Of a stretch of DNA of 64,000 bases, positions 1-64,000 are shown piece by piece. The DNA lies in NCBI GenBank assembly GCA_012798695.1, contig JAAZMR010000028.1, forward strand, positions 57,168 to 121,167, in the 5' to 3' direction. Source of the DNA: Bacillota bacterium (GTDB lineage Bacteria > Bacillota > Limnochordia > DTU087). The translations under genes and the position numbers were made by a program. The notes beneath the pieces are model-generated. The model saw only the letters and a program-made list of their open reading frames with translations. It ran no database searches and had not been told where the DNA came from. Position 1 is the stretch's first letter. Each line of letters opens with the position of its first letter.

Positions 1-50
1 CTGTCGAACTCTCTCGGCCTAAACTCTGCAGTATAGCCACTGGTCCTTCC

Positions 51-1250
51 TTAGCCGAGGATCTTCGTTACTACTCCGGCACCTACCGTGCGTCCACCCT
101 CACGAATAGCGAAGCGTAGACCCTCTTCCATAGCAATAGGAGTAATGAGTTCACCCATCACCCGCACGTTATCTCCAGGCATAATCATCTCTACACCCTC
201 GGGTAGATTGACGACACCGGTAACGTCAGTAGTCCGGAAATAGAACTGGGGACGGTAACCACTGAAAAACGGCGTATGGCGACCGCCTTCTTCCTTGGAC
301 AGGACGTAAACCTCTCCTTCAAACTTGGTATGAGGAGTAATGCTTCCCGGTTTGGCTAAAACCTGTCCTCGCTCGATCTCCTCACGCTCAACTCCCCGAA
401 GCAGCACACCGATGTTGTCACCAGCCTGAGCTTCATCCAACAGCTTGCGGAACATCTCGACACCAGTCGCCACAGTCTTGCGGCTATCAGGACGCAGACC
501 AACGATCTCGACATCATCGCCGACCCGGATGCGGCCGCGTTCTACCCTACCAGTTGCCACAGTTCCTCGACCGGTAATAGTAAACACGTCTTCAACCGGC
601 ATTAGGAAAGGCTTGTCGACATCGCGCTCGGGAGTGGGGATATAGTCATCTACGGCATCCATCAATTTCTGGAGCCTCTCACACCACTCACACTCGCCAC
701 AGCCCCCGCACTCCAAGACCTTTAGGCCAGAACCGGATAGAATCGGAATCTCGTCACCAGGGAACTCATACTCATTCAAAAGATCCCGGACTTCCATCTC
801 GACTAGCTCCATGAGCTCGTCATCATCTACCATATCAGCTTTGTTCAGCCATACTACAATGGCCGGTACCCCAACCTGACGGGCCAAGAGAATATGCTCC
901 CGGGTTTGGGGCATGGGGCCGTCAGCAGCGGATACTACAAGGATAGCTCCATCCATCTGGGCAGCTCCGGTAATCATGTTCTTAACATAGTCAGCGTGAC
1001 CGGGGCAGTCCACATGAGCATAGTGTCGTGTATCAGTCTCATATTCTACGTGAGCGGTATTAATCGTAATACCACGTTCTCTTTCTTCAGGAGCCTTGTC
1101 AATCTCGTCAAATTTCCGCACAGCTGCCTTTCCAGTCCTGGAAAGCATCAAAGTAATCGCGGCTGTCGTTGTAGTCTTACCGTGGTCTACGTGACCGATG
1201 GTCCCAATGTTTACGTGAGGTTTTGTCCTTTCAAACTTCTGTTTGGCCAT
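51..1250 (-). CDS. tuf: Elongation factor Tu
   Basis: [10 protein letters not shown]-loop, [27 protein letters not shown]; follows fusA. Confidence 0.99.
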
Positions 1251-1375
1251 TCTTCATATCCTCCTTCGCAAGCGGCTCAATGTATCTAGCGCCTGGCGCT
1301 GCTTTATTAGCTACCGACTAAAGGCTCGTCCCAGCCCTTCGTCAGCTAGCTTCCCACACAACACATAACAGACAA

Positions 1376-3445
1376 TCATATCCTAGCGATAAGCTCTTCC
1401 ATCATACTAGCTGGCACTTCTTCATACTGGGCAAAGCGCATTACGTAACTGGCTCGCCCCTGTGTCATGGAGCGTAAATCGGTAGCATATCCGAACATCT
1501 CTCGTAAAGGCACCAAAGCATTAATCGTCTGGGCTGTGCCTCTCACTTCCATACCTTCAATCCTGCCCCGCCGTGCATTCAAATTGCCCAATACATCGCC
1601 GAGGAATTCTTCAGGAGTAACAACTTCAACCTGCATGATTGGTTCCAGCAAGATCGGTTCAGCCTTCTTGATGCCTTCCCGGCATCCCAGGGAACCTGCG
1701 ATCTTGAAAGCCATCTCGGATGAATCCACTTCATGATAGGAACCATCTATCAAGGTGACTTTCACATCGACGATCGGGTATCCAGCCAAGACGCCGCTTA
1801 GCATAGCTTCCTTGACACCGGCTTCAACTGCCGGTATATATTCCTTAGGCACTACGCCACCAACGATCTTGCTTTCAAACTCGAAACCGGCACCACGTTC
1901 CTGTGGTTCTACATCCAATACGACATGCCCATATTGGCCCCGGCCCCCGGTCTGTCGAATAAATCTCCCCTCACTGCGGACGCTTTTGCCAATGGTTTCT
2001 CTATAGGCCACCTGGGGTTTACCCACATTTGCCTCAACACTGAACTCACGCAGCAGCCGGTCAACTATTACTTCCAGATGCAGTTCACCCATACCTGAAA
2101 TGATAGTCTGACCCGTCTCCTCGTCTGTCCGGACCTGGAAGGTGGGGTCCTCTTCCGATAATCTCTGTAATCCCATTCCCAATTTATCCTGATCAGCCTT
2201 GGTCTTGGGCTCAATAGCCCGGTCAATCACCGGTGCAGGAAATACCAAGGACTCCAAAACAATTGGCTCATCCTCGTCACTGAGAGTATCACCAGTGCCC
2301 GTGTTTCTTAGACCGACAGCCGCGGCAATCTCACCACTATAGACAGCGTCCTTTTCTTCCCGATGATTGGCATGCATCTGCAAAATACGCCCGATGCGTT
2401 CCTTCTTCCCTTTGCTGGAGTTAAATACATAGGATCCAGCTCGTAAGACCCCTGAATATACTCGGAAGAACGCCAATTTACCAACATAAGGGTCAGTCAT
2501 GATCTTGAAGGCCAAAGCGCTAAAGGGAGCATCATCGGTTAGAGCTCGCTTTACCGGCTCATCTGTGCTCAGATCTGTCCCTTCTACAGGAGGCAGATCA
2601 CTAGGAGCAGGCAAGTAGTCCACTACAGCATCCAGCAAAGGTTGGACACCTTTGTTCTTAAATGAGGACCCACATAGTACCGGCACAATCTTAGTTGCCA
2701 GTGTCCCTTTCCGCAGGGCTTTCTTAATATCGTCTACAGAAAGCTCTTCCCCCTCGAGATACTTTACCATCAAGTCTTCATCAAAATCGACTACGCCCTC
2801 GAGTAATCTCTCTCGAGCCTCAGCCACCTCATCCAGCATCTCTGAGGGAATATCTGTTTCTTCCCGTCTACTACCTAAATCATCGGCGTAATGAATTGCC
2901 TTCAAACGGATCAAGTCTACGATACCGGAAAAGTTTTCTTCAGCCCCGATGGGTAACTGGATGGGTACTGCGTTCGCGCCTAGGCGCTTGCGCATCATCT
3001 CCACAGCATCTTTGAAGTTAGCTCCAACCCGGTCCATCTTATTTATATAGGCAATGCGGGGTACGTGATACCGATCTGCCTGTCTCCAGACGGTCTCCGA
3101 CTGGGGCTCAACACCCCCTACGGAACAAAATACCGCTATGGCGCCATCTAGTACCCGCAGCGACCGTTCTACTTCCACCGTAAAGTCCACGTGTCCGGGC
3201 GTGTCAATAATGTTGATACGATGATCTTGCCAGTGACACGTAGTAGCAGCAGAAGTAATAGTAATACCCCGTTCCCGCTCTTGAACCATCCAGTCCATAG
3301 TAGCGGCACCATCATGGACCTCTCCGATCTTGTGGACACGACCAGTATAGAACAAAATACGTTCTGTCGTTGTGGTCTTGCCCGCATCGATGTGAGCCAT
3401 TATTCCAATATTTCTTGTCTTCTCTATGGGAAAATCCCGAGCCAC
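1376..3445 (-). CDS. fusA: Elongation factor G
   Basis: [33 protein letters not shown]; start set at GTG 3445 after GGGAGG RBS. Confidence 0.99.
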
Positions 3446-3508
3446 TCTATAAGCCTCCCAACCAGTCCATCGCAACTAAATCCAGTGCTTCAAAATCGAA
3501 GCAATTCT

Positions 3509-3979
3509 CTACCACCGATAGTGAGCAAAAGCCTTGTTAGCTTCTGCCATCCGATGCATTTCTTCCTTCCTTCGGACAGCACCGCCGGTGTTATTGGCAG
3601 CATCCATGAGCTCCGCCGCCAGACGGGAGGCCATAGACCGCTCACCTCGGGTTCTAGAAAACAGCACTAGCCACCTAAGAGCCAGCGACCGGCGCCGGTC
3701 GGGTCTCACTTCCACTGGCACTTGGTAAGTAGCCCCTCCCACTCGCCGAGGTTTGACTTCCAATACCGGCATGATGTTCTTCAAAGCCTCTTCCACGACT
3801 TCCATGGGCTCCTTGCCAGTCTTCTCCTGGACCTCATCTAGCGCGGTGTAGACAATGCGCTCTGCTGTGTTTTTCTTGCCATCCAACATGACTGTATTGA
3901 TTAACTGAGCCACCAGTTCACTTTCGAACTGGGGGTCTGCCAGGATGTCGCGTTTTGGTATGTTACCTTTTCTCGGCAT
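3509..3979 (-). CDS. rpsG: 30S ribosomal protein S7
   Basis: MPRKG start, [26 protein letters not shown]. Confidence 0.99.
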
Positions 3980-4090
3980 TAATTCCCCCCCTTTGCCAAA
4001 GCGACGGCGTCACCGGACCAATAACTTCTAGCCCTTGTCACCATCCCTCATAGTATCCAGTAAAGCGGCCTAAATATGCAATCACAGCCT

Positions 4091-4504
4091 TTACTTGGGC
4101 CGTTTTGCCCCATACTTAGACCTGCTTTGACGGCGATTCTCCACACCAGCTGCGTCTAGAGTTCCCCGCACAACATGATAGCGAACTCCAGGGATATCTC
4201 TAATTCGGCCGCCTCTGACCAGTACCACCGAGTGTTCCTGCAGATTATGGCCCTCACCGGGGATATACGAAGTGACTTCAATGCCATTAGTAAGCCGTAC
4301 ACGTGCTACCTTTCGTAGGGCGGAATTCGGCTTCTTTGGCGTACTGGTATATACCCTAGTGCATACTCCCCGCTTCTGTGGCGCGCCGGAAGTTAGAACT
4401 CTCTCATTCTTGAGTGTGTTCTGAAGGTAACGCAAGGCTGGAGCTGTAGCCTTTTTCTTGACTTGCTTTCTGCCTTGACGCACCAATTGATTAATCGTTG
4501 GCAT
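4091..4504 (-). CDS. rpsL: 30S ribosomal protein S12
   Basis: [38 protein letters not shown]; Firmicutes-type insert. Confidence 0.99.
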
Positions 4505-4524
4505 CTAACTCCCCCCTTCTTCTT

Positions 4525-4770
4525 CTATTTGAGGATTGCGGCCGCTGCCGCTCCTACATCAATACCACAGTACTTGCCCAGCTGCCTCATAGAATCTACA
4601 TAGATAATTTCCAGACCTTGGTCTATACACTGGCGCTGTAAAGGTTCAATGACTCGTGGTTCTGCATCCCGGGCTACATAGCATACTGAGACTTGGTCTT
4701 CCTTCAAGGCCCTGTAAGTGCGTTTGGTGCCTACCAACTTGCGCCTGGCATCTTTTAACCTAGCCGGCAC
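4525..4770 (-). CDS. L7Ae/L30e-family K-turn RNA-binding protein (YbxF-like)
   Basis: VGTKRT..AL, ARDAE, SMRQLGKYCGIDVGAAAA; conserved position upstream of rpsL; start chosen at GTG 4770 after GGGGGAG. Confidence 0.9.
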   Translation of the reverse strand: MPARLKDARRKLVGTKRTYRALKEDQVSVCYVARDAEPRVIEPLQRQCIDQGLEIIYVDSMRQLGKYCGIDVGAAAAAILK

Positions 4771-4834
4771 TGGAACACTCCCCCTACCCGCCAAGTATCT
4801 CGGCCCGAAACTTCAGCAATACACACACTCACAC

Positions 4835-4863
4835 ATTTTAGCACCACCACAACTACCTGTCAA
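4835..4863 (-). promoter_or_regulatory. Sigma-A promoter of the str operon
   Basis: Minus strand TTGACA-17nt-TAAAAT with extended TG. Confidence 0.8.
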
Positions 4864-4896
4864 GGGCTAAAGCCGGTGGGGGCCGGCAGCTTTCCT

Positions 4897-7800
4897 CTAG
4901 CCAGTTACGGCTTCGGCCCCCACAGGTTCCGCTTTGGCTTCATCCGAAACCTCTACAGGTTCGGCCCCATCAGCCTTCGTCACATACACTGTCCGGTAGT
5001 GTGACATACCCGTACCAGCAGGTACCAATTTGCCGATAATGACATTTTCCTTTAGGCCTAAGAGCGGATCGTATTTACCCTTAAGCGCAGCATCTGTCAA
5101 CACACGGGTAGTCTCCTGAAAAGAAGCCGCGGAAAGAAAGCTTTCTGTAGCCAACGATGCCTTGGTAATACCCAGTAAGGCGGGCTTGGCTACTGCTGGT
5201 TCTCCACCTTCCGCTATTACCCGCCCATTTTCATCCTCAAACTCAGAGGAGTCTACCAAACCGCCAGGCAACAAATCAGTATCTCCAGGCTTCTCAACCT
5301 TCACTTTGCGGAGCATTTGTCGGATGATGACTTCAATATGCTTATCATTGATGTCAACACCCTGCGAGCGGTATACTTCCTGTACTTCCCGTACCAAATA
5401 AGATTGAACAGCCCGCACTCCTTTGACCTTTAAGATCTCATGGGGATTTACCGAACCTTCCGTCAGCTGATCCCCAGCTTCCACGTAGCCACCTTCTCTT
5501 ACCTTGAGGCGGGCCCCATAAGGAACGGTATGACTCTTCTCTTCCCCATCCTCTGTGGTTACGATTACTTTCCGAACCCCTTTACTCTCAGTAATAGAGG
5601 CCTTGCCGGATACTTCCGTTATGATCGCTTGGCCTTTAGGCTTACGAGCCTCAAATAGCTCTTCCACCCTAGGCAAACCGGCAGTGATATCATCACCTGC
5701 CACCCCACCGGTGTGGAAAGTCCTCATGGTCAGCTGTGTACCCGGTTCTCCAATAGATTGGGCGGCAATGGTACCTACAGCCTCACCCACATCTACCAGT
5801 TTGCCAGTGGCCAGGTTCCGGCCATAGCACCGTGCACACACACCATGGCGAGTCTTACAGGTAAGCACTGAGCGAATTTCGGCTTCCTCTACACCTGCTT
5901 TTTCCACCGCCTCAGCCATATCTTCATCGATCAGTTGATTGGCTTCAACCAACACTTCTCCGGTTTCCGGATGCAAAATCGGGGCTGCTGCCACTCTTCC
6001 GGTCAGCCGCTCACTGAGTGGCTCGATAACTTGTTCTATGTCACGGCCCACGTCAGTGATGGCTCTCATCCCAACTCCCTGTTCAGTACCACAATCCACC
6101 TCGCGTACGATTACGTCCTGGGCCACATCAACCAGCCGCCGCGTAAGGTAACCCGAGTCAGCCGTTCTCAGGGCTGTATCGGCCAAACCCTTACGGGTAC
6201 CATGAGTTGAGTTGAAGTACTCTAAGACAGTCAGGCCTTCTCGGAAGTTAGCCTTAATGGGTATCTCAATCGTCTTGCCAGTTGGGTCAGCTACCAAACC
6301 TCGCATACCGGCTAGCTGGCTCAGCTGTGATTCGTTACCACGGGCACCGGACCGAGCCATCATCCAGATGGGGTTAAAGTCATCACTATGGTCCCGCATA
6401 GCCTGTGTTACTTCTTCCTTAGTCCTGGTCCAGATATCACAGATTCTCTGATATCTTTCCTCAGCTGTTAGCAATCCCCGACGGTGCTGCTGTTCTACGG
6501 TTTCAACTTGCTCCTCTGCCTGGGCAATCAATGGCGCCTTCTCCGGTGGGCTGGTGATATCACAGAGAGCAACAGTGGTACCGGATATGGTAGCATAGTG
6601 AAAGCCCAACCGTTTCACATCATCTAGCACTTCAGCTGTACGAGTATTGCCAAAGAAGCGATAAAGCCGTCCCACTAGGTTAGCTAGTTCTTTGCTGCCG
6701 ACAACACCGTTGTAGAAACCCAATTCCTCCGGCATAATCTCATTGAAGAAGACACGGCCCGCCGTAGTTTCAAGGGTTTCCCCTTTCCACCGAACGGTGA
6801 TCTTGGCATGTAGGTCTATCTGTTGATCCGCATAGGCCATATGCACTTCTTCAGGAAAAGAGAAATGCCGGCCTTCACCCCGGGCCCCATCTTTCTTCTG
6901 AGTCAAGTAGTAGCAGCCGATTACCATATCCTGTGTAGGAGTGGTAACAGGGCGGCCACTGGCAGGCAAGAGAATATTATGAGTCGACAGCATCAAGAGC
7001 CGTGCCTCTGCCTGCGCTTCGGCTGACAACGGTACGTGTACCGCCATTTGGTCACCATCAAAGTCAGCATTATAAGCAGTACATACCAATGGGTGAATCC
7101 GAATTGCCCGGCCCTCAACTAGTACCGGCTCAAAGGCCTGAATACCTAGTCGGTGCAAGGTCGGAGCTCGGTTTAGTAGTACCGGATGTTCTTTGATAAC
7201 CTCCTCCAAGACATCCCAGACCTCAGGCCTAACCCGCTCTACCATACGCTTAGCACTCTTGATATTGTGGGCATGGCCTAGATCGACCAGCCTTTTCATG
7301 ACAAAAGGCTTAAACAACTCTAGAGCCATTTCCTTGGGCAAGCCACACTGATGCATCTTCAGTTCCGGCCCTACAACGATCACAGAGCGGCCCGAATAAT
7401 CCACTCGCTTGCCGAGTAGATTCTGACGGAAACGCCCTTGCTTGCCCTTCAGCATATCTGAAAGAGATTTGAGTGGACGGTTCCCAGGACCTGTTACGGG
7501 GCGGCCCCGCCGTCCGTTGTCGATTAGGGCATCTACAGCTTCCTGCAGCATGCGTTTTTCGTTGCGCACAATAATATCTGGCGCTCCCAGCTCCAATAAC
7601 CGTTTCAGCCTGTTATTCCGGTTAATCACCCGCCGATAGAGGTCATTTAGGTCAGAGGTCGCAAATCGGCCACCATCTAACTGCACCATAGGCCGCAACT
7701 CCGGCGGGATCACTGGAATTACGTCTAAAATCATCCACTCCGGACGATTCCCGGATTTCCGGAAACCTTCAATTACTTCCAACCGACGAATAGCTCTTGA

Positions 7801-8409
7801 ACGACGCTGCCCGGTACTCTCCTTGATCTCCAACCGTAATTCACGGGAAAGCTCCTCTAGGTCAATTTCCTCCAGCAATCGTTTGACTGCCTCAGCCCCC
7901 ATGCCGGCCTGAAAACCATTTCCATACTTGCTGCGGCATTCGCGATATTCTTGCTCATTCAAGAGCTGTTTCTTAGCTAAGGGTGTCTCGCCCGGATCAA
8001 TTACTATATATGAAGCAAAATACAGGACCCTTTCCAAAGTCCGTGGAGACATATCTAAGGTCAGCCCCATGCGACTCGGGATCCCTTTGAAATACCAAAT
8101 ATGGGAGACCGGTGCAGCCAATTCCATATGGCCCATCCGTTCCCGCCGCACTTTAGCCCGGGTAACCTCTACACCACACCGATCACATACAATACCCTTA
8201 TAACGAACTCGCTTGTATTTCCCGCAATGGCACTCCCAGTCCTTACTAGGGCCAAAAATCTTCTCACAGAACAATCCCTCGCGTTCCGGCTTCAAGGTCC
8301 GATAGTTAATTGTTTCCGGTTTCTTAACCTCACCACTAGACCAAGCCCGGATCTGCTCCGGTGAAGCAAGGCCAATGCGAATGGCATCAAAATTGTTGAC
8401 ATCCATCAT
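4897..8409 (-). CDS. rpoC: RNA polymerase beta' subunit
   Basis: [10 protein letters not shown]-terminal zinc-ribbon cysteines, NADFDGDQM catalytic motif, SAASFQET; start at MMDVNNF after AGGAG. Confidence 0.99.
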
Positions 8410-8497
8410 GAAGCAACCACTCCTCTTGTCTAGAACCGTCTCGCACAAAAGGTGATGGAGCTCGCTAGAACCCCGCAAAAACTATCTCCCTGTTCCT

Positions 8498-11400
8498 TCA
8501 CATATCTTCATCATCGTCATCGTAGTCTGGATCCAGATAGTCATCCTCTTCTTCATCAATGGACTCATCTTTTTCATAGTCCAATTCATCATAGTCCACC
8601 TCATCAGCTTCGTCTTCACTGATTGTGTCCGGATCCATCTCCTCATCAGCCGTATCATATTCTTCTGGTAGATCATCGTCCCCATCACTTTCCATCTCCG
8701 GCTCTCCTGGTGCTTCATCTGGCACCATCTTCCTACCCCGGAATCTCTTGCTTTCAGATTCCTCTGTATCATTCTCTCGGTCCTCTTGCTCGCCCCGCCG
8801 TCGCACCTGACCGATCTCTCTACTTTGAATATCAATACCCAGTTCTTTGGCCATCTCACTGACGTCTTCGTCGACTTCCTTAATCTCTACTTCGCCTGCA
8901 TCACTGAAAACCCGTACATCCAGGCAAAGACTTTGCAGTTCTTTAATCAAAACCTTGAAAGACTCGGGCACACCGGGCTCGGGTATGTTCTCACCCTTGA
9001 CGATGGCCTCATAGGTCTTGACTCGGCCCACCACATCATCGGATTTGACGGTCAAGAGTTCCTGGAGAGTATAGGCGGCACCATAGGCTTCCAGTGCCCA
9101 CACTTCCATCTCTCCAAACCGCTGGCCCCCGAACTGTGCCTTGCCACCTAGTGGCTGTTGGGTCACTAATGAGTAAGGGCCTGTGGAGCGAGCATGAATC
9201 TTATCATCCACTAGATGGGCCAATTTGAGCATATATATATAACCAACCGTTACATCGTTCTCAAAGGTTTCTCCGGTACGGCCGTCACGCAGACGGATCT
9301 TCCCAGTCTCTGGCAGGCCTACCTCTTCCAGCATGGCCTCGATCTCATCCTCTCCAGCACCATCAAATACCGGTGTGGAGACTCGTACACCCTTCGCTGC
9401 CGCTGCCCACCCTAAATGCGTTTCCAATATTTGCCCAATATTCATTCGAGATGGGACACCCAAGGGGTTAAGAACGATCTCTACTGGCCGCCCATCGGGC
9501 AGAACCGGCATATCTTCCTCTGGCAATATGCGAGCAATGACCCCCTTATTGCCATGACGCCCCGCCATTTTGTCACCTTCAGAGATCTTGCGCTTCTGAG
9601 CTACATATACCCGTACCAAGCGATTGACACCTGGTGACAGTTCATCACCATTGTCCCGGGAGAAAACCTTCACATCAACTACGGTACCACCTTCTCCATG
9701 GGGCACCCGCAAGGAAGTATCCCGTACTTCTCGAGCTTTCTCACCAAAAATCGCCCGCAATAGACGCTCTTCCGCAGTTAGTTCCGTTTCGCCCTTAGGC
9801 GTCACCTTGCCGACCAAAATATCTCCTGGCTGTACTTCGGCTCCGATCCGAATGACGCCCCGTGCATCTAGATCCTTGAGGACATCCTCCCCGACATTGG
9901 GTATATCCCGGGTAATCTCTTCAGAACCTAGTTTCGTATCTCGAGCCTGAGCCTCATATTCCTCAATATGAATCGATGTAAAAACATCATGCTTGACCAA
10001 ATTCTCGCTGATCAAAATGGCATCTTCGTAGTTGTATCCTTCCCATGGCATGAAGGCCACCAACACATTGCGGCCCAGAGCCAGCTCGCCATTATCCGTA
10101 GAAGGCCCGTCTGCAATCACATCACCCGCATGGACCCTCACGCCCTTTCTGACGAGGGGGCGCTGATTGATGCACGTTCCCTGGTTGGAGCGCTCAAATT
10201 TCATCAAATTGTAGATATCCCGACCCCCGGCGCCAGTCCGGATCACTATCTCCCGAGCAGTTACCTTTTCCACCACACCTGAGTTCTTGGCAACAACCAT
10301 CACACCTGAATCCAGGGCGGTCTTAAACTCCATGCCGGTGCCTACATAGGCTGCCTCGGCTTCCAAAAGGGGTACCGCCTGGCGCTGCATATTGGCCCCC
10401 ATCAATGCTCGGGAAGCGTCATCATTCTCCAAGAAAGGGATCAGCGCTGTGGCTACACTAACCAGCTGCTTAGGTGACACGTCCATAAAATCTACCTGTT
10501 CCGCCGGAACAAGGAGAATCCGATCCATATATCGAACTGTAACCCGGGGATGGATAAATCGTCCATCAGCATCCAAGGGTTCGTTAGCCTGAGCGACAAC
10601 ATAGTTGTCCTCTTCATCGGCAGTCAAATACCGTACTTCATCGGTGACTCGCCCATTATCTACCCGGCGATATGGTGTCTCGATGAAGCCATACTCGTTC
10701 ATCCGGGCATAGGTACAAAGTGATCCGATCAGGCCGATATTGGGCCCTTCCGGAGTCTCAATGGGACACATCCGGCCATAATGGGAGTGGTGTACATCCC
10801 TAACTTCAAACCCGGCCCTCTCCCGGCTGAGGCCACCTGGCCCCAGGGCAGATAGCCGCCGCTTGTGAGTCAACTCTGCCAATGGGTTGGTCTGATCCAT
10901 AAACTGGGACAACTGACTGCTGCCAAAGAATTCTTTGATAGCCGCCACCACCGGCCTAATGTTAATCAAGGCTTGGGGGGTAATAATGTCCACATCTTGA
11001 ATGGTCATGCGTTCACGCACAACCCTCTCCATCCGGGAAAGCCCAATTCGAAACTGGTTCTGCAAAAGCTCCCCCACAGCCTTCAACCGACGGTTGCCTA
11101 GATGGTCAATATCATCAGTACTACCCACACCAGACATGAGATTAAAAAGATAACCTACCGTAGCAACTATATCCTGTTGAGTAATAGCCCGCTGATCATC
11201 ACCAGGCTGGCCATTGCCAATGATCTTAACCTCTTCATCATCTTTGCCTCTTACATAGACGGCATTGACTTTGGACTCAACTAGGCGCTCCGCCGTACGG
11301 CGATCTATTCGAGCATTAGCATCTACCAAGATCTCGCCAGTCTCGAGATGTGCTATGGGCCTAGTCACAATCCGTCCCGTGAGACGCTCCGTGATGCGCA

Positions 11401-12232
11401 GTTTCTTATTGATCTTGTAGCGCCCTACAGCGGCCAGATCATAGCGCTTGTTATTATAAAAAAGTGTTTCAAATAAACTCCTAGCAGACTCTTCGGTGGG
11501 AGGCTCTCCAGGCCGCAGCCGCTTATAGATCTCTATGAGTCCTTCCCCTTCAGATGCAGTGTTGTCTTTATCTAGTGTCGGTCCAAGGGCCGGGGGATCA
11601 TTGAATAACTCAACGAGCTGAGCATTGGTGCCATAGCCAACCGCTCGCAGCAGCACAGTCACCGGCAATTTGCGAGTCCTATCCACCCGGACATATACTA
11701 CGTCATTGGCATCTGTCTCAAACTCCAGCCAAGCACCCCGGTTAGGAATTATGCTAGCATTATAGATATATTTACCACTGGAGTGCAGCTCTTGCCCATA
11801 GTATACTCCTGGCGACCGCACTAGCTGACTGACGATAACTCGTTCTGCTCCATTGATAATAAAGGTCCCTTTTTCTGTCATGAGAGGGAAATCCCCCATG
11901 AAGACCTCTTGTTCCTTTACTTCGCCGGTCTCTTTGTTGATGAGACGCGCCCGTACTTTTAGTGGCGCCGCATAGGTCACATCCCTATCCTTACATTCCT
12001 CCACAGAGTACTTGGGGTCACCTAGCGCATGATCAATAAACTCGAGCACCAGGTTCCCGGTAAAGTCTTCAATAGGGGAAATATCCTCAAAGGTCTCCAA
12101 AAGCCCTTCGTTGAGAAACCATTCATACGACGAGCGCTGGATATCAATGAGGTTAGGCATGTCAAGCACTTCTTTGATACTGCCAAAATTGATTGGCTTC
12201 TGCCTTTCTCTTACTTGTGGCATTGCGGCCAA
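8498..12232 (-). CDS. rpoB: RNA polymerase beta subunit with long acidic C-terminal tail
   Basis: [52 protein letters not shown]; start approximate (TTG 12232 or ATG 12223). Confidence 0.99.
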
Positions 12233-12520
12233 AGTGCTCACCTCTCCTTCAGGATCTCCGTTCTACCACCGAATCAGAGGCACCGTGCCTACAGGAGGCA
12301 AACCCCTTCAAACCCCTACAGCAAGAAATGGGAGACTGGCATCTATGCTTATGCATAGACCTCTCCCTGTTTTTCCCATGGCCTTGCTTAGAGAACGCAA
12401 AGCACACCTTTTAGCATTCGTCTCTTTGTCTGTAAATATGCGTCGGGAGTGCAAATAATGGTAAGCCACCAATGCTCTGTCCTGTATTATGGCACACTAC
12501 ACCTACTATAACACTTACTG

Positions 12521-12549
12521 ATTGTATCATGCCTTTTCTTGTGTGTCAA
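12521..12549 (-). promoter_or_regulatory. Sigma-A promoter of rpoBC
   Basis: Minus strand TTGACA-17nt-TACAAT with extended TG. Confidence 0.8.
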
Positions 12550-12655
12550 GCATGTCAGGGGCTTATTTCATACGGCCCCACCAAGGGATGTATATATATA
12601 GGAAACCCCGTTACAACACGAAGACTCGTGGTAGTCTCTTATTGCTGTTGATAAT

Positions 12656-12685
12656 AAAACGAAATGGGGCGATGGATCTCGCCCC
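12656..12685 (-). terminator. Intrinsic terminator after rplL
   Basis: GGGGCGA/TCGCCCC stem followed on the minus strand by ATTTCGTTTT. Confidence 0.6.
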
Positions 12686-12745
12686 TAATCTACTTTCTTC
12701 GCCTACAGCCGGATTTAGTAATGTCCAGCAAGAATCAAACCACTA

Positions 12746-13120
12746 TTACTTAATCTCTACACCGCCGCCAACTTCTTCGATCTTGGCTTTGATATCCTCG
12801 GCTTCTTCCTTGGATACGCCCTCTTTAACGGCCTTAGGCGCTTCGTCAACCAGGCCCTTGGCTTCCTTCAGGCCAAGCCCAGTGATCTCGCGTACTGCCT
12901 TGATAACCTGGATCTTCCTATCACCTGCGCTGGTCAGAATGACGTCAAACTCAGTCTGCTCAGCCTCTTCTGCTCCAGCTACCGCGGCGCCGGGCATAGC
13001 AGCTACTGCCATAGGAGCTGCTGCAGAAACGTCAAATCTTTCCTCAATAGCCTTAACCAGTTCCGAGAGTTCCAATACTGTCATATTTTCAATGGCGTCC
13101 AACATTTCCTCTTTAGTCAA
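12746..13120 (-). CDS. rplL: 50S ribosomal protein L7/L12
   Basis: [35 protein letters not shown]; TTG start after GAGGAGG. Confidence 0.98.
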
Positions 13121-13207
13121 CTTAATTGCCTCCTCATCTGAATTACTCATTTAACCGGTATAATAATCCTTGTCCCTATCTGCCTGTAATGGTTAAGCAT
13201 CCATCCA

Positions 13208-13735
13208 TTAGGCACCGGCAGCTTCCTTCTGCTCACGCACTGCATCTAAAGCATATACCAAATTGCGCATGATACCCTGTAATGCATTGGCTAGGCCTGC
13301 AATTGGACCCTGCATTGCTCTGGCCACCATGGCAAGCAACTCATCTCGCGGTGGCAGATCCGCCAAGGCCTGGACCGCGTCTATGCCTATGACATTACCT
13401 TCTAGTACTCCACCCTTGATCTCCAGCTCCTTATGGGAACGCGCAAAGTCGCTGATGATCTTGGCTGGAGATACAGGCTCATCATACCCAAGCGCGATCG
13501 CTGTCGGTCCGCTCAGGTATTGCTCCAGGTCGGGCAAATCCACTTCCCTTGCCGCTCGTATAGTCAGGGTGTTCTTGGCAACCTTGTATTCCACACCCGC
13601 TTCTCGCAGCTGACGTCTTAGTTCAGTAATCTCTTGCACATTGAGCCCGCGATAATCGGTCAAAACTACAGCTTGAGCTCGGCTGAGCTTACCCTTAAGC
13701 TCTTCCACTACGGCTACTTTTTCCGGTCTTGCCAC
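13208..13735 (-). CDS. rplJ: 50S ribosomal protein L10
   Basis: DYRGLNV, YKVAKNTL, GPTAIA, LADLPPRDELL; GTG start after GGAGGTG. Confidence 0.98.
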   Translation of the reverse strand: MARPEKVAVVEELKGKLSRAQAVVLTDYRGLNVQEITELRRQLREAGVEYKVAKNTLTIRAAREVDLPDLEQYLSGPTAIALGYDEPVSPAKIISDFARSHKELEIKGGVLEGNVIGIDAVQALADLPPRDELLAMVARAMQGPIAGLANALQGIMRNLVYALDAVREQKEAAGA

Positions 13736-13769
13736 TCTCTTCACCTCCATCTGTGCGACTACCGCCAAT

Positions 13770-13897
13770 AAAAAAGACCCCACAGACTTGGTCTAGAGGG
13801 CCTTATCACATCATGCAGAAAATCACGATGTACTTTACCTCCAGCCTCGGTTGGCGGATACCCTTTAAGTCTGAAAGACACCGACTGTCTTTGGCCG
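13770..13897 (-). promoter_or_regulatory. L10 leader (autoregulatory RNA with attenuator hairpin)
   Basis: Minus strand CCAAAGACAGTCGGTG...TTAA...CCAACCGAGG matches the L10-leader pattern, then a GC hairpin + T run just before the rplJ RBS. Confidence 0.8.
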
Positions 13898-13927
13898 AGT
13901 AGTCATTTGCATTTATTTTTCAGCTAG

Positions 13928-13956
13928 AGTATAGCATACCCAAAGCTATGGGTCAA
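13928..13956 (-). promoter_or_regulatory. Sigma-A promoter of rplJL
   Basis: Minus strand TTGACC-17nt-TATACT with extended TG. Confidence 0.7.
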
Positions 13957-13989
13957 ACCTGCTTAACGCGAGTACACCAGGGGCCTTGC

Positions 13990-14712
13990 TTACTCCTCTT
14001 CGTCCTTCTCCGTCAGCACGTTGACAATCACCTGTGGGTTAATCTTCACACCAGGACTCATGGTAGACGCCATGGCCACTTTGCGCAAATATTGACCTTT
14101 AGCTGCAGCCGGCCTTGCCTTGATTATGGCGTCCATGAGAACTCTAAAATTGCCCAAGAGCGCTCTTTCACTAAAAGATGCCTTACCAATGGCTACGTGT
14201 ACACCGGCTGACCGGTCAACTCTATACTCAATCTTACCGGCTTTCAGTTCTTCAACTGATTTGCCTACTTCGAAGGTTACGGTACCGGCCTTCGGGTTGG
14301 GCATTAATCCTCGCGGTCCCAGCACCCGTCCTAGGCGACCCACCATACCCATCATGTCTGGTGTGGCCACCGATACATCAAAATCCAGAAAGCCGTTCTG
14401 TACCTTTTCCACTAGATCTTCTGCACCTACGATATCGGCTCCTGCTGCCTTAGCGGCCTCAGCATGTTCTCCTTTAGCAAAAACTGCTACCCGCACACTC
14501 TTGCCGGTACCGTGGGGCAACACCACCGTACCTCGCACTTGTTGATCAGCGTGCCGTGGGTCGACTCCCAATTTCAAAGCTACCTCGATTGTTTCATCAA
14601 ACTTCGCGGTAGCCATCTCTTTTACCAGCTTGACTGCTTCTGTCGGTGTATATAACTGTTCGGTATCGACTGCTTTGGCAGCCTCCTGATATCTCTTACC
14701 TCTTTTGGCCAT
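13990..14712 (-). CDS. rplA: 50S ribosomal protein L1
   Basis: [36 protein letters not shown]. Confidence 0.99.
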
Positions 14713-14729
14713 TGCTTGTGTCCTCCTCT

Positions 14730-14756
14730 GTGGTAATAGCGGATAATTCCTCCCAC
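14730..14756 (-). promoter_or_regulatory. L1-binding site (rplA leader)
   Basis: Minus strand GTGGGAGG-aattat-CCGCTATTACCAC directly upstream of the rplA RBS; typical Firmicutes L1 operator shape. Confidence 0.7.
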
Positions 14757-14774
14757 AACCAACGAGTAAATCCT

Positions 14775-15200
14775 CTACTTCTGCACTACGATCCCCATGC
14801 TCCGGGCGGTCCCTGCCACCATGCGCATAGCAGCTTCTACGTCACTGGCATTGAGATCAGGCATTTTCAATTCTGCAATCTCTCGCACTTGCTCCGTAGT
14901 CACCTTGGCTACTTTGTGTACATTAGGCGTCCCGGAAGCCTTATCGAGTCCGGCGGCCTTCTTCAGCAAGACAGCTGCCGGCGGCGTCTTCGTTATGAAG
15001 GTAAATGAACGATCCTCGTAGACAGTGATCACTACGGGTATGATCATCCCAGCCTGATTGGCAGTTCGCTCATTGAAAGTCTTGCAGAATTCCATGATAT
15101 TTACACCGTGTTGACCTAGGGCCGGACCTACCGGTGGCGCGGGGTTTGCTTTCCCTGCCGGTACCTGCAGTTTGACAAGGGCAGCTACTTTCTTTGCCAA
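14775..15200 (-). CDS. rplK: 50S ribosomal protein L11
   Basis: [34 protein letters not shown]; TTG start. Confidence 0.99.
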
Positions 15201-15230
15201 TACTTCCACCTCCCTTACACTAACACGGAA

Positions 15231-15773
15231 TTACGCCTTTTCTACCTGTCCGAAATTCAGCTCTACCGGCGTATCCCGTCCAAAAACCGAGACAATCACC
15301 CTTAGTTTGCCTCTCTCTAGGTTGACTTCTTCAATGGTCCCCGTGAAATTCACGAAAGGCCCATCGATAACTTGTACATTGTCCCCAACTGAATAGGCAA
15401 CCTTGGGCTGTTGTTGCTCTAGTCCCATCTGGTCTCGAATAGTCTGCATTTCTTCTTCCATAAGTGGGATCGGCTTATTGCCTGAGCCCACAAAACCTGT
15501 AACACCGGGGGTATTGCGCACAACATACCAGGAATCATCGCTCATGATCATTTGCACCAGAACATAGCCAGGGAAAATCTTCTTTTTCACGATCTTCTTT
15601 TTCCCGTCTTTAAAATCCATTTCTTCTTCCACGGGAACCAGTACCGAGAATATCTTGTCTTCCATGGCCATGGATTCTACCCGGCGCTCCAGATTGGTTT
15701 TTACTTTATTTTCATACCCAGAATAGGTATGAATCACATACCACTGAGTATCTAGATCCTGGATATCATCCAT
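15231..15773 (-). CDS. nusG: Transcription termination/antitermination factor NusG
   Basis: [25 protein letters not shown] motif, FGRDTPVEL. Confidence 0.99.
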
Positions 15774-15813
15774 GATGTAAAGGGGAGCACTGGTGATATT
15801 TACACCGGCCCCC

Positions 15814-16041
15814 TCACCCCCTTAATCTTCTCAATAGGAAAAGGATTTGACCGAAACCCAGATCCACTAAGCTAATAAACACAGCGACAACTGCCACCGA
15901 TACAATGACAACAATCGTGTAGGTGGTTAGTTCCTTGCGATTGGGCCATACTACTTTTCTCAGTTCTGCCCGAACCTCTTTTAGAAATCGACTGATCCGC
16001 TCCAAAAAAGGCTTCCTTGCACTCTTGGTCGTTGCTCCCAT
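15814..16041 (-). CDS. secE: Preprotein translocase subunit SecE
   Basis: [15 protein letters not shown] followed by one TM helix; lies between rpmG and nusG. Confidence 0.95.
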
Positions 16042-16117
16042 CTGATTCACTTCCTTACACGGGGCATGACAGGATGACATTTTACCTCTGTTACCCGCCG
16101 AGTTTGAAAGTATAAAG

Positions 16118-16267
16118 CTAACGAGTCTCTTTATGGGCAGTATGCTCTTTACAGAACTTGCAGTACTTCGTCATTTCCAAACGATCCGGATCATTGCGCC
16201 GATTCTTGGTGCTACGATAGTTCCGGTTCTTGCACTTGCCACATTCCAGTGTAATGCCTACCCGCAT
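16118..16267 (-). CDS. rpmG: 50S ribosomal protein L33, zinc-binding form (too short for the ORF track)
   Basis: Hand translation [49 protein letters not shown] (49 aa), two CxxC motifs, GGAGGTG RBS. Confidence 0.97.
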
Positions 16268-16475
16268 CCGGTCACACCTCCAGCCCTAGTCAGTTACCTT
16301 TAGAATCTATCACATAAGCTTAGGCCTGTCAATACGAGCAGGCCTCATCGTTGGGCTTATCTTCACCGTGCTGATCAAGGTGATTCAATATCATAATGCA
16401 GGATCAGATCTAGGCATCCCCGCTTCTCTGACAATATATGCAGGTATTCCCTATGATGCAGCTGAAAGAGGAGAC

Positions 16476-17132
16476 TTAACCCGTGGCCCTTTCATCCCGC
16501 TTCTGTAGATATCGCTCCAGCTTGCGTTTTACTCTTTGTAGAGCGTTATCAATGGACTTCACATGCCGATCAAGGCTGTCAGCGATTTCCTGATAGGACT
16601 TGCCCTCGAGGTAATACATCAGCACCCTCCACTCCAGGTCGCTGAGAAACTCACCCATCTTCTGCTCAATATGAATAAACTCTTCTCGGCTGATCACTAA
16701 TTCCTCTGGATCTGTAACCTTAGTCCCCGATAGGACATCTAACAATGTTCTATCTGACTCTTCATCATATATAGGCTTATTTAAGGATATATAGGAGTTA
16801 AGAGGAATATGCTTCTGGCGAGTAGCTGTCTTTATCGCAGTGATGATCTGTCGAGTAATGCACAATTCCGCAAAAGCGCGAAAGGAAGCTAGTTTGTCGG
16901 GCCGGAAATCCCGGATCGCCTTGTATAGACCAATCATTCCTTCCTGAATGATGTCTTCCCTATCGGCACCGATAAGAAAATAAGAGCGTGCTTTGGCCCT
17001 GACAAAGTTCTTGTACTTGTTGATCATATACTCTAGCGCAAGCTCATCGCCTTCACGTACAAGCTCAACTAACTGCTCGTCATCCAGGCCGATATAACCT
17101 TCATACAGTTTGCGCTGCGCCTGACTGCTCAA
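16476..17132 (-). CDS. sigH: RNA polymerase sigma-H factor
   Basis: SYFLIGADREDIIQEGMIGLYKAIRDF, RQKHIPLNSYISL, KSIDNALQRVKRKLE; TTG start after GGAGG. Confidence 0.97.
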   Translation of the reverse strand: MSSQAQRKLYEGYIGLDDEQLVELVREGDELALEYMINKYKNFVRAKARSYFLIGADREDIIQEGMIGLYKAIRDFRPDKLASFRAFAELCITRQIITAIKTATRQKHIPLNSYISLNKPIYDEESDRTLLDVLSGTKVTDPEELVISREEFIHIEQKMGEFLSDLEWRVLMYYLEGKSYQEIADSLDRHVKSIDNALQRVKRKLERYLQKRDERATG

Positions 17133-17374
17133 ACATATCGCCTCCACCCGGTTGATTTTGCCTAACAGAGATTGTCCCTGCAGCAAACACAGGACAAAAT
17201 CCCTTCCCCGAGCAGAGCACCAAGGTGTCTGTGGGGGAGTCCGGTCCATGTCCCTTGACTTCCCTGTGATAAAATGGAACCACCCGAAGCCTTCCCCATA
17301 GGGTGTTTACCGGTTAAAAACTGTCATACCGCGTTCTGACCGATGGGCTCAGCTTGTCCATTACGCACAAAATC

Positions 17375-17403
17375 ATTATACAATAGCCTAGAGGGGGCGT
17401 CAA
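17375..17403 (-). promoter_or_regulatory. Sigma-A promoter upstream of sigH
   Basis: Minus strand TTGACG-17nt-TATAAT. Confidence 0.7.
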
Positions 17404-17455
17404 GAAAGCGAGTCCAAGCGGTTTTGAACCAAAACACTCACTGCAGGTTGGCATT

Positions 17456-18202
17456 TCAGCCATGGTTTACCTGAGCACTGGCTCTTTGCCTGACCACCTC
17501 ATACATCATGACGGCGGCCGCCACAGCAGCATTCAAAGAGTTGATCTGCCCATACATAGGCAACCTCACTGTTAGGTCACATCTCTCTCTGGTGAGGCGG
17601 GCCATACCCTTGCCCTCTCCCCCGATCACTAGTGCCATTGGCCCGGTGAGATCAGTCTCAAAGTGCAAATTCTCCCCAGTCATGTCTGCTCCCACCACCC
17701 AAAGCCCCGCTTCTTTCAAGGTCGCAATCGCCTGGGACAAGTTAGTCACTTGTGCCACCGGCACGTATTCCACTGCGCCTGCGGAGACCTTAGCTACCGT
17801 CGACGTCAATCCCACGGCTCGCCTTTTAGGAATGACTACACCATGGGCACCTACTGCCTCTGCTGTGCGCAATACAGACCCAAGATTATGGGGATCCTGA
17901 ATGCCATCCAAAATGATAATTAACGGGTCTTCAGATTGGGCCTGTGCTCTCGCAATCAAATCTGGTAGTGCTGCATAACCTACGGGTTTGCGCCAAGCGA
18001 TCACTCCCTGATGGGCCCGGGTACGACTCTTTCTGTCCAGCCATTCCCGTTCTCGCCACTCAATCGCGATCCCGGCTGCTGACGCTAGTTGTATGATCTC
18101 CCGCAGACTGCGCTGCGAGCCCTCAGCCAATACCAGCTTGTCCAGCTTGGCTCCTGCTCTTAGGGCCTCTCGCACCGGATTCTTACCTTCAATCTGTTCC
18201 AT
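17456..18202 (-). CDS. rlmB: 23S rRNA (Gm2251) 2'-O-methyltransferase
   Basis: HQGV, DGIQDPHNLGSVLR, GGEGKG, SLNAAVA (SPOUT motifs). Confidence 0.95.
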   Translation of the reverse strand: MEQIEGKNPVREALRAGAKLDKLVLAEGSQRSLREIIQLASAAGIAIEWREREWLDRKSRTRAHQGVIAWRKPVGYAALPDLIARAQAQSEDPLIIILDGIQDPHNLGSVLRTAEAVGAHGVVIPKRRAVGLTSTVAKVSAGAVEYVPVAQVTNLSQAIATLKEAGLWVVGADMTGENLHFETDLTGPMALVIGGEGKGMARLTRERCDLTVRLPMYGQINSLNAAVAAAVMMYEVVRQRASAQVNHG

Positions 18203-18229
18203 GCTCTAGACTCCTCATGCCTTTTCCCA

Positions 18230-18697
18230 TCATGTCTCGGAAATATCAGCCTCTGGCACCAATAACAGCAATTCCCGCAACCGCTCTTGCTCACCGGCCA
18301 AGTACAAATAGCCTACCAAAGCTTCAAGGCCGGTACTCAAACGATAGTCTATTACCTTAGCCCCCCGGGGCACAGCACTACTTGTGTTGCGTCCCCGTCT
18401 GACTATCTCCATCTCTTGTTCATCCAAAACCGGTTCCCAGGCCTCTAAAATCCGGGCCTGGCTGCCAGCGTTCACCCAGTGTACTGCCTGTTTGTGAAGA
18501 TTGTGCATGCGTCGATAACCGCTGTCTACCAAACGCAGACGAATCCACAGTTCAAAAACTGCATCACCGATATAGGCTAGGACCAAGGGGGGCAATCCTC
18601 GGAGTTCTTCCAAGGACAGAACTCCCTCCCCTAAACCCATGAGTCCCTGAGACTGATCTGGCTGCTCTTGGGTAGAATGGTGATCATTTGCCGCCAT
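18230..18697 (-). CDS. mrnC: Mini-ribonuclease III
   Basis: LAYIGDAVFEL, RRGRN, STGLEALVGYLYL; lies between cysS and rlmB. Confidence 0.93.
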   Translation of the reverse strand: MAANDHHSTQEQPDQSQGLMGLGEGVLSLEELRGLPPLVLAYIGDAVFELWIRLRLVDSGYRRMHNLHKQAVHWVNAGSQARILEAWEPVLDEQEMEIVRRGRNTSSAVPRGAKVIDYRLSTGLEALVGYLYLAGEQERLRELLLLVPEADISET

Positions 18698-18760
18698 AAA
18701 AACACCTCATCATTGACTTCCTACACTAATTCCCTACTGAAGAGGTCTTACAATAGAAGT

Positions 18761-20248
18761 TCACAATCTCCAGCGGGTGCCTAGAGGAGAATCTTCTAGC
18801 TTCACACCTAATCTGGCCAATTCATCCCTAATGAAATCGGCTGTAGCCCAATTCTTTTGTGCTCTCGCCTGCTGCCGCACAGCAATCAGAAGCTCGATCA
18901 GTTCACCGAGTAGTTCTTGCGAGCCAGAGGCTGATCGGGCTGAATCAACTAACCCCAGAACATCTCCACCCAGCTGATCGAACACTTTAGCTGCTGCCTG
19001 TAAGGCGGGAAAACTCTCCCGACGTTCGTCTTCAGTCAGATCAGCTAATTGTGCTTCAAAAGTGTTGAGACTGCGAACTAACTCGAATAGAGCGGCTACC
19101 GCTGAAGCAGTATTAAAATCATCTTCCATGGCAGCTACAAACTTGGTCTGAGCACTAGTAACTGCCTCCACTAACTGCTTAATCGCCGGAACGGCACTCT
19201 CGCCTAGAGGCCGAATGCCTCCACCTCTAGATACCTCGGTCTGACTGACAGAGACCATCAAATGCTCTAGGTTGGTTACCGCATTTTGCAGCCTTTCCCA
19301 ACCTCGGAGTGCCTCCGCAAGTTTCTCCTCACTATACTGCAAAGGGCTGCGGTAATGAGATGATAACACATAGAAACGAATAGCGCCTGCTGGGTATTTT
19401 TCGAGAAGCTCTGTTAGGGGAGTAAAGTTGCCCAATGACTTGGACATTTTCTCATCTTTGACATGCAAAAGTCCATTGTGTACCCAACAGCTTGCGAAGG
19501 GAGGGGTACCACTATATGCCTCTGATTGAGCCACCTCATTTTCATGATGAGGGAAAACCAGATCGACTCCACCCCCATGCAGATCAAAATGGTTTCCCAA
19601 ATACTTAAGGGCCATAGCTGAGCATTCTATGTGCCATCCAGGCCTGCCCTTTCCCCAAGGGCTCTCCCAGGCTGGTTCTTGTGGTTTGGCGCTCTTCCAA
19701 AGAGCAAAATCCATGGCATGTCGCTTGCGCTCATCTACAGCTAGACGAGTACCTTCTTCCAGCTCATCGAGCCGCTGCCCGGATAGTTTCCCATATTCAG
19801 CAAATGTAGTAACATCGAAGTAAACATCACCATCCACCACATAAGCATGACCCTTTTCGATCAATCCATCCACCATCTCTATGATAGCCGGGATCTCCTG
19901 ACTTACCCGAGGGTAAACATCGGCCCGCTTCACTCCTAAGGCATCCATAGCTTCCAGATACTCCTGGGCATAGCGGCTGGAAATCTCCAGTACGTCTTCT
20001 CCGGTCTGCTGGGCACGAGCTATGACTTTATCATCTACATCGGTGAAATTCTGTATCAACCGCACCTGGTAGCCCCGGTACTCAAGAAATCTGCGGATGG
20101 CATCCCATATAATGGAAGGCACAGCATGCCCCAGGTGGCTTTCATCGTAAGGGGTAATGCCGCAAACATAAATAGAAACACGTCCCGCATCACGGGGGAC
20201 AAACGGCTCCTTCTTGCGAGTTAAGGTATTATAAATCTGAATGGGCAT
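18761..20248 (-). CDS. cysS: Cysteine--tRNA ligase
   Basis: [36 protein letters not shown]; start at MPIQIYNTL. Confidence 0.98.
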
Positions 20249-20425
20249 GACCTTCTCCCTCTTTTCCACGGCAATGCCGTAAACTTCTTCTATATATCCT
20301 AACATAGTCTCTCCCAAAAACCTAGAACATGTGAGATCAGCGAGTGACCACTAGGAACTCGGTCGCATATGGTAAAGCAGATTGCCTAAGTCTACCCGAC
20401 TTGATCTTACTTGGAGGGATGTTCA

Positions 20426-21268
20426 ATGACTTATCACTTACACAACCCTTGGCATGAGTTTATTCGACCCCCATGGCTGGGTCGGCAGCCCAAACCCAGA
20501 TTTGCCGGTCTAACCATGGTAATCGATAAAGGGATGGATCTGGTGACCACAGAACACTGGCTATCACTGGCTGCCGACCATGTGGATTTTATTAAACTAG
20601 GATTTGGGACTGCACCCTTATACCCTAAAGAACAGCTGCTCAAGAAGATCTCTCTGGCAAAATCCTATGGAGTTGACATCTATCCCGGTGGTACTCTATT
20701 GGAGATCGCCGTCCAACAAGGTAAAATCAGGGAATTCCTCTCGATAGTGCAAGACCTCGGTTTTACCTATGTGGAAGTCTCTGCCGGCACCATTGATATC
20801 GCTCCCGGACTGAGGCGACAGATCATTACCAAGGCTCACACTCTGGGGCTGGGTGTGCTGACAGAGGTGGGCAAGAAGGACACTGATGTCCCGTTTGACC
20901 CCAAGGCCGTCGCCCAGCAAATTGAAGACGATCTGGCGACTGGAGCCTATCAAGTGATCATCGAGGCCCGGGAGTCAGGCCGCGGTATCGGCATCTATGA
21001 CGTGGCTGGTAAAATCCGCGCCGATATTCTCCAAACCATACTTGATGGTGTCACTCGCCCCGAAAGCATCATGTGGGAAGCTCCTCAAGTCTCTCAACAG
21101 CAGAAACTCTTGATCAAGCTCGGCCACAGTGCCAATCTAGGCAATATCCAGCCAGGCGATGTGCTAGCTTTGGAAGCTACTCGACTGGGAATGCGCTCTG
21201 ATACCTTCAAGTTGAATATTCAGGAGGTGAGTACCAATGCCCAAGTTCAAGTGGCGAATATCCCTTGA
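20426..21268 (+). CDS. comA: Phosphosulfolactate synthase (ComA/YitD family)
   Basis: KPRFAGLTMVIDKG, DFIKLGFGT, YPGGTLLE, EVGKK, IEARESG, WEAP, NLGNI, LEATRLGMRSDT. Confidence 0.9.
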   Translation: MTYHLHNPWHEFIRPPWLGRQPKPRFAGLTMVIDKGMDLVTTEHWLSLAADHVDFIKLGFGTAPLYPKEQLLKKISLAKSYGVDIYPGGTLLEIAVQQGKIREFLSIVQDLGFTYVEVSAGTIDIAPGLRRQIITKAHTLGLGVLTEVGKKDTDVPFDPKAVAQQIEDDLATGAYQVIIEARESGRGIGIYDVAGKIRADILQTILDGVTRPESIMWEAPQVSQQQKLLIKLGHSANLGNIQPGDVLALEATRLGMRSDTFKLNIQEVSTNAQVQVANIP

Positions 21269-21379
21269 TTGGCTTTCGGTGTTCTTGGCACTGATCATAG
21301 CCGCTCTGGTCAAGACCCAGATGCTCACTTATGTCCCCTGGTAAGATGCATGACCGATTAACACAGGAGGTTTTGTGGT

Positions 21380-22441
21380 ATGAGTGAACTTGGTGAAAAC
21401 ATATCCAGCCGCCAGTCATTACCATCAGTTGCACTTTCCTTAGCCCCCCTCCGTAGAGGAATGCGGTTGATCCCAGGCATTGCCTTATTACTCGTCATTG
21501 GCTATCTGGGAAAAATCGCTGCAGCTTATGTTCCCCATATGGAATATGTGCTGTTTGCCATTGCCCTTGGTGCCTTAGTTTCTAACACTATACCCATACC
21601 CCAAGTGTTTGTCCCCGGTATTCGCACCTATGAATTCTGGCTTAAGGTCGGAATAGTATTGATGGGAGCCAAGTTCTCGGTATCTAGTGTTGTCAACATT
21701 GGTGCCACAGGCATTACTTTGGTGATAGCTGAGATCTGCCTGGCGATCGTTGTGGCTCGCCTTCTATCTCGAGCAGCCGGACTCTCCGAGGAACTCGGCA
21801 GTCTCATCGGAGTAGGGGTCGGCATCTGTGGCGTATCAGCTATCATCGGTGCCACTGGTGCCATCAATGCTACCGAAGAAGACGCTAGCTATGCCATTGC
21901 GACGATTCTCATTTTTGGTGCGATCATGTTGGCCATCTACCCCCTAATTGGCCATCTCACCCATATGTCTGATACTGTTTTTGGTTTCTGGACAGGATTG
22001 TCAATAGATAATACCGCTGAAGCGGTGGCTACCGGTATGGCTTTTTCCGAACAGGCTGCTGAGGTGGCCACGGTCGTGAAACTTTCCCGCAATGCCTTGA
22101 TGGGTTTTGTGATCTTGCTGTTTGCCTTGATTCATGCTCGACGGGGTATTGCCAAAGAGATCGAAAACAAGGGGGCCTTTCTGTGGGCCCGTTTCCCCAA
22201 ATTCGTTCTAGGGTTTCTGCTGCTTTCTGCACTGAAGACAGCGGGATTCTTTAGCCCAACCCAAGCCAAGATTTTGACCAATATCTCCAATTGGGCTTTT
22301 CTACTTACCTTTGCCGGGGTGGGGCTCTCTTTACAGAGAACCCGGATGAAGGCGGGTTTGAAACCCTTTGTTGTCGGGCTCGGTGTAGAAACGGTGGTTT
22401 CTATGGTTACCTTTCTAATGGTTACTCTGACACTAAAATGA
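21380..22441 (+). CDS. YeiH/UPF0324-family (putative sulfate exporter family) membrane protein
   Basis: About 10 TM helices, GVGICGVSAI, VKLSRN, FPKFVLGF motifs. Confidence 0.8.
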   Translation: MSELGENISSRQSLPSVALSLAPLRRGMRLIPGIALLLVIGYLGKIAAAYVPHMEYVLFAIALGALVSNTIPIPQVFVPGIRTYEFWLKVGIVLMGAKFSVSSVVNIGATGITLVIAEICLAIVVARLLSRAAGLSEELGSLIGVGVGICGVSAIIGATGAINATEEDASYAIATILIFGAIMLAIYPLIGHLTHMSDTVFGFWTGLSIDNTAEAVATGMAFSEQAAEVATVVKLSRNALMGFVILLFALIHARRGIAKEIENKGAFLWARFPKFVLGFLLLSALKTAGFFSPTQAKILTNISNWAFLLTFAGVGLSLQRTRMKAGLKPFVVGLGVETVVSMVTFLMVTLTLK

Positions 22442-22465
22442 GGCCAATCTCCCCAATTTGGCTAG

Positions 22466-22499
22466 AGGCCCCGCCACAAAGGTGGGGCCTTATTTCTTT
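22466..22499 (+). terminator. Intrinsic terminator after the YeiH-family gene
   Basis: AGGCCCCGCC-acaaa-GGTGGGGCCT followed by TATTTCTTT. Confidence 0.7.
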
Positions 22500-22653
22500 A
22501 CTTAGGCCCCATCCCCTCTTTACCTGGCTTTCGGACTCCCCCTTGATTGATGACCAGCGTAAAACTTAGCATCTACCCCTTATTCCCCAGCTATGTTCAG
22601 CGCATTATGGGTGAGGTAAGAGAATATGTTGGAAAGAGGAAGGGGGGCATGGC

Positions 22654-23103
22654 ATGTTTCATGATATATGCTTACTGGTGATGCTCTTTCTCGGTGTAGT
22701 TGGCGAAAACTATCTGGTATCCGTTTCTGCAGCCATCCTTCTGTTAATCCGCTTAATCGGCCTAGACCAACTCCTCCCTTATCTGGAGGGGCCAGGGCTA
22801 AGGCTGGGCCTTACTCTACTCATTCTCTCGATTCTGACACCCTTTGCCATAGGCCGAATAACTACAGAGGATATCATCGGCGCAGTCACTAGGCCCCAGG
22901 GTGCTGCCGCCATTGTAGCAGGCATTGCCGGGGCCTATCTAGGTGCTCGGGGCCTCAATTTTTTGGAGACTCATCCGGAAAGCATAACCGGTTTGGTAAT
23001 TGGCACTATCATTGGAGCCACTTTTTTCAAAGGCATACCAGTAGGGCCACTAGTAGCCGCAGGTATGGCTGCTCTGCTAGCGGATTTTCTGATCGGCTCT
23101 TAA
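22654..23103 (+). CDS. DUF441 (UPF0756) membrane protein
   Basis: Small hydrophobic protein with GLVIGTIIG..FFKGIPVGPLVAAG signature. Confidence 0.85.
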   Translation: MFHDICLLVMLFLGVVGENYLVSVSAAILLLIRLIGLDQLLPYLEGPGLRLGLTLLILSILTPFAIGRITTEDIIGAVTRPQGAAAIVAGIAGAYLGARGLNFLETHPESITGLVIGTIIGATFFKGIPVGPLVAAGMAALLADFLIGS

Positions 23104-24059
23104 GACGTAAGAACAATTCTCCCCATAGCTTGCCATTTACCAGCCGCCCATGATCTCGCTCCCGCGACAAAGGAGAGGAATTGATCCAGTAAGCGAGCCA
23201 AAAGATCAATGAGCTGCTGCAGCCAGGTGCGTACCGTCCCCTTTAGTCCGGTCTGGGTACCTAGTAGTCGATCAACTCGGTCAGATACCTGGTCCAGCTG
23301 TATTTCTATGTCATCCAACCGCAGATCCAAGTTCTTCATCCTCGTCATCAAGTCTGCTATTCTCTTCACATCAGTGTCGGATAGCCTGATCCCCAGTTCA
23401 GCCTCCAACCGACGAATCAGCTGGATGATCTCCGCTTGATCAGTCAGATTTTGACTGATCACCTCTTCCTTAACCCGTTCCATTAACTGGCTGGCTTTTT
23501 CATGCCCGATCGACTCCCCTACTTCCTTCGTCACATACAACTCCTGACCGGCAATACGCTTGGCTTGGTCAGGCAGCTCCTCACCAACGGCCGCTTCAAA
23601 AGCCTTAAAGATGCCAGTTAAGGCCGCAGTCCCAGATACCGGCACCGGTGCTGCAACTACCACTTGAGCATCTCGTACCCCGCCTGTAACCAAAGCCTGG
23701 GCAAACGTTCGCCTTGAAACCCATGTAATATTATGAGTCGATACCTGCAACCCGCTGCCCGGCTGTAAAGGTCTTACATATGCTGACGAAATGGCCCGAG
23801 TGCCTAGGTATGAGGCGGGTACAGTGTCACCCAGAAGTGCATGTTCTTCCGTATTGGTAACCGATAATTCACGTACAGGCTCGTGGCCAGGTTGGATGCC
23901 CATAACCCGCACGATTTTTGCCTTATCTTGGGCTGACAAATCTGCACCCCAGGTGATCACTGCTTCCTCAGCAGTTCGCACAGGCGCTGCTAGAAAGGCC
24001 ATGAAAAACAGAGCGATCAGCAGCCTTCTCCCCCAGAGAGCTATGGTTGGGGCCATCAT
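23100..24059 (-). CDS. DUF1002 (YpuA-like) secreted protein
   Basis: Signal peptide, GADLS, VTNTEEH, AISSAYV, NITWV, VAAPVPVSGTAALTGIFKAFE. Confidence 0.85.
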   Translation of the reverse strand: MMAPTIALWGRRLLIALFFMAFLAAPVRTAEEAVITWGADLSAQDKAKIVRVMGIQPGHEPVRELSVTNTEEHALLGDTVPASYLGTRAISSAYVRPLQPGSGLQVSTHNITWVSRRTFAQALVTGGVRDAQVVVAAPVPVSGTAALTGIFKAFEAAVGEELPDQAKRIAGQELYVTKEVGESIGHEKASQLMERVKEEVISQNLTDQAEIIQLIRRLEAELGIRLSDTDVKRIADLMTRMKNLDLRLDDIEIQLDQVSDRVDRLLGTQTGLKGTVRTWLQQLIDLLARLLDQFLSFVAGARSWAAGKWQAMGRIVLTS

Positions 24060-24850
24060 ATTACCCTCCCTGAACCCATAACATCCAGCCTGACACTGCC
24101 GATGCCTCGGTCCTTGAGGCCAATCGCTGCCGCAGCACCACTGGACAGATCGATGATTCGCCCTTCCACATAGGGACCTCGATCATTGATGGTCACCACC
24201 ACACTCTTGCCATTATGCAAGTTGGTCACCCGAACTTTCGTGCCAAAAGGTAGATAGCGATGGGCAGCCGTGAGAGCCGAGCGGTCGAAAACTTCACCAC
24301 TGGCCGTGGCACGCCCGTGAAAGCGTTCACCATACCAGGAAGCAATACAGAAAGCAGTGATCACCCCATCTGCACCATTATCCAATACTTGTTCCTGGGG
24401 AACAGGGATGGTGCCCAGAGCTTGCCGCATATTATTGGCCCATATCTTCGCCAGGAGATACTCGCTAGTAAAGTTGAGTGCGGCATGGGCGGCATCGACT
24501 GTGGCAATCAATTGGCCCTGCCAGCTGACCACGATCGAGCCATTGATCACATCAGGGAATATATCATACGGTGCGTAGCTGCTGCCTGAATACCCAGCCA
24601 GCCGGTGGGCGATAATGACAGCCCTCTCAAAAGGCTTTAGACCCCCGGCGGCAGTTCTGACACGCAGCACAACCCGGCGGTGGATCAAGACCTCGCCTAC
24701 TTCTCGTCCTCCGATACGAGCCTGCCGTGCCCCTATGCCTTCTCCAGCCATCACTACCTGCTCAATACGGTAGAATGGATATGGAGACCATGCACCGGCC
24801 AAGCAAGTCAAGACTAAGACAATACACAACACGGCAACCAATTTCCTCAT
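24056..24850 (-). CDS. rlpA: RlpA-family (DPBB) lytic transglycosylase with N-terminal extracytoplasmic domain
   Basis: ASWYG..FHGRATASGE, TAAHRYLPFGT, VTINDRGPY, IIDLS; N-terminal signal peptide. Confidence 0.85.
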   Translation of the reverse strand: MRKLVAVLCIVLVLTCLAGAWSPYPFYRIEQVVMAGEGIGARQARIGGREVGEVLIHRRVVLRVRTAAGGLKPFERAVIIAHRLAGYSGSSYAPYDIFPDVINGSIVVSWQGQLIATVDAAHAALNFTSEYLLAKIWANNMRQALGTIPVPQEQVLDNGADGVITAFCIASWYGERFHGRATASGEVFDRSALTAAHRYLPFGTKVRVTNLHNGKSVVVTINDRGPYVEGRIIDLSSGAAAAIGLKDRGIGSVRLDVMGSGRVI

Positions 24851-24969
24851 TACAAAAACCCTCCTCTATACCCATCTACTTCCATGCATTGATAGTATGG
24901 GCTAAAAGGAGGGCTTCCATACACCAGAAAAACCCATTTCATCCTCAAGCAACTACTGGCGGCTGCTAT

Positions 24970-26178
24970 CTAGGCCAAGATAGCAGCAATGGCCTGGGCA
25001 ATAATCCCCTCTCCCTGGCCGGCGGGTCCCAAGCCCTCTGCAGTAGTCGCTTTGATACTCACCTGATCAACTGTAAGCCCCAATGCTTCCGCTATGTTGA
25101 GCCGCATCTGCAGAAGATATGGAGCCAGTCGGGGACGCTCAGCTATGATCACGCAATCAATGTGGCTGATCTTGGGTAGTGTGCCAGAGCTTCTGATCAG
25201 GATCTTGTTGACTTGCTGTAAGAGGTGGAGGCTGTTGGCACCTCGCCAGCGCATATCCGTATCTGGAAAATGCTGCCCAATGTCACCTAAAGCCATGGCA
25301 CCCAGCAGCGAATCCATGACCGCGTGCAGCAATACATCAGCATCTGAATGACCCAAAAGCCCCTGATGATAGGGAATTTCCACACCGCCTAGAATTAGGG
25401 GCCGGCCTTCTACCAACCGGTGGATATCATAGCCCCAGCCCACTCGGGTTACAGTCGGGGATTGTCTCTCTTGGCCATCATCCTCTGGCTCATCACTTGC
25501 CAAGAGTGCGCTAGCTACAATCAAGTCCTCGGGTGTAGTCAGCTTGATATTCCGATAAGAACCTTCAATTAGTTGTACTGGCTTGCCCAGTTTTTCGACC
25601 AACATACAGTCATCAGTGCCCACACATCCGCTTTCATTGGCTCGGGTATGAGCTTCATGCAATATGCTGTAATGAAAAGCCTGTGGCGTCTGGATAGCCC
25701 AGAGGCTATCCCGAGGCGGGGTGGAAGCAACGAATCCTGCGACATCTCGCACCTTGATAGTATCCTTAACCGGTACCGCTACACCCACAGCCCCATATGT
25801 CCGAGCTGCCTGGATGGCCGCATCAATCAGCTCTGTTTTTGCCAAAGGCCGGGCTCCATCATGAACCAGTACTATTTCCGTATCATCAGGTACATGCTGG
25901 AGGCCAGCCCACACCGATTCCTGCCGGGTTCTGCCCCCTGGTATCACCGCTTGTACTTTGCCTACAGAATAACTGTTAACTACATGCCAACCCAGTTTCA
26001 CCTGATCTTGACCTATTACTACAATGATCCCATCGATCTGCGCAGAAGCTTCTAGAGCCAATAGTGTATGAGCAAGGACCGGTTTCCCGGCCAAATGTAC
26101 AAACTGCTTCCCAGGCCCTTTTAGACCCATACGGACCCCTTTCCCCGCAGCCGGTACGATCGCTATTACCTGTCCCAT
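24970..26178 (-). CDS. ispDF: Bifunctional IspD/IspF (MEP pathway)
   Basis: [29 protein letters not shown], then [21 protein letters not shown]. Confidence 0.95.
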
Positions 26179-26323
26179 CTCCAATCCACTCCCCTGGTCT
26201 TCTTCCCACAAGCCAAACCAACAGATGGTATACGATCAAGAGATCCCCAAACGCAATGCAAAGAGCCTCACTCGTTTCAGCGAGGCCCTATCCAGTTTAT
26301 TACTTTAAACAGTCTATTATAGG

Positions 26324-27421
26324 TCACAAGGCCTTTTCCATCGCTTTAGGCTTAGCAAAAATCATGCGGCCGGCGGCTGTCTGTAAGACACTAGTTACCA
26401 TGACTCCGATATTTTCTCCGATATACTTGCGCCCACCATCAACCACAATCATCGTACCATCATCCAAATACGCTACACCCTGCCCCTGTTCTTTCCCATC
26501 TTTGATCACATGTACTACCATCTCTTCACCCGGAAGGACGATGGGTTTCACGGCATTAGCTAGTTCATTGATGTTGAGCACCGATATACCCTGCAGTTCC
26601 GCGACCTTGTTGAGATTATAGTCATTGGTGACGACCTTGCCACCTAACGCCTTGGCCAGGCGAACCAGCTTGGTGTCAACCTCCGAGGCATCATCAAAGT
26701 CTCTATCATCGATCTTGACAGTAACCCCGGGCTCTTTCTGCATTTTGTTGAGAATATCCAGCCCACGTCTACCTCGATTGCGTTTGAGCACATCAGAAGA
26801 GTCAGCGATGTGCTGCAATTCTTCCAATACAAAAGCCGGGACTATTAGGGTACCTTCAAGAAATTGAGAACGGCATATGTCCGCGATCCGGCCATCAATA
26901 ATTACGCTTGTATCGAGAATTTTCGAAGGTACCTTAGGCCCAAAGATACGTCGCTCCCTGCCGGTGTGCCTATCCACCGAGCGGGGAAATACGTTAAACA
27001 AATACAATAATTCCTCTTTCTTTTTTAGTGCTACGGCCATCGCTACATAACCCATAGACAGAGTCACGATCAAGGGAACGTATTCTCCGACAATTGGTAT
27101 ATGGCTGGGAATAGGAATGGTGGCTAAAATGCCGATGAGCAATCCGACAACTAAACCAATGGCTCCAATAATCAGTTCATGGGGTGAAGTACGATTCAGG
27201 CTGGAAATAAACCGAGACATAAGTTGTTCTATCTTGGCTATGATGCGTGGCCCTATGATCAATCCAAGAACAGCACCTACTATAGATGCTGTCGGCAAGA
27301 CTCGGCCATTGGCCAGTGCAGCATTTTGCCATAGCTCCTCTCTTAACACATAAGCTGTGGCCTGATGTAGAATCCCTGCACCCATAAAGATAAAAACAAG
27401 TCGTAAAATTATCCTATACAC
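26324..27421 (-). CDS. Membrane PIN/TRAM-domain protein (YacL-like)
   Basis: 4 TM helices, KILDTSVIIDGRI, TNDYNLNKVA, GVAYLDDGTMIVV, QTAAGRMIFA. Confidence 0.92.
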   Translation of the reverse strand: MYRIILRLVFIFMGAGILHQATAYVLREELWQNAALANGRVLPTASIVGAVLGLIIGPRIIAKIEQLMSRFISSLNRTSPHELIIGAIGLVVGLLIGILATIPIPSHIPIVGEYVPLIVTLSMGYVAMAVALKKKEELLYLFNVFPRSVDRHTGRERRIFGPKVPSKILDTSVIIDGRIADICRSQFLEGTLIVPAFVLEELQHIADSSDVLKRNRGRRGLDILNKMQKEPGVTVKIDDRDFDDASEVDTKLVRLAKALGGKVVTNDYNLNKVAELQGISVLNINELANAVKPIVLPGEEMVVHVIKDGKEQGQGVAYLDDGTMIVVDGGRKYIGENIGVMVTSVLQTAAGRMIFAKPKAMEKAL

Positions 27422-27599
27422 GATTGTCACCTCCTTTATCTAGTCTGCCCCGAACACTCCGCGAACATTACCATGCATATCGGGGTATATCCAAAGATCT
27501 AAGTACTATATCTAATAATAGCAGCATTTCACACAATAGTAATCCCACGAGTGCGTTACCTGAGCTATAGATAGAAACGCGCCAGGCTAGACCTGACGC

Positions 27600-28076
27600 T
27601 TAACCAAGACATTCACCTAAGAGATCCTCGATTTGTTCCTCTGTTGCATCCTGAGCTAACACCAGTTCACTGATGAGAATCTGCTTGGCATTGTCCAACA
27701 TCTTCTTCTCGCCGGTTGACAATCCTTTTTCAGCATCTCTGATCGCCAAATTACGGACTACCTCTGCCACTTCGAAGATGTCACCTGTACGTATCTTTTC
27801 CATGTTGGCTCTATAACGCCTATTCCAGTTAGAGGACATCTTCGACTTCTTGCCTTTGAGGACTTCGACTACTTTAGGCACACCATCTCGATCAATGATT
27901 TCTCTTAGGCCGACCTCTTCTACGTTGTCCATAGGGACCATGACCTTCATCTCTCCAATGGGCAGCTTCATGATGTAGTATTTCTGCTTCTGCCCTAAGA
28001 CCTCTTTCTCCTCAATCGCCTCGATAACACCTGCTCCATGCATAGGATAAACCACTTTATCACCAATATTAAACAC
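27600..28076 (-). CDS. carD: CarD-family transcriptional regulator
   Basis: FNIGDKVVYPMHGAG, NWNRRYRAN, LISEL. Confidence 0.93.
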   Translation of the reverse strand: MFNIGDKVVYPMHGAGVIEAIEEKEVLGQKQKYYIMKLPIGEMKVMVPMDNVEEVGLREIIDRDGVPKVVEVLKGKKSKMSSNWNRRYRANMEKIRTGDIFEVAEVVRNLAIRDAEKGLSTGEKKMLDNAKQILISELVLAQDATEEQIEDLLGECLG

Positions 28077-28125
28077 CCAAGGGACCTCCATTCCATAGCC
28101 AATCTGGCTATACGAACCCTAGTAT

Positions 28126-28155
28126 ATTCTATCATCAAACGGCAGAAACTGTCAA
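28126..28155 (-). promoter_or_regulatory. Sigma-A promoter of carD
   Basis: Minus strand TTGACA-18nt-TAGAAT with extended TG. Confidence 0.65.
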
Positions 28156-28226
28156 TCCCAGCCCCTACCGAGGTTTTTCGAGCTAATTCGCCATCATAGG
28201 CCAAATTGCTCCATATCATAAGTCCC

Positions 28227-29306
28227 TCAGATATGTCGATCCAAGAGCACCTGTTCCCGTAAGCGCCGCAGACCATCTTGAATGGCCTTTGCCCTCACTT
28301 CACCGATCCCCTCCACATCATCCAACTCGTCTGTACTAGCTGCCAATATGTCAGGAAACCGTTCAAACGTATTGGTTAGGTTCTCGATTACCGGCATGGG
28401 TAATCGGGGAATCTTGGTTAGAATACGATATCCTCTAGGCGTCACCGGTGTATCAAGATTCGTTACCCCACCACTATAACCCAATGCCCGAGCAATTAAA
28501 GATAAATCCAATAAGTCCTCTGCACTCCATTGCCCCAGGATCTCCCAAACCTCATCCCCGGTTTCTTCTTTGCCGGAGGCGAGATAGTCTTTTACTACTA
28601 GCAAACCCTGATCCTTAATATCGACCATCAGTTCCTCCAGCTGCATATTCACCAAACGTCCTTCGGAACCCAGTTCAGCCACATATTTCTCAATCTCGCC
28701 AGCTATCCGATCTACCATCTGCGCCCTCTGCACTACCTGTGTCACATCTGTCAGAGTGACCAAATCCTCGAACTCCAAAGCACTAATATTGGTCAGCGCT
28801 TGCTCCATCACACTCTTGTACTTCTCTAGAGTCTGGAGTGCCTGATTGGCTTTGGCAAGAATCACACTCACATCCCGCATTACGTATTTAAGATTGCCTT
28901 TGTACAGTGTGATTACATTGCGCCGCTGAGATATGGAAATGACTAGTTCCCCTGTCTGCCTAGCCACACGTTCTGCTGTACGGTGTCTTGTACCAGTCTC
29001 AAATGTGGGAATCAAAGGATCTGGATTCAGCTGGGCATTAGCAAAGAGAATTCGCTTGGCATCGGTGCTAAGCACAATGGCACCATCCATCTTGGCTAAC
29101 TCATATAAAGATGTAGGGCGCATCTCTGAATCGATCCGAAAACCACCGTCCACCAGATCCAACACCTGCTCACTATCACCGACGACGATCAGAGCACCGG
29201 TACGGGCCCGCAGGATATTCTCCAAACCCTCGTATAACATGGTCCCTGGTGCCAACATCCAGACTGTCTTCATCATTTGCTCATCCAACATTGGTCTGGC
29301 ATTCAT
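28227..29306 (-). CDS. disA: Diadenylate cyclase / DNA integrity scanning protein DisA
   Basis: ELAKMDGA, TGTRHRTAER, C-terminal HhH VEGIGEVRA. Confidence 0.97.
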   Translation of the reverse strand: MNARPMLDEQMMKTVWMLAPGTMLYEGLENILRARTGALIVVGDSEQVLDLVDGGFRIDSEMRPTSLYELAKMDGAIVLSTDAKRILFANAQLNPDPLIPTFETGTRHRTAERVARQTGELVISISQRRNVITLYKGNLKYVMRDVSVILAKANQALQTLEKYKSVMEQALTNISALEFEDLVTLTDVTQVVQRAQMVDRIAGEIEKYVAELGSEGRLVNMQLEELMVDIKDQGLLVVKDYLASGKEETGDEVWEILGQWSAEDLLDLSLIARALGYSGGVTNLDTPVTPRGYRILTKIPRLPMPVIENLTNTFERFPDILAASTDELDDVEGIGEVRAKAIQDGLRRLREQVLLDRHI

Positions 29307-29336
29307 AGGCGTCCCCCCCTCATGCTAAAAGTCGAA

Positions 29337-30728
29337 CTATTCTCTCATGCGAGGCAAAGCCAGCTGTAATCCTTGGGCAACTGAATCTATCGGTACTAGC
29401 TGCAGATGAAACCGATGAATGTCCAGTATGCGATAGACACTACTGGGTATAATGCATTTTCCAAAACCCAGTTTCGAGGCTTCCCACAGGCGGCGATTCG
29501 CTTGGGGTATGCTGCGCACTTCACCGGCTAGGCCAATCTCCCCTATTACTATCATATCGGCATCCACAGCCCGATTGTATAGGCTACTGCCTACTGCCAT
29601 CGCCACGGCTAGATCCACACCTGGCTCGTCTATTCTTACACCACCGGCTACATTTACATATACATCCTGAGTCTGCAATTGTAAACCACAGCGTTTTTCC
29701 AGTACTGCCAGGATCATGGACAATCGATTGGAGTCTATGCCGTTGGATTGGCGACGAGGTGTACCACCAAAGGGGCTAGGGCCTACCAAGGCCTGAACCT
29801 CCACTAACAACGGCCTGGTACCTTCCATGCAGGCAGTCACTACTGAACCTGGTGCCTGCAGAGGACGCTCTGCTAAGAAAAAAGAGGAGGGGTTTTCTAC
29901 TTCTGCTAGGCCCTGTTCTCCCATCTCAAAAACACCGATCTCGTTGATAGAACCAAACCGGTTTTTCACAGCTCGTAGTATACGAAAATTGGCGTGTCGA
30001 TCTCCTTCAAAGTATAAAACCGCATCTACGGCATGCTCTAAAACCTTGGGCCCCGCAATGGAACCTCCCTTATTGACATGGCCAACCAGGAAAATCGGAA
30101 TGTCAAATTCCTTGGCGATGCCCATGAGCCGGGATGCAGATTCCCGAACCTGGCTTATGCTTCCTGGCGCTGAAGTAACATCCCCATGGGCCATGGTTTG
30201 AATGGAATCAATTATACATAAGGATGGCTGTAGTTCCACCATGTGGGAGACAACTACTTCGACATCTGTTTCGGTGAGCACCAGCAGCGTGTCCTGAAAG
30301 ATGCCTAGTCTTTCGGCCCTCAGACGAATCTGAGGCCCAGATTCCTCACCTGATACGTAAAGAACATTCTGGCCGCCGGCAGCGACTGAGCTCGCTACCT
30401 GCAATAATAGTGTAGATTTACCGGTGCCAGGCTCACCACCAACCAATATTACAGAACCCGGTACTATGCCACCACCTAGCACCCGATCCAATTCCTCAAA
30501 GCCTGTGGATTGGCGAGCATCAGATGTGCCGACCAGCTGTGAGAGCGGTGTCGGTGGGGTATAACTGAATCCTGCTTGCCTGGCTGCACGCCGATTGCCC
30601 GAAGTCTGTGTGGGTTTAATCTCTTCTATCAGGGTGTTCCATTGATCACAGCCGGGGCATCTCCCAAACCATCGCATAGTTTCGTGGCCACAATTCTGAC
30701 AAACGTATTTTCTTTTTATCCTGGCCAT
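29337..30728 (-). CDS. radA: DNA repair protein RadA/Sms
   Basis: CxxC..CxxC zinc finger, GEPGTGKST, KNRFG, Lon-like C-terminal domain. Confidence 0.97.
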   Translation of the reverse strand: MARIKRKYVCQNCGHETMRWFGRCPGCDQWNTLIEEIKPTQTSGNRRAARQAGFSYTPPTPLSQLVGTSDARQSTGFEELDRVLGGGIVPGSVILVGGEPGTGKSTLLLQVASSVAAGGQNVLYVSGEESGPQIRLRAERLGIFQDTLLVLTETDVEVVVSHMVELQPSLCIIDSIQTMAHGDVTSAPGSISQVRESASRLMGIAKEFDIPIFLVGHVNKGGSIAGPKVLEHAVDAVLYFEGDRHANFRILRAVKNRFGSINEIGVFEMGEQGLAEVENPSSFFLAERPLQAPGSVVTACMEGTRPLLVEVQALVGPSPFGGTPRRQSNGIDSNRLSMILAVLEKRCGLQLQTQDVYVNVAGGVRIDEPGVDLAVAMAVGSSLYNRAVDADMIVIGEIGLAGEVRSIPQANRRLWEASKLGFGKCIIPSSVYRILDIHRFHLQLVPIDSVAQGLQLALPRMRE

Positions 30729-30820
30729 ATACTTCCCCCATAAATCCGCACAGCAAATCACTTTAAGTATAGCATTCCTATTAGTATATATCAATTTGAA
30801 CAGTATGAGCTAAGCAGCAC

Positions 30821-30858
30821 AAAAAAAGAGAGCACCGGCGAGTAAACACCGATGCTCC
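30821..30858 (-). terminator. Intrinsic terminator after clpC
   Basis: Minus strand GGAGCATCGGTG-tttact-CGCCGGTGCTCT then CTTTTTTT. Confidence 0.75.
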
Positions 30859-30870
30859 ACACAGCCCAAA

Positions 30871-33315
30871 TTAGACTCTAGCTACTTCCTCTTCTCTTTT
30901 GACGAAGACCAATTGACCATCCTCAGCGCTGACCAAGATGGTATCACCTTCGGTAAAGGTTCCACGCAGAATCTCTTCTGATAGAGGGGTTTCCACCAGC
31001 CGCTGAATCGCCCGCCGCAATGGTCGAGCACCAAAGTCAGGTTCAAAGCCCTCGTCAATTAGTACATCTTTGGCTGCATCATTGACCGATATCAACATAC
31101 CCCGTTCCTGGAGTTGCTGCCTGAGGTCTTTGAGCATAATCTCCACGATCTCTCTAATGTGCCCTTTGTTGAGTGCGTGGAAGACTATGACTTCGTCAAT
31201 GCGGTTGAGAAACTCAGGACGGAAAGTCTTGCGCAACTCATCAATGACTAACCGCTTCATGTCTTGATAACTAGTCTCCTCGTCTTCAACTACCCTAAAC
31301 CCAATACTGCCACTAGAGCGCTGAATCTGATGGGCCCCGACATTAGATGTCATGATCAGCACAGTATTGCGGAAATCTACTGTCCTGCCCTTAGCGTCCG
31401 TAAGGCGTCCATCCTCCAGAACCTGTAACAGGACGTTAAAGACCTCTGGGTGAGCCTTTTCTATCTCATCAAACAGTACCACTGAGTAGGGCCGACGACG
31501 CACCTTTTCTGTCAGCTGACCGGCTTCTTCGTAGCCAACATATCCAGGAGGGGCTCCAACCAACCGTGAGACCGTATGCCGTTCCATATACTCTGACATG
31601 TCTAGGCGGATCATAGCATCTTCATCACCAAAGAGTGATTCGGCCAAAGCCCTGGCCAGTTCTGTCTTACCCACTCCTGTCGGCCCCAGGAAGATAAAAG
31701 ACCCTACTGGCCGCTTCGGGTCCTTCAAGCCAGCATATGCCCTGCGAATGGCTTGGGAGATGGAAGTAATCGCTTCATCCTGCCCGATAACCCGACGGTG
31801 CAAAACGTCTTCCAAATTCAGCAGCCGATCTACCTCTTCTTCAGCCAACTTGACAACGGGAATACCAGTCCAGCTCGATACTACTTCAGCAATATCATCC
31901 TCGTCAACGACACCTTCCCGCCTTACTCGGTCGTTCTTCCATTTTTCTCGGCCATCAGCCAACTCATCTCTCAGATGCTGCTCTTGGTCCCTGAGTGAGG
32001 CTGCTTTCTCGAACTCTTCGTTCTTGATGGCAGACTCTTTCTCAATACGGATCTCCTCGATTTTGGCCTCCAATTCCTTAAGCTCGGGTGGTGTGACCAG
32101 GCCAGATAACCGCACCTTAGAGGCAGCTTCATCAATTAGGTCAATGGCTTTGTCTGGCAGGAACCGATCACTTACATATCGGTCAGCTAGCTTAGCTGCT
32201 GCTGCCAAAGCTTCATCAGTTATTTTGACACGGTGGTGAGCTTCATAACGATCCCTTAGTCCCTCCAAAATCGCTATACTCTCTTCCACACTCGGCTCAT
32301 CTACCATTACCGGCTGGAATCTTCTCTCCAAAGCCGCATCTCTTTCAACATATCTCCGATACTCATCAATGGTAGTTGCCCCAATCGCCTGCAGTTCGCC
32401 TCGAGATAGAGCCGGTTTGAGGATATTGCTGGCATCAATGGCTCCTTCGGCTGCTCCTGCCCCGATGATTGTGTGCATTTCATCAATGAACAGGATCACA
32501 TCTCCCGAGGTACGAATCTCTTCCATCACTTTCTTGAGCCGCTCTTCAAATTCTCCTCTAAACTTAGACCCAGCTACCAAAGCACCCAAATCCAGAGTCA
32601 CTACCCGTTTTCCTATGAGAGTTTCAGGAATATCGCCAGCCACAATCTGCTGTGCTAAGCCTTCTGCGATAGCGGTTTTGCCCACCCCAGGCTCTCCAAT
32701 CAAACAGGGGTTATTCTTGGTGCGGCGGCTTAATACCTGGATTACCCGCTGTATTTCCGCCTCTCGACCAATGACCGGATCCAGCTTACCTTCCCGAGCC
32801 ATATCGGTTAGGTCTCGCCCAAACTGGTCCAGGGTCGGAGTCTTGCGTGCCCGACCGGCCTTGCCACTGGCAGGGGGCCCGGCACCTTCACCTAGGAGTT
32901 CCAAGACCTGCTTTCTCACTCTCTCAAGATCAACACCAAGATTGTGCAATACCTGAGCCGCTACCCCTTCACCCTCCCGAATTAGCCCCAGGAGGATGTG
33001 TTCTGTGCCAATATACGTATGGCCCAATTGGCGGGCCTCATCAAAAGCGAGCTCTAATACCCGTTTAGCTCTAGGGGTGAATCCAATCTGACCGATGGTC
33101 ATACCCTCACCCCGCCCGATAACTCTCTCTACTTCAGAACGAACTTGTTCCAATGCACCAAGTTCTTGTAGGGCTCTGGCAGCCACACCATGCCCTTCTG
33201 CCACTAGGCCCAAGAGAATGTGCTCAGTCCCCACCACATTATGGCCCAGGCGACGAGCTTCCTCTTGGGACAGTACTATGACTCTCTGTGCTCGCTCGGT
33301 GAATCTGCCAAACAT
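30871..33315 (-). CDS. clpC: ATP-dependent Clp protease ATP-binding subunit ClpC
   Basis: Two Clp-N repeats, two AAA+ domains ([16 protein letters not shown]), UVR middle domain, IGF loop. Confidence 0.98.
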
Positions 33316-33342
33316 TAACCCTCACCTTCCTTTTGCCTTCTG

Positions 33343-34422
33343 CTAGGCATTTTTCTCCTGCAGACCGGTATGCATATACTCACGAACTAGACTTGCCCTA
33401 TACATATCCCGTTCCGCTGCATCCATATTTCTGCCGATTAATTTCTGCACATGTGCTGGCCGAATCAAGACCACAAGATATCTGGGGATACGAGCATCCA
33501 GTTCCTTGATCAATCCCATATCCACTCCTAGCCACACCTCGGAGACTAACTGCATGGCTTCTTGGCTGGAGATGATCCTGGCCTGTGTCAATATTCCTAA
33601 TGCACGATAAGCTCTATCTGCCAGTTCCGCTTCACCTATGCGCACCAGCTGTTGGCGAGCTTCCCTTTCTTGATCAATAATCTGTCTAGCCACTGTAGCC
33701 AGATGCTGGATGATTTCCTTTTCTGAATGACCCAGTGTCAGCTGATTGGATATCTGATAGATGTTGCCTACAGCCTCAGTGCCCTCACCATATAAGCCTC
33801 TCACTGCCAGGCCCAGTTTATTAATGGCCGGTACTAACCGCTGCATCTGCCTAGTCATGACCAGTGCCGGCAGATGGAGCATCACCGATGCCCTCAGCCC
33901 TGTTCCTACATTAGTGGGACAGGCGGTCAGAAACCCTAGCTCCGTAGAAAAGGCATATTCCAGTTTCTCCCCAATCACATCATCCACTTGATCACATTGT
34001 TCCCAAGCCGACTGTAGTTGAAACCCCGGGTAAATAGATTGAATACGCAGGTGGTCCTCTTCATTGACCATAATGCTAACCAGCTCATCACGACGGAGCA
34101 CCACTGCCTTATGCTTTACATTCTTAGTCTGCTGGGGACTTATCAGGTGTTTTTCAACCAACAACTCTCTTTCCAGGATAGGCATGTCAGCAATACTAAA
34201 GTAGTCCATATTGGCCTGGCTATCGTGTACTGCCACCGACCGTGCCAATTCAGTGATATGAGTTAGCTGTTCGTCACTCGCCATGTCAGGAAAAGGGATC
34301 TTGGCGACATTGCGTGCAAGGCGAATACGGCTGCCCATGACAATGTCACTATCCGGCCCTTGGCCCCTCATCCACTGGCTGAGGATCTTGTTCACTGCTT
34401 CTTGCAAAGACACCTGTGTCAA
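33343..34422 (-). CDS. mcsB: Protein-arginine kinase McsB
   Basis: SRIRLARN, NEEDHLR, TACPTNVGTGLRAS, YQISNQ. Confidence 0.96.
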   Translation of the reverse strand: MTQVSLQEAVNKILSQWMRGQGPDSDIVMGSRIRLARNVAKIPFPDMASDEQLTHITELARSVAVHDSQANMDYFSIADMPILERELLVEKHLISPQQTKNVKHKAVVLRRDELVSIMVNEEDHLRIQSIYPGFQLQSAWEQCDQVDDVIGEKLEYAFSTELGFLTACPTNVGTGLRASVMLHLPALVMTRQMQRLVPAINKLGLAVRGLYGEGTEAVGNIYQISNQLTLGHSEKEIIQHLATVARQIIDQEREARQQLVRIGEAELADRAYRALGILTQARIISSQEAMQLVSEVWLGVDMGLIKELDARIPRYLVVLIRPAHVQKLIGRNMDAAERDMYRASLVREYMHTGLQEKNA

Positions 34423-34440
34423 CCCCCTCTCACTTTTGGC

Positions 34441-34977
34441 CTAGCGGTCCTCCCGCCGCTCAGCTTCCCGCAGTTCCTTTTCTAGGTGGCGGATCTTATC
34501 CCGCAGCTTAGCTGCTTGCTCGTAATTCTCTTGGGCAATAGCCGCTCGCTGCTGTTCTCGTAGTTCCTCCATCTGCCTGCGATATCCGATAGCAGCACTG
34601 CTATACCCGGGCACTTTGCCTGTATGACCGGTGCCACCTTGAATCCGCCTCAGCAGAGGTTGAATTTGACTCTCAAACTGTTCATAGCAGACACTACACC
34701 CCAAACGTCCTACTTCCTTAAACTTGGCATAGCTGAAACCACAATTAGGGCAACGCCCCATAGCTGTCTCTACCGCGGGGCCCGGAGATATTGTCTGGGC
34801 ATGCTGCAGCATCCCTGTCAAAAAGTCTTGAAAGGTAAACGCCGGTTGGGAGACAAAAGTCAATTCACCCTTAGCTTGTGCACATTCCTGACACAAATGG
34901 ACTTCTGTCTTCATGTTGTTTACGATCTTGGTGATATGAACCGTAGCCGGATGCTTGCGGCATTCTTCACATAGCAT
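34441..34977 (-). CDS. mcsA: McsA (CxxC/UVR activator of McsB)
   Basis: Four CxxC motifs, HTGKVP, C-terminal UVR (YEQAAKLRD). Confidence 0.95.
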   Translation of the reverse strand: MLCEECRKHPATVHITKIVNNMKTEVHLCQECAQAKGELTFVSQPAFTFQDFLTGMLQHAQTISPGPAVETAMGRCPNCGFSYAKFKEVGRLGCSVCYEQFESQIQPLLRRIQGGTGHTGKVPGYSSAAIGYRRQMEELREQQRAAIAQENYEQAAKLRDKIRHLEKELREAERREDR

Positions 34978-35092
34978 CTCCCTTACCTCCCTCTGTGTGC
35001 CTTACCAATCCACGAGACTCTGAACACTTAGCCTGAATTAGTCTATTGCACTGTCGCTCTACTGCTACATTATTGTCTGCACAGGCAGAAGG

Positions 35093-35572
35093 TTAGCTTC
35101 CATATAGCAATACCATCAGCATGGAACGCAGTAACATGGCTCTAATCCTGCCGGCATAGACCGGATTGATATTCTGCATCTCCTCTGCCAACAGAGAGCG
35201 AATGACCACTGCTTCTTTTCTACTCAAGTACTCGTGGTCCAAGAGCCTGACCAGCACTGCTTCCGCCCCATCCATGTCTATACTTTCACCGATTGTCTCA
35301 TATATCCAAGGGCAGATCCCTTGCTGGTGTTGAGGCTCCAAACGGAGAATGCGGATATAGCCACCGCCTCCCCGCCGACTTTCTACTATATATCCCCGCT
35401 CGTTACTAAAACGAGTTTTGAGTACATAGTTGATTTGGGATGGCACACATTCAAATAACTCTGCCAGCTCGATTCGCCTAATCTCTAGCCCGCTCTGCCC
35501 GGATTGATCCAATAAGGCTTTGATATATCGCTCGATATGATCTGCTAAACTGCTAATGAATGCCACCTCCAC
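35093..35572 (-). CDS. ctsR: Class III heat-shock repressor CtsR
   Basis: CVPSQINYVLKTRF, VESRRGGGGYIRI; true start uncertain (see findings). Confidence 0.96.
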   Translation of the reverse strand: MEVAFISSLADHIERYIKALLDQSGQSGLEIRRIELAELFECVPSQINYVLKTRFSNERGYIVESRRGGGGYIRILRLEPQHQQGICPWIYETIGESIDMDGAEAVLVRLLDHEYLSRKEAVVIRSLLAEEMQNINPVYAGRIRAMLLRSMLMVLLYGS

Positions 35573-35585
35573 CCCAGGCGGTTGT

Positions 35586-35602
35586 TTTGACCTTTATTGA
35601 CC
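35586..35602 (-). promoter_or_regulatory. CtsR operator (heptad direct repeat)
   Basis: Minus strand GGTCAAT-AAA-GGTCAAA matches RGTCAAA-NAN-RGTCAAA; lies between the promoter and the ctsR start. Confidence 0.85.
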
Positions 35603-35612
35603 ATCCGTGTTT

Positions 35613-35642
35613 ATTATACCAGGTGGGGCAGCCATTATTCAA
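35613..35642 (-). promoter_or_regulatory. Sigma-A promoter of the ctsR operon
   Basis: Minus strand TTGAAT-18nt-TATAAT with extended TG. Confidence 0.7.
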
Positions 35643-35845
35643 CCCAGCTATTGGATAAGGACAACCCAGGGCACCCCAGAATGGCCGGCCTGGCTCTGAT
35701 ATCCGAAGCATTGCGCAAGATCAGTCCCGAATCCTCCTTTTTTGGTCAGGAAAGGTCAAGGTTAGGGGTGAAAGTATATCAGAGCAATAATATGTCAACA
35801 CACCAACATGATACTTTCTGATCAGCATAAGTATTAGCGGGGGGG

Positions 35846-36439
35846 ATGCATATGATCAACTGGATCTGGTTTCTGCTCTTGGCCGGCGGTATCGGCCTTG
35901 CCGCCTATAACAATGGAGCGCCTCTAGTTACCGATGCAATCCTAGAAGCAGCTGCTGATGCCATCACTCTAGTCATTGGACTTTTGGGGTTGATCTCATT
36001 TTGGTCTGGGCTGATGGAAATAGTCGAAAGAGCCGGCCTTACTGCTCTTCTGGCTAGAGCTTTGCGACCTCTGACGACTCGGCTTTTTCCAGAGGTACCA
36101 CCAGACCACAGTGCAATGGGAGCCATTATTCTGAGCATAAGTGCCAATCTCCTGGGCATAGGCAACGCGGCTACTCCTTTAGGGATTAAGGCTATGGAGA
36201 GACTCGATGAGCTAAACCCAAAGCCGGGGACAGCTACTGATGCCATGTGTACCTTTGTAGCTCTCACCACCTCTTCTCTGACCATCATCCCCATTACTGT
36301 GATCGCCCTCAGAGCCACAGCGGGGTCTCAGGAGCCCACCAGGATTATTGCTCCTACCTTAGTCGCCACTGCCTTGTCTACCCTGGCAGCTATTACGGCC
36401 GACTGGAGTTGGCGGCGGCTAAGTTCGAGAGGCCAATAA
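35846..36439 (+). CDS. spmA: Spore maturation protein A
   Basis: MINWIW, FWSGLM, LFPEVPPDH, ANLLGIGNAATPLGIKAM. Confidence 0.93.
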   Translation: MHMINWIWFLLLAGGIGLAAYNNGAPLVTDAILEAAADAITLVIGLLGLISFWSGLMEIVERAGLTALLARALRPLTTRLFPEVPPDHSAMGAIILSISANLLGIGNAATPLGIKAMERLDELNPKPGTATDAMCTFVALTTSSLTIIPITVIALRATAGSQEPTRIIAPTLVATALSTLAAITADWSWRRLSSRGQ

Positions 36440-36553
36440 GGCTGCCACAGCATTAGCAGCTGTTGATAGGTACCAAGGCTTGCAGGTGCTTGTTATACTC
36501 GCCCAAATGGGCATTATCTCTCGGGTCGAGTATGGTTTGAGGGGGGAACCAAT

Positions 36554-37093
36554 ATGCTGATCAAGATCATGGAGGCAATTAGCCGGTGGGCTATTCCCAT
36601 AGTAGTCTTGGGTGTTCCGCTTTGGGGATTAATGCGAGGGGTTAAAGTCTATGAAGCGTTTGTGGAAGGAGCTAAGCAAGGTCTACTGACAACTGTGCGG
36701 ATTACACCTTACCTAATCGCGATGTTCGTGGCTATTCGAGTTTTCCGGGTCGCCGGAGGGATGGCCTTGTTGGTCCGAGCATTGACTCCGATTACTGGCA
36801 TTCTGTCCATTCCTCCAGAAGTAGTCCCCATGTTTATTATCCGCCCTCTTTCCGGGTCAGGAGCCCTGAGTATGCTTAGAGAATTGCTGACTACTCACGG
36901 TCCTGATTCTTTGGTGGGCCTAATGGCCTCCACCATACAGGGCAGTACTGAGACTACCTTTTACGTCATCACCATCTACTTTGGGGCAGTCAATATTACC
37001 CGAGTCAGGCATTCCTTGCCTATTGGTCTCTGGGCAGATTTCATCGGTTTTGTGGCCGCTGCCTATGCTTGTATCTGGCTGTTTGCTCGCTGA
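36554..37093 (+). CDS. spmB: Spore maturation protein B
   Basis: VYEAFVEGAK, RPLSGSGA, GPDS, GSTETTFYV, YFGAV. Confidence 0.93.
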   Translation: MLIKIMEAISRWAIPIVVLGVPLWGLMRGVKVYEAFVEGAKQGLLTTVRITPYLIAMFVAIRVFRVAGGMALLVRALTPITGILSIPPEVVPMFIIRPLSGSGALSMLRELLTTHGPDSLVGLMASTIQGSTETTFYVITIYFGAVNITRVRHSLPIGLWADFIGFVAAAYACIWLFAR

Positions 37094-37120
37094 TTTTGTT
37101 AATGGCCACATGGGCTTGGC

Positions 37121-37672
37121 TCAACCAGCCTGCTTTGCCTTTATCAGCGGTTCTTCGCCCAAAGAGCAAACTGCGTCTGATAGAGCCCATGCCCCACTAG
37201 CGACCTGAGAGACTAGGTTTGCCATGGGCTGATCAATCATCTGACAGTATTGAGCTAAAGTGACAGGAATACATAATTCCCGTATTATTTGATAACCAGA
37301 GACAAAAGCCGAGAGCTCAATTTCAGAAGGTACGGCAAACCAAGGTAGACCTCTTATGGCCTCCAGGTACTGAGGCCTAGCATCGAAATCCATTACATGC
37401 CCTAGTTCATGTGCCAACATGACAACGAGATAGGATAAGGAGCTATCCCCCAGATCAGGCAGCCATATACATAAGGTCCGATAATCCGGATGATACAGCC
37501 ATTGTTCCTCTACCCTGCTGCCCAGGAATAATACATCTAGCGATTCCGCCTTCTTGAGAAGCCGCTGTACATAAGTATTGTTGGGGAACAGATTCCTGAC
37601 CGCCCTATCCTTACGTTCCGCCTCCTCTTGATGTTCGGCAATTAATGATGAACATCCTGACACTGATCGCAT
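37121..37672 (-). CDS. Hypothetical protein with HExxH zinc-metallopeptidase-like motif
   Basis: LAHELGH plus downstream EIELSAF; GGAGGAGG RBS. Confidence 0.6.
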   Translation of the reverse strand: MRSVSGCSSLIAEHQEEAERKDRAVRNLFPNNTYVQRLLKKAESLDVLFLGSRVEEQWLYHPDYRTLCIWLPDLGDSSLSYLVVMLAHELGHVMDFDARPQYLEAIRGLPWFAVPSEIELSAFVSGYQIIRELCIPVTLAQYCQMIDQPMANLVSQVASGAWALSDAVCSLGEEPLIKAKQAG

Positions 37673-37901
37673 AAAAATGCCTCCTCCAAGTTAAGGGTTA
37701 TTCGTTGTTGGTTCTCCACCGTCACCTAGTCTCCTTGCGGTAAGTTCCGGCAGCCAACCCAACAAAAACACTGAGGCATCGGCTTCAGCCAACTCCAACT
37801 CCTGTTCTGGAAAAATGATGCAGACTAGCCAAAAGTATGCATAATATTGACCTTGGTTATCCATACTTAGAGTAAGACTAAGTGAGCAGGAGGAATCCCT
37901 G

Positions 37902-38057
37902 ATGCTGCATGACTCGGGCAAGAGGGCAGAACAAATCAAGGTGCTGCAAGAAGCCATAGAATCCATTGCTCAGCACCCCACCCTGGACTGCAAAGCAAAA
38001 CAGCGAGGCATCCAACCTCTTCAACTGGCCTTAAGGCGATTGGCTGGTAAGGTATAG
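37902..38057 (+). CDS. Small hypothetical protein, 51 aa (too short for the ORF track)
   Basis: AGGAGG RBS 8 nt before ATG; MLHDSGKRAEQIKVLQEAIESIAQHPTLDCKAKQRGIQPLQLALRRLAGKV; fills the intergenic gap. Confidence 0.55.
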   Translation: MLHDSGKRAEQIKVLQEAIESIAQHPTLDCKAKQRGIQPLQLALRRLAGKV

Positions 38058-38081
38058 CTAAAGCTCAAATTGGCTCCCACC

Positions 38082-38116
38082 AAAAGGCCTCACCCCCAAT
38101 AACCGGAGGCGAGGCC
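38082..38116 (-). terminator. Terminator of the gap-pgk-larA-tkt-iol operon (possibly bidirectional)
   Basis: Minus strand GGCCTCGCCTCC-ggttatt-GGGGGTGAGGCC then TTTT. Confidence 0.7.
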
Positions 38117-38170
38117 CATTGCGTTAAGGGTATTCCCTTTTACTTGTCGGGTCAAGGAAGTCCAGCAGTT

Positions 38171-39199
38171 CTAACCAATCTCTGACAGCTTAACAGGCCG
38201 ATTCTCTACAGCTGATTTTGCAGCAGCCATAGCGATTAGAAGAGACTGCAGGCCGTCTTCTCCGGTTACCGGAGGGACAGTGTTTGCCTTTACACAAGTG
38301 ACGAAGTCATTCATTTCTTCTGCAAAAGAATCCATATAACGCTCTAGGAAGAAATAGAGCGGTTTATCACTGATCACGCCATCTTTGTTGCTGACGGTGA
38401 CCCGTGTAGGTGCTTCGTTCTGAGCGGCAGCAGCCCCCTTGGAGCCAAATACCTCTACCCGCTGGTCATAACCATAGACTGCCTGACGGCTGTTATCTAT
38501 GGTACAGACAGCGCCATTGGCAAACTTGAGTAGTGTTACCGCTGTATCAAAGTCGCCGGCCTCCTTAATCTGCGGGTCAATCAATACATTACCTACGGCA
38601 TAGACCTCGATTACGTCACTGCCTGTCAGATAACGGGCCATGTCAAAATCGTGAATCGTCATATCCATAAAAATGCCACCGGAAACCTTCACATATTCCA
38701 AGGGAGGTGGTGCGGGATCCCGAGACGTAATATTGACTATGTGCGGTTCACCGATTTCTCCGGATTCAACTAATTGGCGAATGTGCTTGAAGTTCCGATC
38801 AAAGCGGCGATTGAAACCGATCTGCAGTTTCGCCCCAGCCTTATCGACAGCTGCCAGAGCTTGCTTGGTTGCATCTAGTTTCTGGGCAATGGGTTTCTCA
38901 CAGAAAATCTGTTTTCCCGCCCGGGCTGCTTCGATTACATACTCTGCATGTGTACTGGTGGGTGAACAGATCACCACCGCATCGATCGTGGCATCATTGA
39001 TCAGTTCTTTCGGCTCTGCTACTACCTTTTCAATCCCATATTGAGCTGCCCATTGTTGCGTGTTCTCTACATCGATATCTGCGACTGCCACCACCAAGGC
39101 ATCGGGCACTCTGTAAACTAGATTTTCAATATGAATTTTGCCAATTCGACCGGCACCGATAACACCAATACGCACCTTTCCATCACTGGCCATATTCAT
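38171..39199 (-). CDS. iolG: myo-Inositol 2-dehydrogenase
   Basis: GAGRIG, CEKP, GFNRRFD, SRDP.PP, DMTIHDFD, YGYDQRVEV, FFLERY. Confidence 0.93.
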   Translation of the reverse strand: MNMASDGKVRIGVIGAGRIGKIHIENLVYRVPDALVVAVADIDVENTQQWAAQYGIEKVVAEPKELINDATIDAVVICSPTSTHAEYVIEAARAGKQIFCEKPIAQKLDATKQALAAVDKAGAKLQIGFNRRFDRNFKHIRQLVESGEIGEPHIVNITSRDPAPPPLEYVKVSGGIFMDMTIHDFDMARYLTGSDVIEVYAVGNVLIDPQIKEAGDFDTAVTLLKFANGAVCTIDNSRQAVYGYDQRVEVFGSKGAAAAQNEAPTRVTVSNKDGVISDKPLYFFLERYMDSFAEEMNDFVTCVKANTVPPVTGEDGLQSLLIAMAAAKSAVENRPVKLSEIG

Positions 39200-39204
39200 C
39201 TCTC

Positions 39205-40101
39205 CTAAAAACCGAGTTGCTCTCGTAAGTATTCTCTAGCCTTAACTGCATACTCCAAAGGTGGAGCAAGGGCAGGATCTTGCTCAGCTTCTACGATAAT
39301 CCAGCCTTTATAATCGATCTCGTCCAGTGCCTGAATAACCGGAGTGAAGTCAATCATCCCATCCCCGGGGACAGTGAATACTCCTTGCCTAACTGATTGC
39401 AGGAAACTCAACCCTTCATCAAACGATCTTTGCATTATGGTGGGACGCAGGTCCTTGAAATGCACATGCTGGATGCGTGGACCAAAGGTCTTGACTATTT
39501 GCACGGGATCGCCGCCGGCAAACACTATGTGGCCCGTATCCAAAAGTAGATGAACCAACTCTGGATCAGTGAGCTCCATCAGTTTTTCTGTTTCGGCGAA
39601 GGTCTGGACTCCAGTGCCCATATGATGATGATACACGATCTTCATATCCTTCTCCCTGGCCAACCGGCCCAGCTCTTCTAGACCCACAGCTAGCTTGTTC
39701 CACTCGGTCTCAGTAAAAACCGGCTTATTTTTGTGCAGGGGTACATCCATCTGGCCCTGTATGGATTTCCCCTGCTCAGAAACAACGATTACCTCAGCCC
39801 CCATGGCATGCAGAAAATCGCGATGTTCGATAAACGCATCATAGGTTTCTTGCGGGTCTTTTGTGGTAAAATAAGCGCTAAACCAGGCGCTTGCAATGGA
39901 AAGGCCCCGTGGCTTGAGAGCCGCGGCCAATGTCTTAGGATCCCTGGGGTATTTGTTGCCGACCTCGCTGCCGACATAGCCCGCCTGTGCCATTTCATCT
40001 ATGCATTGCTCGAACGAGATCTCGCCCCCTAGTTCAGGCATATCATCATTGGTCCAAGCGATTGGAGCTACACCCAGGCGTATATCACCTTGTCTCAACA
40101 T
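39205..40101 (-). CDS. iolE: myo-Inosose-2 dehydratase
   Basis: APIAWTNDDMPELG, YHHHMGT, DTGH, HVHFKD, FTVPGDG, VEAEQDP. Confidence 0.95.
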   Translation of the reverse strand: MLRQGDIRLGVAPIAWTNDDMPELGGEISFEQCIDEMAQAGYVGSEVGNKYPRDPKTLAAALKPRGLSIASAWFSAYFTTKDPQETYDAFIEHRDFLHAMGAEVIVVSEQGKSIQGQMDVPLHKNKPVFTETEWNKLAVGLEELGRLAREKDMKIVYHHHMGTGVQTFAETEKLMELTDPELVHLLLDTGHIVFAGGDPVQIVKTFGPRIQHVHFKDLRPTIMQRSFDEGLSFLQSVRQGVFTVPGDGMIDFTPVIQALDEIDYKGWIIVEAEQDPALAPPLEYAVKAREYLREQLGF

Positions 40102-40152
40102 TCCGAACACCCCCACATATTCGTTCACAACAAAACACCTGTACTACAAGGC

Positions 40153-42024
40153 TCACCATTTCCTGGCTCTCGTCAATACCTCTTCATGTTGAGCATGAGC
40201 TGCAGTCACCTGCACGTTATCTGAGATCTCTGCCACTCCCACCCGCCAATATGATTCATAGCCCTCTGAGTGGGTGCCCGGAATGACCTTGATATCGATT
40301 AGAGCTGCACCTTCCGCCTTTTGCGCTTTCTCTAAGGTCCCTCTCAAATCAGCCAAGTCAGTGACAGTATACGCACTGGCGCCAAGACTCCTGGCGATAC
40401 CGGCGAAATCAACAGTGATATAATCACCATCAAGTCTGCCGCTAGCAGAACGATAGCGCAATTCATTGCCGAAACCAGCCTGACTGCCATGTTCCTTCTG
40501 CAAGCTCTGGATACACTGGAAACCACCATTATCAAACATGAGGATAGTGATCTTCCGCCCTTCCTGGACAGCAGTGAGCAGCTCCGAGTGCAGCATGAGA
40601 AAGCTGCCATCACTGACCATCGCATAGACATCCTTGTCAGGTTCTGCCATTTTGACGCCTAAAGCCCCGGCAATCTCATAGCCCATACAAGAAAAGCCAT
40701 ATTCCATATGGTAAGTTTTGATCCCCTTGGATCTCCACATACGATGTAAATCACCGGGCAGTCCCCCTGCGGCGGCTACAATGATATCGTTTTTTGTCAG
40801 GAAATCATTGACCACTCCCAAAGCTGTGGTCTGCATAATCCCATCCTTTGATTGCAGAGAATAGAGCCGATCGACTTCCTGGTTCCACTTCGCCTTGAGG
40901 TCAGCCAGATAGTCTGCGCTATATGCAGTCTTATACCCCACCTCCTTCAAAGCTTGGGTGAGTGCCAGCAGACCTAATTTGGCGTCTGCTCCGAGGAAGG
41001 TAGATGACATTTTAAGACCATCGAAGGCACAGACATTCATATTGAGAATCTCGACCTCGGGGTTTTGAAAAGCGGTTTTCGATGCTGTGGAGAAATCTGT
41101 TAATCTAGTGCCCACGGCGATAATCAGGTCTGCCTCTTTGGCCAGTCTATTGGCGGCCAACGTACCAGTAGTCCCCACTCCCCCCATGTTCAGGGGGTGA
41201 TCCCAGGTGAGAATGCTCTTGCCGGCTTGAGTTACCGTTATGGGGATCTGAAAGGCCTCGGCAAACTGCTGCAGCTCTTTTCCGGCCAGGGCATAGTGGA
41301 CACCACCACCCGCAATAATCACGGGGTGCTGCTTGCCCTTAATCAACTGCACTGCTCGCTTGATACTGCCCTCAGAGGCCGGCCGTCGGTCAATATGCCA
41401 TACCCGCTTAGCAAAAAACTCTATGGGATAGTCATAAGCTTCACCTTGGACATCTTGGGGCAGGGCTAAGGTAACTGCACCGGTATCTGCCGGATCGGTG
41501 AGCACCCGCATGGCATTGAGGGCTGCAGTCATCACCTGTTCCGGCCGCTGAATCCTGTCCCAATACCGACTGACTGCCTTAAAGGCATCATTAGCGGTAA
41601 TAGTGTAATCATGGGGCATCTCCATTTGCTGCAAGACTGGGTCAGGTTGCCGGTCGGCAAAGATGTCTCCTGGTAATAGAAGAACTGGAATCCGATTAAC
41701 TGTGGCAGTGGCGGCACCGGTCACCATATTCAGAGCTCCAGGCCCGATGGAACTGGTACAAGCCAAGATCCCAAGGCGGTTTTTCTGTTTAGCAAAGGCC
41801 GTGGCCGCATGTACCGCCCCTTGTTCATTATGTGCTTGATAATACCGTAGGGATAGACCCTCCGTGTTCTCTAGGGCTTCCCCGATTCCCAACAGGTTGC
41901 CATGACCAAAAATACCATAGACACCGTGGACAAACTTATACTCCTGATCATCAAGTTCGACATACTGAGCATCTAGGAATCTAAGCAGTGCCTGGGCCAT
42001 AGTTAACCTAATGGTCTTACTCAT
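40153..42024 (-). CDS. iolD: 3D-(3,5/4)-trihydroxycyclohexane-1,2-dione acylhydrolase (ThDP-dependent)
   Basis: RLTMAQAL, GIFGHGN, SSIGPGALNM, RQPDPVLQQ, YHMEYGFSCMGYE. Confidence 0.95.
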   Translation of the reverse strand: MSKTIRLTMAQALLRFLDAQYVELDDQEYKFVHGVYGIFGHGNLLGIGEALENTEGLSLRYYQAHNEQGAVHAATAFAKQKNRLGILACTSSIGPGALNMVTGAATATVNRIPVLLLPGDIFADRQPDPVLQQMEMPHDYTITANDAFKAVSRYWDRIQRPEQVMTAALNAMRVLTDPADTGAVTLALPQDVQGEAYDYPIEFFAKRVWHIDRRPASEGSIKRAVQLIKGKQHPVIIAGGGVHYALAGKELQQFAEAFQIPITVTQAGKSILTWDHPLNMGGVGTTGTLAANRLAKEADLIIAVGTRLTDFSTASKTAFQNPEVEILNMNVCAFDGLKMSSTFLGADAKLGLLALTQALKEVGYKTAYSADYLADLKAKWNQEVDRLYSLQSKDGIMQTTALGVVNDFLTKNDIIVAAAGGLPGDLHRMWRSKGIKTYHMEYGFSCMGYEIAGALGVKMAEPDKDVYAMVSDGSFLMLHSELLTAVQEGRKITILMFDNGGFQCIQSLQKEHGSQAGFGNELRYRSASGRLDGDYITVDFAGIARSLGASAYTVTDLADLRGTLEKAQKAEGAALIDIKVIPGTHSEGYESYWRVGVAEISDNVQVTAAHAQHEEVLTRARKW

Positions 42025-42823
42025 GATCTTGCCTCCTTTCAGGAAACATCACCGCTTCTTCTTCCATCACCCATTTATGCTCTGGAACAAAGGTCGGTAC
42101 ACCATAAGGGTTATCATCCAGGTGCCGGATCACCCAGATATAGTACATGGCATAACCCGGAGCCGTAATATGGGGATGTACTTTGCTATCGAGAATCTTG
42201 ACTGAGTCATGATCAGTCAAGAGATAAGCTTCATCCCCAATGATGCCCACTCCAAACCCGTGGCTAGGCAGGAACCGGTAATGATAGATCTCCGGTTGGG
42301 GATGATGGTGAGGTGGATAGCTCGACCACTTCCCGGGAAAGTCCACTACTTCACCTACAACCAAGTTAGAATAAGGAGCATTGGTCTTGTCAAAGATAGT
42401 CCTGACAATCCTCGTGGAGGTTTCCTGCATGGTGCCCTTGCCTCGTTCTTCACTACGGGTATCTGTCGCACTATAGAATCTCGGGACAAACTTCACATCA
42501 CCACTGGTACGTGTGATGTTTAACTCCACATCGGTATGAGCTGTGATCTTGAGTGCCACATTGGGAGGCAAGTGTAGACAGCTGGGATTGTCGTGAAATA
42601 GGGATTCCCTTTCAGCGTGCTGCTCTTCTCCATCGAAACTAAATGTGACAGAACCGGTCATGAGCAGCCATGCGCTCTCCTTAGGGCTCTTTTCTTCGTG
42701 GACTTCACCGGCCCGCAGCCGTAGGAAGCCGAAGTCCATCATAGTATTGGCCTGGGCCTCATCCTCAGTAGTAACCGTTGTGTAACCCCACTTGAATGGA
42801 CCTTTCGCTTTTAAATGATACAA
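42017..42823 (-). CDS. iolB: 5-deoxy-glucuronate isomerase (IolB/KduI family)
   Basis: LVVGEV..PGKWSSYPPHHH, EIYHYRF, HP..TAPGYAMYYIW; overlaps the iolD start. Confidence 0.85.
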   Translation of the reverse strand: MYHLKAKGPFKWGYTTVTTEDEAQANTMMDFGFLRLRAGEVHEEKSPKESAWLLMTGSVTFSFDGEEQHAERESLFHDNPSCLHLPPNVALKITAHTDVELNITRTSGDVKFVPRFYSATDTRSEERGKGTMQETSTRIVRTIFDKTNAPYSNLVVGEVVDFPGKWSSYPPHHHPQPEIYHYRFLPSHGFGVGIIGDEAYLLTDHDSVKILDSKVHPHITAPGYAMYYIWVIRHLDDNPYGVPTFVPEHKWVMEEEAVMFPERRQDHE

Positions 42824-42835
42824 AACACAGCCTCC

Positions 42836-43804
42836 TTAGTTCTTTTTATGCAATACCTTTTGCACACTATCGACTATGGCATCAGCCGTCAATCCAAAAC
42901 GCTGCTTTAGGTAAGCGACATCTCCCACTTCACCAAAGAGATCGCGGACTCCCACTCTCTCCATGACCACTGGGTGTTTTTCTGTCAACACTTCCGCTAC
43001 AGCTGAACCTAAGCCGTTAATAATGCTGTGATTCTCTGCCGTAACGACTGCTCCGGTCTTCTGAGCACAGCTAATCACCAAGTCTTTGTCAATGGGCTTA
43101 AGTGTGAAGATGTTGACTACCATGGCTGAAATACCTTGCTGGTCAAGAATATCTGCTGCATCTAATGCCTCAGCTACCATGATGCCGATCGCAAAGATGG
43201 TGACATCCTTGCCCTCCCGTAAAAGAGCCCCTTTGCCGATAGTAAATTCCGATCCTTCCTTATAGATACGAATAGGATTTTTCCTAGCTATGCGGATATA
43301 AAAGGGCCCTGGTGTATCAATAACTTGAGGAAGGATCGCTTTGACCATAGTGTTATCAACTGGTTCAACTACAGTCATAGTGGGGATAGAGCGCATGATT
43401 CCCAGATCGTCAAAGGGCATATGAGTGCCACCATTATAGGCCGCAGTGATACCAGGATCAGTCCCCACTATCTTGGCATTAAGCTGTGCATAGGCTATGG
43501 ATACATAGATCTGATCTAGTGCTCTGCGGGAAGCGAAACAAGCAAATGTATGGCAGAAAGGTACTTTGCCTGTGGCGGAAAGCCCACCGGCAATACCGAT
43601 CATATTGGCTTCTTGTACTCCGACATTGATAGACCTATCCGGATAGGCCTCCTGGAAAGCGATGGTCCCATTAGAGTGCATCAAATCCGCGTCCAAGACA
43701 ACGATACGCTCATCCTTTGCTGCCTGCTCTAATAGGTGTGCCATATATACGTCCTTCATTTGAAGTTCATCAGGGATGCGTTGATCTACTAAGTTCGCCT
43801 TCAA
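42836..43804 (-). CDS. Transketolase-like protein, pyrimidine-binding + C-terminal subunit
   Basis: LDADLM.S, VGVQEANM, FACFASRR, YIRIAR, TLKPID, AENHSIINGLGSAV. Confidence 0.92.
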   Translation of the reverse strand: MKANLVDQRIPDELQMKDVYMAHLLEQAAKDERIVVLDADLMHSNGTIAFQEAYPDRSINVGVQEANMIGIAGGLSATGKVPFCHTFACFASRRALDQIYVSIAYAQLNAKIVGTDPGITAAYNGGTHMPFDDLGIMRSIPTMTVVEPVDNTMVKAILPQVIDTPGPFYIRIARKNPIRIYKEGSEFTIGKGALLREGKDVTIFAIGIMVAEALDAADILDQQGISAMVVNIFTLKPIDKDLVISCAQKTGAVVTAENHSIINGLGSAVAEVLTEKHPVVMERVGVRDLFGEVGDVAYLKQRFGLTADAIVDSVQKVLHKKN

Positions 43805-44658
43805 GCTTGTTCCCCCCTTTTCCAGGCTCCCTCATACCCTAAAGCCTTGAGCGCATCTTCTATCTGCGCGGGAGTGAATCGCATATGATGGTTGAGCTTG
43901 ATCCCCTCAGCAAACTGACAGCCTTTACCCTTGATTGTATCTAAAATGATCACGGAACTGCGACCTTTAACCGCTTTTGCCTGATGAATAGCTTCATAGA
44001 TAGCGGTTACATCATGGCCATCAACCAGCTGAGCATACCAGCCGAAACTCGCCCACTTTTCAAGAAGATCGCCCAATGAGTTGATATCCTTGGTATAGCC
44101 ATCTAGCTGCTGTTTGTTCTCATCGACAAAGACTATGAGATTGTCTAGTCCGGCATTGCCGCCATAGAGGGCTCCTTCCCAAACTTGCCCTTCCTGACAT
44201 TCACCGTCACCCAAGATAACATAGACACGATTATCCTTCCCGCTCATTCTCAGGCCCAAAGCTACCCCCAATCCAGTAGACATCCCCTGCCCGAGGGAAC
44301 CGGTGGTCATGTCTACACCGGGGGTTAGGTTTCGATCACAGTGACTAGGTAGGTTTGTGCCGCCCTGATTGAGGGTGAACAACATGTCCTTGGAGAAAAA
44401 GCCTCGCAAGGCTAATGCAGCATACAGAGCGGGACCGGCATGTCCTTTAGAAAGCACTAACCAATCCCGTTCTTCCATGTCGGGCCGGTTGGGATCAACT
44501 CGCATGACGCCACCGTATAATACGGCCAGCACCTCGACAATGGACATTGCACCCCCGATATGCCCAAATCCAAGATTGCCTAAGGCCTTCAAAGTCTCAA
44601 TTCTTATTTCCCTGGCAAAACTGTTCAATCTTGCCACTTCGTGTTCTGCTAACAACAA
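43801..44658 (-). CDS. Transketolase-like protein, N-terminal ThDP-binding subunit
   Basis: GHIGG, LSKGHAGPALY, TGSLGQG, GDGECQEGQVWE...N, TIKGKG. Confidence 0.92.
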   Translation of the reverse strand: MLLAEHEVARLNSFAREIRIETLKALGNLGFGHIGGAMSIVEVLAVLYGGVMRVDPNRPDMEERDWLVLSKGHAGPALYAALALRGFFSKDMLFTLNQGGTNLPSHCDRNLTPGVDMTTGSLGQGMSTGLGVALGLRMSGKDNRVYVILGDGECQEGQVWEGALYGGNAGLDNLIVFVDENKQQLDGYTKDINSLGDLLEKWASFGWYAQLVDGHDVTAIYEAIHQAKAVKGRSSVIILDTIKGKGCQFAEGIKLNHHMRFTPAQIEDALKALGYEGAWKRGEQA

Positions 44659-45926
44659 TGCTCACCACCTGAACTGCCAATTTGGGGCAGTGTTGAGGCT
44701 CCATAAGGAAACACTGCATATGCCATATCTTCACCAACTATGGTAAACCCTGCTCTGATGGCATCTTCGATATTCCGGTAAGTATCGATGCCAACCAAGT
44801 CTTCATGGACCAACTGCTCAGAAGTAACCAATAGCACCTTGATATCATTGGCTATCTTGGCGATGGCCGCGGCCTTGTGGCCACCCAAGACAAATTCTTT
44901 GCGAAGCGCCTCCAAAAGCTGTGCTGGTTCTTTTTTTGAAGTCATCCATTGTCGAAAGATCTTATTGCCATACCCTTCCCGGCATTCAGCCACCAAGATA
45001 ATGACTCCGCCTTGGCGCACGACCCCGGCACAATTATCCAGGGCCTTCTGTGCCTGGTAAAGATTGATATCCTTAGGATCGCCACCTGCACTGACAATGG
45101 CTAGATCCAGTCGCTGGGGTACGGAAACTGTGCCCGCTTGCCGCAAGCGCTCACATAATCTGCGGTGAGCTTCAGTTAGGTCGCCGGCACTCGCATCAAT
45201 TACTCTATGCTGCTCATCCACAATCACATTGAGCAGAAAATCCACTCCCACCATGGAAACGGCTTCTTCTAAATCCTCCCGAACGGGATTGCCCTCTAGC
45301 CGAGCAGCCATGGCGCTATCTTCAACCATATGGGCATGGTTACTCCTGATGGTAATTGGTGCCGCTACCCCTGGTACTATAGCTTTGGCGCCACCGGAAT
45401 AGCCGGCAAAATAGTGAAACTCTACATTTCCGATACAGATGCGAAAGTCCGCTTCCACCACTGGGCGAAAGATTTCTACAGGCGTCCCCCGCTGCGTCCG
45501 CCCCAAGGCCACCACATCGTGAATATCATGGTTAATCACACTTACTCGCTGAAAAACACGTTCCCCAACCGATTGAGCAAGCTCCTGGGCAGTCATCGGC
45601 CTATGCAATCCTAAGCCGATAACTACGGTAATGTCTTCATCCTTGACCCCAGCGGCATTGAGCCTTTCTAAGATCGGGGGCAGCAGTATCGAATTCGGGC
45701 ATGGTCTAGTCGCATCACTAGTTATGATGACTGCTTGCTGGCCCGGTTCCAGGAGCTCCTCCAGCCTGGCTGATCTTGTGGGATGATCGAGGGCCATCTG
45801 TACAATCTCTCGTTCTGGTATGCTTACCTCTTGTCGTATAGGCAGAAACGTGCCCACATGACCTGCCTTGGGCAGTTGTAAAGCTTGAAAACCGTGTCCG
45901 TAAGGTAATGCAACTTCAACCGCCAA
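44649..45926 (-). CDS. LarA-family nickel-pincer alpha-hydroxy-acid racemase (probable malate racemase)
   Basis: DATRP, GLGLHR, HYFAGYSGGAK, NH, DINLYQAQK; family assignment secure, substrate inferred. Confidence 0.88.
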   Translation of the reverse strand: MAVEVALPYGHGFQALQLPKAGHVGTFLPIRQEVSIPEREIVQMALDHPTRSARLEELLEPGQQAVIITSDATRPCPNSILLPPILERLNAAGVKDEDITVVIGLGLHRPMTAQELAQSVGERVFQRVSVINHDIHDVVALGRTQRGTPVEIFRPVVEADFRICIGNVEFHYFAGYSGGAKAIVPGVAAPITIRSNHAHMVEDSAMAARLEGNPVREDLEEAVSMVGVDFLLNVIVDEQHRVIDASAGDLTEAHRRLCERLRQAGTVSVPQRLDLAIVSAGGDPKDINLYQAQKALDNCAGVVRQGGVIILVAECREGYGNKIFRQWMTSKKEPAQLLEALRKEFVLGGHKAAAIAKIANDIKVLLVTSEQLVHEDLVGIDTYRNIEDAIRAGFTIVGEDMAYAVFPYGASTLPQIGSSGGEHCC

Positions 45927-45928
45927 TT

Positions 45929-47191
45929 TTACACCTTCCTATATGCTTTCTTTAGTGCTTTAATCAAAGGAAGCTCAACCCCGGATAAGAACCGGACCAT
46001 GGCTCCACCGGCGGTACAGATATAGTCAAAGCGCGCCTTGGCGTCATCCACCAGCATGGCTGCCGCATTGACACTATCGCCTCCGCCTACCACACTATAG
46101 CCTGGTGAAGCGGCAACAGCATTCCATATGGCGCGTGTCCCCTGTTCAAACAGGGGATTTTCATAGACACCCATGGGACCATTCACAAAAATGGTACCCG
46201 CATCTTCAATCACGGATTTATAGCAGGAGATTGTCTGTGAGCCAATATCCAGGTATAGCACATCATCAATGGGCAATTCGTCCAAGCTGCATTCCACACG
46301 AGAGCCATTTCGCTCATAGGCGAAATCCACCGGGTTTACGAATCGCTCTCCATACTTCTCTATAAACGCCTGAGCTGGTTCTACAAATCCATCTAATGAA
46401 CGTTCTTTAAGAAACTGTTCTTGTTGCTTGCCAAAGCTCTTGCCTTGAGCTATCCACATAATCATCCCCGTGACACCACCGGTCAAGATCCGATCAGCAC
46501 TGCCATTTTCCAGCACTTGCCGGATCATGCCAAAGGCATCAGAAATCTTCAGTCCACCGAGGACAAAGATCGACGGCCTTTGCGGATTTTCCATGATTGA
46601 GTAAAGAGCCTGTACTTCTGAAATGAGCTGCCTACCTCCAGCTGTAGGTAGGACCTCAGCAAACCCCACCATGGATGGAGCGTTTCTGTGGGCCGCCGCA
46701 AAAGCATCATTGACGTAGTAATCAGCCAAATATGCCAACTGGCGGACTAGATAGCAGTCTACCATCTCCCTGGGAGACAATTTAACTGATCGCTCAAAGG
46801 TGGATACTTCCTCAGTCAAATACCGAACATTACCCAGTAGTACCGCTTCCCCAGGCTGCAGAGCTTTGACTGCACCCTGGGCAGCCGGACCGGCGACATC
46901 ATCGATATACCGGACAGTCTGACCCAGTCGGGCAGATAACCTTTCCGCATGTTCACTCAAGGGGATGAGATTATGATAATCCAAAGTGTCGCCCTGGTGG
47001 GCGAGAATAGCCACCTTCGCCCCCTGATCCAGCAGGGTCTTCAGGGTCGGAATACTCTTGTTGATGCGGTTGTCATTGACGATTTTCTTGGTAACAGGAT
47101 CAAGGGGCGAATTGATATCTACCCGCAAGATCACGGTTTTTCCCTGGTAATCAAAATCATCAATGGTATTGATCTGCAAATCAGCTACCAT
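45929..47191 (-). CDS. Phosphoglycerate-kinase-family protein, archaeal type, altered basic patch
   Basis: LRVDINSP, AHQG, NVRY, VNDAFAAAHR, LGGLK, DIG, NGPMG.YE, VGGGDS, TAGGA. Confidence 0.9.
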   Translation of the reverse strand: MVADLQINTIDDFDYQGKTVILRVDINSPLDPVTKKIVNDNRINKSIPTLKTLLDQGAKVAILAHQGDTLDYHNLIPLSEHAERLSARLGQTVRYIDDVAGPAAQGAVKALQPGEAVLLGNVRYLTEEVSTFERSVKLSPREMVDCYLVRQLAYLADYYVNDAFAAAHRNAPSMVGFAEVLPTAGGRQLISEVQALYSIMENPQRPSIFVLGGLKISDAFGMIRQVLENGSADRILTGGVTGMIMWIAQGKSFGKQQEQFLKERSLDGFVEPAQAFIEKYGERFVNPVDFAYERNGSRVECSLDELPIDDVLYLDIGSQTISCYKSVIEDAGTIFVNGPMGVYENPLFEQGTRAIWNAVAASPGYSVVGGGDSVNAAAMLVDDAKARFDYICTAGGAMVRFLSGVELPLIKALKKAYRKV

Positions 47192-47193
47192 GG

Positions 47194-48210
47194 CTACCTC
47201 CCCAGTTTCAAGTGCTGATTCGTCACTCCAACTGCCTCTAGGCGATCTGTCTGCATCTCCATGCTGGCCCGAACCGCATCTATGGTCTCGGGAATGACTA
47301 CTGCTTCCTGGGGGATATTAATGGCAAAAACGATCCTGTCTTCAAATACGGTAATGGTTTCCTCCCAAACAGCAATTTCATACATGTCCCCCCTGGGATT
47401 ACCTAGATCCCGGGCATAGCGGAATAGAGAAGCATTGCCCAGAAACCCGTCAGCTAACCGGACAACGCGAATCCTCGGATGAGCTTCAAACAGCTCTAAG
47501 ATCTCTTCCTTAGTGGTTTCCCGCTTCGGCTTGGCTACCACAGAAATGATGTGTCCATGGGTGACCGGAGTGTGCACCAGTACCCCGGTTGCCTTTACGT
47601 GAGGCATGATCAGCATGAGATCCACAGCCTGATGATTAGGTACTGGATCAACTTTCAGGGCATTCGTCAACCCCCGATGATAATCTCCGGGATCTGCCAC
47701 CCGCCTGATGATAGTAATGATCACGTTCTCGATACCGATCTCCCGATCCAAGCAATCCACCGAGCGAATGAGCCCAGTTGTATTACAGGAGGTAAGCTTT
47801 AGAAACTGCTTGCCCATCCCCTGCTCATAGTTGGCATAACCATGAAAGAAAACATCAGCTACACTAGTTTTTTCTCCACCTTGGAAAACAGCTTTCTTAC
47901 CATATTTTTCATAGATTTGCTTGTTCTTGGCACCGACACCGGCACTAGTCGCATCCAAAATGATATCGACCTTTTGCACCAGATCTTCCAGGGAACCGGA
48001 AATTGGAATACCATATTCTTCTACCTTGTCTCGGTTCTCTGGTAAAGCCAGGTAGAAGTCGTAGTTCATGCCCCTCTCTTTCAAAGCCATTACCGGCAGT
48101 GTGGGGCCTATATCAGCTACACCAACCAGTTCCATATCCTTCTGTAAAGCAACTCCGTCGGCTAGCCGCTGACCAATCACTCCATAGCCAACTACACCAA
48201 CCTTAACCAT
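47194..48210 (-). CDS. Type II (archaeal-type) phosphorylating GAPDH-family protein
   Basis: GYGVIGQR, FQGGEK, SCNTTGL catalytic Cys, RRVADP, RDLGNPRGDMYE, QEAVVIPETIDAVRA; start MVKVG after AGGAGG. Confidence 0.9.
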   Translation of the reverse strand: MVKVGVVGYGVIGQRLADGVALQKDMELVGVADIGPTLPVMALKERGMNYDFYLALPENRDKVEEYGIPISGSLEDLVQKVDIILDATSAGVGAKNKQIYEKYGKKAVFQGGEKTSVADVFFHGYANYEQGMGKQFLKLTSCNTTGLIRSVDCLDREIGIENVIITIIRRVADPGDYHRGLTNALKVDPVPNHQAVDLMLIMPHVKATGVLVHTPVTHGHIISVVAKPKRETTKEEILELFEAHPRIRVVRLADGFLGNASLFRYARDLGNPRGDMYEIAVWEETITVFEDRIVFAINIPQEAVVIPETIDAVRASMEMQTDRLEAVGVTNQHLKLGR

Positions 48211-48440
48211 AATATCCCTCCTGATGTAATTCAGATCATCCACTACTCAAGACTTTCGTCGATCCTTGTCGAAAAATCAACTAATTGTCGACTTGGGCCC
48301 ATGTAGCGTGTCTCCTCGTGAACTTCATATGCAGTATCCTTTCCGGTTCCTGATGCTAACTACAAGGCCTTGAGCCACAGTCCCCGTAAATCACTAATAG
48401 TTTAACGACAGCACTATGGATTTTCGGTCCTATTGCGTTC

Positions 48441-48468
48441 GTTCTCTAGTAAAATGACCAAATCCTGT
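48441..48468 (-). promoter_or_regulatory. Possible sigma-H-type promoter for the operon
   Basis: Minus strand ACAGGATTT-12nt-AGAGAAC resembles the sigma-H AGGAWWT...GAAT pattern with one mismatch. Confidence 0.3.
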
Positions 48469-48749
48469 CTCTCGGTGAGAACTCATGTCAGTTTCTTATG
48501 GACTTTGGAACACGTATCCTACTCAGCGAACAGATTCAGCACAGCCACCCAAACCACAGCCATTTACAGTTCTGTTTCCACTTCTTGACAATTCATAAAA
48601 GTCTCCAGACACAATCATAGACTGGATCCGACAATGTTTTCTAGCTTTGCAGGAATTACATATCTTACAAAGAAGATCGCAATACAAACAGCGACTATTT
48701 GCCCATTACCGAGTTTGCCAGACACATGGAAAAATCCCGCAATTAACAG

Positions 48750-49175
48750 TGAAGAGAGGACGTATCCAGCCAATGTCAGAGAGCAAACTCCGTTTATAGT
48801 AGCAATGATCGGATGCGACGCCTGATGAAGGAGCTCAATCTAGTTCCTATGCAAGTTCGGAAATGTAAAGCAACAATCAATTCTAAACACTCAGTGCCGG
48901 TGGCACTTAACCTGTTTAATAGGGACTTCGGGGCTAATGCACCGTGTCAGAACTGGTTAGGAGATCTTACCTCTCCACAGAGGAAGGGTGGCTATACTTG
49001 GGAGCATTTATCGATCTTTATTCCCGGGAAGCTGTGGGTTGGGCCCCAGGAACTCGTATGACCATGCCATCAGTCCTCGATGCTGTGAACAAAACCCTAC
49101 AACTCGAACGTCCCTCCAAAGGCCTCATATTCTGTTCTGACAGCGGTTCCCAGTATGCTCCCCATGATTACCGTT
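48750..49175 (+). pseudogene. Degraded IS3-family transposase (OrfB/rve) fragment
   Basis: RRLMKE..TINSKHSVPVALNLFNRDF.A.AP...W.GDLT, frameshift, then YLSTEEGWLYLGAFIDLYSR..VGW and IFCSDSGSQY; truncated before the catalytic Glu; no inverted repeats seen. Confidence 0.85.
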
Positions 49176-49277
49176 CTGAAAGATTGCATTCTCCAATGAA
49201 ATGGAAAAAGGTGGTGATATGCAAACAAAAACCCGGTTGTTGGTGCACGCGAACATACAAATGGGAGGTCATGAAGC

Positions 49278-50570
49278 ATGAAGAGAATCACTAAAACACT
49301 CGCATTATGTGTACTAATGGTCTTGCTCATTAGTATGGTTAGTTTCGCAAAAGGCAAGATCGAGCTAACTGTACAGACTTATTGGGATCCTGAATTGGGT
49401 AGTGGAGCGAGGCTCGAACAGTCGTTCAAAGATTTTATGGCTCTCTATCCAAACATCGAAGTAAAGCACATTTACCTACCTCGAGATCAACTCATCCAAA
49501 GAGTCTTGTCACAGGTCTTGACAGATACCCTTCCCGACATTGTCTTTGCCGATAATCCTTGGGTAAGGCAATGGGCAGAGGCTGGTGTCTATAAGGACAT
49601 TACTCCACTAGTTGAACAGTGGGATGACTACGAAGACTTCTTCCACGGAACCCGAGATGCTTGTACTTTTCAGGGTAGAGCCTATGCACTACAGCTAGTA
49701 ACCAACAACTTAGCCTTATTCTACAACAAGGACATGTTTGCCGAATTAGGCATAGCTGAACCGCCCAAGACATGGGATGATATCAAAGCCATCTCTGCCA
49801 AAGTCACTGCCAATCTCCCTGGGGTATATGGGTTAGCCTTCTCCGCATGGGATGACGAGGAGTGTACATGGCAGTTTGAGCCTTTCATCTGGAGTAACAA
49901 GGGAAGCTTGCTAGAATTGGATCAGCCAGAAGCCGTGGCTGCCTTGCAGTTCTGGACTGATCTAGTTAATGAAGGATATACTGCTCGTGACTGCTTGAAT
50001 TGGCGTCAGCAAGACGTAACTCATCAGCTGGTTAACAAGAAAGTGGCAATGATGGTCATGGGCCCATGGGAAATCCGTTCCGGACTAAAAGATGCCGATT
50101 TCGAATACGGCATTGTACCCATACCAGTACCCAAAGCGGGATACAATCCGGTCAGCCCCATGGGCGGAGAGTGTTTTGGGTTAAGCTCGTCAATAGACCC
50201 AAGTAAGATAGACGCGGCTTGGCAGCTAATCGAGTACCTAGTAGCCCCAGAACATATGGCCGACTTTACCACGGCATCCGCTACCGTTCCCACCCGGGGT
50301 GCAGCCCTGGAGTTCGTCTTAGACAGGGAGCCTCGGCTAGAGGTATTTGCAAAACAGGCAGAGTATGCCCTGGCCAGGACTGTAGCAGGCGGTGGAGAGA
50401 AGTATCCTGAGGTCTCAGCCATCACCCGCAGTGCTATTCAGCGAGCCCTATCGGGTATGATGGATCCTCAAGCTGCATTCACTCAAGCAGCCGGAGAAAT
50501 CAAGGAGCTTTGGCCTGCCGACGAATACGAAGCACTGAGGAACGAGGTACGAGAGGTTCATAGTCGATAG
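49278..50570 (+). CDS. Carbohydrate ABC transporter solute-binding protein (CUT1/SBP_bac_1)
   Basis: Signal peptide, PDIV, LFYNKDMF...PPKTWD, AMMVMGPW, MGGE; GGGAGGT RBS. Confidence 0.92.
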   Translation: MKRITKTLALCVLMVLLISMVSFAKGKIELTVQTYWDPELGSGARLEQSFKDFMALYPNIEVKHIYLPRDQLIQRVLSQVLTDTLPDIVFADNPWVRQWAEAGVYKDITPLVEQWDDYEDFFHGTRDACTFQGRAYALQLVTNNLALFYNKDMFAELGIAEPPKTWDDIKAISAKVTANLPGVYGLAFSAWDDEECTWQFEPFIWSNKGSLLELDQPEAVAALQFWTDLVNEGYTARDCLNWRQQDVTHQLVNKKVAMMVMGPWEIRSGLKDADFEYGIVPIPVPKAGYNPVSPMGGECFGLSSSIDPSKIDAAWQLIEYLVAPEHMADFTTASATVPTRGAALEFVLDREPRLEVFAKQAEYALARTVAGGGEKYPEVSAITRSAIQRALSGMMDPQAAFTQAAGEIKELWPADEYEALRNEVREVHSR

Positions 50571-50607
50571 AACGATCGCACTAGATAGTCTTAGCTATTC
50601 AATCTTG

Positions 50608-50632
50608 GGCGGAAGGGGCTTCCCCTTCCGCC
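50608..50632 (+). other. Perfect 11-bp hairpin between the SBP and first permease (mRNA-stabilising/stoichiometry element)
   Basis: GGCGGAAGGGG-CTT-CCCCTTCCGCC immediately before the permease RBS; no U-tract. Confidence 0.6.
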
Positions 50633-50648
50633 TCAGGAGGTTTTCAAG

Positions 50649-51524
50649 GTGGGCAAGCTCAGATATAGACTCGGTTGTTATTTGTTTCTCTTACCTGCGA
50701 TTCTTTACATCTGCCTATTATTGATCTACCCCTTGATATACAACACGGGCCTTAGCTTTAGGGACGTCAGTCTAATCAGTTATATGAAGGGAACCAGCAA
50801 ATTCGTAGGTTTTGCTAACTATCAAAAACTATTTAGAGACCCTATCTTTCATAGGATTCTATATAATACGGCTATCTTTATGGTGCTGTCCATTGTGTTT
50901 CAGTTTGTCCTTGGTCTTCTGTTAGCTTTGTTATTCGATAGGGATTTCCCCCTGAATAACATATTTCAAGGGCTAATACTGCTGCCTTGGTTCGTACCGA
51001 TTATGGTAAAAGGCAATATTTTTCGGTGGTTCTTTAGTGATATGGGCACCATCAACGGTTTCCTAAGTTCTTGGGGTATAATTTCTCAGCCTATTCCTTG
51101 GATAACTAGCAACAGCCTACCGATTATATCTTTATCCATTGCGAATATCTGGCTGGGAATTCCTTTTAACTTCATCTTGCTGTTTACCGGTCTGAAGGGA
51201 ATCCCCGTGGAACTCTATGAGTGTGCTCAGATTGATGGGGCAACAAAGTGGTATCAGACAATCTTTATCACTATTCCGCTCCTCAAACCAGTAATTATTA
51301 CTACCCTCATGCTCGGATCGATTTTCACCATCAAAGTCTTTGATTTGGTTTGGATTATCACCAAAGGCGGACCCGGCAACTTATCGCACCTGTTCAGTAC
51401 GTATTCCTACTCTCTGGCTATGGAACAGTTCAAATTCGGTATGGGAGCAGCTGTAGCCATCGTCATGGTATTGATTGTAACGGTGATCACCATTGGCTTT
51501 AACTCCATCAAGGTCGATTACTAG
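50649..51524 (+). CDS. Carbohydrate ABC transporter permease (MalF-like)
   Basis: FLLPA, FVGFANY, EAA-loop variant ELYECAQIDGA, ITKGGP. Confidence 0.92.
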   Translation: MGKLRYRLGCYLFLLPAILYICLLLIYPLIYNTGLSFRDVSLISYMKGTSKFVGFANYQKLFRDPIFHRILYNTAIFMVLSIVFQFVLGLLLALLFDRDFPLNNIFQGLILLPWFVPIMVKGNIFRWFFSDMGTINGFLSSWGIISQPIPWITSNSLPIISLSIANIWLGIPFNFILLFTGLKGIPVELYECAQIDGATKWYQTIFITIPLLKPVIITTLMLGSIFTIKVFDLVWIITKGGPGNLSHLFSTYSYSLAMEQFKFGMGAAVAIVMVLIVTVITIGFNSIKVDY

Positions 51525-51536
51525 GGGGAGACACTC

Positions 51537-52358
51537 ATGAAATATACGTGGAAGGATTGGAAGTGGACGCTGATAGCCCTGATACCGGTATTGATCTTGA
51601 TCATACCCATTTATTTTGTATTGATCAGCGGTTTCGAAACCGTGGAAGAGATCTATCATCAGCCTCCATATTTGGTTCCACCCAATCCCACATTGCAGTA
51701 CTATGCTGATGCTTGGACAACTCTTAATCACTACTTGATGAATAGTGTGGTAATATCCGTAGGGGTACTGATCCTGACAATCGTGGTAGCAGCTCCAGCA
51801 GCTTTTGCCTTGGCCAAACTCAATTTGCGGGGCGAGAAAACAGTATCATTTCTGATGGCATTGGTGCAAATGTTACCAGTGACCACGGTCGTCATTCCCC
51901 TGTTCCTGATTTTCTTTAAGCTTAAACTTATCAATACGCATGTTGGGGTAATCCTTGGTATTTCGGCGTTCACCATCCCCTTTAGCGTAATCTTGCTGAC
52001 CGCTTATATGCGCTCCATGCCCTGGGGATTGATTGAAGCAGCTCGCATCGACGGTGCATCACTCTTCACCATTTTTGTGCGAATAGTGATGCCTATCTGC
52101 AAGCCGGCTCTCTCTACCGCTGGAATGCTTGCATTGCTGAATGCATGGGGAGACTTCATCTTCGCAATATCCTTTCTGCAAGAGCGATCTCTGCAGCCCA
52201 TGAGCGTGGGGTTATATAGTTTCATAGGTCAGTATGGCACCCAATGGAACTTGCTCATGGCAGGAAGCATGATTTACTCACTGCCGGTGATCATCGTTGT
52301 CACCCTCGCCGGTAAAGGATTGGTGTCTGGCCTAACTGCCGGTGCATTCAAGGAGTAG
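51537..52358 (+). CDS. Carbohydrate ABC transporter permease (MalG-like)
   Basis: NS, EAARIDGAS, AWGDF, GLTAGAFKE. Confidence 0.92.
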   Translation: MKYTWKDWKWTLIALIPVLILIIPIYFVLISGFETVEEIYHQPPYLVPPNPTLQYYADAWTTLNHYLMNSVVISVGVLILTIVVAAPAAFALAKLNLRGEKTVSFLMALVQMLPVTTVVIPLFLIFFKLKLINTHVGVILGISAFTIPFSVILLTAYMRSMPWGLIEAARIDGASLFTIFVRIVMPICKPALSTAGMLALLNAWGDFIFAISFLQERSLQPMSVGLYSFIGQYGTQWNLLMAGSMIYSLPVIIVVTLAGKGLVSGLTAGAFKE

Positions 52359-52361
52359 TTA

Positions 52362-52387
52362 GAAAAGGAGCAGCTGAGCTGCTCCTT
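52362..52387. terminator. Terminator between convergent ABC permease and araB
   Basis: AAGGAGCAGC-TGA-GCTGCTCCTT perfect stem; T run on the minus strand. Confidence 0.7.
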
Positions 52388-52420
52388 CATCTGTTCCCCA
52401 TTTTGCTCTATCCTAGCTGA

Positions 52421-54154
52421 TCAAGTTCCGGTTTCCTTCCCTTCCCTAACAGCATCTCTCAGATCCAATAGATCTTTCATGATGTGATACAGATTGGCCT
52501 CGTAGCCATCGGTTCCGAAGATATCGTGCAACTCCTTATACATTCCAAATAGCTTGTTATAGGTCTTCACATTGGTTGGGATAGGCTCAAACTGTCTCTC
52601 TTTCAACCCACCCATAGCTGCTTGGGCTGCCTCTACCGCAGCATGGCCACCATTTTCCGGGCCTGCTGCCACTGCGGCAAACATCGCTGCCCCAAGTGCA
52701 GGCGTCTGAGCAGATCGAGAGATTTTCATGGTCCGGTTAGTGACATCGGCATAGATTTGCATGAGCATCTCGTTTTTCTCGGCAATTCCACCACAATTGA
52801 TGACTTCCTCAATATGGACACCATATTCTTCTAGCCGCTCAATGATCACTCTAGAACCATAGGCTGTACCTTCGATCAACGCCCTATACATTTCCTCCGG
52901 ACGGGTCTGTAAAGTCTGACCTAACATGAGCCCACTAAGCCGTACATCCACCAAGATGGTGCGATTGCCGTTATTCCAGTCCAAAGCCAAGAGCCCACTT
53001 TCACCTGGTTGCTGTTTTTGGGCCTTTTTGGTGAGCAGTTGATGGATGTCCATCCCTTGCTGTTTAGCCTCTTCCTGATAGCTGGCAGGTACGCAGTGAT
53101 TTACAAACCAGTTAAAAATATCTCCCACTGCCGATTGTCCAGCTTCCAGCCCATAGTGGTCAGGCAAGACTGAACCCTCGACTATCCCACATATCCCCGG
53201 TACGTCTGGTAGACCTGTTTTGAGGCTGGCCACAGCTACATCACAGGTGGAGGTTCCGATGATTTTCACCAGGGTGCCTTCTTTAACCCCAGCCCCTACT
53301 GCTCCCATATGTGCATCAAAAGCGCCAACACTAACAGCTATGCCAGCCTTTAACCCCAGCCGTTCCGCCCATTCCTCTGTAAGCAAGCCGGCCCTTTCTC
53401 CTGCAGTATAAGCTGTATTGGGCAGAGACTCCCGTATCCTGCCGAGACGCGGCTCTAAGGAAACCAAGAACTCCTTATCCGGGTAGCCAGACCAATTGGA
53501 GTTGAACATAGCCTTGTGCCCTGCTGCACAGACTCCACGTTTGAGTTTGTCGGGCGCCACCGTCCCTGTAAGTAAACCAGGGATAATATCAGCAAGTTCT
53601 ACCCACGTATAGGCCGCATCAGAGACTTCCGGGTCCACCTTGAGGCAATGCCAGATCTTGGACCAAAACCATTCGGAGGAATAGGCACCACCGACTTTTG
53701 CCAGAAACTGTGGCCTAATCTCCGCGGCCCTAGCTGTGATAGCCCCGGCTTCCTCATAGGAAGTATGATCTTTCCAAAGCCAAGCCATGGCATTTGGGTT
53801 ATCCACAAATCGTGGGTCCAGTCCTAATGGGATGCCATGAGCATCTACTGGCATGGGAGTACTACCAGTTGTATCTACACCAATACCAATGATCTGATCA
53901 GGGCTGAAGTCTTTGCGATTAGCCTGCGCTTCTCGAATAGCACCACGGCCGGCAGCCTCTAACCCATCTAGATAGTCCCGTGGATCCTGACGGGCAACAT
54001 TAGGATCAACGGGATCGACAATTACCCCATCAACTCCGGCTTGGTAGTTGTATACACTAGTACCAACCTCTTCGCCGGTAGCAATATCCACGACCAATGC
54101 TCGCACGGAGTTAGTCCCATAATCAAAGCCTAAGGCAAAACGCCCGTTTTTCAA
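52421..54154 (-). CDS. araB: Ribulokinase (FGGY family)
   Basis: GFDYGTNSVRA, GVDTTGSTP, LWKDHT, YSSEWFWSK, CAAGHKAM, FDAHMGAVG, LALDWNNGNR. Confidence 0.9.
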   Translation of the reverse strand: MKNGRFALGFDYGTNSVRALVVDIATGEEVGTSVYNYQAGVDGVIVDPVDPNVARQDPRDYLDGLEAAGRGAIREAQANRKDFSPDQIIGIGVDTTGSTPMPVDAHGIPLGLDPRFVDNPNAMAWLWKDHTSYEEAGAITARAAEIRPQFLAKVGGAYSSEWFWSKIWHCLKVDPEVSDAAYTWVELADIIPGLLTGTVAPDKLKRGVCAAGHKAMFNSNWSGYPDKEFLVSLEPRLGRIRESLPNTAYTAGERAGLLTEEWAERLGLKAGIAVSVGAFDAHMGAVGAGVKEGTLVKIIGTSTCDVAVASLKTGLPDVPGICGIVEGSVLPDHYGLEAGQSAVGDIFNWFVNHCVPASYQEEAKQQGMDIHQLLTKKAQKQQPGESGLLALDWNNGNRTILVDVRLSGLMLGQTLQTRPEEMYRALIEGTAYGSRVIIERLEEYGVHIEEVINCGGIAEKNEMLMQIYADVTNRTMKISRSAQTPALGAAMFAAVAAGPENGGHAAVEAAQAAMGGLKERQFEPIPTNVKTYNKLFGMYKELHDIFGTDGYEANLYHIMKDLLDLRDAVREGKETGT

Positions 54155-54484
54155 GGCAAATCCCCCTTCCACACGTTATCTACTATTGTCTTTGTGCGCA
54201 AACTACCATCATTCTCCTAACTTGCCTAGGAATGTATTCGAAAAAGAATGAAAAAAACCTGCAGAGGCAGAGCAATAGATATCCTTAGGGAAGCCCTGGT
54301 ACCACGCAGCTTCGCATTATCCCGCCGCCAGCTGCAGATGCCTACACCTACCGATTGCTTTGTGAGAGCTTTGAAAAAGGTAATCCCGAGATCTCCGACG
54401 AATTCTTGTTTGAATAGGCTTTTTGCTGCGAATTACCGGTAGTGAAATATCATGGCCAGCGAATGAGAAAGGAAGGCATCAGCT

Positions 54485-55264
54485 ATGGCAGTTATTTACG
54501 CCATCGCCAGCCAAAAAGGTGGAGTTGGCAAGACAACCACTGTGCTTAATCTAGGGGCTGCCCTTGCCGAGATGGGCTGTAGAGTCTTGCTGGTAGATTT
54601 AGATCCCCAAGGGGGACTTACCCTGTCATGTGGATATGAGCCGGATTCCTTGGAAACCACGATCTATGATGCTCTGCGTCGCTCTCAGAGTGCTGAACCA
54701 TATATTCTCAAGACATCATTTGGTGCCCACCTGCTGCCAGCCAATGTGGATCTAGCACTATCCGAAATGGAGTTAGTTGGCAGCCTAGCCAGGGAACGGC
54801 GACTAGCCATGGTGCTTGTGCCGGTACGCCACCAGTATGACGTAATCCTGATCGATTGCCAGCCATCTCTAGGCCTGCTTACGGTTAATGCCCTGGCCTT
54901 AGCTGATTATCTTCTGATTCCGGTTGCCTGTGAGTATCTGGCACAGAAGGCCATTCAGGGTCTTTTGAAACTGGTCAAGAAAGTACAAGTACATTACAAC
55001 AGCCAGCTGACTATAGCTGGCCTATTACCCACCATGTTTGACCGCCGGACCAATCATACAGCAGAGGTGCTGAAGGAGCTGCACGAGACCTTTGAGCCGC
55101 AAATCCGGGTATACGAATATATAGTTTATCGAAGCATTCGGTTCGCCGAATCGGCAGCGGCCGCGAAACCTATCATCCACTATGCCCGCAGCATTCCCGG
55201 TGCCGATGCTTATCGTGACCTGGCCCGGGAGATCTTCGTCAGCCTGCCGACAACAGCCAGATAG
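54485..55264 (+). CDS. ParA/Soj-family ATPase (orphan)
   Basis: QKGGVGKTTT deviant Walker A, DLDPQG, IDCQPSLG, TMFDRR; no parB adjacent. Confidence 0.9.
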   Translation: MAVIYAIASQKGGVGKTTTVLNLGAALAEMGCRVLLVDLDPQGGLTLSCGYEPDSLETTIYDALRRSQSAEPYILKTSFGAHLLPANVDLALSEMELVGSLARERRLAMVLVPVRHQYDVILIDCQPSLGLLTVNALALADYLLIPVACEYLAQKAIQGLLKLVKKVQVHYNSQLTIAGLLPTMFDRRTNHTAEVLKELHETFEPQIRVYEYIVYRSIRFAESAAAAKPIIHYARSIPGADAYRDLAREIFVSLPTTAR

Positions 55265-55339
55265 ATACACCCTCGCGAAGCACCACCAACTTATCCTTTG
55301 ATCGATCCTGCCAGCAGTCCCCGCACAAAGTAACAATAC

Positions 55340-55918
55340 TTACTTTTCGCCGGTTTCTTGGTAATGCTGGGCGAGATAATGTTTCCGCCCGATTGCATAG
55401 AGATCATTCCCCAGGGGGTCTACGGCCACGATTAAAGGAAGGTCTTCTACCACTAAGCGCCTGATCGCCTCAGGCCCTAGTTCAGGATAAGCCACAACAG
55501 CTGCTTCCCTAACCGAACGGGCAATTAGTGCACCGGCACCTCCGATGGCAGCAAGGTAGATGGCGTGGTGCGCGGCTATGGTGTGCACGACTTCTCTGGC
55601 AAGGGGGCCCTTGCCAATGATGGCCTTAAGTCCTGCAGCGAAAAGTTGAGGTGTATAAGGATCCATCCGCCCACTGGTAGTGGGTCCGATAGACCCAGTG
55701 ATTTGGCCGGGCCGAGCCGGACTGGGCCCAGTGAAGTAAATAGTAGCTCCCGCCAATTTGATCGGCAAATCTGTACCTGCAGCCAGAAGCCGCACCAACC
55801 GTTGGCAAGCGGCATCCCGAGCTGTAAAGATTTCTCCACTCAAGAGAAGCCTCTCACCCGCCTCCAGCTGCTTGATGTCATGATCAGTAAGAGGTGTTCG
55901 CAGCCGCTGCTTAGCCAT
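55340..55918 (-). CDS. Class I fumarate hydratase / tartrate dehydratase family, beta subunit
   Basis: FTARDAA, GPTTSGRMD, IGKG, GGAGAL, ELGPEAI; overlaps the alpha subunit stop. Confidence 0.9.
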   Translation of the reverse strand: MAKQRLRTPLTDHDIKQLEAGERLLLSGEIFTARDAACQRLVRLLAAGTDLPIKLAGATIYFTGPSPARPGQITGSIGPTTSGRMDPYTPQLFAAGLKAIIGKGPLAREVVHTIAAHHAIYLAAIGGAGALIARSVREAAVVAYPELGPEAIRRLVVEDLPLIVAVDPLGNDLYAIGRKHYLAQHYQETGEK

Positions 55919-56798
55919 TTGAACACTCACCGCCTTTTCTTTGGATAGATTCCCCCACGAGAATAATAGAGCGGCTGCGAGTGGCATGACAGCCGATATT
56001 CACGGCTACCGGCAATCCTGCTATGTGAGTAGGGAAGACCTCAACATTCACTCCCAGTACGGTAGTAGCTCCCCCAAATCCCTGAGGTCCTATCCCCAAA
56101 TCATTGATTTCATGACAAAGGTCTGTCTCCAACTGCCGCAGTGCTGCCACGGGATTGGGCTGAGCTAACGAGCGAACCAGCGCTTTCTTAGCTAGTAATG
56201 CGGCCTGCTCCATCGTCCCTCCTACCCCAACCCCTACTACCATAGGCGGACAGGGGTTGCCTCCCGCTTGGCCTACCGCTTCCAAGACATAACGCTTCAC
56301 TCCTGGTAACCCATCAGCCGGCCTCAACATCTTGAGGCCGCTCATATTCTCACTGCCAAACCCCTTGGGGGCAATAGTAATCCTCAGTTCATGCCCAGGT
56401 ACCACATCATAGTGAATGACTGCCGGAGTATTATCACCTGTGTTCCGGCGCTGGAAGGGATCCCTGACTACCGAAGCCCTTAGATAACCCCTCTGGTAGC
56501 CTTCCCTGACTCCGTCATTAATGGCATCAGTCAAAAACCCACCCTCAATGCAAACATCCTGCCCGAACTCAACAAAAACCACCACCATACCACAATCCTG
56601 GCAGATGGGGATCTGCTGTTCGGCAGCAATGGCCGCGTTCCGTAAGAGAGCCTTCAAGATATCTTTGCCAATGGGAGAGCTTTCCTTGACTACTGCAGCT
56701 TCTAGAGAATGCCGGATATCATCTGGTAGATAGTAGTTGGCCTCCATGCAGAGTCTGGCCACTGCAGACGATATCTCCTGTACGTGAATACCAGCCAC
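55911..56798 (-). CDS. Class I fumarate hydratase / tartrate dehydratase family, Fe-S alpha subunit
   Basis: [57 protein letters not shown]. Confidence 0.92.
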
Positions 56799-56947
56799 CC
56801 CCGTACCCCCCTACCCCAGTACTCGTTGCTTTATGTCCAGTTGTTTGCTCAAACGATGGCGATATCTACTTGTTTCTGTGGATATTACCTCTTTCCTCCA
56901 TCAGGGATCGAGGCCGAGCCAAGGCCCCGACATCGAAGCCATCAGAC

Positions 56948-59308
56948 TTAGCCTTGGGCCCGCTGCTCCAAGATCAAACTCAAAACCAGACCGGCAGCAT
57001 ATACGCTGGTAGTTCCCCCAGCCACGACCCCGGAATCATTGAAAATCAAGGCCACGAGACTGGCTGTAATAGTAGAAAAGACTATTCCCCGGACCGGTGG
57101 ATGCTCACCCATAGCAATTTGGACAGCCGGGGTAGGCCGATAGACCAAAATCGCCATAACACCCAAAGCCACCAAAAGCCCTTTGCTCCAGATACTATAG
57201 CGCATCAGCTTTAGATTCATCGATAATTTCCGTTGCAGGATCCTGCCTATCTCGGACCAATCTCCCTGTGTAACCACCCTCAGAGCTCGAGTGACATGAG
57301 ATCCTGTTCCCGCCAAGGGAACCAAATTGATCCAGAGGACACCTATTATGATGACAACCACCACAAGCATGGTCGTCTTCCGCCCAACATGGCTCCATAA
57401 CCCATAGGCCAAAGGAAAAGCAGTTAACGCGGTAATGGTGCCACCAGCATTGGCTCCTAGATTAGGCGAGGCCAAGAGAACGATCACTGCCAAAAACCAC
57501 AAGAGTACTATGGCCGTTACCCGTGGCCAATACTCCCGTACCACTAAGGCAGTTAGCAATGATGACCCTATGAGGATACCCATATATTCATTCCCGATAC
57601 CGTAGAAACGCGCCCCCAACATCACGTCATACCCTAGAGGAGAAAACTTGATCAGGGGGCTGCCCAGACAAATGTCGAGGACGAGACTCACCGCGGTCAG
57701 GCCGCAAACTACTGCGTATTTGCTTTCCATGCTAGGAGCTAAATACCAGGTTGTGCCTGTAAACAATAAAGCTATGGCCAATGTATAGAAAAAAGCGAAC
57801 AGTACGGTTGCTGGCCGTAAGACCGGCAGTATTAGCAGTGCCAAGGGCATAGAGGCAACCAAAAGCAAGGCAAAGGAGATAAAGGCGGTCCACTTCCTCG
57901 GTAAGCTGGGGAATGCAATTAAGAATCCAAAGGCAGTCAAATAGATGACAATTTCCAAGCTCACAAAGGCTCTAAGTAGAGGCGGACGCTGCTTATAGGT
58001 AGCCGCACTGCGGGTGAGAAGCTCTTGGAGATAATCAAACTCCAATTCGAGCTGATTGCTCCGAGCCAAAGTGATATCAGTCTCTCCACCATCACTACTA
58101 CCTTTTCTCTCGAAACCAATTACAGCAGGCTGCATTGTACTAGTAATCACAGCCCCCGGCAGCCCTTTTGGCCATCGGAGTCCGAGCCAAGAAAGAACCG
58201 AAGGGGCAATATCGTAGTTGGTTACTACGCCACAGCGCCGTGTAGTTCTGCTGATTAGAAATCCCGGCATAATACCGGGTCCCGCAATCATCATGGGAGT
58301 TAGCAGTCTGCCTCCAGCAATGTCCTCTCCAGTGGGTATGGGGCTGGCAACCATCACCCACTCTCGGTCCAAATCCACTTCCTCCAACAGCTGATCTAGA
58401 AACCATTCGATACCTCCCAGAGCCTCGCGGCGATAATATTGGTATTGCGATACCCTGAGCTGTTTGCGTTCCGCTTCCACCCTATCCATATCGCCTAGAT
58501 CTACTACGACGAATTGGGCTATAGGTCTGACTCCTAGATAGGCATGCCAGAGCGCTTCTAGGTTGCTGCGGCGGCCAGTGGGGAACAGCGGGTCCAGATG
58601 GTTCATCCCAGCCCCGACTTTACCCACCGGCACTTGACCTCTACCATCCATGGCAATTAACGCCGCCCACCTCTGGTATTCGTCACTATCGGCATCGCCG
58701 ATAAGTGCAACCCCTTTCCCCGCTTGCCGCAAGGCTTCGCCTATGACTCCCACCTGCTCAGTACCTACAGAAGCCAGGTTGTTGGCCTTGATACTCTCAA
58801 TATCCAGCACAACTATACTATCTGATACTGCCTCCCAGCCGGTCCGGCGACGATAAATATCGCCGGCTTTCTGGTCATGGTATTCCTCACGGGCGGGTAA
58901 AGCCAGCTTGGCTCCGGCAGCACCCACCACTCGAAAACCACCCCCGATTGTGGTATAGGCATTCTCAGGGGTGAGGCCTCCCCCAGTGCGAGTATTCATC
59001 AGACCGATCCCGCCGATATGTGCCAGACGCTCCAGAGAGCCACCGGTCTGTGCCCTCAGATCCTCTAAGGATAGGCGGTTGACTACAACTAGAGTAACCC
59101 GCTCCAGGCGATTGGCTGCAGTACTAGAAAGTATTTCTGCCCTCTTAGCTTCATGCGCAGCGGCTTGCGAGTGTAAGCGAGATGGGCTGATAGTTGTTTT
59201 TACTGCGACAGAGTGCCCTAAGTAGACCAAGAGGAACAAAACTAGCATAACAGCCACCCAGTTTCCGAACTTACTCTGCCCACCCTCACAGCACAAATCA
59301 TCACTCAC
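56948..59308 (-). CDS. Uncharacterised membrane protein: extracytoplasmic phosphatase-like domain plus about 10 TM helices
   Basis: N-terminal TM, GLMNTRT, TRRCGVVTNYDIAPSVL, GARFYGIGNEYMG, GANAGG, NDSGV; start uncertain. Confidence 0.7.
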   Translation of the reverse strand: MSDDLCCEGGQSKFGNWVAVMLVLFLLVYLGHSVAVKTTISPSRLHSQAAAHEAKRAEILSSTAANRLERVTLVVVNRLSLEDLRAQTGGSLERLAHIGGIGLMNTRTGGGLTPENAYTTIGGGFRVVGAAGAKLALPAREEYHDQKAGDIYRRRTGWEAVSDSIVVLDIESIKANNLASVGTEQVGVIGEALRQAGKGVALIGDADSDEYQRWAALIAMDGRGQVPVGKVGAGMNHLDPLFPTGRRSNLEALWHAYLGVRPIAQFVVVDLGDMDRVEAERKQLRVSQYQYYRREALGGIEWFLDQLLEEVDLDREWVMVASPIPTGEDIAGGRLLTPMMIAGPGIMPGFLISRTTRRCGVVTNYDIAPSVLSWLGLRWPKGLPGAVITSTMQPAVIGFERKGSSDGGETDITLARSNQLELEFDYLQELLTRSAATYKQRPPLLRAFVSLEIVIYLTAFGFLIAFPSLPRKWTAFISFALLLVASMPLALLILPVLRPATVLFAFFYTLAIALLFTGTTWYLAPSMESKYAVVCGLTAVSLVLDICLGSPLIKFSPLGYDVMLGARFYGIGNEYMGILIGSSLLTALVVREYWPRVTAIVLLWFLAVIVLLASPNLGANAGGTITALTAFPLAYGLWSHVGRKTTMLVVVVIIIGVLWINLVPLAGTGSHVTRALRVVTQGDWSEIGRILQRKLSMNLKLMRYSIWSKGLLVALGVMAILVYRPTPAVQIAMGEHPPVRGIVFSTITASLVALIFNDSGVVAGGTTSVYAAGLVLSLILEQRAQG

Positions 59309-59324
59309 CCTTCCCTTGGCGAAT

Positions 59325-60542
59325 TTAGAGCTCAGTCCTCTGACAAATGCGCTGATAAACTCTCTCCACTTGATCTACCATGAAATGAGCATCAAAATGC
59401 TTCTTAGCATACTCCGCCGCCTCTGAACCCAACCGTTTGGCCAAAGGGCGATCCCTCGCCACAGCCAGCAGAGCTTGCGTAAGTTCTTCTACCTCACCAG
59501 GCGATACCAAGATGCCTGTGCGACCAGCTTCCACCATCTCGGGAATCCCGCCTACCCGAGTTGCGATCACCGGAATACCCGCAACCATAGCCTCCATGAG
59601 GCTAAGAGGCCAACCCTCTGTCAAAGAAGGCAACACAAAAGTATCGAAAGCTGGAAACAAGTGCCGGGCTGTATCGCAAAACCCCAAAAAGCGTACATGG
59701 TCACTGAGGCCCCTAGCTTGCGCATCTTGCTTCAATTCTTCCTTGAGGGGGCCATCACCCATGATCACAAATCGCAATGTTGATTCCACTGCGACTACTC
59801 GAGCAGCTGCTGCCAGCAAAATGTCAATTCCCTTTTCCCGAGTCAGACGACAGGCGGTACCTACCACAAAGATATTGGCATCTTCTGCCCAACCCCATTG
59901 AGCCCGGTGATTTGCCCGAGCATCGACCATCCGATTCGGCTCATGTGTTTTATCCAGCAAAACACCATTGGGAATAAAGCTCACTTTCTCGGCAGGACAA
60001 CCGATGGTCTGGAGAAGCTCATCTCTAATACCTGGAGAGACGGCAATGAAATGGGTAGTACCTTTGGCTAGGAGTCTTTCCATGAATTGGCGCCATCTAC
60101 GTTGTTGCACATCCCGATGTGTTGGCAAGATCTCGTTATGATAGCTTACCACTACCGGATAGTTGAGCTTGTTTCCGTAGTTTAGTGCCAAACGGGTAAC
60201 TAGACCGGCTTTGGCGCCATGAGCATGGACTATATCAAAGGGATGGCGGTGAAGGAAGCGAGCAAACCGCCGGATAACCAGTGGATCGACCCAAGGGCGT
60301 ACGCCATCACCAATATCCAGAGGCAAGATCCGGCAGACCCCGATCGTTCTTAGACGTTGCATCAGCGTTTCTTCTATTGAGCAGGCCACGGTAATCTCAT
60401 AGCCGGCTCGCCTTAATCCAGCCATCAAGATTTCCACATGGGTTAACATACCTCCGGCTGCGGGCCGGATAACTTGAAGTATTCGGGAGATATTACTCAC
60501 TCCTTGCGACCAACATGATGTCTCTGCCCTATTCTGGCCCAC
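59325..60542 (-). CDS. Glycosyltransferase family 4
   Basis: RPAAGGM, HAHGAKAG, IPNGV, RL..EKG, PSLTEGWPLSLMEAM (EX7E); start uncertain. Confidence 0.92.
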   Translation of the reverse strand: MGQNRAETSCWSQGVSNISRILQVIRPAAGGMLTHVEILMAGLRRAGYEITVACSIEETLMQRLRTIGVCRILPLDIGDGVRPWVDPLVIRRFARFLHRHPFDIVHAHGAKAGLVTRLALNYGNKLNYPVVVSYHNEILPTHRDVQQRRWRQFMERLLAKGTTHFIAVSPGIRDELLQTIGCPAEKVSFIPNGVLLDKTHEPNRMVDARANHRAQWGWAEDANIFVVGTACRLTREKGIDILLAAAARVVAVESTLRFVIMGDGPLKEELKQDAQARGLSDHVRFLGFCDTARHLFPAFDTFVLPSLTEGWPLSLMEAMVAGIPVIATRVGGIPEMVEAGRTGILVSPGEVEELTQALLAVARDRPLAKRLGSEAAEYAKKHFDAHFMVDQVERVYQRICQRTEL

Positions 60543-60589
60543 CTTCTATTTTTCCCCTTACCGGTAGTATCATCCTCATTGCAGCGCAC

Positions 60590-60624
60590 AAAAAACCAGG
60601 AAATGCCTGATTGCACTCCCTGGT
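60590..60624 (-). terminator. Intrinsic terminator after nadE
   Basis: Minus strand ACCAGGGAGTGC-aatcag-GCATTTCCTGGT then TTTTT. Confidence 0.7.
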
Positions 60625-60678
60625 CTCTAGCACGTACTGTAGTTTTTGCTATCTCTATCTCCAATAAGCTAGCACCGG

Positions 60679-62358
60679 TTATGTAAGCGCCTCTTCCGCT
60701 ATTTCTACAGAAGATGCTTCACTGCCATCGTCATCCCACAGCCACTGATAGCTCGATACCAAAGGCATCCGCCAGCCGCTGCCAAACCCCCGCTTCGATA
60801 CTCTCAACCCCGGAGCAGCCTGGTTCCGCTTATACTCAGTCCGCAAGAGAAGCCGGAGAACACGATCAACGGTCTCTATCGGATAGCCTGCTTCCCTAAC
60901 TTCATGTCTAGTCTTGCCTTCCTCGATAAACAACCGCAAGATGCCGTCAAGGATACTGTAAGGGGGCAGAGTGTCTGTATCTTTCTGATCGGGCCGCAAT
61001 TCAGCCGAGGGAGGCTTAGTCATGGTCGACGCCGGGATAATCGCTTGCTCCCGATTGATCCAATTGGCTAGACGATAGACATCAGATTTGTAGACATCAC
61101 TGAGCACCGCTAGGCTCCCACACATATCACCATACAAAGTAGTATATCCCACCGCCAGCTCCGATTTGTTGCTGGCATTGAGTAACAGCCAGCCATACTT
61201 GTTGGAAAGAGCCATCCAGAACAGCCCTCGCAACCGGGCCTGGATATTCTCCTCAACTACGTCCAGATTGATGTCAATAAAGCAATCTGCCATAGTCCCC
61301 TTTACACTAGCCAAGGCATCAGAGATAGGGATGATCTGCATATCACAGCCTAGGTTCTTTGCCAAGGCCCGGGCATCAATCATAGAACTAGTGGGTGAAT
61401 AAGGACTGGGTAGAGAAATGCCGTGGACATACTCCGGTCCCAAGGCTGCAACGGCCAGACAAGCCACTACAGCCGAATCCAACCCCCCGGACAAACCCAA
61501 TACGACATCAGTAAACCCAGATTTCCTCATATAATCCCGTATACCCAGAATCAGAGCATCATGCAACATGGCGATGGAATTAGTAGTAACTGGTGGCATT
61601 TCGCCCCTCAACTTACGATCTTCCATCTCCACGATTAGGAGCTCTTCCCGAAAAGGCTGAGTCCTGGCACAGATGTTTCCCTCAGCATCTACAGCCAGCG
61701 ATTGTCCAGCAAAAATCGATTCATCATTGGCACCTACCTGGTTAACCCAAATCACCGGTTTGGCGGTCTTGCGAGCCCTTTGGCTCAGCAATCCTTGGAT
61801 AGCAGCCTCCTGGCCAAAATAGTAAGGGAAACTGCCGATATTGACCAAAAGATCCGCTCCCGCTCCGGCTTGGGTCTGCATGAGGCTATCTGGTCCCCCT
61901 AGCTCTTCCCCGATCGTGACACCTATGGACAAACCGTCTAGATCAAAGCAGTCAGTGGACTGGCCTGAGGCAAAATACCGTGCCTCATCCAATAAATCGT
62001 AATCTGCCAACACCCGCTTATGCCGAGAAATGATACCTCCCTGGCCATCTAGCAAAAAGGCAGTATTGTATAGGGCCTTCTCCAGTCCTAGGCCATTAGG
62101 AAGGCTTTCAACCCCACCGATGATTACCGCAATACCCTGGATACTCTTCCGCAGTGTCTCCACAGCCTTCATGGCGGCAGTTACAAACCCACTGCGAGTC
62201 AGAAGGTCCCGGGGAGGATAGCCGGTAATAGCCATTTCCGGGAACACGATTAGGCGACACCCCTGCTTTTTGGCCCGGGCAGCATATTCCTGGATCCTAC
62301 GAGTATTACCCTTCAGATCCCCGATTGCAAAATTCAGCTGTGCTAGTGCGATCTTCAA
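60679..62358 (-). CDS. nadE: NAD+ synthetase, two-domain (nitrilase + synthetase) architecture
   Basis: LAQLN, FPE..TGYPP, LGLSGGLDS, ENIQARLRG, NKSE.AVGY.TLYGD, PPSAELRPDQKD. Confidence 0.93.
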   Translation of the reverse strand: MKIALAQLNFAIGDLKGNTRRIQEYAARAKKQGCRLIVFPEMAITGYPPRDLLTRSGFVTAAMKAVETLRKSIQGIAVIIGGVESLPNGLGLEKALYNTAFLLDGQGGIISRHKRVLADYDLLDEARYFASGQSTDCFDLDGLSIGVTIGEELGGPDSLMQTQAGAGADLLVNIGSFPYYFGQEAAIQGLLSQRARKTAKPVIWVNQVGANDESIFAGQSLAVDAEGNICARTQPFREELLIVEMEDRKLRGEMPPVTTNSIAMLHDALILGIRDYMRKSGFTDVVLGLSGGLDSAVVACLAVAALGPEYVHGISLPSPYSPTSSMIDARALAKNLGCDMQIIPISDALASVKGTMADCFIDINLDVVEENIQARLRGLFWMALSNKYGWLLLNASNKSELAVGYTTLYGDMCGSLAVLSDVYKSDVYRLANWINREQAIIPASTMTKPPSAELRPDQKDTDTLPPYSILDGILRLFIEEGKTRHEVREAGYPIETVDRVLRLLLRTEYKRNQAAPGLRVSKRGFGSGWRMPLVSSYQWLWDDDGSEASSVEIAEEALT

Positions 62359-62581
62359 ACAATCACCTTCCCTTTGTAGAGAACACCTCTGGCCTTTCCA
62401 TTATATATCATTCTAGCAGGCTGGCCAGGGCCTATGCAAGACGTACCAGGCTGGATTCAGAGACTCTCTGCCGAAATGTGATATAATAGCCAAAACGAGT
62501 AAGAGTTCACCCGTCCATTCGCCATTCAATGATCGGCAAAGATGGGGCGCCCTATAGACACATTCTAGAGGATGAGTGACC

Positions 62582-63238
62582 ATGCCCAAGAAGCACCGGC
62601 GCGGTGGTGTAAAACAGCAACACTCTATTGTTCCTGGTATACGCAAGCGGCTCCAAAAAATCGCAGCATGCCCTTATGTGCGGGCGGTCACGCCTGGCCG
62701 TATTTCCGCGGCCGTTGGCAGCCAGCAACCGATGATCGTGTTCCAATATTTCCAAAAGACAGGAATGAAGCTCAGCGGAAAAGTTCCGGGAGCCGTACAA
62801 GAGATCTTCGTAGTCAGCTCCAACAAAGAAGCTGCTCTCAACTGGCTGGTAACTGCCGAGCTGGTTCTTTTGGAGGAAAACCGACCAGGAAAAGCTTACA
62901 GCCAGCGCAAAACCAAGCCTGCCAATGAGGAAATCCATCTTGCTCCAGAGGCTTCCCCTGATACCATTCAGCGATATATGCAATCACCTAGCTCAAACTT
63001 CAGACCCCTAGAAGTGCCTATTGGTGAGCGAATGAATGGCCAGATCCGCCGCTTTAGAGATGAGCTGATCCGACAAGAGAAAAAGGAAAAACAAGCAGCC
63101 CTCTCAGCCAAGCGGAAACGGCCAAAAGAGCCCCACACCTCATCTGCCACACCTGTCACCATGGAGGAGTGGCTTGAGGCAGCCGATACGCAAGATACTG
63201 CTTACTGGCAAAAGATCAAGGCCCAGAAGGGCCCGTGA
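62582..63238 (+). CDS. DUF2103-family protein with long charged C-terminal extension
   Basis: KQQHSIVPGI, V.AVTPGRI, TGMKL, AVQEIFVV; start at MPKKHR. Confidence 0.65.
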   Translation: MPKKHRRGGVKQQHSIVPGIRKRLQKIAACPYVRAVTPGRISAAVGSQQPMIVFQYFQKTGMKLSGKVPGAVQEIFVVSSNKEAALNWLVTAELVLLEENRPGKAYSQRKTKPANEEIHLAPEASPDTIQRYMQSPSSNFRPLEVPIGERMNGQIRRFRDELIRQEKKEKQAALSAKRKRPKEPHTSSATPVTMEEWLEAADTQDTAYWQKIKAQKGP

Positions 63239-63244
63239 GTCTGC

Positions 63245-64000
63245 TTATTTTGGCCGGTTGCGTTGGCTGCGATCGAGCACAGCCTTCCGCAGGCGGATAC
63301 TCTTAGGCGTAATCTCCACTAGCTCATCTTCAGCCACAAAGGCCAGAGCCTCCTCCAAGGAAAAAATACGCGGTTCATCGATCTTCGGTGCAATATCTGC
63401 CGTAGCTGACCGCATATTGGTGACATGCTTTTTCTTGGCTATGTTGACATCGAGATCATTCTCCCGACAGTTTTCACCGATAATCATTCCTTCATATACC
63501 ATAGTGCCCGGCCGGATAAAGAGTATGCCTCTCTCTTGAATGTTATTGATCGCATAGGCAGTGGCTTCCCCTGTTTCCCAAGCTACCAGGGCTCCACTGG
63601 TTCGCTGGGAGATATCTCCCCGGTAGGGGCCATATCCGTAAAAGGTATAGTGCATTACACCATTGCCCTTGGTTTCTGTGAGAAACTCAGAGGCAAAACC
63701 AATCAGCCCTCGGGTAGGAACTGTAAATTCCAGTTTCAACCGATTGTCACCCATCTGGGACATATTAAGCAGCTCGCCACGGCGGGTCCCGAGATTATCC
63801 ATAACTACCCCCAGATATTCCGTGGGTATGTCCACGACCAAGCGCTCCAAGGGCTCCATGATACCGGCATCTGACTCATGGAGAATCACCTGGGGCTTGG
63901 AGACAGCCATCTCGTAGCCTTCCCGCCTCATGTTCTCAATCAAGATAGAAAGATGCAATTCCCCTCTACCAGCTACCTCAAACACATCGGGGCTATCGGT
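63245..64000 (-). CDS. typA: Translational GTPase TypA/BipA (3' part, runs off the window)
   Basis: VAGRGELHLSILIENMRREGYE, PTRGLIG, VYEGMIIGE, KHVTNMRS, DELVEITPKSIRLRK. Confidence 0.97.
   Translation of the reverse strand, partial: TDSPDVFEVAGRGELHLSILIENMRREGYEMAVSKPQVILHESDAGIMEPLERLVVDIPTEYLGVVMDNLGTRRGELLNMSQMGDNRLKLEFTVPTRGLIGFASEFLTETKGNGVMHYTFYGYGPYRGDISQRTSGALVAWETGEATAYAINNIQERGILFIRPGTMVYEGMIIGENCRENDLDVNIAKKKHVTNMRSATADIAPKIDEPRIFSLEEALAFVAEDELVEITPKSIRLRKAVLDRSQRNRPK

Follow-up and report, generated by a model that had tools for sequence, protein, structure and literature searches.

A nine-gene operon proposed to encode a transketolase-dependent variant of myo-inositol catabolism

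How could myo-inositol reach central metabolism in a bacterium whose inositol operon carries no iolC, iolJ or iolA? The locus lies within a 64,000-nucleotide stretch of a Bacillota contig (the window), where four inositol genes are joined to a split transketolase, a GAPDH-like protein, a PGK-like protein and a LarA-type racemase. The original prediction held that these proteins replace the IolC/IolJ/IolA half of the pathway. All checks that could be computed were favourable, and the route is well supported by comparative genomics; nothing has been shown biochemically. We give a probability of about 0.7 to the reading that the operon serves a variant of myo-inositol catabolism that depends on transketolase, in the absence of enzyme assays, growth data or labelling data from the clade.

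The operon and its conservation

Nine consecutive ORFs occupy the minus strand from 48210 to 38171 in the ORF listing of the window, in the order gapII-pgkL-larA-tktN-tktC-iolB-iolD-iolE-iolG. Families were assigned by Pfam and NCBIfam profile searches.

47194..48210, minus strand: gapII, type II (archaeal-type) GAPDH paralogue (NF003251, 407.5 bits, cut-off 185)
45929..47191, minus strand: pgkL, PGK paralogue (PF00162, 355 bits)
44649..45926, minus strand: larA, nickel-pincer-nucleotide racemase (NF052593, LarAH6 malate racemase, 492.2 bits, cut-off 500)
43801..44658, minus strand: tktN, ThDP-binding half of a split transketolase (PF00456, 163 bits)
42836..43804, minus strand: tktC, Pyr and C-terminal half of the split transketolase (PF02779 and PF02780 matches)
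42017..42823, minus strand: iolB-like 5-deoxy-glucuronate isomerase, divergent (PF04962 KduI/IolB, 195.6 bits)
40153..42024, minus strand: iolD, trihydroxycyclohexane-1,2-dione acylhydrolase (TIGR04377, 925.7 bits, cut-off 715)
39205..40128, minus strand: iolE, myo-inosose-2 dehydratase (TIGR04379, 423.8 bits, cut-off 290)
38171..39199, minus strand: iolG, inositol 2-dehydrogenase (TIGR04380, 485.4 bits, cut-off 355)
38082..38117, minus strand: intrinsic terminator of the operon (14-bp G+C-rich stem, 5-nt loop, UUUU tail)

IolG, IolE and IolD all score above their NCBIfam equivalog cut-offs, and the IolB-like protein falls below its own (TIGR04378, 102.8 bits vs 205). The intergenic spacings, read 5' to 3', are 2, 2, -10, -4, 12, -8, 24 and 5 nt; three junctions thus overlap, which suggests translational coupling, and the gaps at the others span 2-24 nt. 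The gapII start is placed at the ATG at 48210, 5' of which lies an AGGAGG-like site, and the longest gapII ORF reaches a GTG at 48243. The terminator (about 38117..38082) is located 54 nt 3' of the iolG stop. A 116-nt segment of this region folds at -44.6 kcal/mol (z = -3.05), and none of 200 shuffles folds as well. A consensus terminator scan did not list the site; that scan performed no better than chance overall (11 sites vs 10.2 expected). The ORF listing and the comparison of the RNA fold with shuffles confirm the layout first noted, of abutting or overlapping minus-strand genes closed by a single, strong terminator. No inositol-type transporter or regulator was found beside the operon within the window, and a transposase fragment lies upstream; both weigh against the route proposed below.

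The cluster, which recurs in anaerobes of several phyla, was compared across 80 fetched loci with gapII (81 in some counts; flanks only), assigned by record title to Bacillota, Thermotogae, Atribacteria, Spirochaetes, Chloroflexi, Planctomycetota and Opitutaceae. Of the 80, 74 carry pgkL, and in 73 of these 74 it immediately follows gapII. Either iolD or iolE occurs in 51/80 loci, 38 of which also hold a transketolase. Gene by gene, the 80 loci carry iolD in 48 cases, iolE in 48, iolB in 45, iolG in 43 and tktN/tktC in 43; eight genes occur together in 31 and all nine in 24. This confirms, across phyla, that the cluster is conserved as a unit.

Proposed route and its enzymes

In the route that we propose, IolG, IolE, IolD and the IolB-like isomerase, assigned by family, would convert myo-inositol into 5-dehydro-2-deoxy-D-gluconate (DKG), which is established chemistry for the IolG/IolE/IolD/IolB families. 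DKG would be neither phosphorylated by IolC nor split by IolJ. Instead, the split transketolase TktNC is proposed to cleave the unphosphorylated compound, moving its C6-C5 ketol unit onto an aldose, probably a sugar phosphate, and releasing (R)-3-hydroxy-4-oxobutanoate (malate semialdehyde); both acceptor and product are inferred, without an assay. The C6-C5 ketol unit of DKG is D-threo, as transketolase donors require, and as a ketose DKG is 3S,4R, like xylulose-5-P. By our own derivation from established carbohydrate configuration, the C4 remnant would oxidise to (R)-malate, that is D-malate, so that a racemase or a D-malate dehydrogenase is needed. GapII, proposed as a phosphorylating (R)-malate-semialdehyde (3-hydroxy-4-oxobutanoate) dehydrogenase, would turn malate semialdehyde and phosphate into D-malyl phosphate, an inferred acyl phosphate, from which PgkL, as the proposed D-malyl-phosphate:ADP phosphotransferase, would generate ATP and D-malate; neither inferred function has an assay behind it. 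Lastly, the LarA-type malate racemase would convert D- into L-malate for entry into central metabolism; at other loci malic enzyme may act next, or tartrate/D-malate dehydrogenase may serve in place of the racemase. If this route is true, the ATP of IolC is saved, one substrate-level ATP is gained and malonate semialdehyde is not formed. No description of a transketolase route from inositol to malate was found in the literature searched.

The original prediction also attributed fitting active-site changes to the enzymes of the lower half, and this stands for the transketolase and the PGK-like protein, in which the changes are real and fixed. TktC carries the signature GTDPGITAAYNGGTH, as against ATHAGVTVGEDGGSH in the housekeeping transketolase. 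The clade substitutions are His461 to Asp and Asp469 to Asn, at two positions that we take to be substrate contacts (residue roles and numbering are assumed), and the Asp...Asn signature is found in 42/44 TktC family members near gapII and in 42/42 true members. TktN shares 45% identity with the second split transketolase of the same genome (contig C17). Among the iol-linked loci, 13/51 have no transketolase gene in the fetched flanks; ten genomes with such a locus comprise five with a signature transketolase elsewhere, four with ordinary transketolases only, including the two closest relatives of the window's genome, and one with none. Many genomes with such loci are metagenome bins.

PgkL has the archaeal PGK 2CUN as its best solved-structure match and is 32-39% identical to the housekeeping PGK of its own genome. 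At the position equivalent to Arg65, presumably part of the patch that binds the phosphate of 3-phosphoglycerate in PGK (role and numbering again assumed), the 68 clade members have Asp (60), Ser (4), Gly (3) or Asn (1) and never a basic residue; the loss of this arginine is real and fixed across the clade (68/68). The equivalents of Asp23, Asn25, Arg38, His62, Arg122 and Arg170 are kept, as is the nucleotide side of the enzyme.

For the GAPDH-like protein, changes are present but stay uninterpreted. GapII retains the catalytic SCNTTGL cysteine motif and an RR motif, and shows clade-specific replacements of SHH by (S/N)HQ, of HQE by PQE and of R by N in an RxR motif. These substitutions could not be placed relative to the phosphate sites, and the clade keeps the RR motif. 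The clade is tight, with 74-100% identity among the best 120 matches, and its nearest full-length representatives outside share at most 44% identity.

The LarA protein scores 8 bits under the NF052593 cut-off, and its best solved-structure match is malate racemase Mar2 (6D6Z, 333.8 bits); the genome also carries larC and larE, genes for its cofactor. From profile and structure matches, a malate racemase acting from D- to L-malate is its most likely identity. Among ten sampled LarA neighbours of the gapII module, six score above the LarAH6 and one above the LarAH5 malate-racemase cut-off. A short malic enzyme gene is found in 27/81 gapII loci, and tartrate/D-malate dehydrogenase (TIGR02089; scores of 517 and 545 bits vs a cut-off of 470) in four, all without LarA in the fetched flank. 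At least one of LarA, malic enzyme and tartrate/D-malate dehydrogenase accompanies 42/52 iol-linked loci; none of the three was found in the flank of the other 10/52. Malic enzyme, two malate-racemase families and D-malate dehydrogenase are evidence for malate as the putative product of the module, evidence on which the original prediction could not draw.

The details of the lower half may nevertheless differ. Cleavage and ATP-yielding oxidation could be right in kind and yet act on another or a phosphorylated C4 substrate, involve a non-phosphorylating GAPDH, or belong to a general sugar-acid module. We consider this possible, although unlikely. No iolD or iolE is present at 29/81 gapII loci, which means that the GAPDH-PGK pair is not confined to inositol; some of these loci hold IolN-/IolO-type genes as in the Thermotoga-type route, an aldehyde:ferredoxin oxidoreductase or a gene resembling Asp/Glu racemases. 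The meaning of the GAPDH substitutions is not established, and malate racemases also epimerise tartrate, weakly, according to the part of the source available to us (PMC11770544). However, 20 of the 29 loci without iolD or iolE have at least one of LarA, malic enzyme and tartrate/D-malate dehydrogenase, which indicates malate there too, and the position of pgkL right after gapII argues for an acyl-phosphate product.

Exclusion of iolC and the canonical alternative

In the genomes with gapII-linked iolD, iolC exceeds its cut-off in only 2/47 and MMSDH/IolA in 8/47. As a control, a 400-genome phylum sample yielded 17 other iolD genomes, in 16 of which iolC lies next to iolD and gapII is absent; the remaining one lacks iolC and instead carries gapII (79% identity) next to iolD. 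The distributions of iolC and gapII are mutually exclusive, which bears out the suggestion that the paralogues exclude iolC.

In the window's own genome no iolC exceeded the cut-off (best PfkB match 115 bits vs 300), and neither did iolA/mmsA (best 22 bits vs 448.5). Within the window there is no match to iolC, iolA or a class II aldolase, all matches of the genome lying outside C124:57168-121167; the absence of iolC, iolJ and iolA from the window, first noted from the sequence alone, thus holds. Elsewhere the genome encodes several PfkB kinases and four class II aldolases, which might in principle substitute for IolC and IolJ. Canonical chemistry might then proceed through non-orthologous enzymes encoded elsewhere, with the GAPDH, PGK and transketolase of the operon as extra isoenzymes for DHAP flux, in keeping with the IolC-model scores of the PfkB kinases (115 and 114 bits) and the NCBIfam labels of type II GAPDH and PGK. 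We give this reading little credence. No PfkB gene is on the same contig as an aldolase gene, no IolA is available to remove malonate semialdehyde, and for housekeeping the genome already has a type I gap (461.5 bits), a pgk and a tpi, besides a second split transketolase. The lost PGK phosphate-patch residue and the two altered transketolase contacts speak against it as well, and it accounts neither for the strict exclusion of iolC nor for the malate racemase, malic enzyme and D-malate dehydrogenase genes found with the module. The grouping could also be accidental or selfish, spread by horizontal transfer with no common pathway behind it. This reading can draw on the IS3 transposase fragment upstream of the operon and on the lateral spread shown by 70-93% gapII identity across phyla, but is scarcely tenable given the gene overlaps and the recurrence of the same gene set in dozens of species despite rearrangements.

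Comparison with known systems

The transketolase-dependent route that we favour shares its upper four steps, by family, with the Bacillus subtilis-type IolG-IolE-IolD-IolB-IolC-IolJ-IolA route. It differs in the lower half, where transketolase, GAPDH-like protein, PGK-like protein and malate racemase stand in place of IolC, IolJ and IolA, and the output is predicted to be D-malate plus a transferred C2 unit rather than DHAP, acetyl-CoA and CO2. In the sulfoglycolytic transketolase pathway, already invoked in the original prediction, an anionic ketose without a phosphate group gives up its ketol unit to transketolase and is left as a shorter anionic aldehyde; this is the same kind of cleavage as proposed here. 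The substrate in the operon would be a carboxylate, not a sulfonate, and the released aldehyde would be oxidised via an acyl phosphate for ATP, a gain that the sulfoglycolytic route is not known to make.

Lower glycolysis employs the same two families as GapII and PgkL with the same proposed logic, from aldehyde and phosphate to acyl phosphate to ATP. In contrast to the glycolytic pair, gapII and pgkL are archaeal-type paralogues that exist alongside a normal bacterial gap-pgk-tpi set, the PGK has lost its Arg65 equivalent, and the proposed GapII substrate bears a carboxylate where glyceraldehyde-3-P bears its phosphate.

Alternative lower halves are likewise found in other anaerobes, namely the Thermotoga IolM/IolN/IolO inositol route (mentioned in PMC3553997) and the Anaerostipes route (PMC8355322). 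As far as the accessible parts of these two sources go, transketolase, GAPDH-like and PGK-like proteins play no part in either route; by occurrence count, PMC8355322 does not mention "transketolase".

Finally, the best structure and NCBIfam family match of LarA is Mar2 (LarAH6) of Thermoanaerobacterium thermosaccharolyticum (PDB 6D6Z, PMC7583248), an organism that encodes a gapII orthologue with 79% identity (P0041). The cellular role of Mar2 was left open in the Discussion of that paper, to judge from the portion available (PMC7583248), and the operon described here proposes a source of D-malate.

The operon and its genomic setting

The nine genes form a single compact unit on the minus strand, an arrangement noted in the original prediction and confirmed here by the ORF spacings, the terminator fold and the Pfam and NCBIfam assignments:

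48210..38171, minus strand: operon of nine ORFs, in the order type II GAPDH (gapII), PGK (pgkL), LarA (larA), split transketolase in two genes (tktN, tktC), KduI/IolB-family protein, IolD, IolE and IolG

The intergenic spacings from the ORF listing of the window are 2, 2, -10, -4, 12, -8, 24 and 5 nt. The first gene, gapII, starts with an ATG at 48210 behind an AGGAGG-like site, and its ORF can be extended to a GTG at 48243. A 14-bp G+C-rich hairpin followed by a U tail lies 54 nt past the final stop of the operon, with a fold z of -3.05 and none of 200 shuffles folding equally well. A scan for consensus promoters and terminators gave no enrichment over shuffled sequence and did not list this real terminator.

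The genome holding the window (2.68 Mb in 130 contigs) is rated 100% complete, and the sequencing runs in which the window occurs derive from biogas fermenters and anaerobic digesters. Metatranscriptome contigs of at least 99% identity, from four digester runs of three studies, match parts of iolG, iolE, iolD, iolB, tktC, tktN, larA and pgkL as 18 pieces, each 153-259 nt long, of which 17 fall on the operon. Such RNA-library contigs are no evidence of transcription, strand or induction, and the uncovered parts of the operon are uninformative.

Genes for CtsR, McsA and McsB lie nearby, by which the genome is judged to belong to the Bacillota, and no inositol-type transporter or regulator is found in the window. 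Upstream of the operon, ahead of a divergent CUT1-type sugar ABC transporter (49278-52358), comes a fragment of an IS3-family transposase (48944-49294, plus strand). It scores 65.6 bits, below the cut-off of 160, and covers only positions 225-294 of the 369 in the profile. Most related loci have a ribose-type ABC transporter where the window has the CUT1-type one. Farther upstream on the minus strand are a ribulokinase (52421-54172; 702.5 bits against 428) and, 7 kb away, a two-subunit class I fumarate hydratase (55340-56798; 400.5 bits against 276 and 237.6 against 238), which we do not count as part of the system. Two close relatives (loci L013 and L025) carry the same 786-residue protein, a ParA-like gene and a ribulokinase ahead of the cluster.

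Three of the upper-pathway proteins meet the NCBIfam equivalog criterion: IolG (485.4 bits, cut-off 355), IolE (423.8, cut-off 290) and IolD (925.7, cut-off 715). The IolB-like protein scores 102.8 bits with TIGR04378, under the equivalog cut-off of 205, and 195.6 bits with the Pfam KduI/IolB model. The window had been seen to lack the IolC kinase, the IolJ aldolase and IolA (the MMSDH family), and a search of the whole genome extends this absence for IolC, whose best PfkB match reaches 115.4 bits against a cut-off of 300, and for IolA/MMSDH, with a best match of 22.4 bits against 448.5. There is no IolJ-specific model; the genome holds four class II aldolases, none of them in the window or on the contigs of the best PfkB genes. 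Separate housekeeping genes are present, a type I gap (461.5 bits) followed by pgk (motif HLGRP) and tpi, which occupy the end of contig C18 and the start of C43, and a second split transketolase on contig C17 is 45-46% identical to that of the operon. Since the genome has this normal gap-pgk-tpi set and a second transketolase, the operon supplies additional copies of GAPDH, PGK and transketolase and not the housekeeping ones.

Conservation of the gene set and its relation to IolC

With one genome taken per species, 401 relatives of the GAPDH-like protein were found, and the best 80 loci were studied with flanks of up to 10 kb. Among these best 80 of 401, tblastn detects pgkL at 74 loci, directly downstream of gapII in 73 of the 74; five of the six loci without it stop at or near a contig end. 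The other genes occur at 54 (larA), 43 (tktN), 43 (tktC), 45 (iolB), 48 (iolD), 48 (iolE) and 43 (iolG) of the same 80 loci, with all eight genes other than larA together at 31 and all nine at 24. The cluster is conserved as a unit together with iolBDEG. By their record titles, the loci belong to Bacillota (Clostridia, Negativicutes, Desulfosporosinus, Thermincola), Thermotogae, Atribacteria, Spirochaetes, Anaerolineae, Planctomycetota and Opitutaceae. Clustering of ORFs adds recurrent families: the three parts of a ribose-type ABC transporter (at least 31, 28 and 21 loci), LacI regulators (at least 20) and an ATP-dependent phosphofructokinase (at least 5). These are lower bounds because ORF calling went astray in some G+C-rich spirochaete loci, where antisense ORFs were called, and tblastn counts are given alongside for that reason.

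The module and IolC largely exclude each other, as the original prediction required. Only two of the 47 genomes with a gapII-linked iolD have an IolC over the cut-off; both carry two copies, one adjoining an MMSDH gene, a sign that each also has a canonical cluster of its own. MMSDH itself is over its cut-off in 8 of the 47. The control was a search for IolD in 400 genomes from the same phylum, which gave 17 positives besides the genome of the window. In sixteen of these IolC lies a few kb or less from IolD and gapII is absent; the remaining one lacks IolC and carries gapII, at 79% identity, 4 kb away from IolD. As many of the genomes are related or are metagenome bins, these figures are counts and not a test.

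Enzymes acting on malate recur beside the GAPDH-PGK pair. The operon LarA matches best the model of the LarAH6 malate racemases (492.2 bits, below the cut-off of 500) and, among solved structures, Mar2, the malate racemase of Thermoanaerobacterium thermosaccharolyticum (PDB 6D6Z), whose host genome is not among the best 80 loci. Ten neighbouring LarA proteins were sampled: six exceed the LarAH6 cut-off, three fall below it with LarAH6 as best model, and one (L083) exceeds the cut-off for LarAH5, another family of malate racemases. LarC (213.3 bits against 90) and LarE (348.5 against 150) are encoded in the genome of the window, LarB having been outside the search. A short malic enzyme recurs in at least 27 loci, and a tartrate/D-malate dehydrogenase exceeds the TIGR02089 cut-off in at least four (L015, L021, L051, L088), all of them without LarA in the fetched flank. 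LarA, malic enzyme or dehydrogenase accompanies at least 42 of the 52 iol-linked loci (those with iolD or iolE, the window included), and no malate enzyme is seen in the flanks of the other 10. From this recurrence we infer that three kinds of malate enzyme, two of them acting on the D isomer, have been recruited beside the pair. The genome of the window has one malic enzyme. It also has, on contig C80, a second LarA, 30% identical to that of the operon, with a ThDP enzyme (26% identity to IolD) some 2.5 kb away; the two lie within 11452-16725.

The pair is not confined to inositol clusters: 29 of 81 loci, the window included, have gapII without iolD or iolE, from which we conclude that the GAPDH-PGK module is broader than inositol. 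At some loci (L032:6659-7495, L037:17719-18696, L044, L058, L087) the pair, at times with the signature transketolase described below, adjoins Thermotoga-type inositol genes, namely IolN (NF041098, 523.5 bits against 245) and an IolO-like epimerase (267.9 against 300). This suggests that a second upper pathway feeds the same module, perhaps via a C4 acid resembling tartrate semialdehyde; PMC3553997 does no more than mention the Thermotoga variant. Among the non-iol loci the neighbour is an aldehyde:ferredoxin oxidoreductase (PF01314, PF02730; L040:7982-9844, L032, L090) or a 220-residue protein of the Asp/Glu-racemase family without NCBIfam match (L042:12290-12952, L062, L067).

Sequence changes in the extra enzyme copies

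The original prediction held that every enzyme outside the iol set has active-site changes that fit the route; such changes are real and fixed in the PGK-like protein and the transketolase, and those present in the GAPDH-like protein are uninterpreted.

The PGK-like protein has the PGK fold and the nucleotide-side motifs (PF00162, 355 bits, profile positions 1-378 of 379), its nearest solved structure being the archaeal PGK 2CUN. Aligned with the housekeeping enzyme, the clade retains the equivalents of Asp23, Asn25, Arg38, His62, Arg122 and Arg170 and has a 13-residue insert behind the Arg122 motif. The position of Arg65 is occupied by Asp in 60 members, Ser in 4, Gly in 3 and Asn in 1, and is basic in none of the 68; it is Arg in the HLGRP motif of housekeeping PGK and Lys in the HQGKP of 2CUN. 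His62, Arg65, Arg122 and Arg170 form the basic patch that holds the 3-phosphate of 3-phosphoglycerate. Judged from the alignment, the loss of one arginine from this patch would fit a shorter, singly charged carboxylate tail.

The transketolase halves match PF00456, PF02779 and PF02780, which accounts for the ThDP and Pyr domains, and TktC retains the cofactor glutamate of the (Q/A)E(A/Q) motif. The cluster proteins share the TktC motif G(S/T)DPG..AA(F/Y)NGGTH, against ATHAGVTVGEDGGSH in the housekeeping copy, which places Asp at the position of His461 and Asn at that of Asp469 (E. coli numbering). This signature is found in 42 of 44 family members and in 42 of 42 true cluster members, the two exceptions being remote, non-adjacent proteins; housekeeping transketolase has His and Asp there. 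His461 and Asp469 are sugar-phosphate contacts. The two arginines that bind the distal anion are retained, one as Arg or Lys and the other as Arg. The changes may reflect an altered substrate, and nothing more specific can be read from them. By tblastn, 13 of the 51 iol-linked loci have no transketolase genes in their flanks; in ten such genomes the signature transketolase lies elsewhere in five, only ordinary ones are found in four, which include the two closest relatives of the genome of the window, and one gave no match. In a spirochaete (L104; G035:C85:142354-144837), a tktC-type C-terminal half with a third motif variant, GSSGGITLGPDGATH, directly precedes a gene of the methylmalonate-semialdehyde-dehydrogenase family (562 bits).

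The GAPDH-like protein clearly belongs to the type II family (NF003251, 407.5 bits against 185; TIGR01546, 309.4 against 232.9), with the archaeal GAPDHs 2CZC, 1CF2 and 1B7G as nearest solved structures. Its clade is tight. Identity is 74-100% for the best 120 relatives in the database, whose named sources are, among others, Kosmotoga, Marinitoga, Thermodesulfobium, Thermoanaerobacterium thermosaccharolyticum, Caloramator, Carboxydocella and several Clostridium species. When representatives are clustered at 50% identity, just two full-length ones come close (68% and 58%), the next being at most 44% identical. The clade retains the catalytic cysteine motif SCNTTGL and the RR motif, and differs from 44 outgroup representatives by SHH to SHQ, HQE to PQE and one Arg to Asn. 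These substitutions are unexplained with regard to the phosphate sites and to the use of glyceraldehyde-3-phosphate.

Proposed route and comparison with known systems

Based on the above data, we retain the predicted pathway as the best explanation of the operon, with a probability of roughly 0.7; every step past 5-dehydro-2-deoxy-D-gluconate (DKG) is inferred, without biochemistry. The four upper steps, as far as DKG, are well-established reactions of these enzyme families. As derived from Fischer projections, DKG is a ketose with a free terminal CH2OH-CO- unit and 3S,4R (D-threo) configuration like that of xylulose-5-phosphate, the same result as had been claimed for it. Transketolase would take C6-C5 and leave OHC-CHOH-CH2-COO- in the D configuration, a carboxylate analogue of D-glyceraldehyde-3-phosphate. 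Its oxidation with phosphate would yield an analogue of 1,3-bisphosphoglycerate, from which a PGK-type step would give ATP and D-malate. The latter may then pass to the racemase and on to malic enzyme or fumarase, or instead to a decarboxylating D-malate dehydrogenase; D-malate lies outside central metabolism, which accounts for the racemase or for the dehydrogenase found in its place. The transketolase step needs a free C6 hydroxyl, which IolC would block, in keeping with the exclusion of iolC.

The acceptor of the C2 unit is not identified. Phosphoketolase is rejected as its fate, there being no such gene in the genome of the window (19.8 bits against a cut-off of 23.7). This absence, together with phosphofructokinase genes in five clusters, hints at a sugar-phosphate acceptor, and the carbon may return via pentose-phosphate and upper glycolytic reactions. 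The ATP-dependent 6-phosphofructokinase (TIGR02482, 412.9 bits against 371) closes the cluster at L064:10479-11438, L019, L027, L028 and L081, and a ScrK-like ROK kinase (296.5 bits against 400) does so at four Anaerolineae loci (L060:12553-13446, L046, L054, L084); both genes may point to what becomes of the C2 unit after transfer.

A full-text search, with subscription journals mostly outside its reach, returned no paper that ties inositol catabolism to transketolase, D-malate, LarA, GAPDH or PGK, which agrees with the claim that the route is undescribed without excluding a prior description elsewhere. It likewise returned no report of growth on inositol by cultured carriers (Lucifera, Fonticella, Caloramator, Flexilinea, Kosmotoga), and the main text of two papers on the LarA superfamily names neither inositol, transketolase nor phosphoglycerate kinase. 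We consider it probable, in the absence of biochemistry, that the route is a new variant of inositol catabolism in which the glycolytic GAPDH/PGK logic is reused on a carboxylate substrate.

A wider proposal, on which we are evenly divided, is that of a portable archaeal-type GAPDH/PGK module that would oxidise C4 2-hydroxy-aldehyde acids (malate semialdehyde, perhaps tartrate semialdehyde) and make ATP via a previously unknown natural acyl phosphate, D-malyl 1-phosphate. Lateral transfer would have coupled it, in anaerobes from six or more phyla, to a transketolase specific for carboxylates and to at least two different upper pathways (iolBDEG and IolN/IolO), giving the widespread malate racemases their missing physiological role. 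The purpose of these racemases in the cell is left open in PMC7583248, and the route, if true, would offer an answer. It would also add an energy-conserving branch to inositol fermentation, two new activities in two of the best-known enzyme families, a new acyl phosphate serving ATP synthesis and a second example from nature of a transketolase that uses an anionic ketose without a phosphate. The 'archaeal' GAPDH and second PGK of hundreds of bacterial genomes, annotated as glycolytic, would be explained, and inositol and phytate turnover in digester, sediment and gut metagenomes would be read differently, since searches for iolC/iolJ would miss these organisms. The predicted yield of malate and ATP with no ATP invested would be of engineering interest.

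Compared with known systems, the operon shares the IolG, IolE and IolD equivalogs with the canonical iol pathway, of whose lower enzymes the genome of the window lacks IolC and IolA. Its PGK-like clade departs from phosphoglycerate kinase in lacking the full basic patch for the 3-phosphate, Arg65 being lost in 68 of 68 members, and its TktC departs from transketolase in lacking the sugar-phosphate contacts His461 and Asp469.

Follow-up and report, generated by a model that had tools for sequence, protein, structure and literature searches.

A diverged phosphoglycerate kinase, paired with a type II glyceraldehyde-3-phosphate dehydrogenase in an inositol operon, is a predicted ATP-forming D-malate kinase

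The window analyzed here is a stretch of 64,000 nucleotides from a genome of the phylum Bacillota (contig JAAZMR010000028.1). On its reverse strand, nine tightly packed genes form one operon in the order gapII, pgkx, mar, tkN, tkC, iolB, iolD, iolE, and iolG. The operon is headed by the gapII-pgkx pair. The gapII gene (47194..48243) encodes a diverged type II (archaeal-type) GAPDH, which scores 407.5 bits against NF003251 (cut-off 185); the true start is probably the ATG at 48210, behind AGGAGG. The pgkx gene (45929..47191) encodes PGKx, a 420-residue paralog of archaeal-type phosphoglycerate kinase (PGK). It is followed by mar (44649..45926), which encodes a LarA-family nickel-pincer racemase resembling the malate racemase Mar2. 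The Mar protein reaches 492.2 bits against NF052593 (LarAH6; cut-off 500), and its best solved relative is Mar2 itself (6d6z, E 1.4e-98). A gene for biosynthesis of the racemase cofactor, larC (PF01969, 459 bits), is present in the genome on contig C30. The next two genes encode a split transketolase, referred to here as the operon type, with a ThDP-binding N-terminal subunit (43801..44658; PF00456) and a C-terminal subunit (42836..43804; PF02779 and PF02780). The operon closes with four inositol genes. The product of the first, iolB (42017..42823), is a KduI/IolB-family isomerase (PF04962, 195.6 bits) that appears to be a divergent 5-deoxy-glucuronate isomerase, scoring 102.8 bits against TIGR04378, under the cut-off of 205. 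The remaining three pass their family cut-offs, namely IolD (40153..42024; TIGR04377, 925.7 bits versus 715), the myo-inosose-2 dehydratase IolE (39205..40128; TIGR04379, 423.8 bits versus 290), and the inositol 2-dehydrogenase IolG (38171..39199; TIGR04380, 485.4 bits versus 355).

Five short contigs of the metatranscriptome X23 match iolE, iolD, both transketolase genes, and mar with zero or one difference. Another X23 contig of 1.9 kb (depth 34.7) reaches into pgkx and gapII and differs from them at several positions, so it probably comes from a relative. These contigs are at most a hint of transcription, since DNA may be present in an RNA library and expression levels cannot be read from contigs.

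A first-pass annotation, made from the letters of the window alone, had described PGKx as an archaeal-like PGK paralog in which an aspartate codon at 46988..46990 replaces an arginine of the substrate-binding basic patch. This description was correct. A Pfam profile search matched PGKx to a single family, PF00162, which covers the protein end to end (355.3 bits, profile positions 1–378 of 379), and the reverse-strand translation of 46979..47002 reads AHQGDTLD, which confirms the stated coordinates of the Asp68 codon. Asp68 stands at the position of pig and human Arg65. The archaeal-like label also holds, as the closest solved relative is the PGK of Pyrococcus horikoshii (2cun, EC 2.7.2.3; 277 bits), a protein of the same fold and length that reads HQGKPY where PGKx has HQGDT. 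Archaeal PGK and PGKx have in common the HQG and D-x-N motifs, the hinge, the residues of the nucleotide site, and two of the patch's three arginines, and both are paired with a type II GAPDH. They differ after position 68, where the PGKx clade has TL..NL and archaeal PGK has PG..DF, and the glutamine that follows AHRx in archaeal PGK is Ala, Ser, or Cys in the PGKx clade.

In a database search of 5.8 billion proteins, all of the 120 best matches listed (62–100% identity) carry H[QE]GD, as HQGDT in 115, HQGDS in four, and HEGDT in one. Fifty-two bacterial clade sequences (51 from public loci and the one from the window) were then aligned with 24 archaeal PGKs. Position 68 is Asp in 52/52 clade members, whereas the archaeal enzymes have Arg (22/24) or Lys (2/24). 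Because Asp68 is present in all of the 120 best listed matches and in every aligned clade sequence, it is not a chance variant, and it defines a clade. Whether HQGD proteins form a clade had been put forward as a check, and a FastTree phylogeny groups them in a single clade with an SH-like support of 100. Its 72 rows sample one in four clade loci, one in two archaeal loci, and one in three R/K representatives, and include all full-length non-R/K representatives. The clade is bacterial, with identities of at least 51% within it and at most 44% to archaeal PGKs. Among the glycolytic PGKs examined (the genome's own pgk and the 24 archaeal sequences), none has the HQGD motif. A second proposed hallmark, LLGNVRY in place of the usual LLENxRF, is indeed found at residues 118–124 of PGKx, but it is a looser marker of the clade than Asp68, the Gly position being G in 41/52 and D in 11/52 members.

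The rest of the active site is largely unchanged. Residues Asp-25, Asn-27, Arg-42, His-65, Arg-123, Arg-169, Asp-218, and Glu-344 are invariant in the 52 clade and the 24 archaeal sequences alike, and by the roles given in PMC7729029, D25 and N27 of the D-x-N motif are the residues for the 2-hydroxyl. The catalytic and nucleotide-site residues are kept as well: position 215 is Lys in 24/24 archaeal PGKs and in 49/52 clade members (Arg in three), and together with D218 and E344 the glycine run 369–371 is preserved in both groups, with G371 replaced by Ser in 1/52 clade sequences.

The 3-phosphate of 3-phosphoglycerate (3-PG) is bound in PGK by a basic patch of His62, Arg65, Arg122, and Arg170 (pig numbering), in which Arg65 is a phosphate ligand, and in the closed state of human PGK, Arg65 forms a salt bridge with Asp218 (PMC7729029). 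In the PGKx clade the patch is incomplete, as the Arg65 equivalent is Asp68 in 52/52 sequences and the equivalents of the histidine, Arg122, and Arg170 are kept. On the strength of these residues and of the gene context described below, PGKx is predicted to be a 1-phospho-D-malate:ADP phosphotransferase, that is, an ATP-forming D-malate kinase. The retained Arg-123 and Arg-169 fit a distal group that is anionic but smaller than a phosphate; Asp68 may reject the dianionic phosphate, and the two patch arginines may hold a carboxylate. Two features count against this reading. An aspartate is no obvious ligand for a carboxylate, and a neutral or cationic distal group would suit Asp68 at least as well. 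In addition, the Arg65-Asp218 bridge is lost; since Asp218 itself is kept in 52/52 sequences, domain closure in PGKx must work differently.

The partner enzyme shows a comparable pattern. In 49 of the 50 loci with enough upstream DNA, the gene immediately upstream of pgkx encodes GAPDH-II, and in the 50th the two are separated by a distance of two genes, so that the adjacency to a type II gap gene suggested for the clade is nearly complete. It is predicted to be a phosphorylating D-malate-semialdehyde dehydrogenase. In type II GAPDH, the catalytic residues are Cys140 and His219, the Ps site contains Arg167 and Arg168, and the Pi site consists of Ser139, Asn141, Arg167, His193, and His194 (1CF2 numbering; PMC12041015). 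By hand-counted positions, Cys-153, His-231, Arg-180, and Arg-181 of GAPDH-II align with Cys140, His219, Arg167, and Arg168. The Pi site is incomplete: the equivalents of Ser139, Asn141, Arg167, and His193 are kept, and His194 is replaced by Gln205 in 50/50 clade members versus His in 8/8 archaea. The surroundings of the active site are remodeled despite the conservation of the catalytic Cys and His and of both Ps-site arginines. Lys33 of 1CF2, which presumably has a role tied to the NADP-linked enzyme, aligns with Asp in GAPDH-II, and this suggests an NAD+-linked oxidative enzyme.

Elsewhere in the same genome, a canonical type I gapA is followed by a canonical pgk (SHLGRP, LLENVRF). PGKx occurs in 7 of 41 related genomes, and a canonical PGK is also present in 7/7 of these carriers. 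The presence of the canonical genes in this genome and in all carriers indicates that PGKx is an accessory gene and not the glycolytic PGK of the cell, and in this, as in its location in catabolic operons, it is unlike archaeal PGK. It could still be argued that PGKx and GAPDH-II are an ordinary second PGK/GAPDH pair of archaeal origin, used for gluconeogenesis or for NADP-linked flux, in which Asp68 is tolerated. In favor of this, PGKx has a full-length PGK fold in which the catalytic and nucleotide-binding residues are all present, and its partner scores above the NCBIfam cut-off for type II GAPDH. Yeast PGK mutants of Arg65 retain much activity, so loss of this arginine alone need not abolish 3-PG turnover. 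We nevertheless regard an ordinary second pair as improbable. The charge reversal is present in all 52 aligned clade sequences and all 120 best listed matches and occurs in none of the 24 archaeal PGKs, every carrier has its canonical PGK alongside, the gene is embedded in catabolic operons, an Asp at the Lys33 position fits an NADP-linked gluconeogenic enzyme poorly if that lysine has the role we assume, and IolC is excluded among the IolD-bearing relatives.

The last of these observations comes from the same 41 genomes, 11 of which encode IolD. In seven of the 11, PGKx is present and no IolC scores above the cut-off, and four have IolC and no PGKx; in all four, the IolC gene over the cut-off adjoins iolD. 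PGKx and IolC are mutually exclusive among these IolD-bearing relatives (n = 11), a sample of kin, with the seven carriers drawn from a single family and the four IolC genomes from two. In the genome of the window, neither IolC (TIGR04382, best 115 bits versus a cut-off of 300) nor IolA (TIGR01722, best 22 bits versus 448.5) was found. A sample of 300 genomes across the phylum yielded no further member of the PGKx clade and three sister-type genes only.

In the classical myo-inositol pathway of Bacillus subtilis, the steps of IolG, IolE, IolD, and IolB are followed by the kinase IolC, the aldolase IolJ, and IolA. The first four steps and genes are common to the classical pathway and the window operon, but IolC and IolA were not found here, and their place is taken by transketolase, GAPDH-II, PGKx, and Mar. 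We propose that IolG, IolE, IolD, and IolB convert myo-inositol to 2-deoxy-5-keto-D-gluconate, which can be seen as an analog of xylulose 5-phosphate with -CH2-COO- replacing -CH2-OPO3. The split transketolase of the operon would transfer the C2 ketol unit of this compound to an acceptor of the pentose phosphate pathway and leave D-malate semialdehyde ((R)-3-hydroxy-4-oxobutanoate), a carboxylate look-alike of glyceraldehyde 3-phosphate. GAPDH-II would oxidize the aldehyde with NAD+ and phosphate to 1-phospho-D-malate, and PGKx, as a repurposed archaeal-type PGK, would pass the acyl phosphate to ADP, giving D-malate and ATP. The two enzymes would thus act as a fixed pair that takes D-malate semialdehyde to D-malate with a gain of one ATP. 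The Mar2-like racemase would then turn D-malate into L-malate for a malic enzyme that is encoded elsewhere in the genome. Such a route would replace the ATP-consuming IolC/IolJ/IolA branch; it would spend no ATP, gain one, and end in malate, whereas the classical pathway ends in dihydroxyacetone phosphate and acetyl-CoA. We put the probability of the route from transketolase through GAPDH-II to PGKx at about 0.65. The substrates, the direction, and the stereochemistry of the pair are those that we infer from the sequence features, the gene neighborhoods, and the IolC/PGKx exclusivity observed here.

The operon transketolase differs from its relatives at conserved positions. Its N-terminal subunit is 45% identical to that of the other split transketolase of the genome (contig C17), and an arginine invariant in 8/8 comparison transketolases is Trp in 12/17 operon-type sequences. 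In the C-terminal subunit, the motif tHaG..GEDGgSHQ of the comparison enzymes has become sDPG..A[FY]NGGTHM; we take the changed His and Asp to be His461 and Asp469 of the E. coli enzyme. A dedicated split transketolase that cleaves a non-phosphorylated ketose with an anionic tail is also used in the sulfo-transketolase pathway of sulfoquinovose degradation. The substrate there is different, and we know of no ATP-forming step of the GAPDH/PGK type in that pathway.

Gene context points independently to D-malate. Malate enzymes adjoin the GAPDH-II/PGKx pair in 27/54 loci, as Mar2-type racemases, malic enzymes, or D-malate/tartrate dehydrogenases, and with the IolC exclusivity this lends support to the candidate malate kinase of the first-pass annotation. 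The LarA homologs beside PGKx in seven loci (L012, L014, L019, L020, L033, L092, and L094) score 536–591 bits against NF052593 (cut-off 500), and in the first five of these a malic enzyme is adjacent. In a Pelosinus operon (L009), the last gene encodes a tartrate/D-malate dehydrogenase (496 bits versus 470) in place of Mar, and in locus L039 a gene of the same type lies directly upstream, at 450.7 bits versus 470.4. A sister clade with HQG[SG]D, 46–47% identical, has GAPDH-II, PGK, Mar (581–583 bits), and malic enzyme genes in a row. A lactate racemase function for the LarA homologs, with lactaldehyde supplied by an HpcH-type aldolase, was considered and rejected, as they pass the malate-racemase cut-off and have a lower lactate-racemase score. 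Loci L020 and L021 each have a GABA-type aminotransferase gene a short way upstream, and L055 has one on the opposite strand at a distance of about 2 kb; conversion of 4-amino-3-hydroxybutyrate to malate semialdehyde would be another possible route to the same aldehyde.

Other neighborhoods are less readily accommodated. The pair stands by itself, with no malate enzyme, in 16/54 loci, mostly from Gammaproteobacteria, Dehalococcoidia, and Acidimicrobiia and some of them on short contigs. Four of the 15 iol-bearing loci have no transketolase within the locus DNA examined, and the close relatives G002, G003, G004, and G006 lack an ortholog of the operon transketolase and contain only paralogs that are 42–44% identical. 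These cases count against the D-malate route, as do the sub-threshold score of the Mar protein encoded in the window and the divergence of the IolB encoded there.

The same chemistry could therefore be asked of another or a broader substrate, such as tartrate semialdehyde, D-glyceraldehyde, 5-deoxy-D-glucuronate, lactaldehyde, or succinate semialdehyde, so that D-malate is one of several products or none of them; tartrate semialdehyde would yield tartrate, and D-glyceraldehyde would yield glycerate. The contexts of the pair do differ widely. Loci L012, L014, and L017 include, in some cases, an IolN-like hydrolase, an IolB-like isomerase, an HpcH/GarL-like aldolase, a D-2-hydroxyacid dehydrogenase, or an aldehyde:ferredoxin oxidoreductase, and in the loci from Gammaproteobacteria a PQQ dehydrogenase and a TonB receptor are encoded. 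The pair-only loci fit a broader substrate as well, the dehydrogenase family found in L009 and L039 takes its name from tartrate, and a hydroxyl or an amine would suit Asp68. Even so, we consider this reading rather unlikely. Mar2-type racemases above the cut-off and malic enzyme recur beside the pair in two sister clades, and in the iol operons a C4 acid-aldehyde is all that would remain once transketolase has cleaved the IolB product. The kept patch arginines of PGKx and the equivalents of Arg167 and Arg168 in GAPDH-II argue for an anionic distal group. As for succinate semialdehyde, the conservation of Asp-25 and Asn-27 argues for a 2-hydroxyl and hence against this compound.

The direction of the pair can also be questioned, as the reactions of PGK and of phosphorylating GAPDH are reversible and gluconeogenesis is the main role of type II GAPDH/PGK pairs in archaea. 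Running in reverse and consuming ATP, the enzymes would convert D-malate, which Mar and malic enzyme could supply, to malyl phosphate and malate semialdehyde for a biosynthetic or transketolase-condensing route. That this is what they do appears very improbable, and equally so that they are a natural counterpart of the aspartate kinase/aspartate semialdehyde dehydrogenase logic. The operon partners iolG, iolE, iolD, and iolB are catabolic and their product needs a sink, the genome searched lacks hits to IolC and IolA over the cut-offs, and the Asp at the Lys33 position would suggest an NAD+-linked oxidative GAPDH. The IolC exclusivity in turn indicates a catabolic replacement.

A kinase for malate has been engineered from the E. 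coli aspartate kinase LysC for a synthetic malyl-phosphate pathway, and according to its authors neither a malate kinase nor malyl-4-phosphate had been reported before (Walther et al. 2017; PMC5481828). As described there, the engineered system resembles the predicted one in combining an ATP-dependent kinase that acts on a malate carboxyl with a semialdehyde dehydrogenase from the GAPDH/ASD superfamily. It differs in being man-made, with an amino-acid-kinase fold and a 4-phospho-L-malate intermediate whose aldehyde is distal to the hydroxyl, and in running reductively; for PGKx, the acyl phosphate would be on C1 of D-malate, next to the hydroxyl, and ATP would be formed. The L-carnitine pathway of Acinetobacter baumannii, as outlined in PMC11353897, also passes from malic semialdehyde to D-malate and on to a D-malate-specific enzyme, a decarboxylating D-malate dehydrogenase; homologs of tartrate/D-malate dehydrogenase are encoded beside the pair in L009 and L039. 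The aldehyde is oxidized there by a non-phosphorylating enzyme of the ALDH superfamily, with no gain of ATP. A full-text literature search that covered few subscription journals and was aimed at natural malate kinases, malyl phosphate, transketolase-dependent inositol routes, and malate semialdehyde in connection with these enzymes brought up only the engineered malyl-phosphate and the carnitine pathways. One apparent match (PMC12130570) concerned different enzymes.

Beyond the window, we lean toward a widespread carboxylate version of lower glycolysis, in which ATP is gained from D-malate semialdehyde through 1-phospho-D-malate, with a kinase-free inositol fermentation and a role for Mar2 as its consequences. 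If this is true, the pair would add a new natural substrate-level phosphorylation, of which there are few, built from the two best-known enzymes of glycolysis, and a new metabolite, 1-phospho-D-malate. PGK and phosphorylating GAPDH, which are usually seen as single-substrate enzymes, would have a large bacterial branch devoted to a carboxylate analog, and the aldehyde could reach the same pair from further sources, such as 4-amino-3-hydroxybutyrate. Anaerobes would possess a kinase-free, transketolase-dependent, and ATP-yielding route of myo-inositol fermentation; genomes that have iolG, iolE, iolD, and iolB and lack iolC, iolJ, and iolA would not need to be taken as incomplete, and the fermentation of phytate-derived inositol would be read anew in sediments, anaerobic digesters, and perhaps also guts. 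Annotation would be affected too, with hundreds of genes misleadingly labeled "phosphoglycerate kinase" or "type II GAPDH" in Bacillota, Thermotogota, Chloroflexota, Actinomycetota, Spirochaetota, and Gammaproteobacteria. For metabolic engineering, a natural malate kinase would become available where one had to be engineered (PMC5481828).

The racemase would gain a function as well. Mar2 (LarAH6; 6d6z) of Thermoanaerobacterium thermosaccharolyticum was assayed as a malate racemase, and its authors left its cellular role open (PMC7583248); disposal of internally made D-malate would be the missing physiological role. Among the members of the PGKx clade, one protein that is 63% identical to PGKx (P0094) is named from T. 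thermosaccharolyticum.

The gene for PGKx, an archaeal-type paralogue of phosphoglycerate kinase (PGK), lies at 45929-47191 on the minus strand and encodes 420 residues that match the PGK family profile over its full length (355 bits). Translation of 46979-47002 (minus strand) gives AHQGDTLD, so the aspartate codon that the first-pass annotation had placed at 46988-46990 is indeed there, encoding Asp68; residues 118-124 read LLGNVRY. When PGKx is aligned to solved PGKs, Asp68 falls on the arginine of SHLGRPK in the Thermotoga maritima enzyme and on the lysine of HQGKPY in that of Pyrococcus horikoshii. According to the accessible text of PMC7729029, the 3-phosphate of 3-phosphoglycerate (3-PG) receives hydrogen bonds from Arg65, Arg122 and Arg170 (pig numbering), the ligand of the bridging oxygen is His62, and those of the 2-hydroxyl are Asp23 and Asn25. 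The PGKx equivalents of these arginines are Asp68, Arg123 and Arg169, and those of the other three residues are His65, Asp25 and Asn27. Asp68 thus corresponds to pig Arg65, which places the swap in the 3-phosphate basic patch, as had been claimed on first reading. The D-x-N motif for the 2-hydroxyl and the checked residues of the nucleotide site and hinge, also described there as intact, are conserved both in 52 sequences of the clade formed by PGKx and its bacterial HQGD relatives and in 24 archaeal PGKs. The only clade exceptions at the checked catalytic and nucleotide-site residues are Lys215 to Arg (3/52) and Gly371 to Ser (1/52).

A search of 5.8 billion proteins, with 8000 candidates scored, returned 3887 matches with an E value of 0.001 or better. 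All of the 120 best of these (62-100% identity) have Asp at position 68, the motif listed for them being HQGDT (115), HQGDS (4) or HEGDT (1). Scanning species-representative genomes gave 581 confirmed relatives, the best 80 of which represent 79 loci: 53 are bacterial (51-82% identity), all with HQGDT, and 26 are archaeal (38-44%). When the 52 clade sequences, the window among them, are aligned with the 24 archaeal PGKs, no more than six columns tell clade and archaea apart, five of them clustered in the loop after the histidine. Clade and archaeal residues are, respectively, D (52/52) and R (22) or K (2) at position 68, T and P at 69, L and G at 70, N and D at 74, L and F at 75, and D and H at 372. 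The Gln after AHRx is likewise swapped in the clade, for Ala, Ser or Cys. Among 1.84 billion cluster representatives, the search scores show a gap, from 674 bits for the clade's representative down to 374 bits. A FastTree phylogeny of 72 rows groups the HQGDT sequences into a single clade (SH-like support 100), and their sister (support 92) is a small clade with HQGS[DM], also without the arginine. Judged from these sequences, Asp68 is not a chance variant. Six further archaeal-type relatives among the cluster representatives lack the patch arginine: P0121 (HQGDPS), P0122 (HQGDSQ), P0141 (HQGQRG), P0177 (HQGQPG), P0215 (HQGDPG) and P0218 (HQGGDL). In the tree, P0122 lies inside the HQGDT clade and P0121, P0141, P0177 and P0215 lie among archaeal-type PGKs; P0218 was too short to include.

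In the same 2.68-Mb genome (130 contigs) there is also a bacterial pgk, carrying SHLGRP and LLENVRF, that comes after a type I gapA. HQGD is absent from the glycolytic PGKs examined, namely this canonical copy and the archaeal set. The canonical pgk is broken across the end of contig C18 and the start of C43 (L003/L002), the assembly breaking inside the gene, and gapA is directly upstream on C18. Among 41 genomes (the window's own and 40 relatives), a PGKx paralogue (68-100% identity) occurs in seven of a single family, all of which also carry a canonical PGK with about 37-39% identity to the query. The paralogue was not found in five genomes of another genus of that family, in 29 of 29 from other families, or in any of 300 other sampled genomes from the phylum. 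PGKx is an extra gene, not the cell's own PGK, and very probably does not serve as a physiological 3-PG kinase.

The neighbourhood with a type II (archaeal-type) GAPDH, proposed as a check on first reading, was borne out: of 50 loci in which the DNA reaches 1.1 kb or more upstream, 49 have this gene immediately before the PGKx gene in the same orientation, and in the remaining one (L033) it lies two genes off. In the window, the partner (GAPDH-II, 47194-48243, minus strand) is separated from the PGKx reading frame by 2 nt and scores 407.5 bits on the NCBIfam type II GAPDH model (cut-off 185). The mechanical start is GTG 48243, and the true start is probably ATG 48210 (338 aa), which has AGGAGG seven bases upstream. 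GAPDH-II was mapped by alignment onto Methanothermus fervidus GAPDH, with positions counted by hand and residue roles taken from the accessible text of PMC12041015. Ser139, Cys140, Asn141, His219, His193, Arg167 and Arg168 are kept, the two arginines being said there to bind the phosphate of GAP. Comparison of 50 clade sequences with eight archaeal ones shows His194 replaced by Gln in 50/50, along with His221 to Ile, Leu217-Met218 to His-Gly, and RVV before the cysteine to KLT. The lysine aligned with Lys33, a residue that we take to contact the 2'-phosphate of NADP+, is Asp in 49/50, which would suggest NAD+ as cofactor. As far as the aligned residues go, both PGKx and GAPDH-II preserve the catalytic apparatus and some of the anion site, with a remodelled substrate pocket.

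The pair heads an operon of nine minus-strand genes, none of whose gaps or overlaps exceeds 24 nt, in the order GAPDH-II, PGKx, LarA-family racemase, transketolase N, transketolase C, IolB-like, IolD, IolE and IolG. The IolB-like isomerase is divergent (102.8 bits versus 205), and IolD scores 925.7 bits versus 715. The racemase (Mar, 44649-45926) reaches 492.2 bits on the Mar2/LarAH6 malate-racemase model, just below the cut-off of 500, and its best solved relative is Mar2 (6d6z, E 1.4e-98). LarC and malic enzyme are encoded elsewhere in the genome. The split transketolase (42836-44658, minus strand) is of a distinct type and shares 45-46% identity with the other split transketolase of the genome (contig C17). 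Eight other split copies from this genome and four relatives, taken as housekeeping, all have two arginines that are changed in the 17 copies beside the pair, and tHaG..GEDGgSHQ becomes sDPG..A[FY]NGGTHM; the exceptions are L039, L045 and L051, with transketolases of other types. A truncated integrase-core (rve) fragment (48813-49294, plus strand), apparently an IS remnant, separates the operon's upstream region from a sugar ABC transporter (49278-52358, plus strand). The conserved Bacillota stress cluster ctsR-mcsA-mcsB-clpC-radA-disA (28227-35572, minus strand) lies about 3 kb from the operon end.

The product of IolB, 2-deoxy-5-keto-D-gluconate, has the D-threo ketol head of transketolase donors and differs from xylulose 5-phosphate solely in having -CH2-COO- for -CH2-OPO3. 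From textbook chemistry we infer a pathway in which transketolase would cut this compound to (R)-3-hydroxy-4-oxobutanoate, that is, D-malate semialdehyde, the carboxylate analogue of D-glyceraldehyde 3-phosphate. GAPDH-II would carry out a phosphorylating oxidation to 1-phospho-D-malate, PGKx would convert this to D-malate and ATP, and Mar would yield L-malate. Compared with a phosphate ester, a carboxylate is shorter and carries a single negative charge; a site with two arginines and the histidine kept and the third arginine turned to Asp would fit it and disfavour 3-PG. Against the D-malate reading, the fit of an aspartate beside a carboxylate is not obvious. In human PGK, Arg65 also bridges to Asp218 upon domain closure (PMC7729029, accessible text), and the retention of Asp218 in 52/52 clade sequences likewise counts against this reading. 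In Acinetobacter, the available part of PMC11353897 describes enantiospecific oxidation of malic semialdehyde to D-malate, which a decarboxylating dehydrogenase then turns into pyruvate. That route supports the stereochemical logic and explains the D-malate dehydrogenase homologues near the pair. The ATP-forming malate kinase put forward in the first-pass annotation gains support from comparative genomics (the operon, exclusivity with IolC and malate-enzyme neighbours), and we put the probability that PGKx in this operon forms D-malate and ATP at about 65%. If true, this would be a new substrate-level phosphorylation.

IolD is present in 11 of the 41 genomes, one copy being truncated at a contig end. 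Seven of these have PGKx and no IolC over the cut-off, and the other four have IolC over the cut-off on the contig of iolD and no PGKx. So clean a split is expected if the genes for transketolase, GAPDH-II and PGKx take the place of the IolC-dependent steps downstream of the IolB product; it is limited by kinship, the seven carriers being one family (five genera) and the four IolC genomes two families. Profile searches of the window's genome found neither IolC (best 115 bits versus 300) nor IolA (22 versus 448.5).

A census of 54 loci (53 public and the window) with 16 query proteins found a Mar-like, malic-enzyme-like or D-malate-dehydrogenase-like gene in 27, and iolB, iolD or iolE in 15, of which 11 also have a transketolase. 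Six loci (L012, L014, L017, L019, L020, L033) combine GAPDH-II, PGKx, malic enzyme and a LarA homologue, in that or permuted order; the LarA homologues of L012, L014, L019, L020 and L033 reach 536-591 bits with the Mar2 model (cut-off 500), more than they do with the lactate-racemase model. In Pelosinus (L009), the last gene of the iol/transketolase/GAPDH-II/PGKx operon belongs to the tartrate/D-malate dehydrogenase family (17867-18967; 496 bits, cut-off 470) and stands in place of a racemase, and in an acidimicrobiial locus (L039) such a gene (450.7 bits versus 470.4) is directly upstream of the pair. A GABA-type aminotransferase occurs in 4/54 loci. Those at L020:7474-8835, where a sigma-54 activator precedes it, and L021:7555-8913 are just upstream of the pair, and that at L055:5793-7139 lies some 2 kb off, on the opposite strand; the two scanned (L020, L055) pass the GABA-transaminase cut-off (TIGR00700). 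Such enzymes would form the same aldehyde, D-malate semialdehyde, from 4-amino-3-hydroxybutyrate.

Other loci count against the D-malate reading. The pair stands alone, with no malate-related neighbour, in 16/54, and 4/15 iol loci have no transketolase in the available DNA. An orthologue of the operon transketolase was not found anywhere in four close relatives, which have only 42-44% identical paralogues; there, a general transketolase would have to serve, or the route differs. A second recurring context, with neither iolD nor transketolase, is seen at L012:3404-8871, L014:14596-16551 and L017:194-4834, which between them hold genes for an IolN-like hydrolase (177 bits versus 245), an HpcH/GarL-like aldolase, a D-2-hydroxyacid dehydrogenase, an aldehyde:ferredoxin oxidoreductase, an IolB-like isomerase and an Asp/Glu-racemase-family protein. 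The D-malate reading does not account for contexts with IolN-like, IolB-like, HpcH-type aldolase, 2-hydroxyacid dehydrogenase and aldehyde:ferredoxin oxidoreductase genes, and they weigh against it.

In the sister clade (46-47% identical), the motif is HQGSDI or HQGGDL, with the arginine lost and Asp one residue later. The order GAPDH-II, PGK, Mar is found at L092:8069-11693 (genome G161), L094:4989-9739 (G121) and L093:7668-11180 (G111), with GAPDH-II 66-69% identical to that of the window and Mar over the cut-off where scanned (581-583 bits; L092, L094). L092 and L094 have malic enzyme after these genes and acetoin-dehydrogenase-like E1/E2 genes before them, with E3 in L092 only, which suggests another ThDP-dependent source of the aldehyde.

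The pathway around PGKx looks undescribed. A full-text literature search, mostly without subscription journals and so no proof of absence from print, turned up malyl phosphate only in an engineered pathway, and neither a natural malate kinase nor an inositol route that depends on transketolase. The accessible text of Walther et al. 2017 (PMC5481828) calls malate kinase and malyl-4-phosphate previously unreported; the engineered kinase described there differs from PGKx in fold, regiochemistry and direction. The cellular role of Mar2 was left open by its authors in the available part of PMC7583248, and a PGKx-clade protein (P0094) is named from Mar2's species, Thermoanaerobacterium thermosaccharolyticum. 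Two further studies (X3, X7) of anaerobic-digester metagenomes contain near-identical contigs that span most of the operon. Five operon genes are matched by a few short identical contigs from one biogas metatranscriptome, which hints only weakly at transcription. A 1.9-kb biogas-metatranscriptome contig (depth 34.7) touches 46198-47263, over pgkx and gapII, with several differences, and is probably a relative's copy of the pair.
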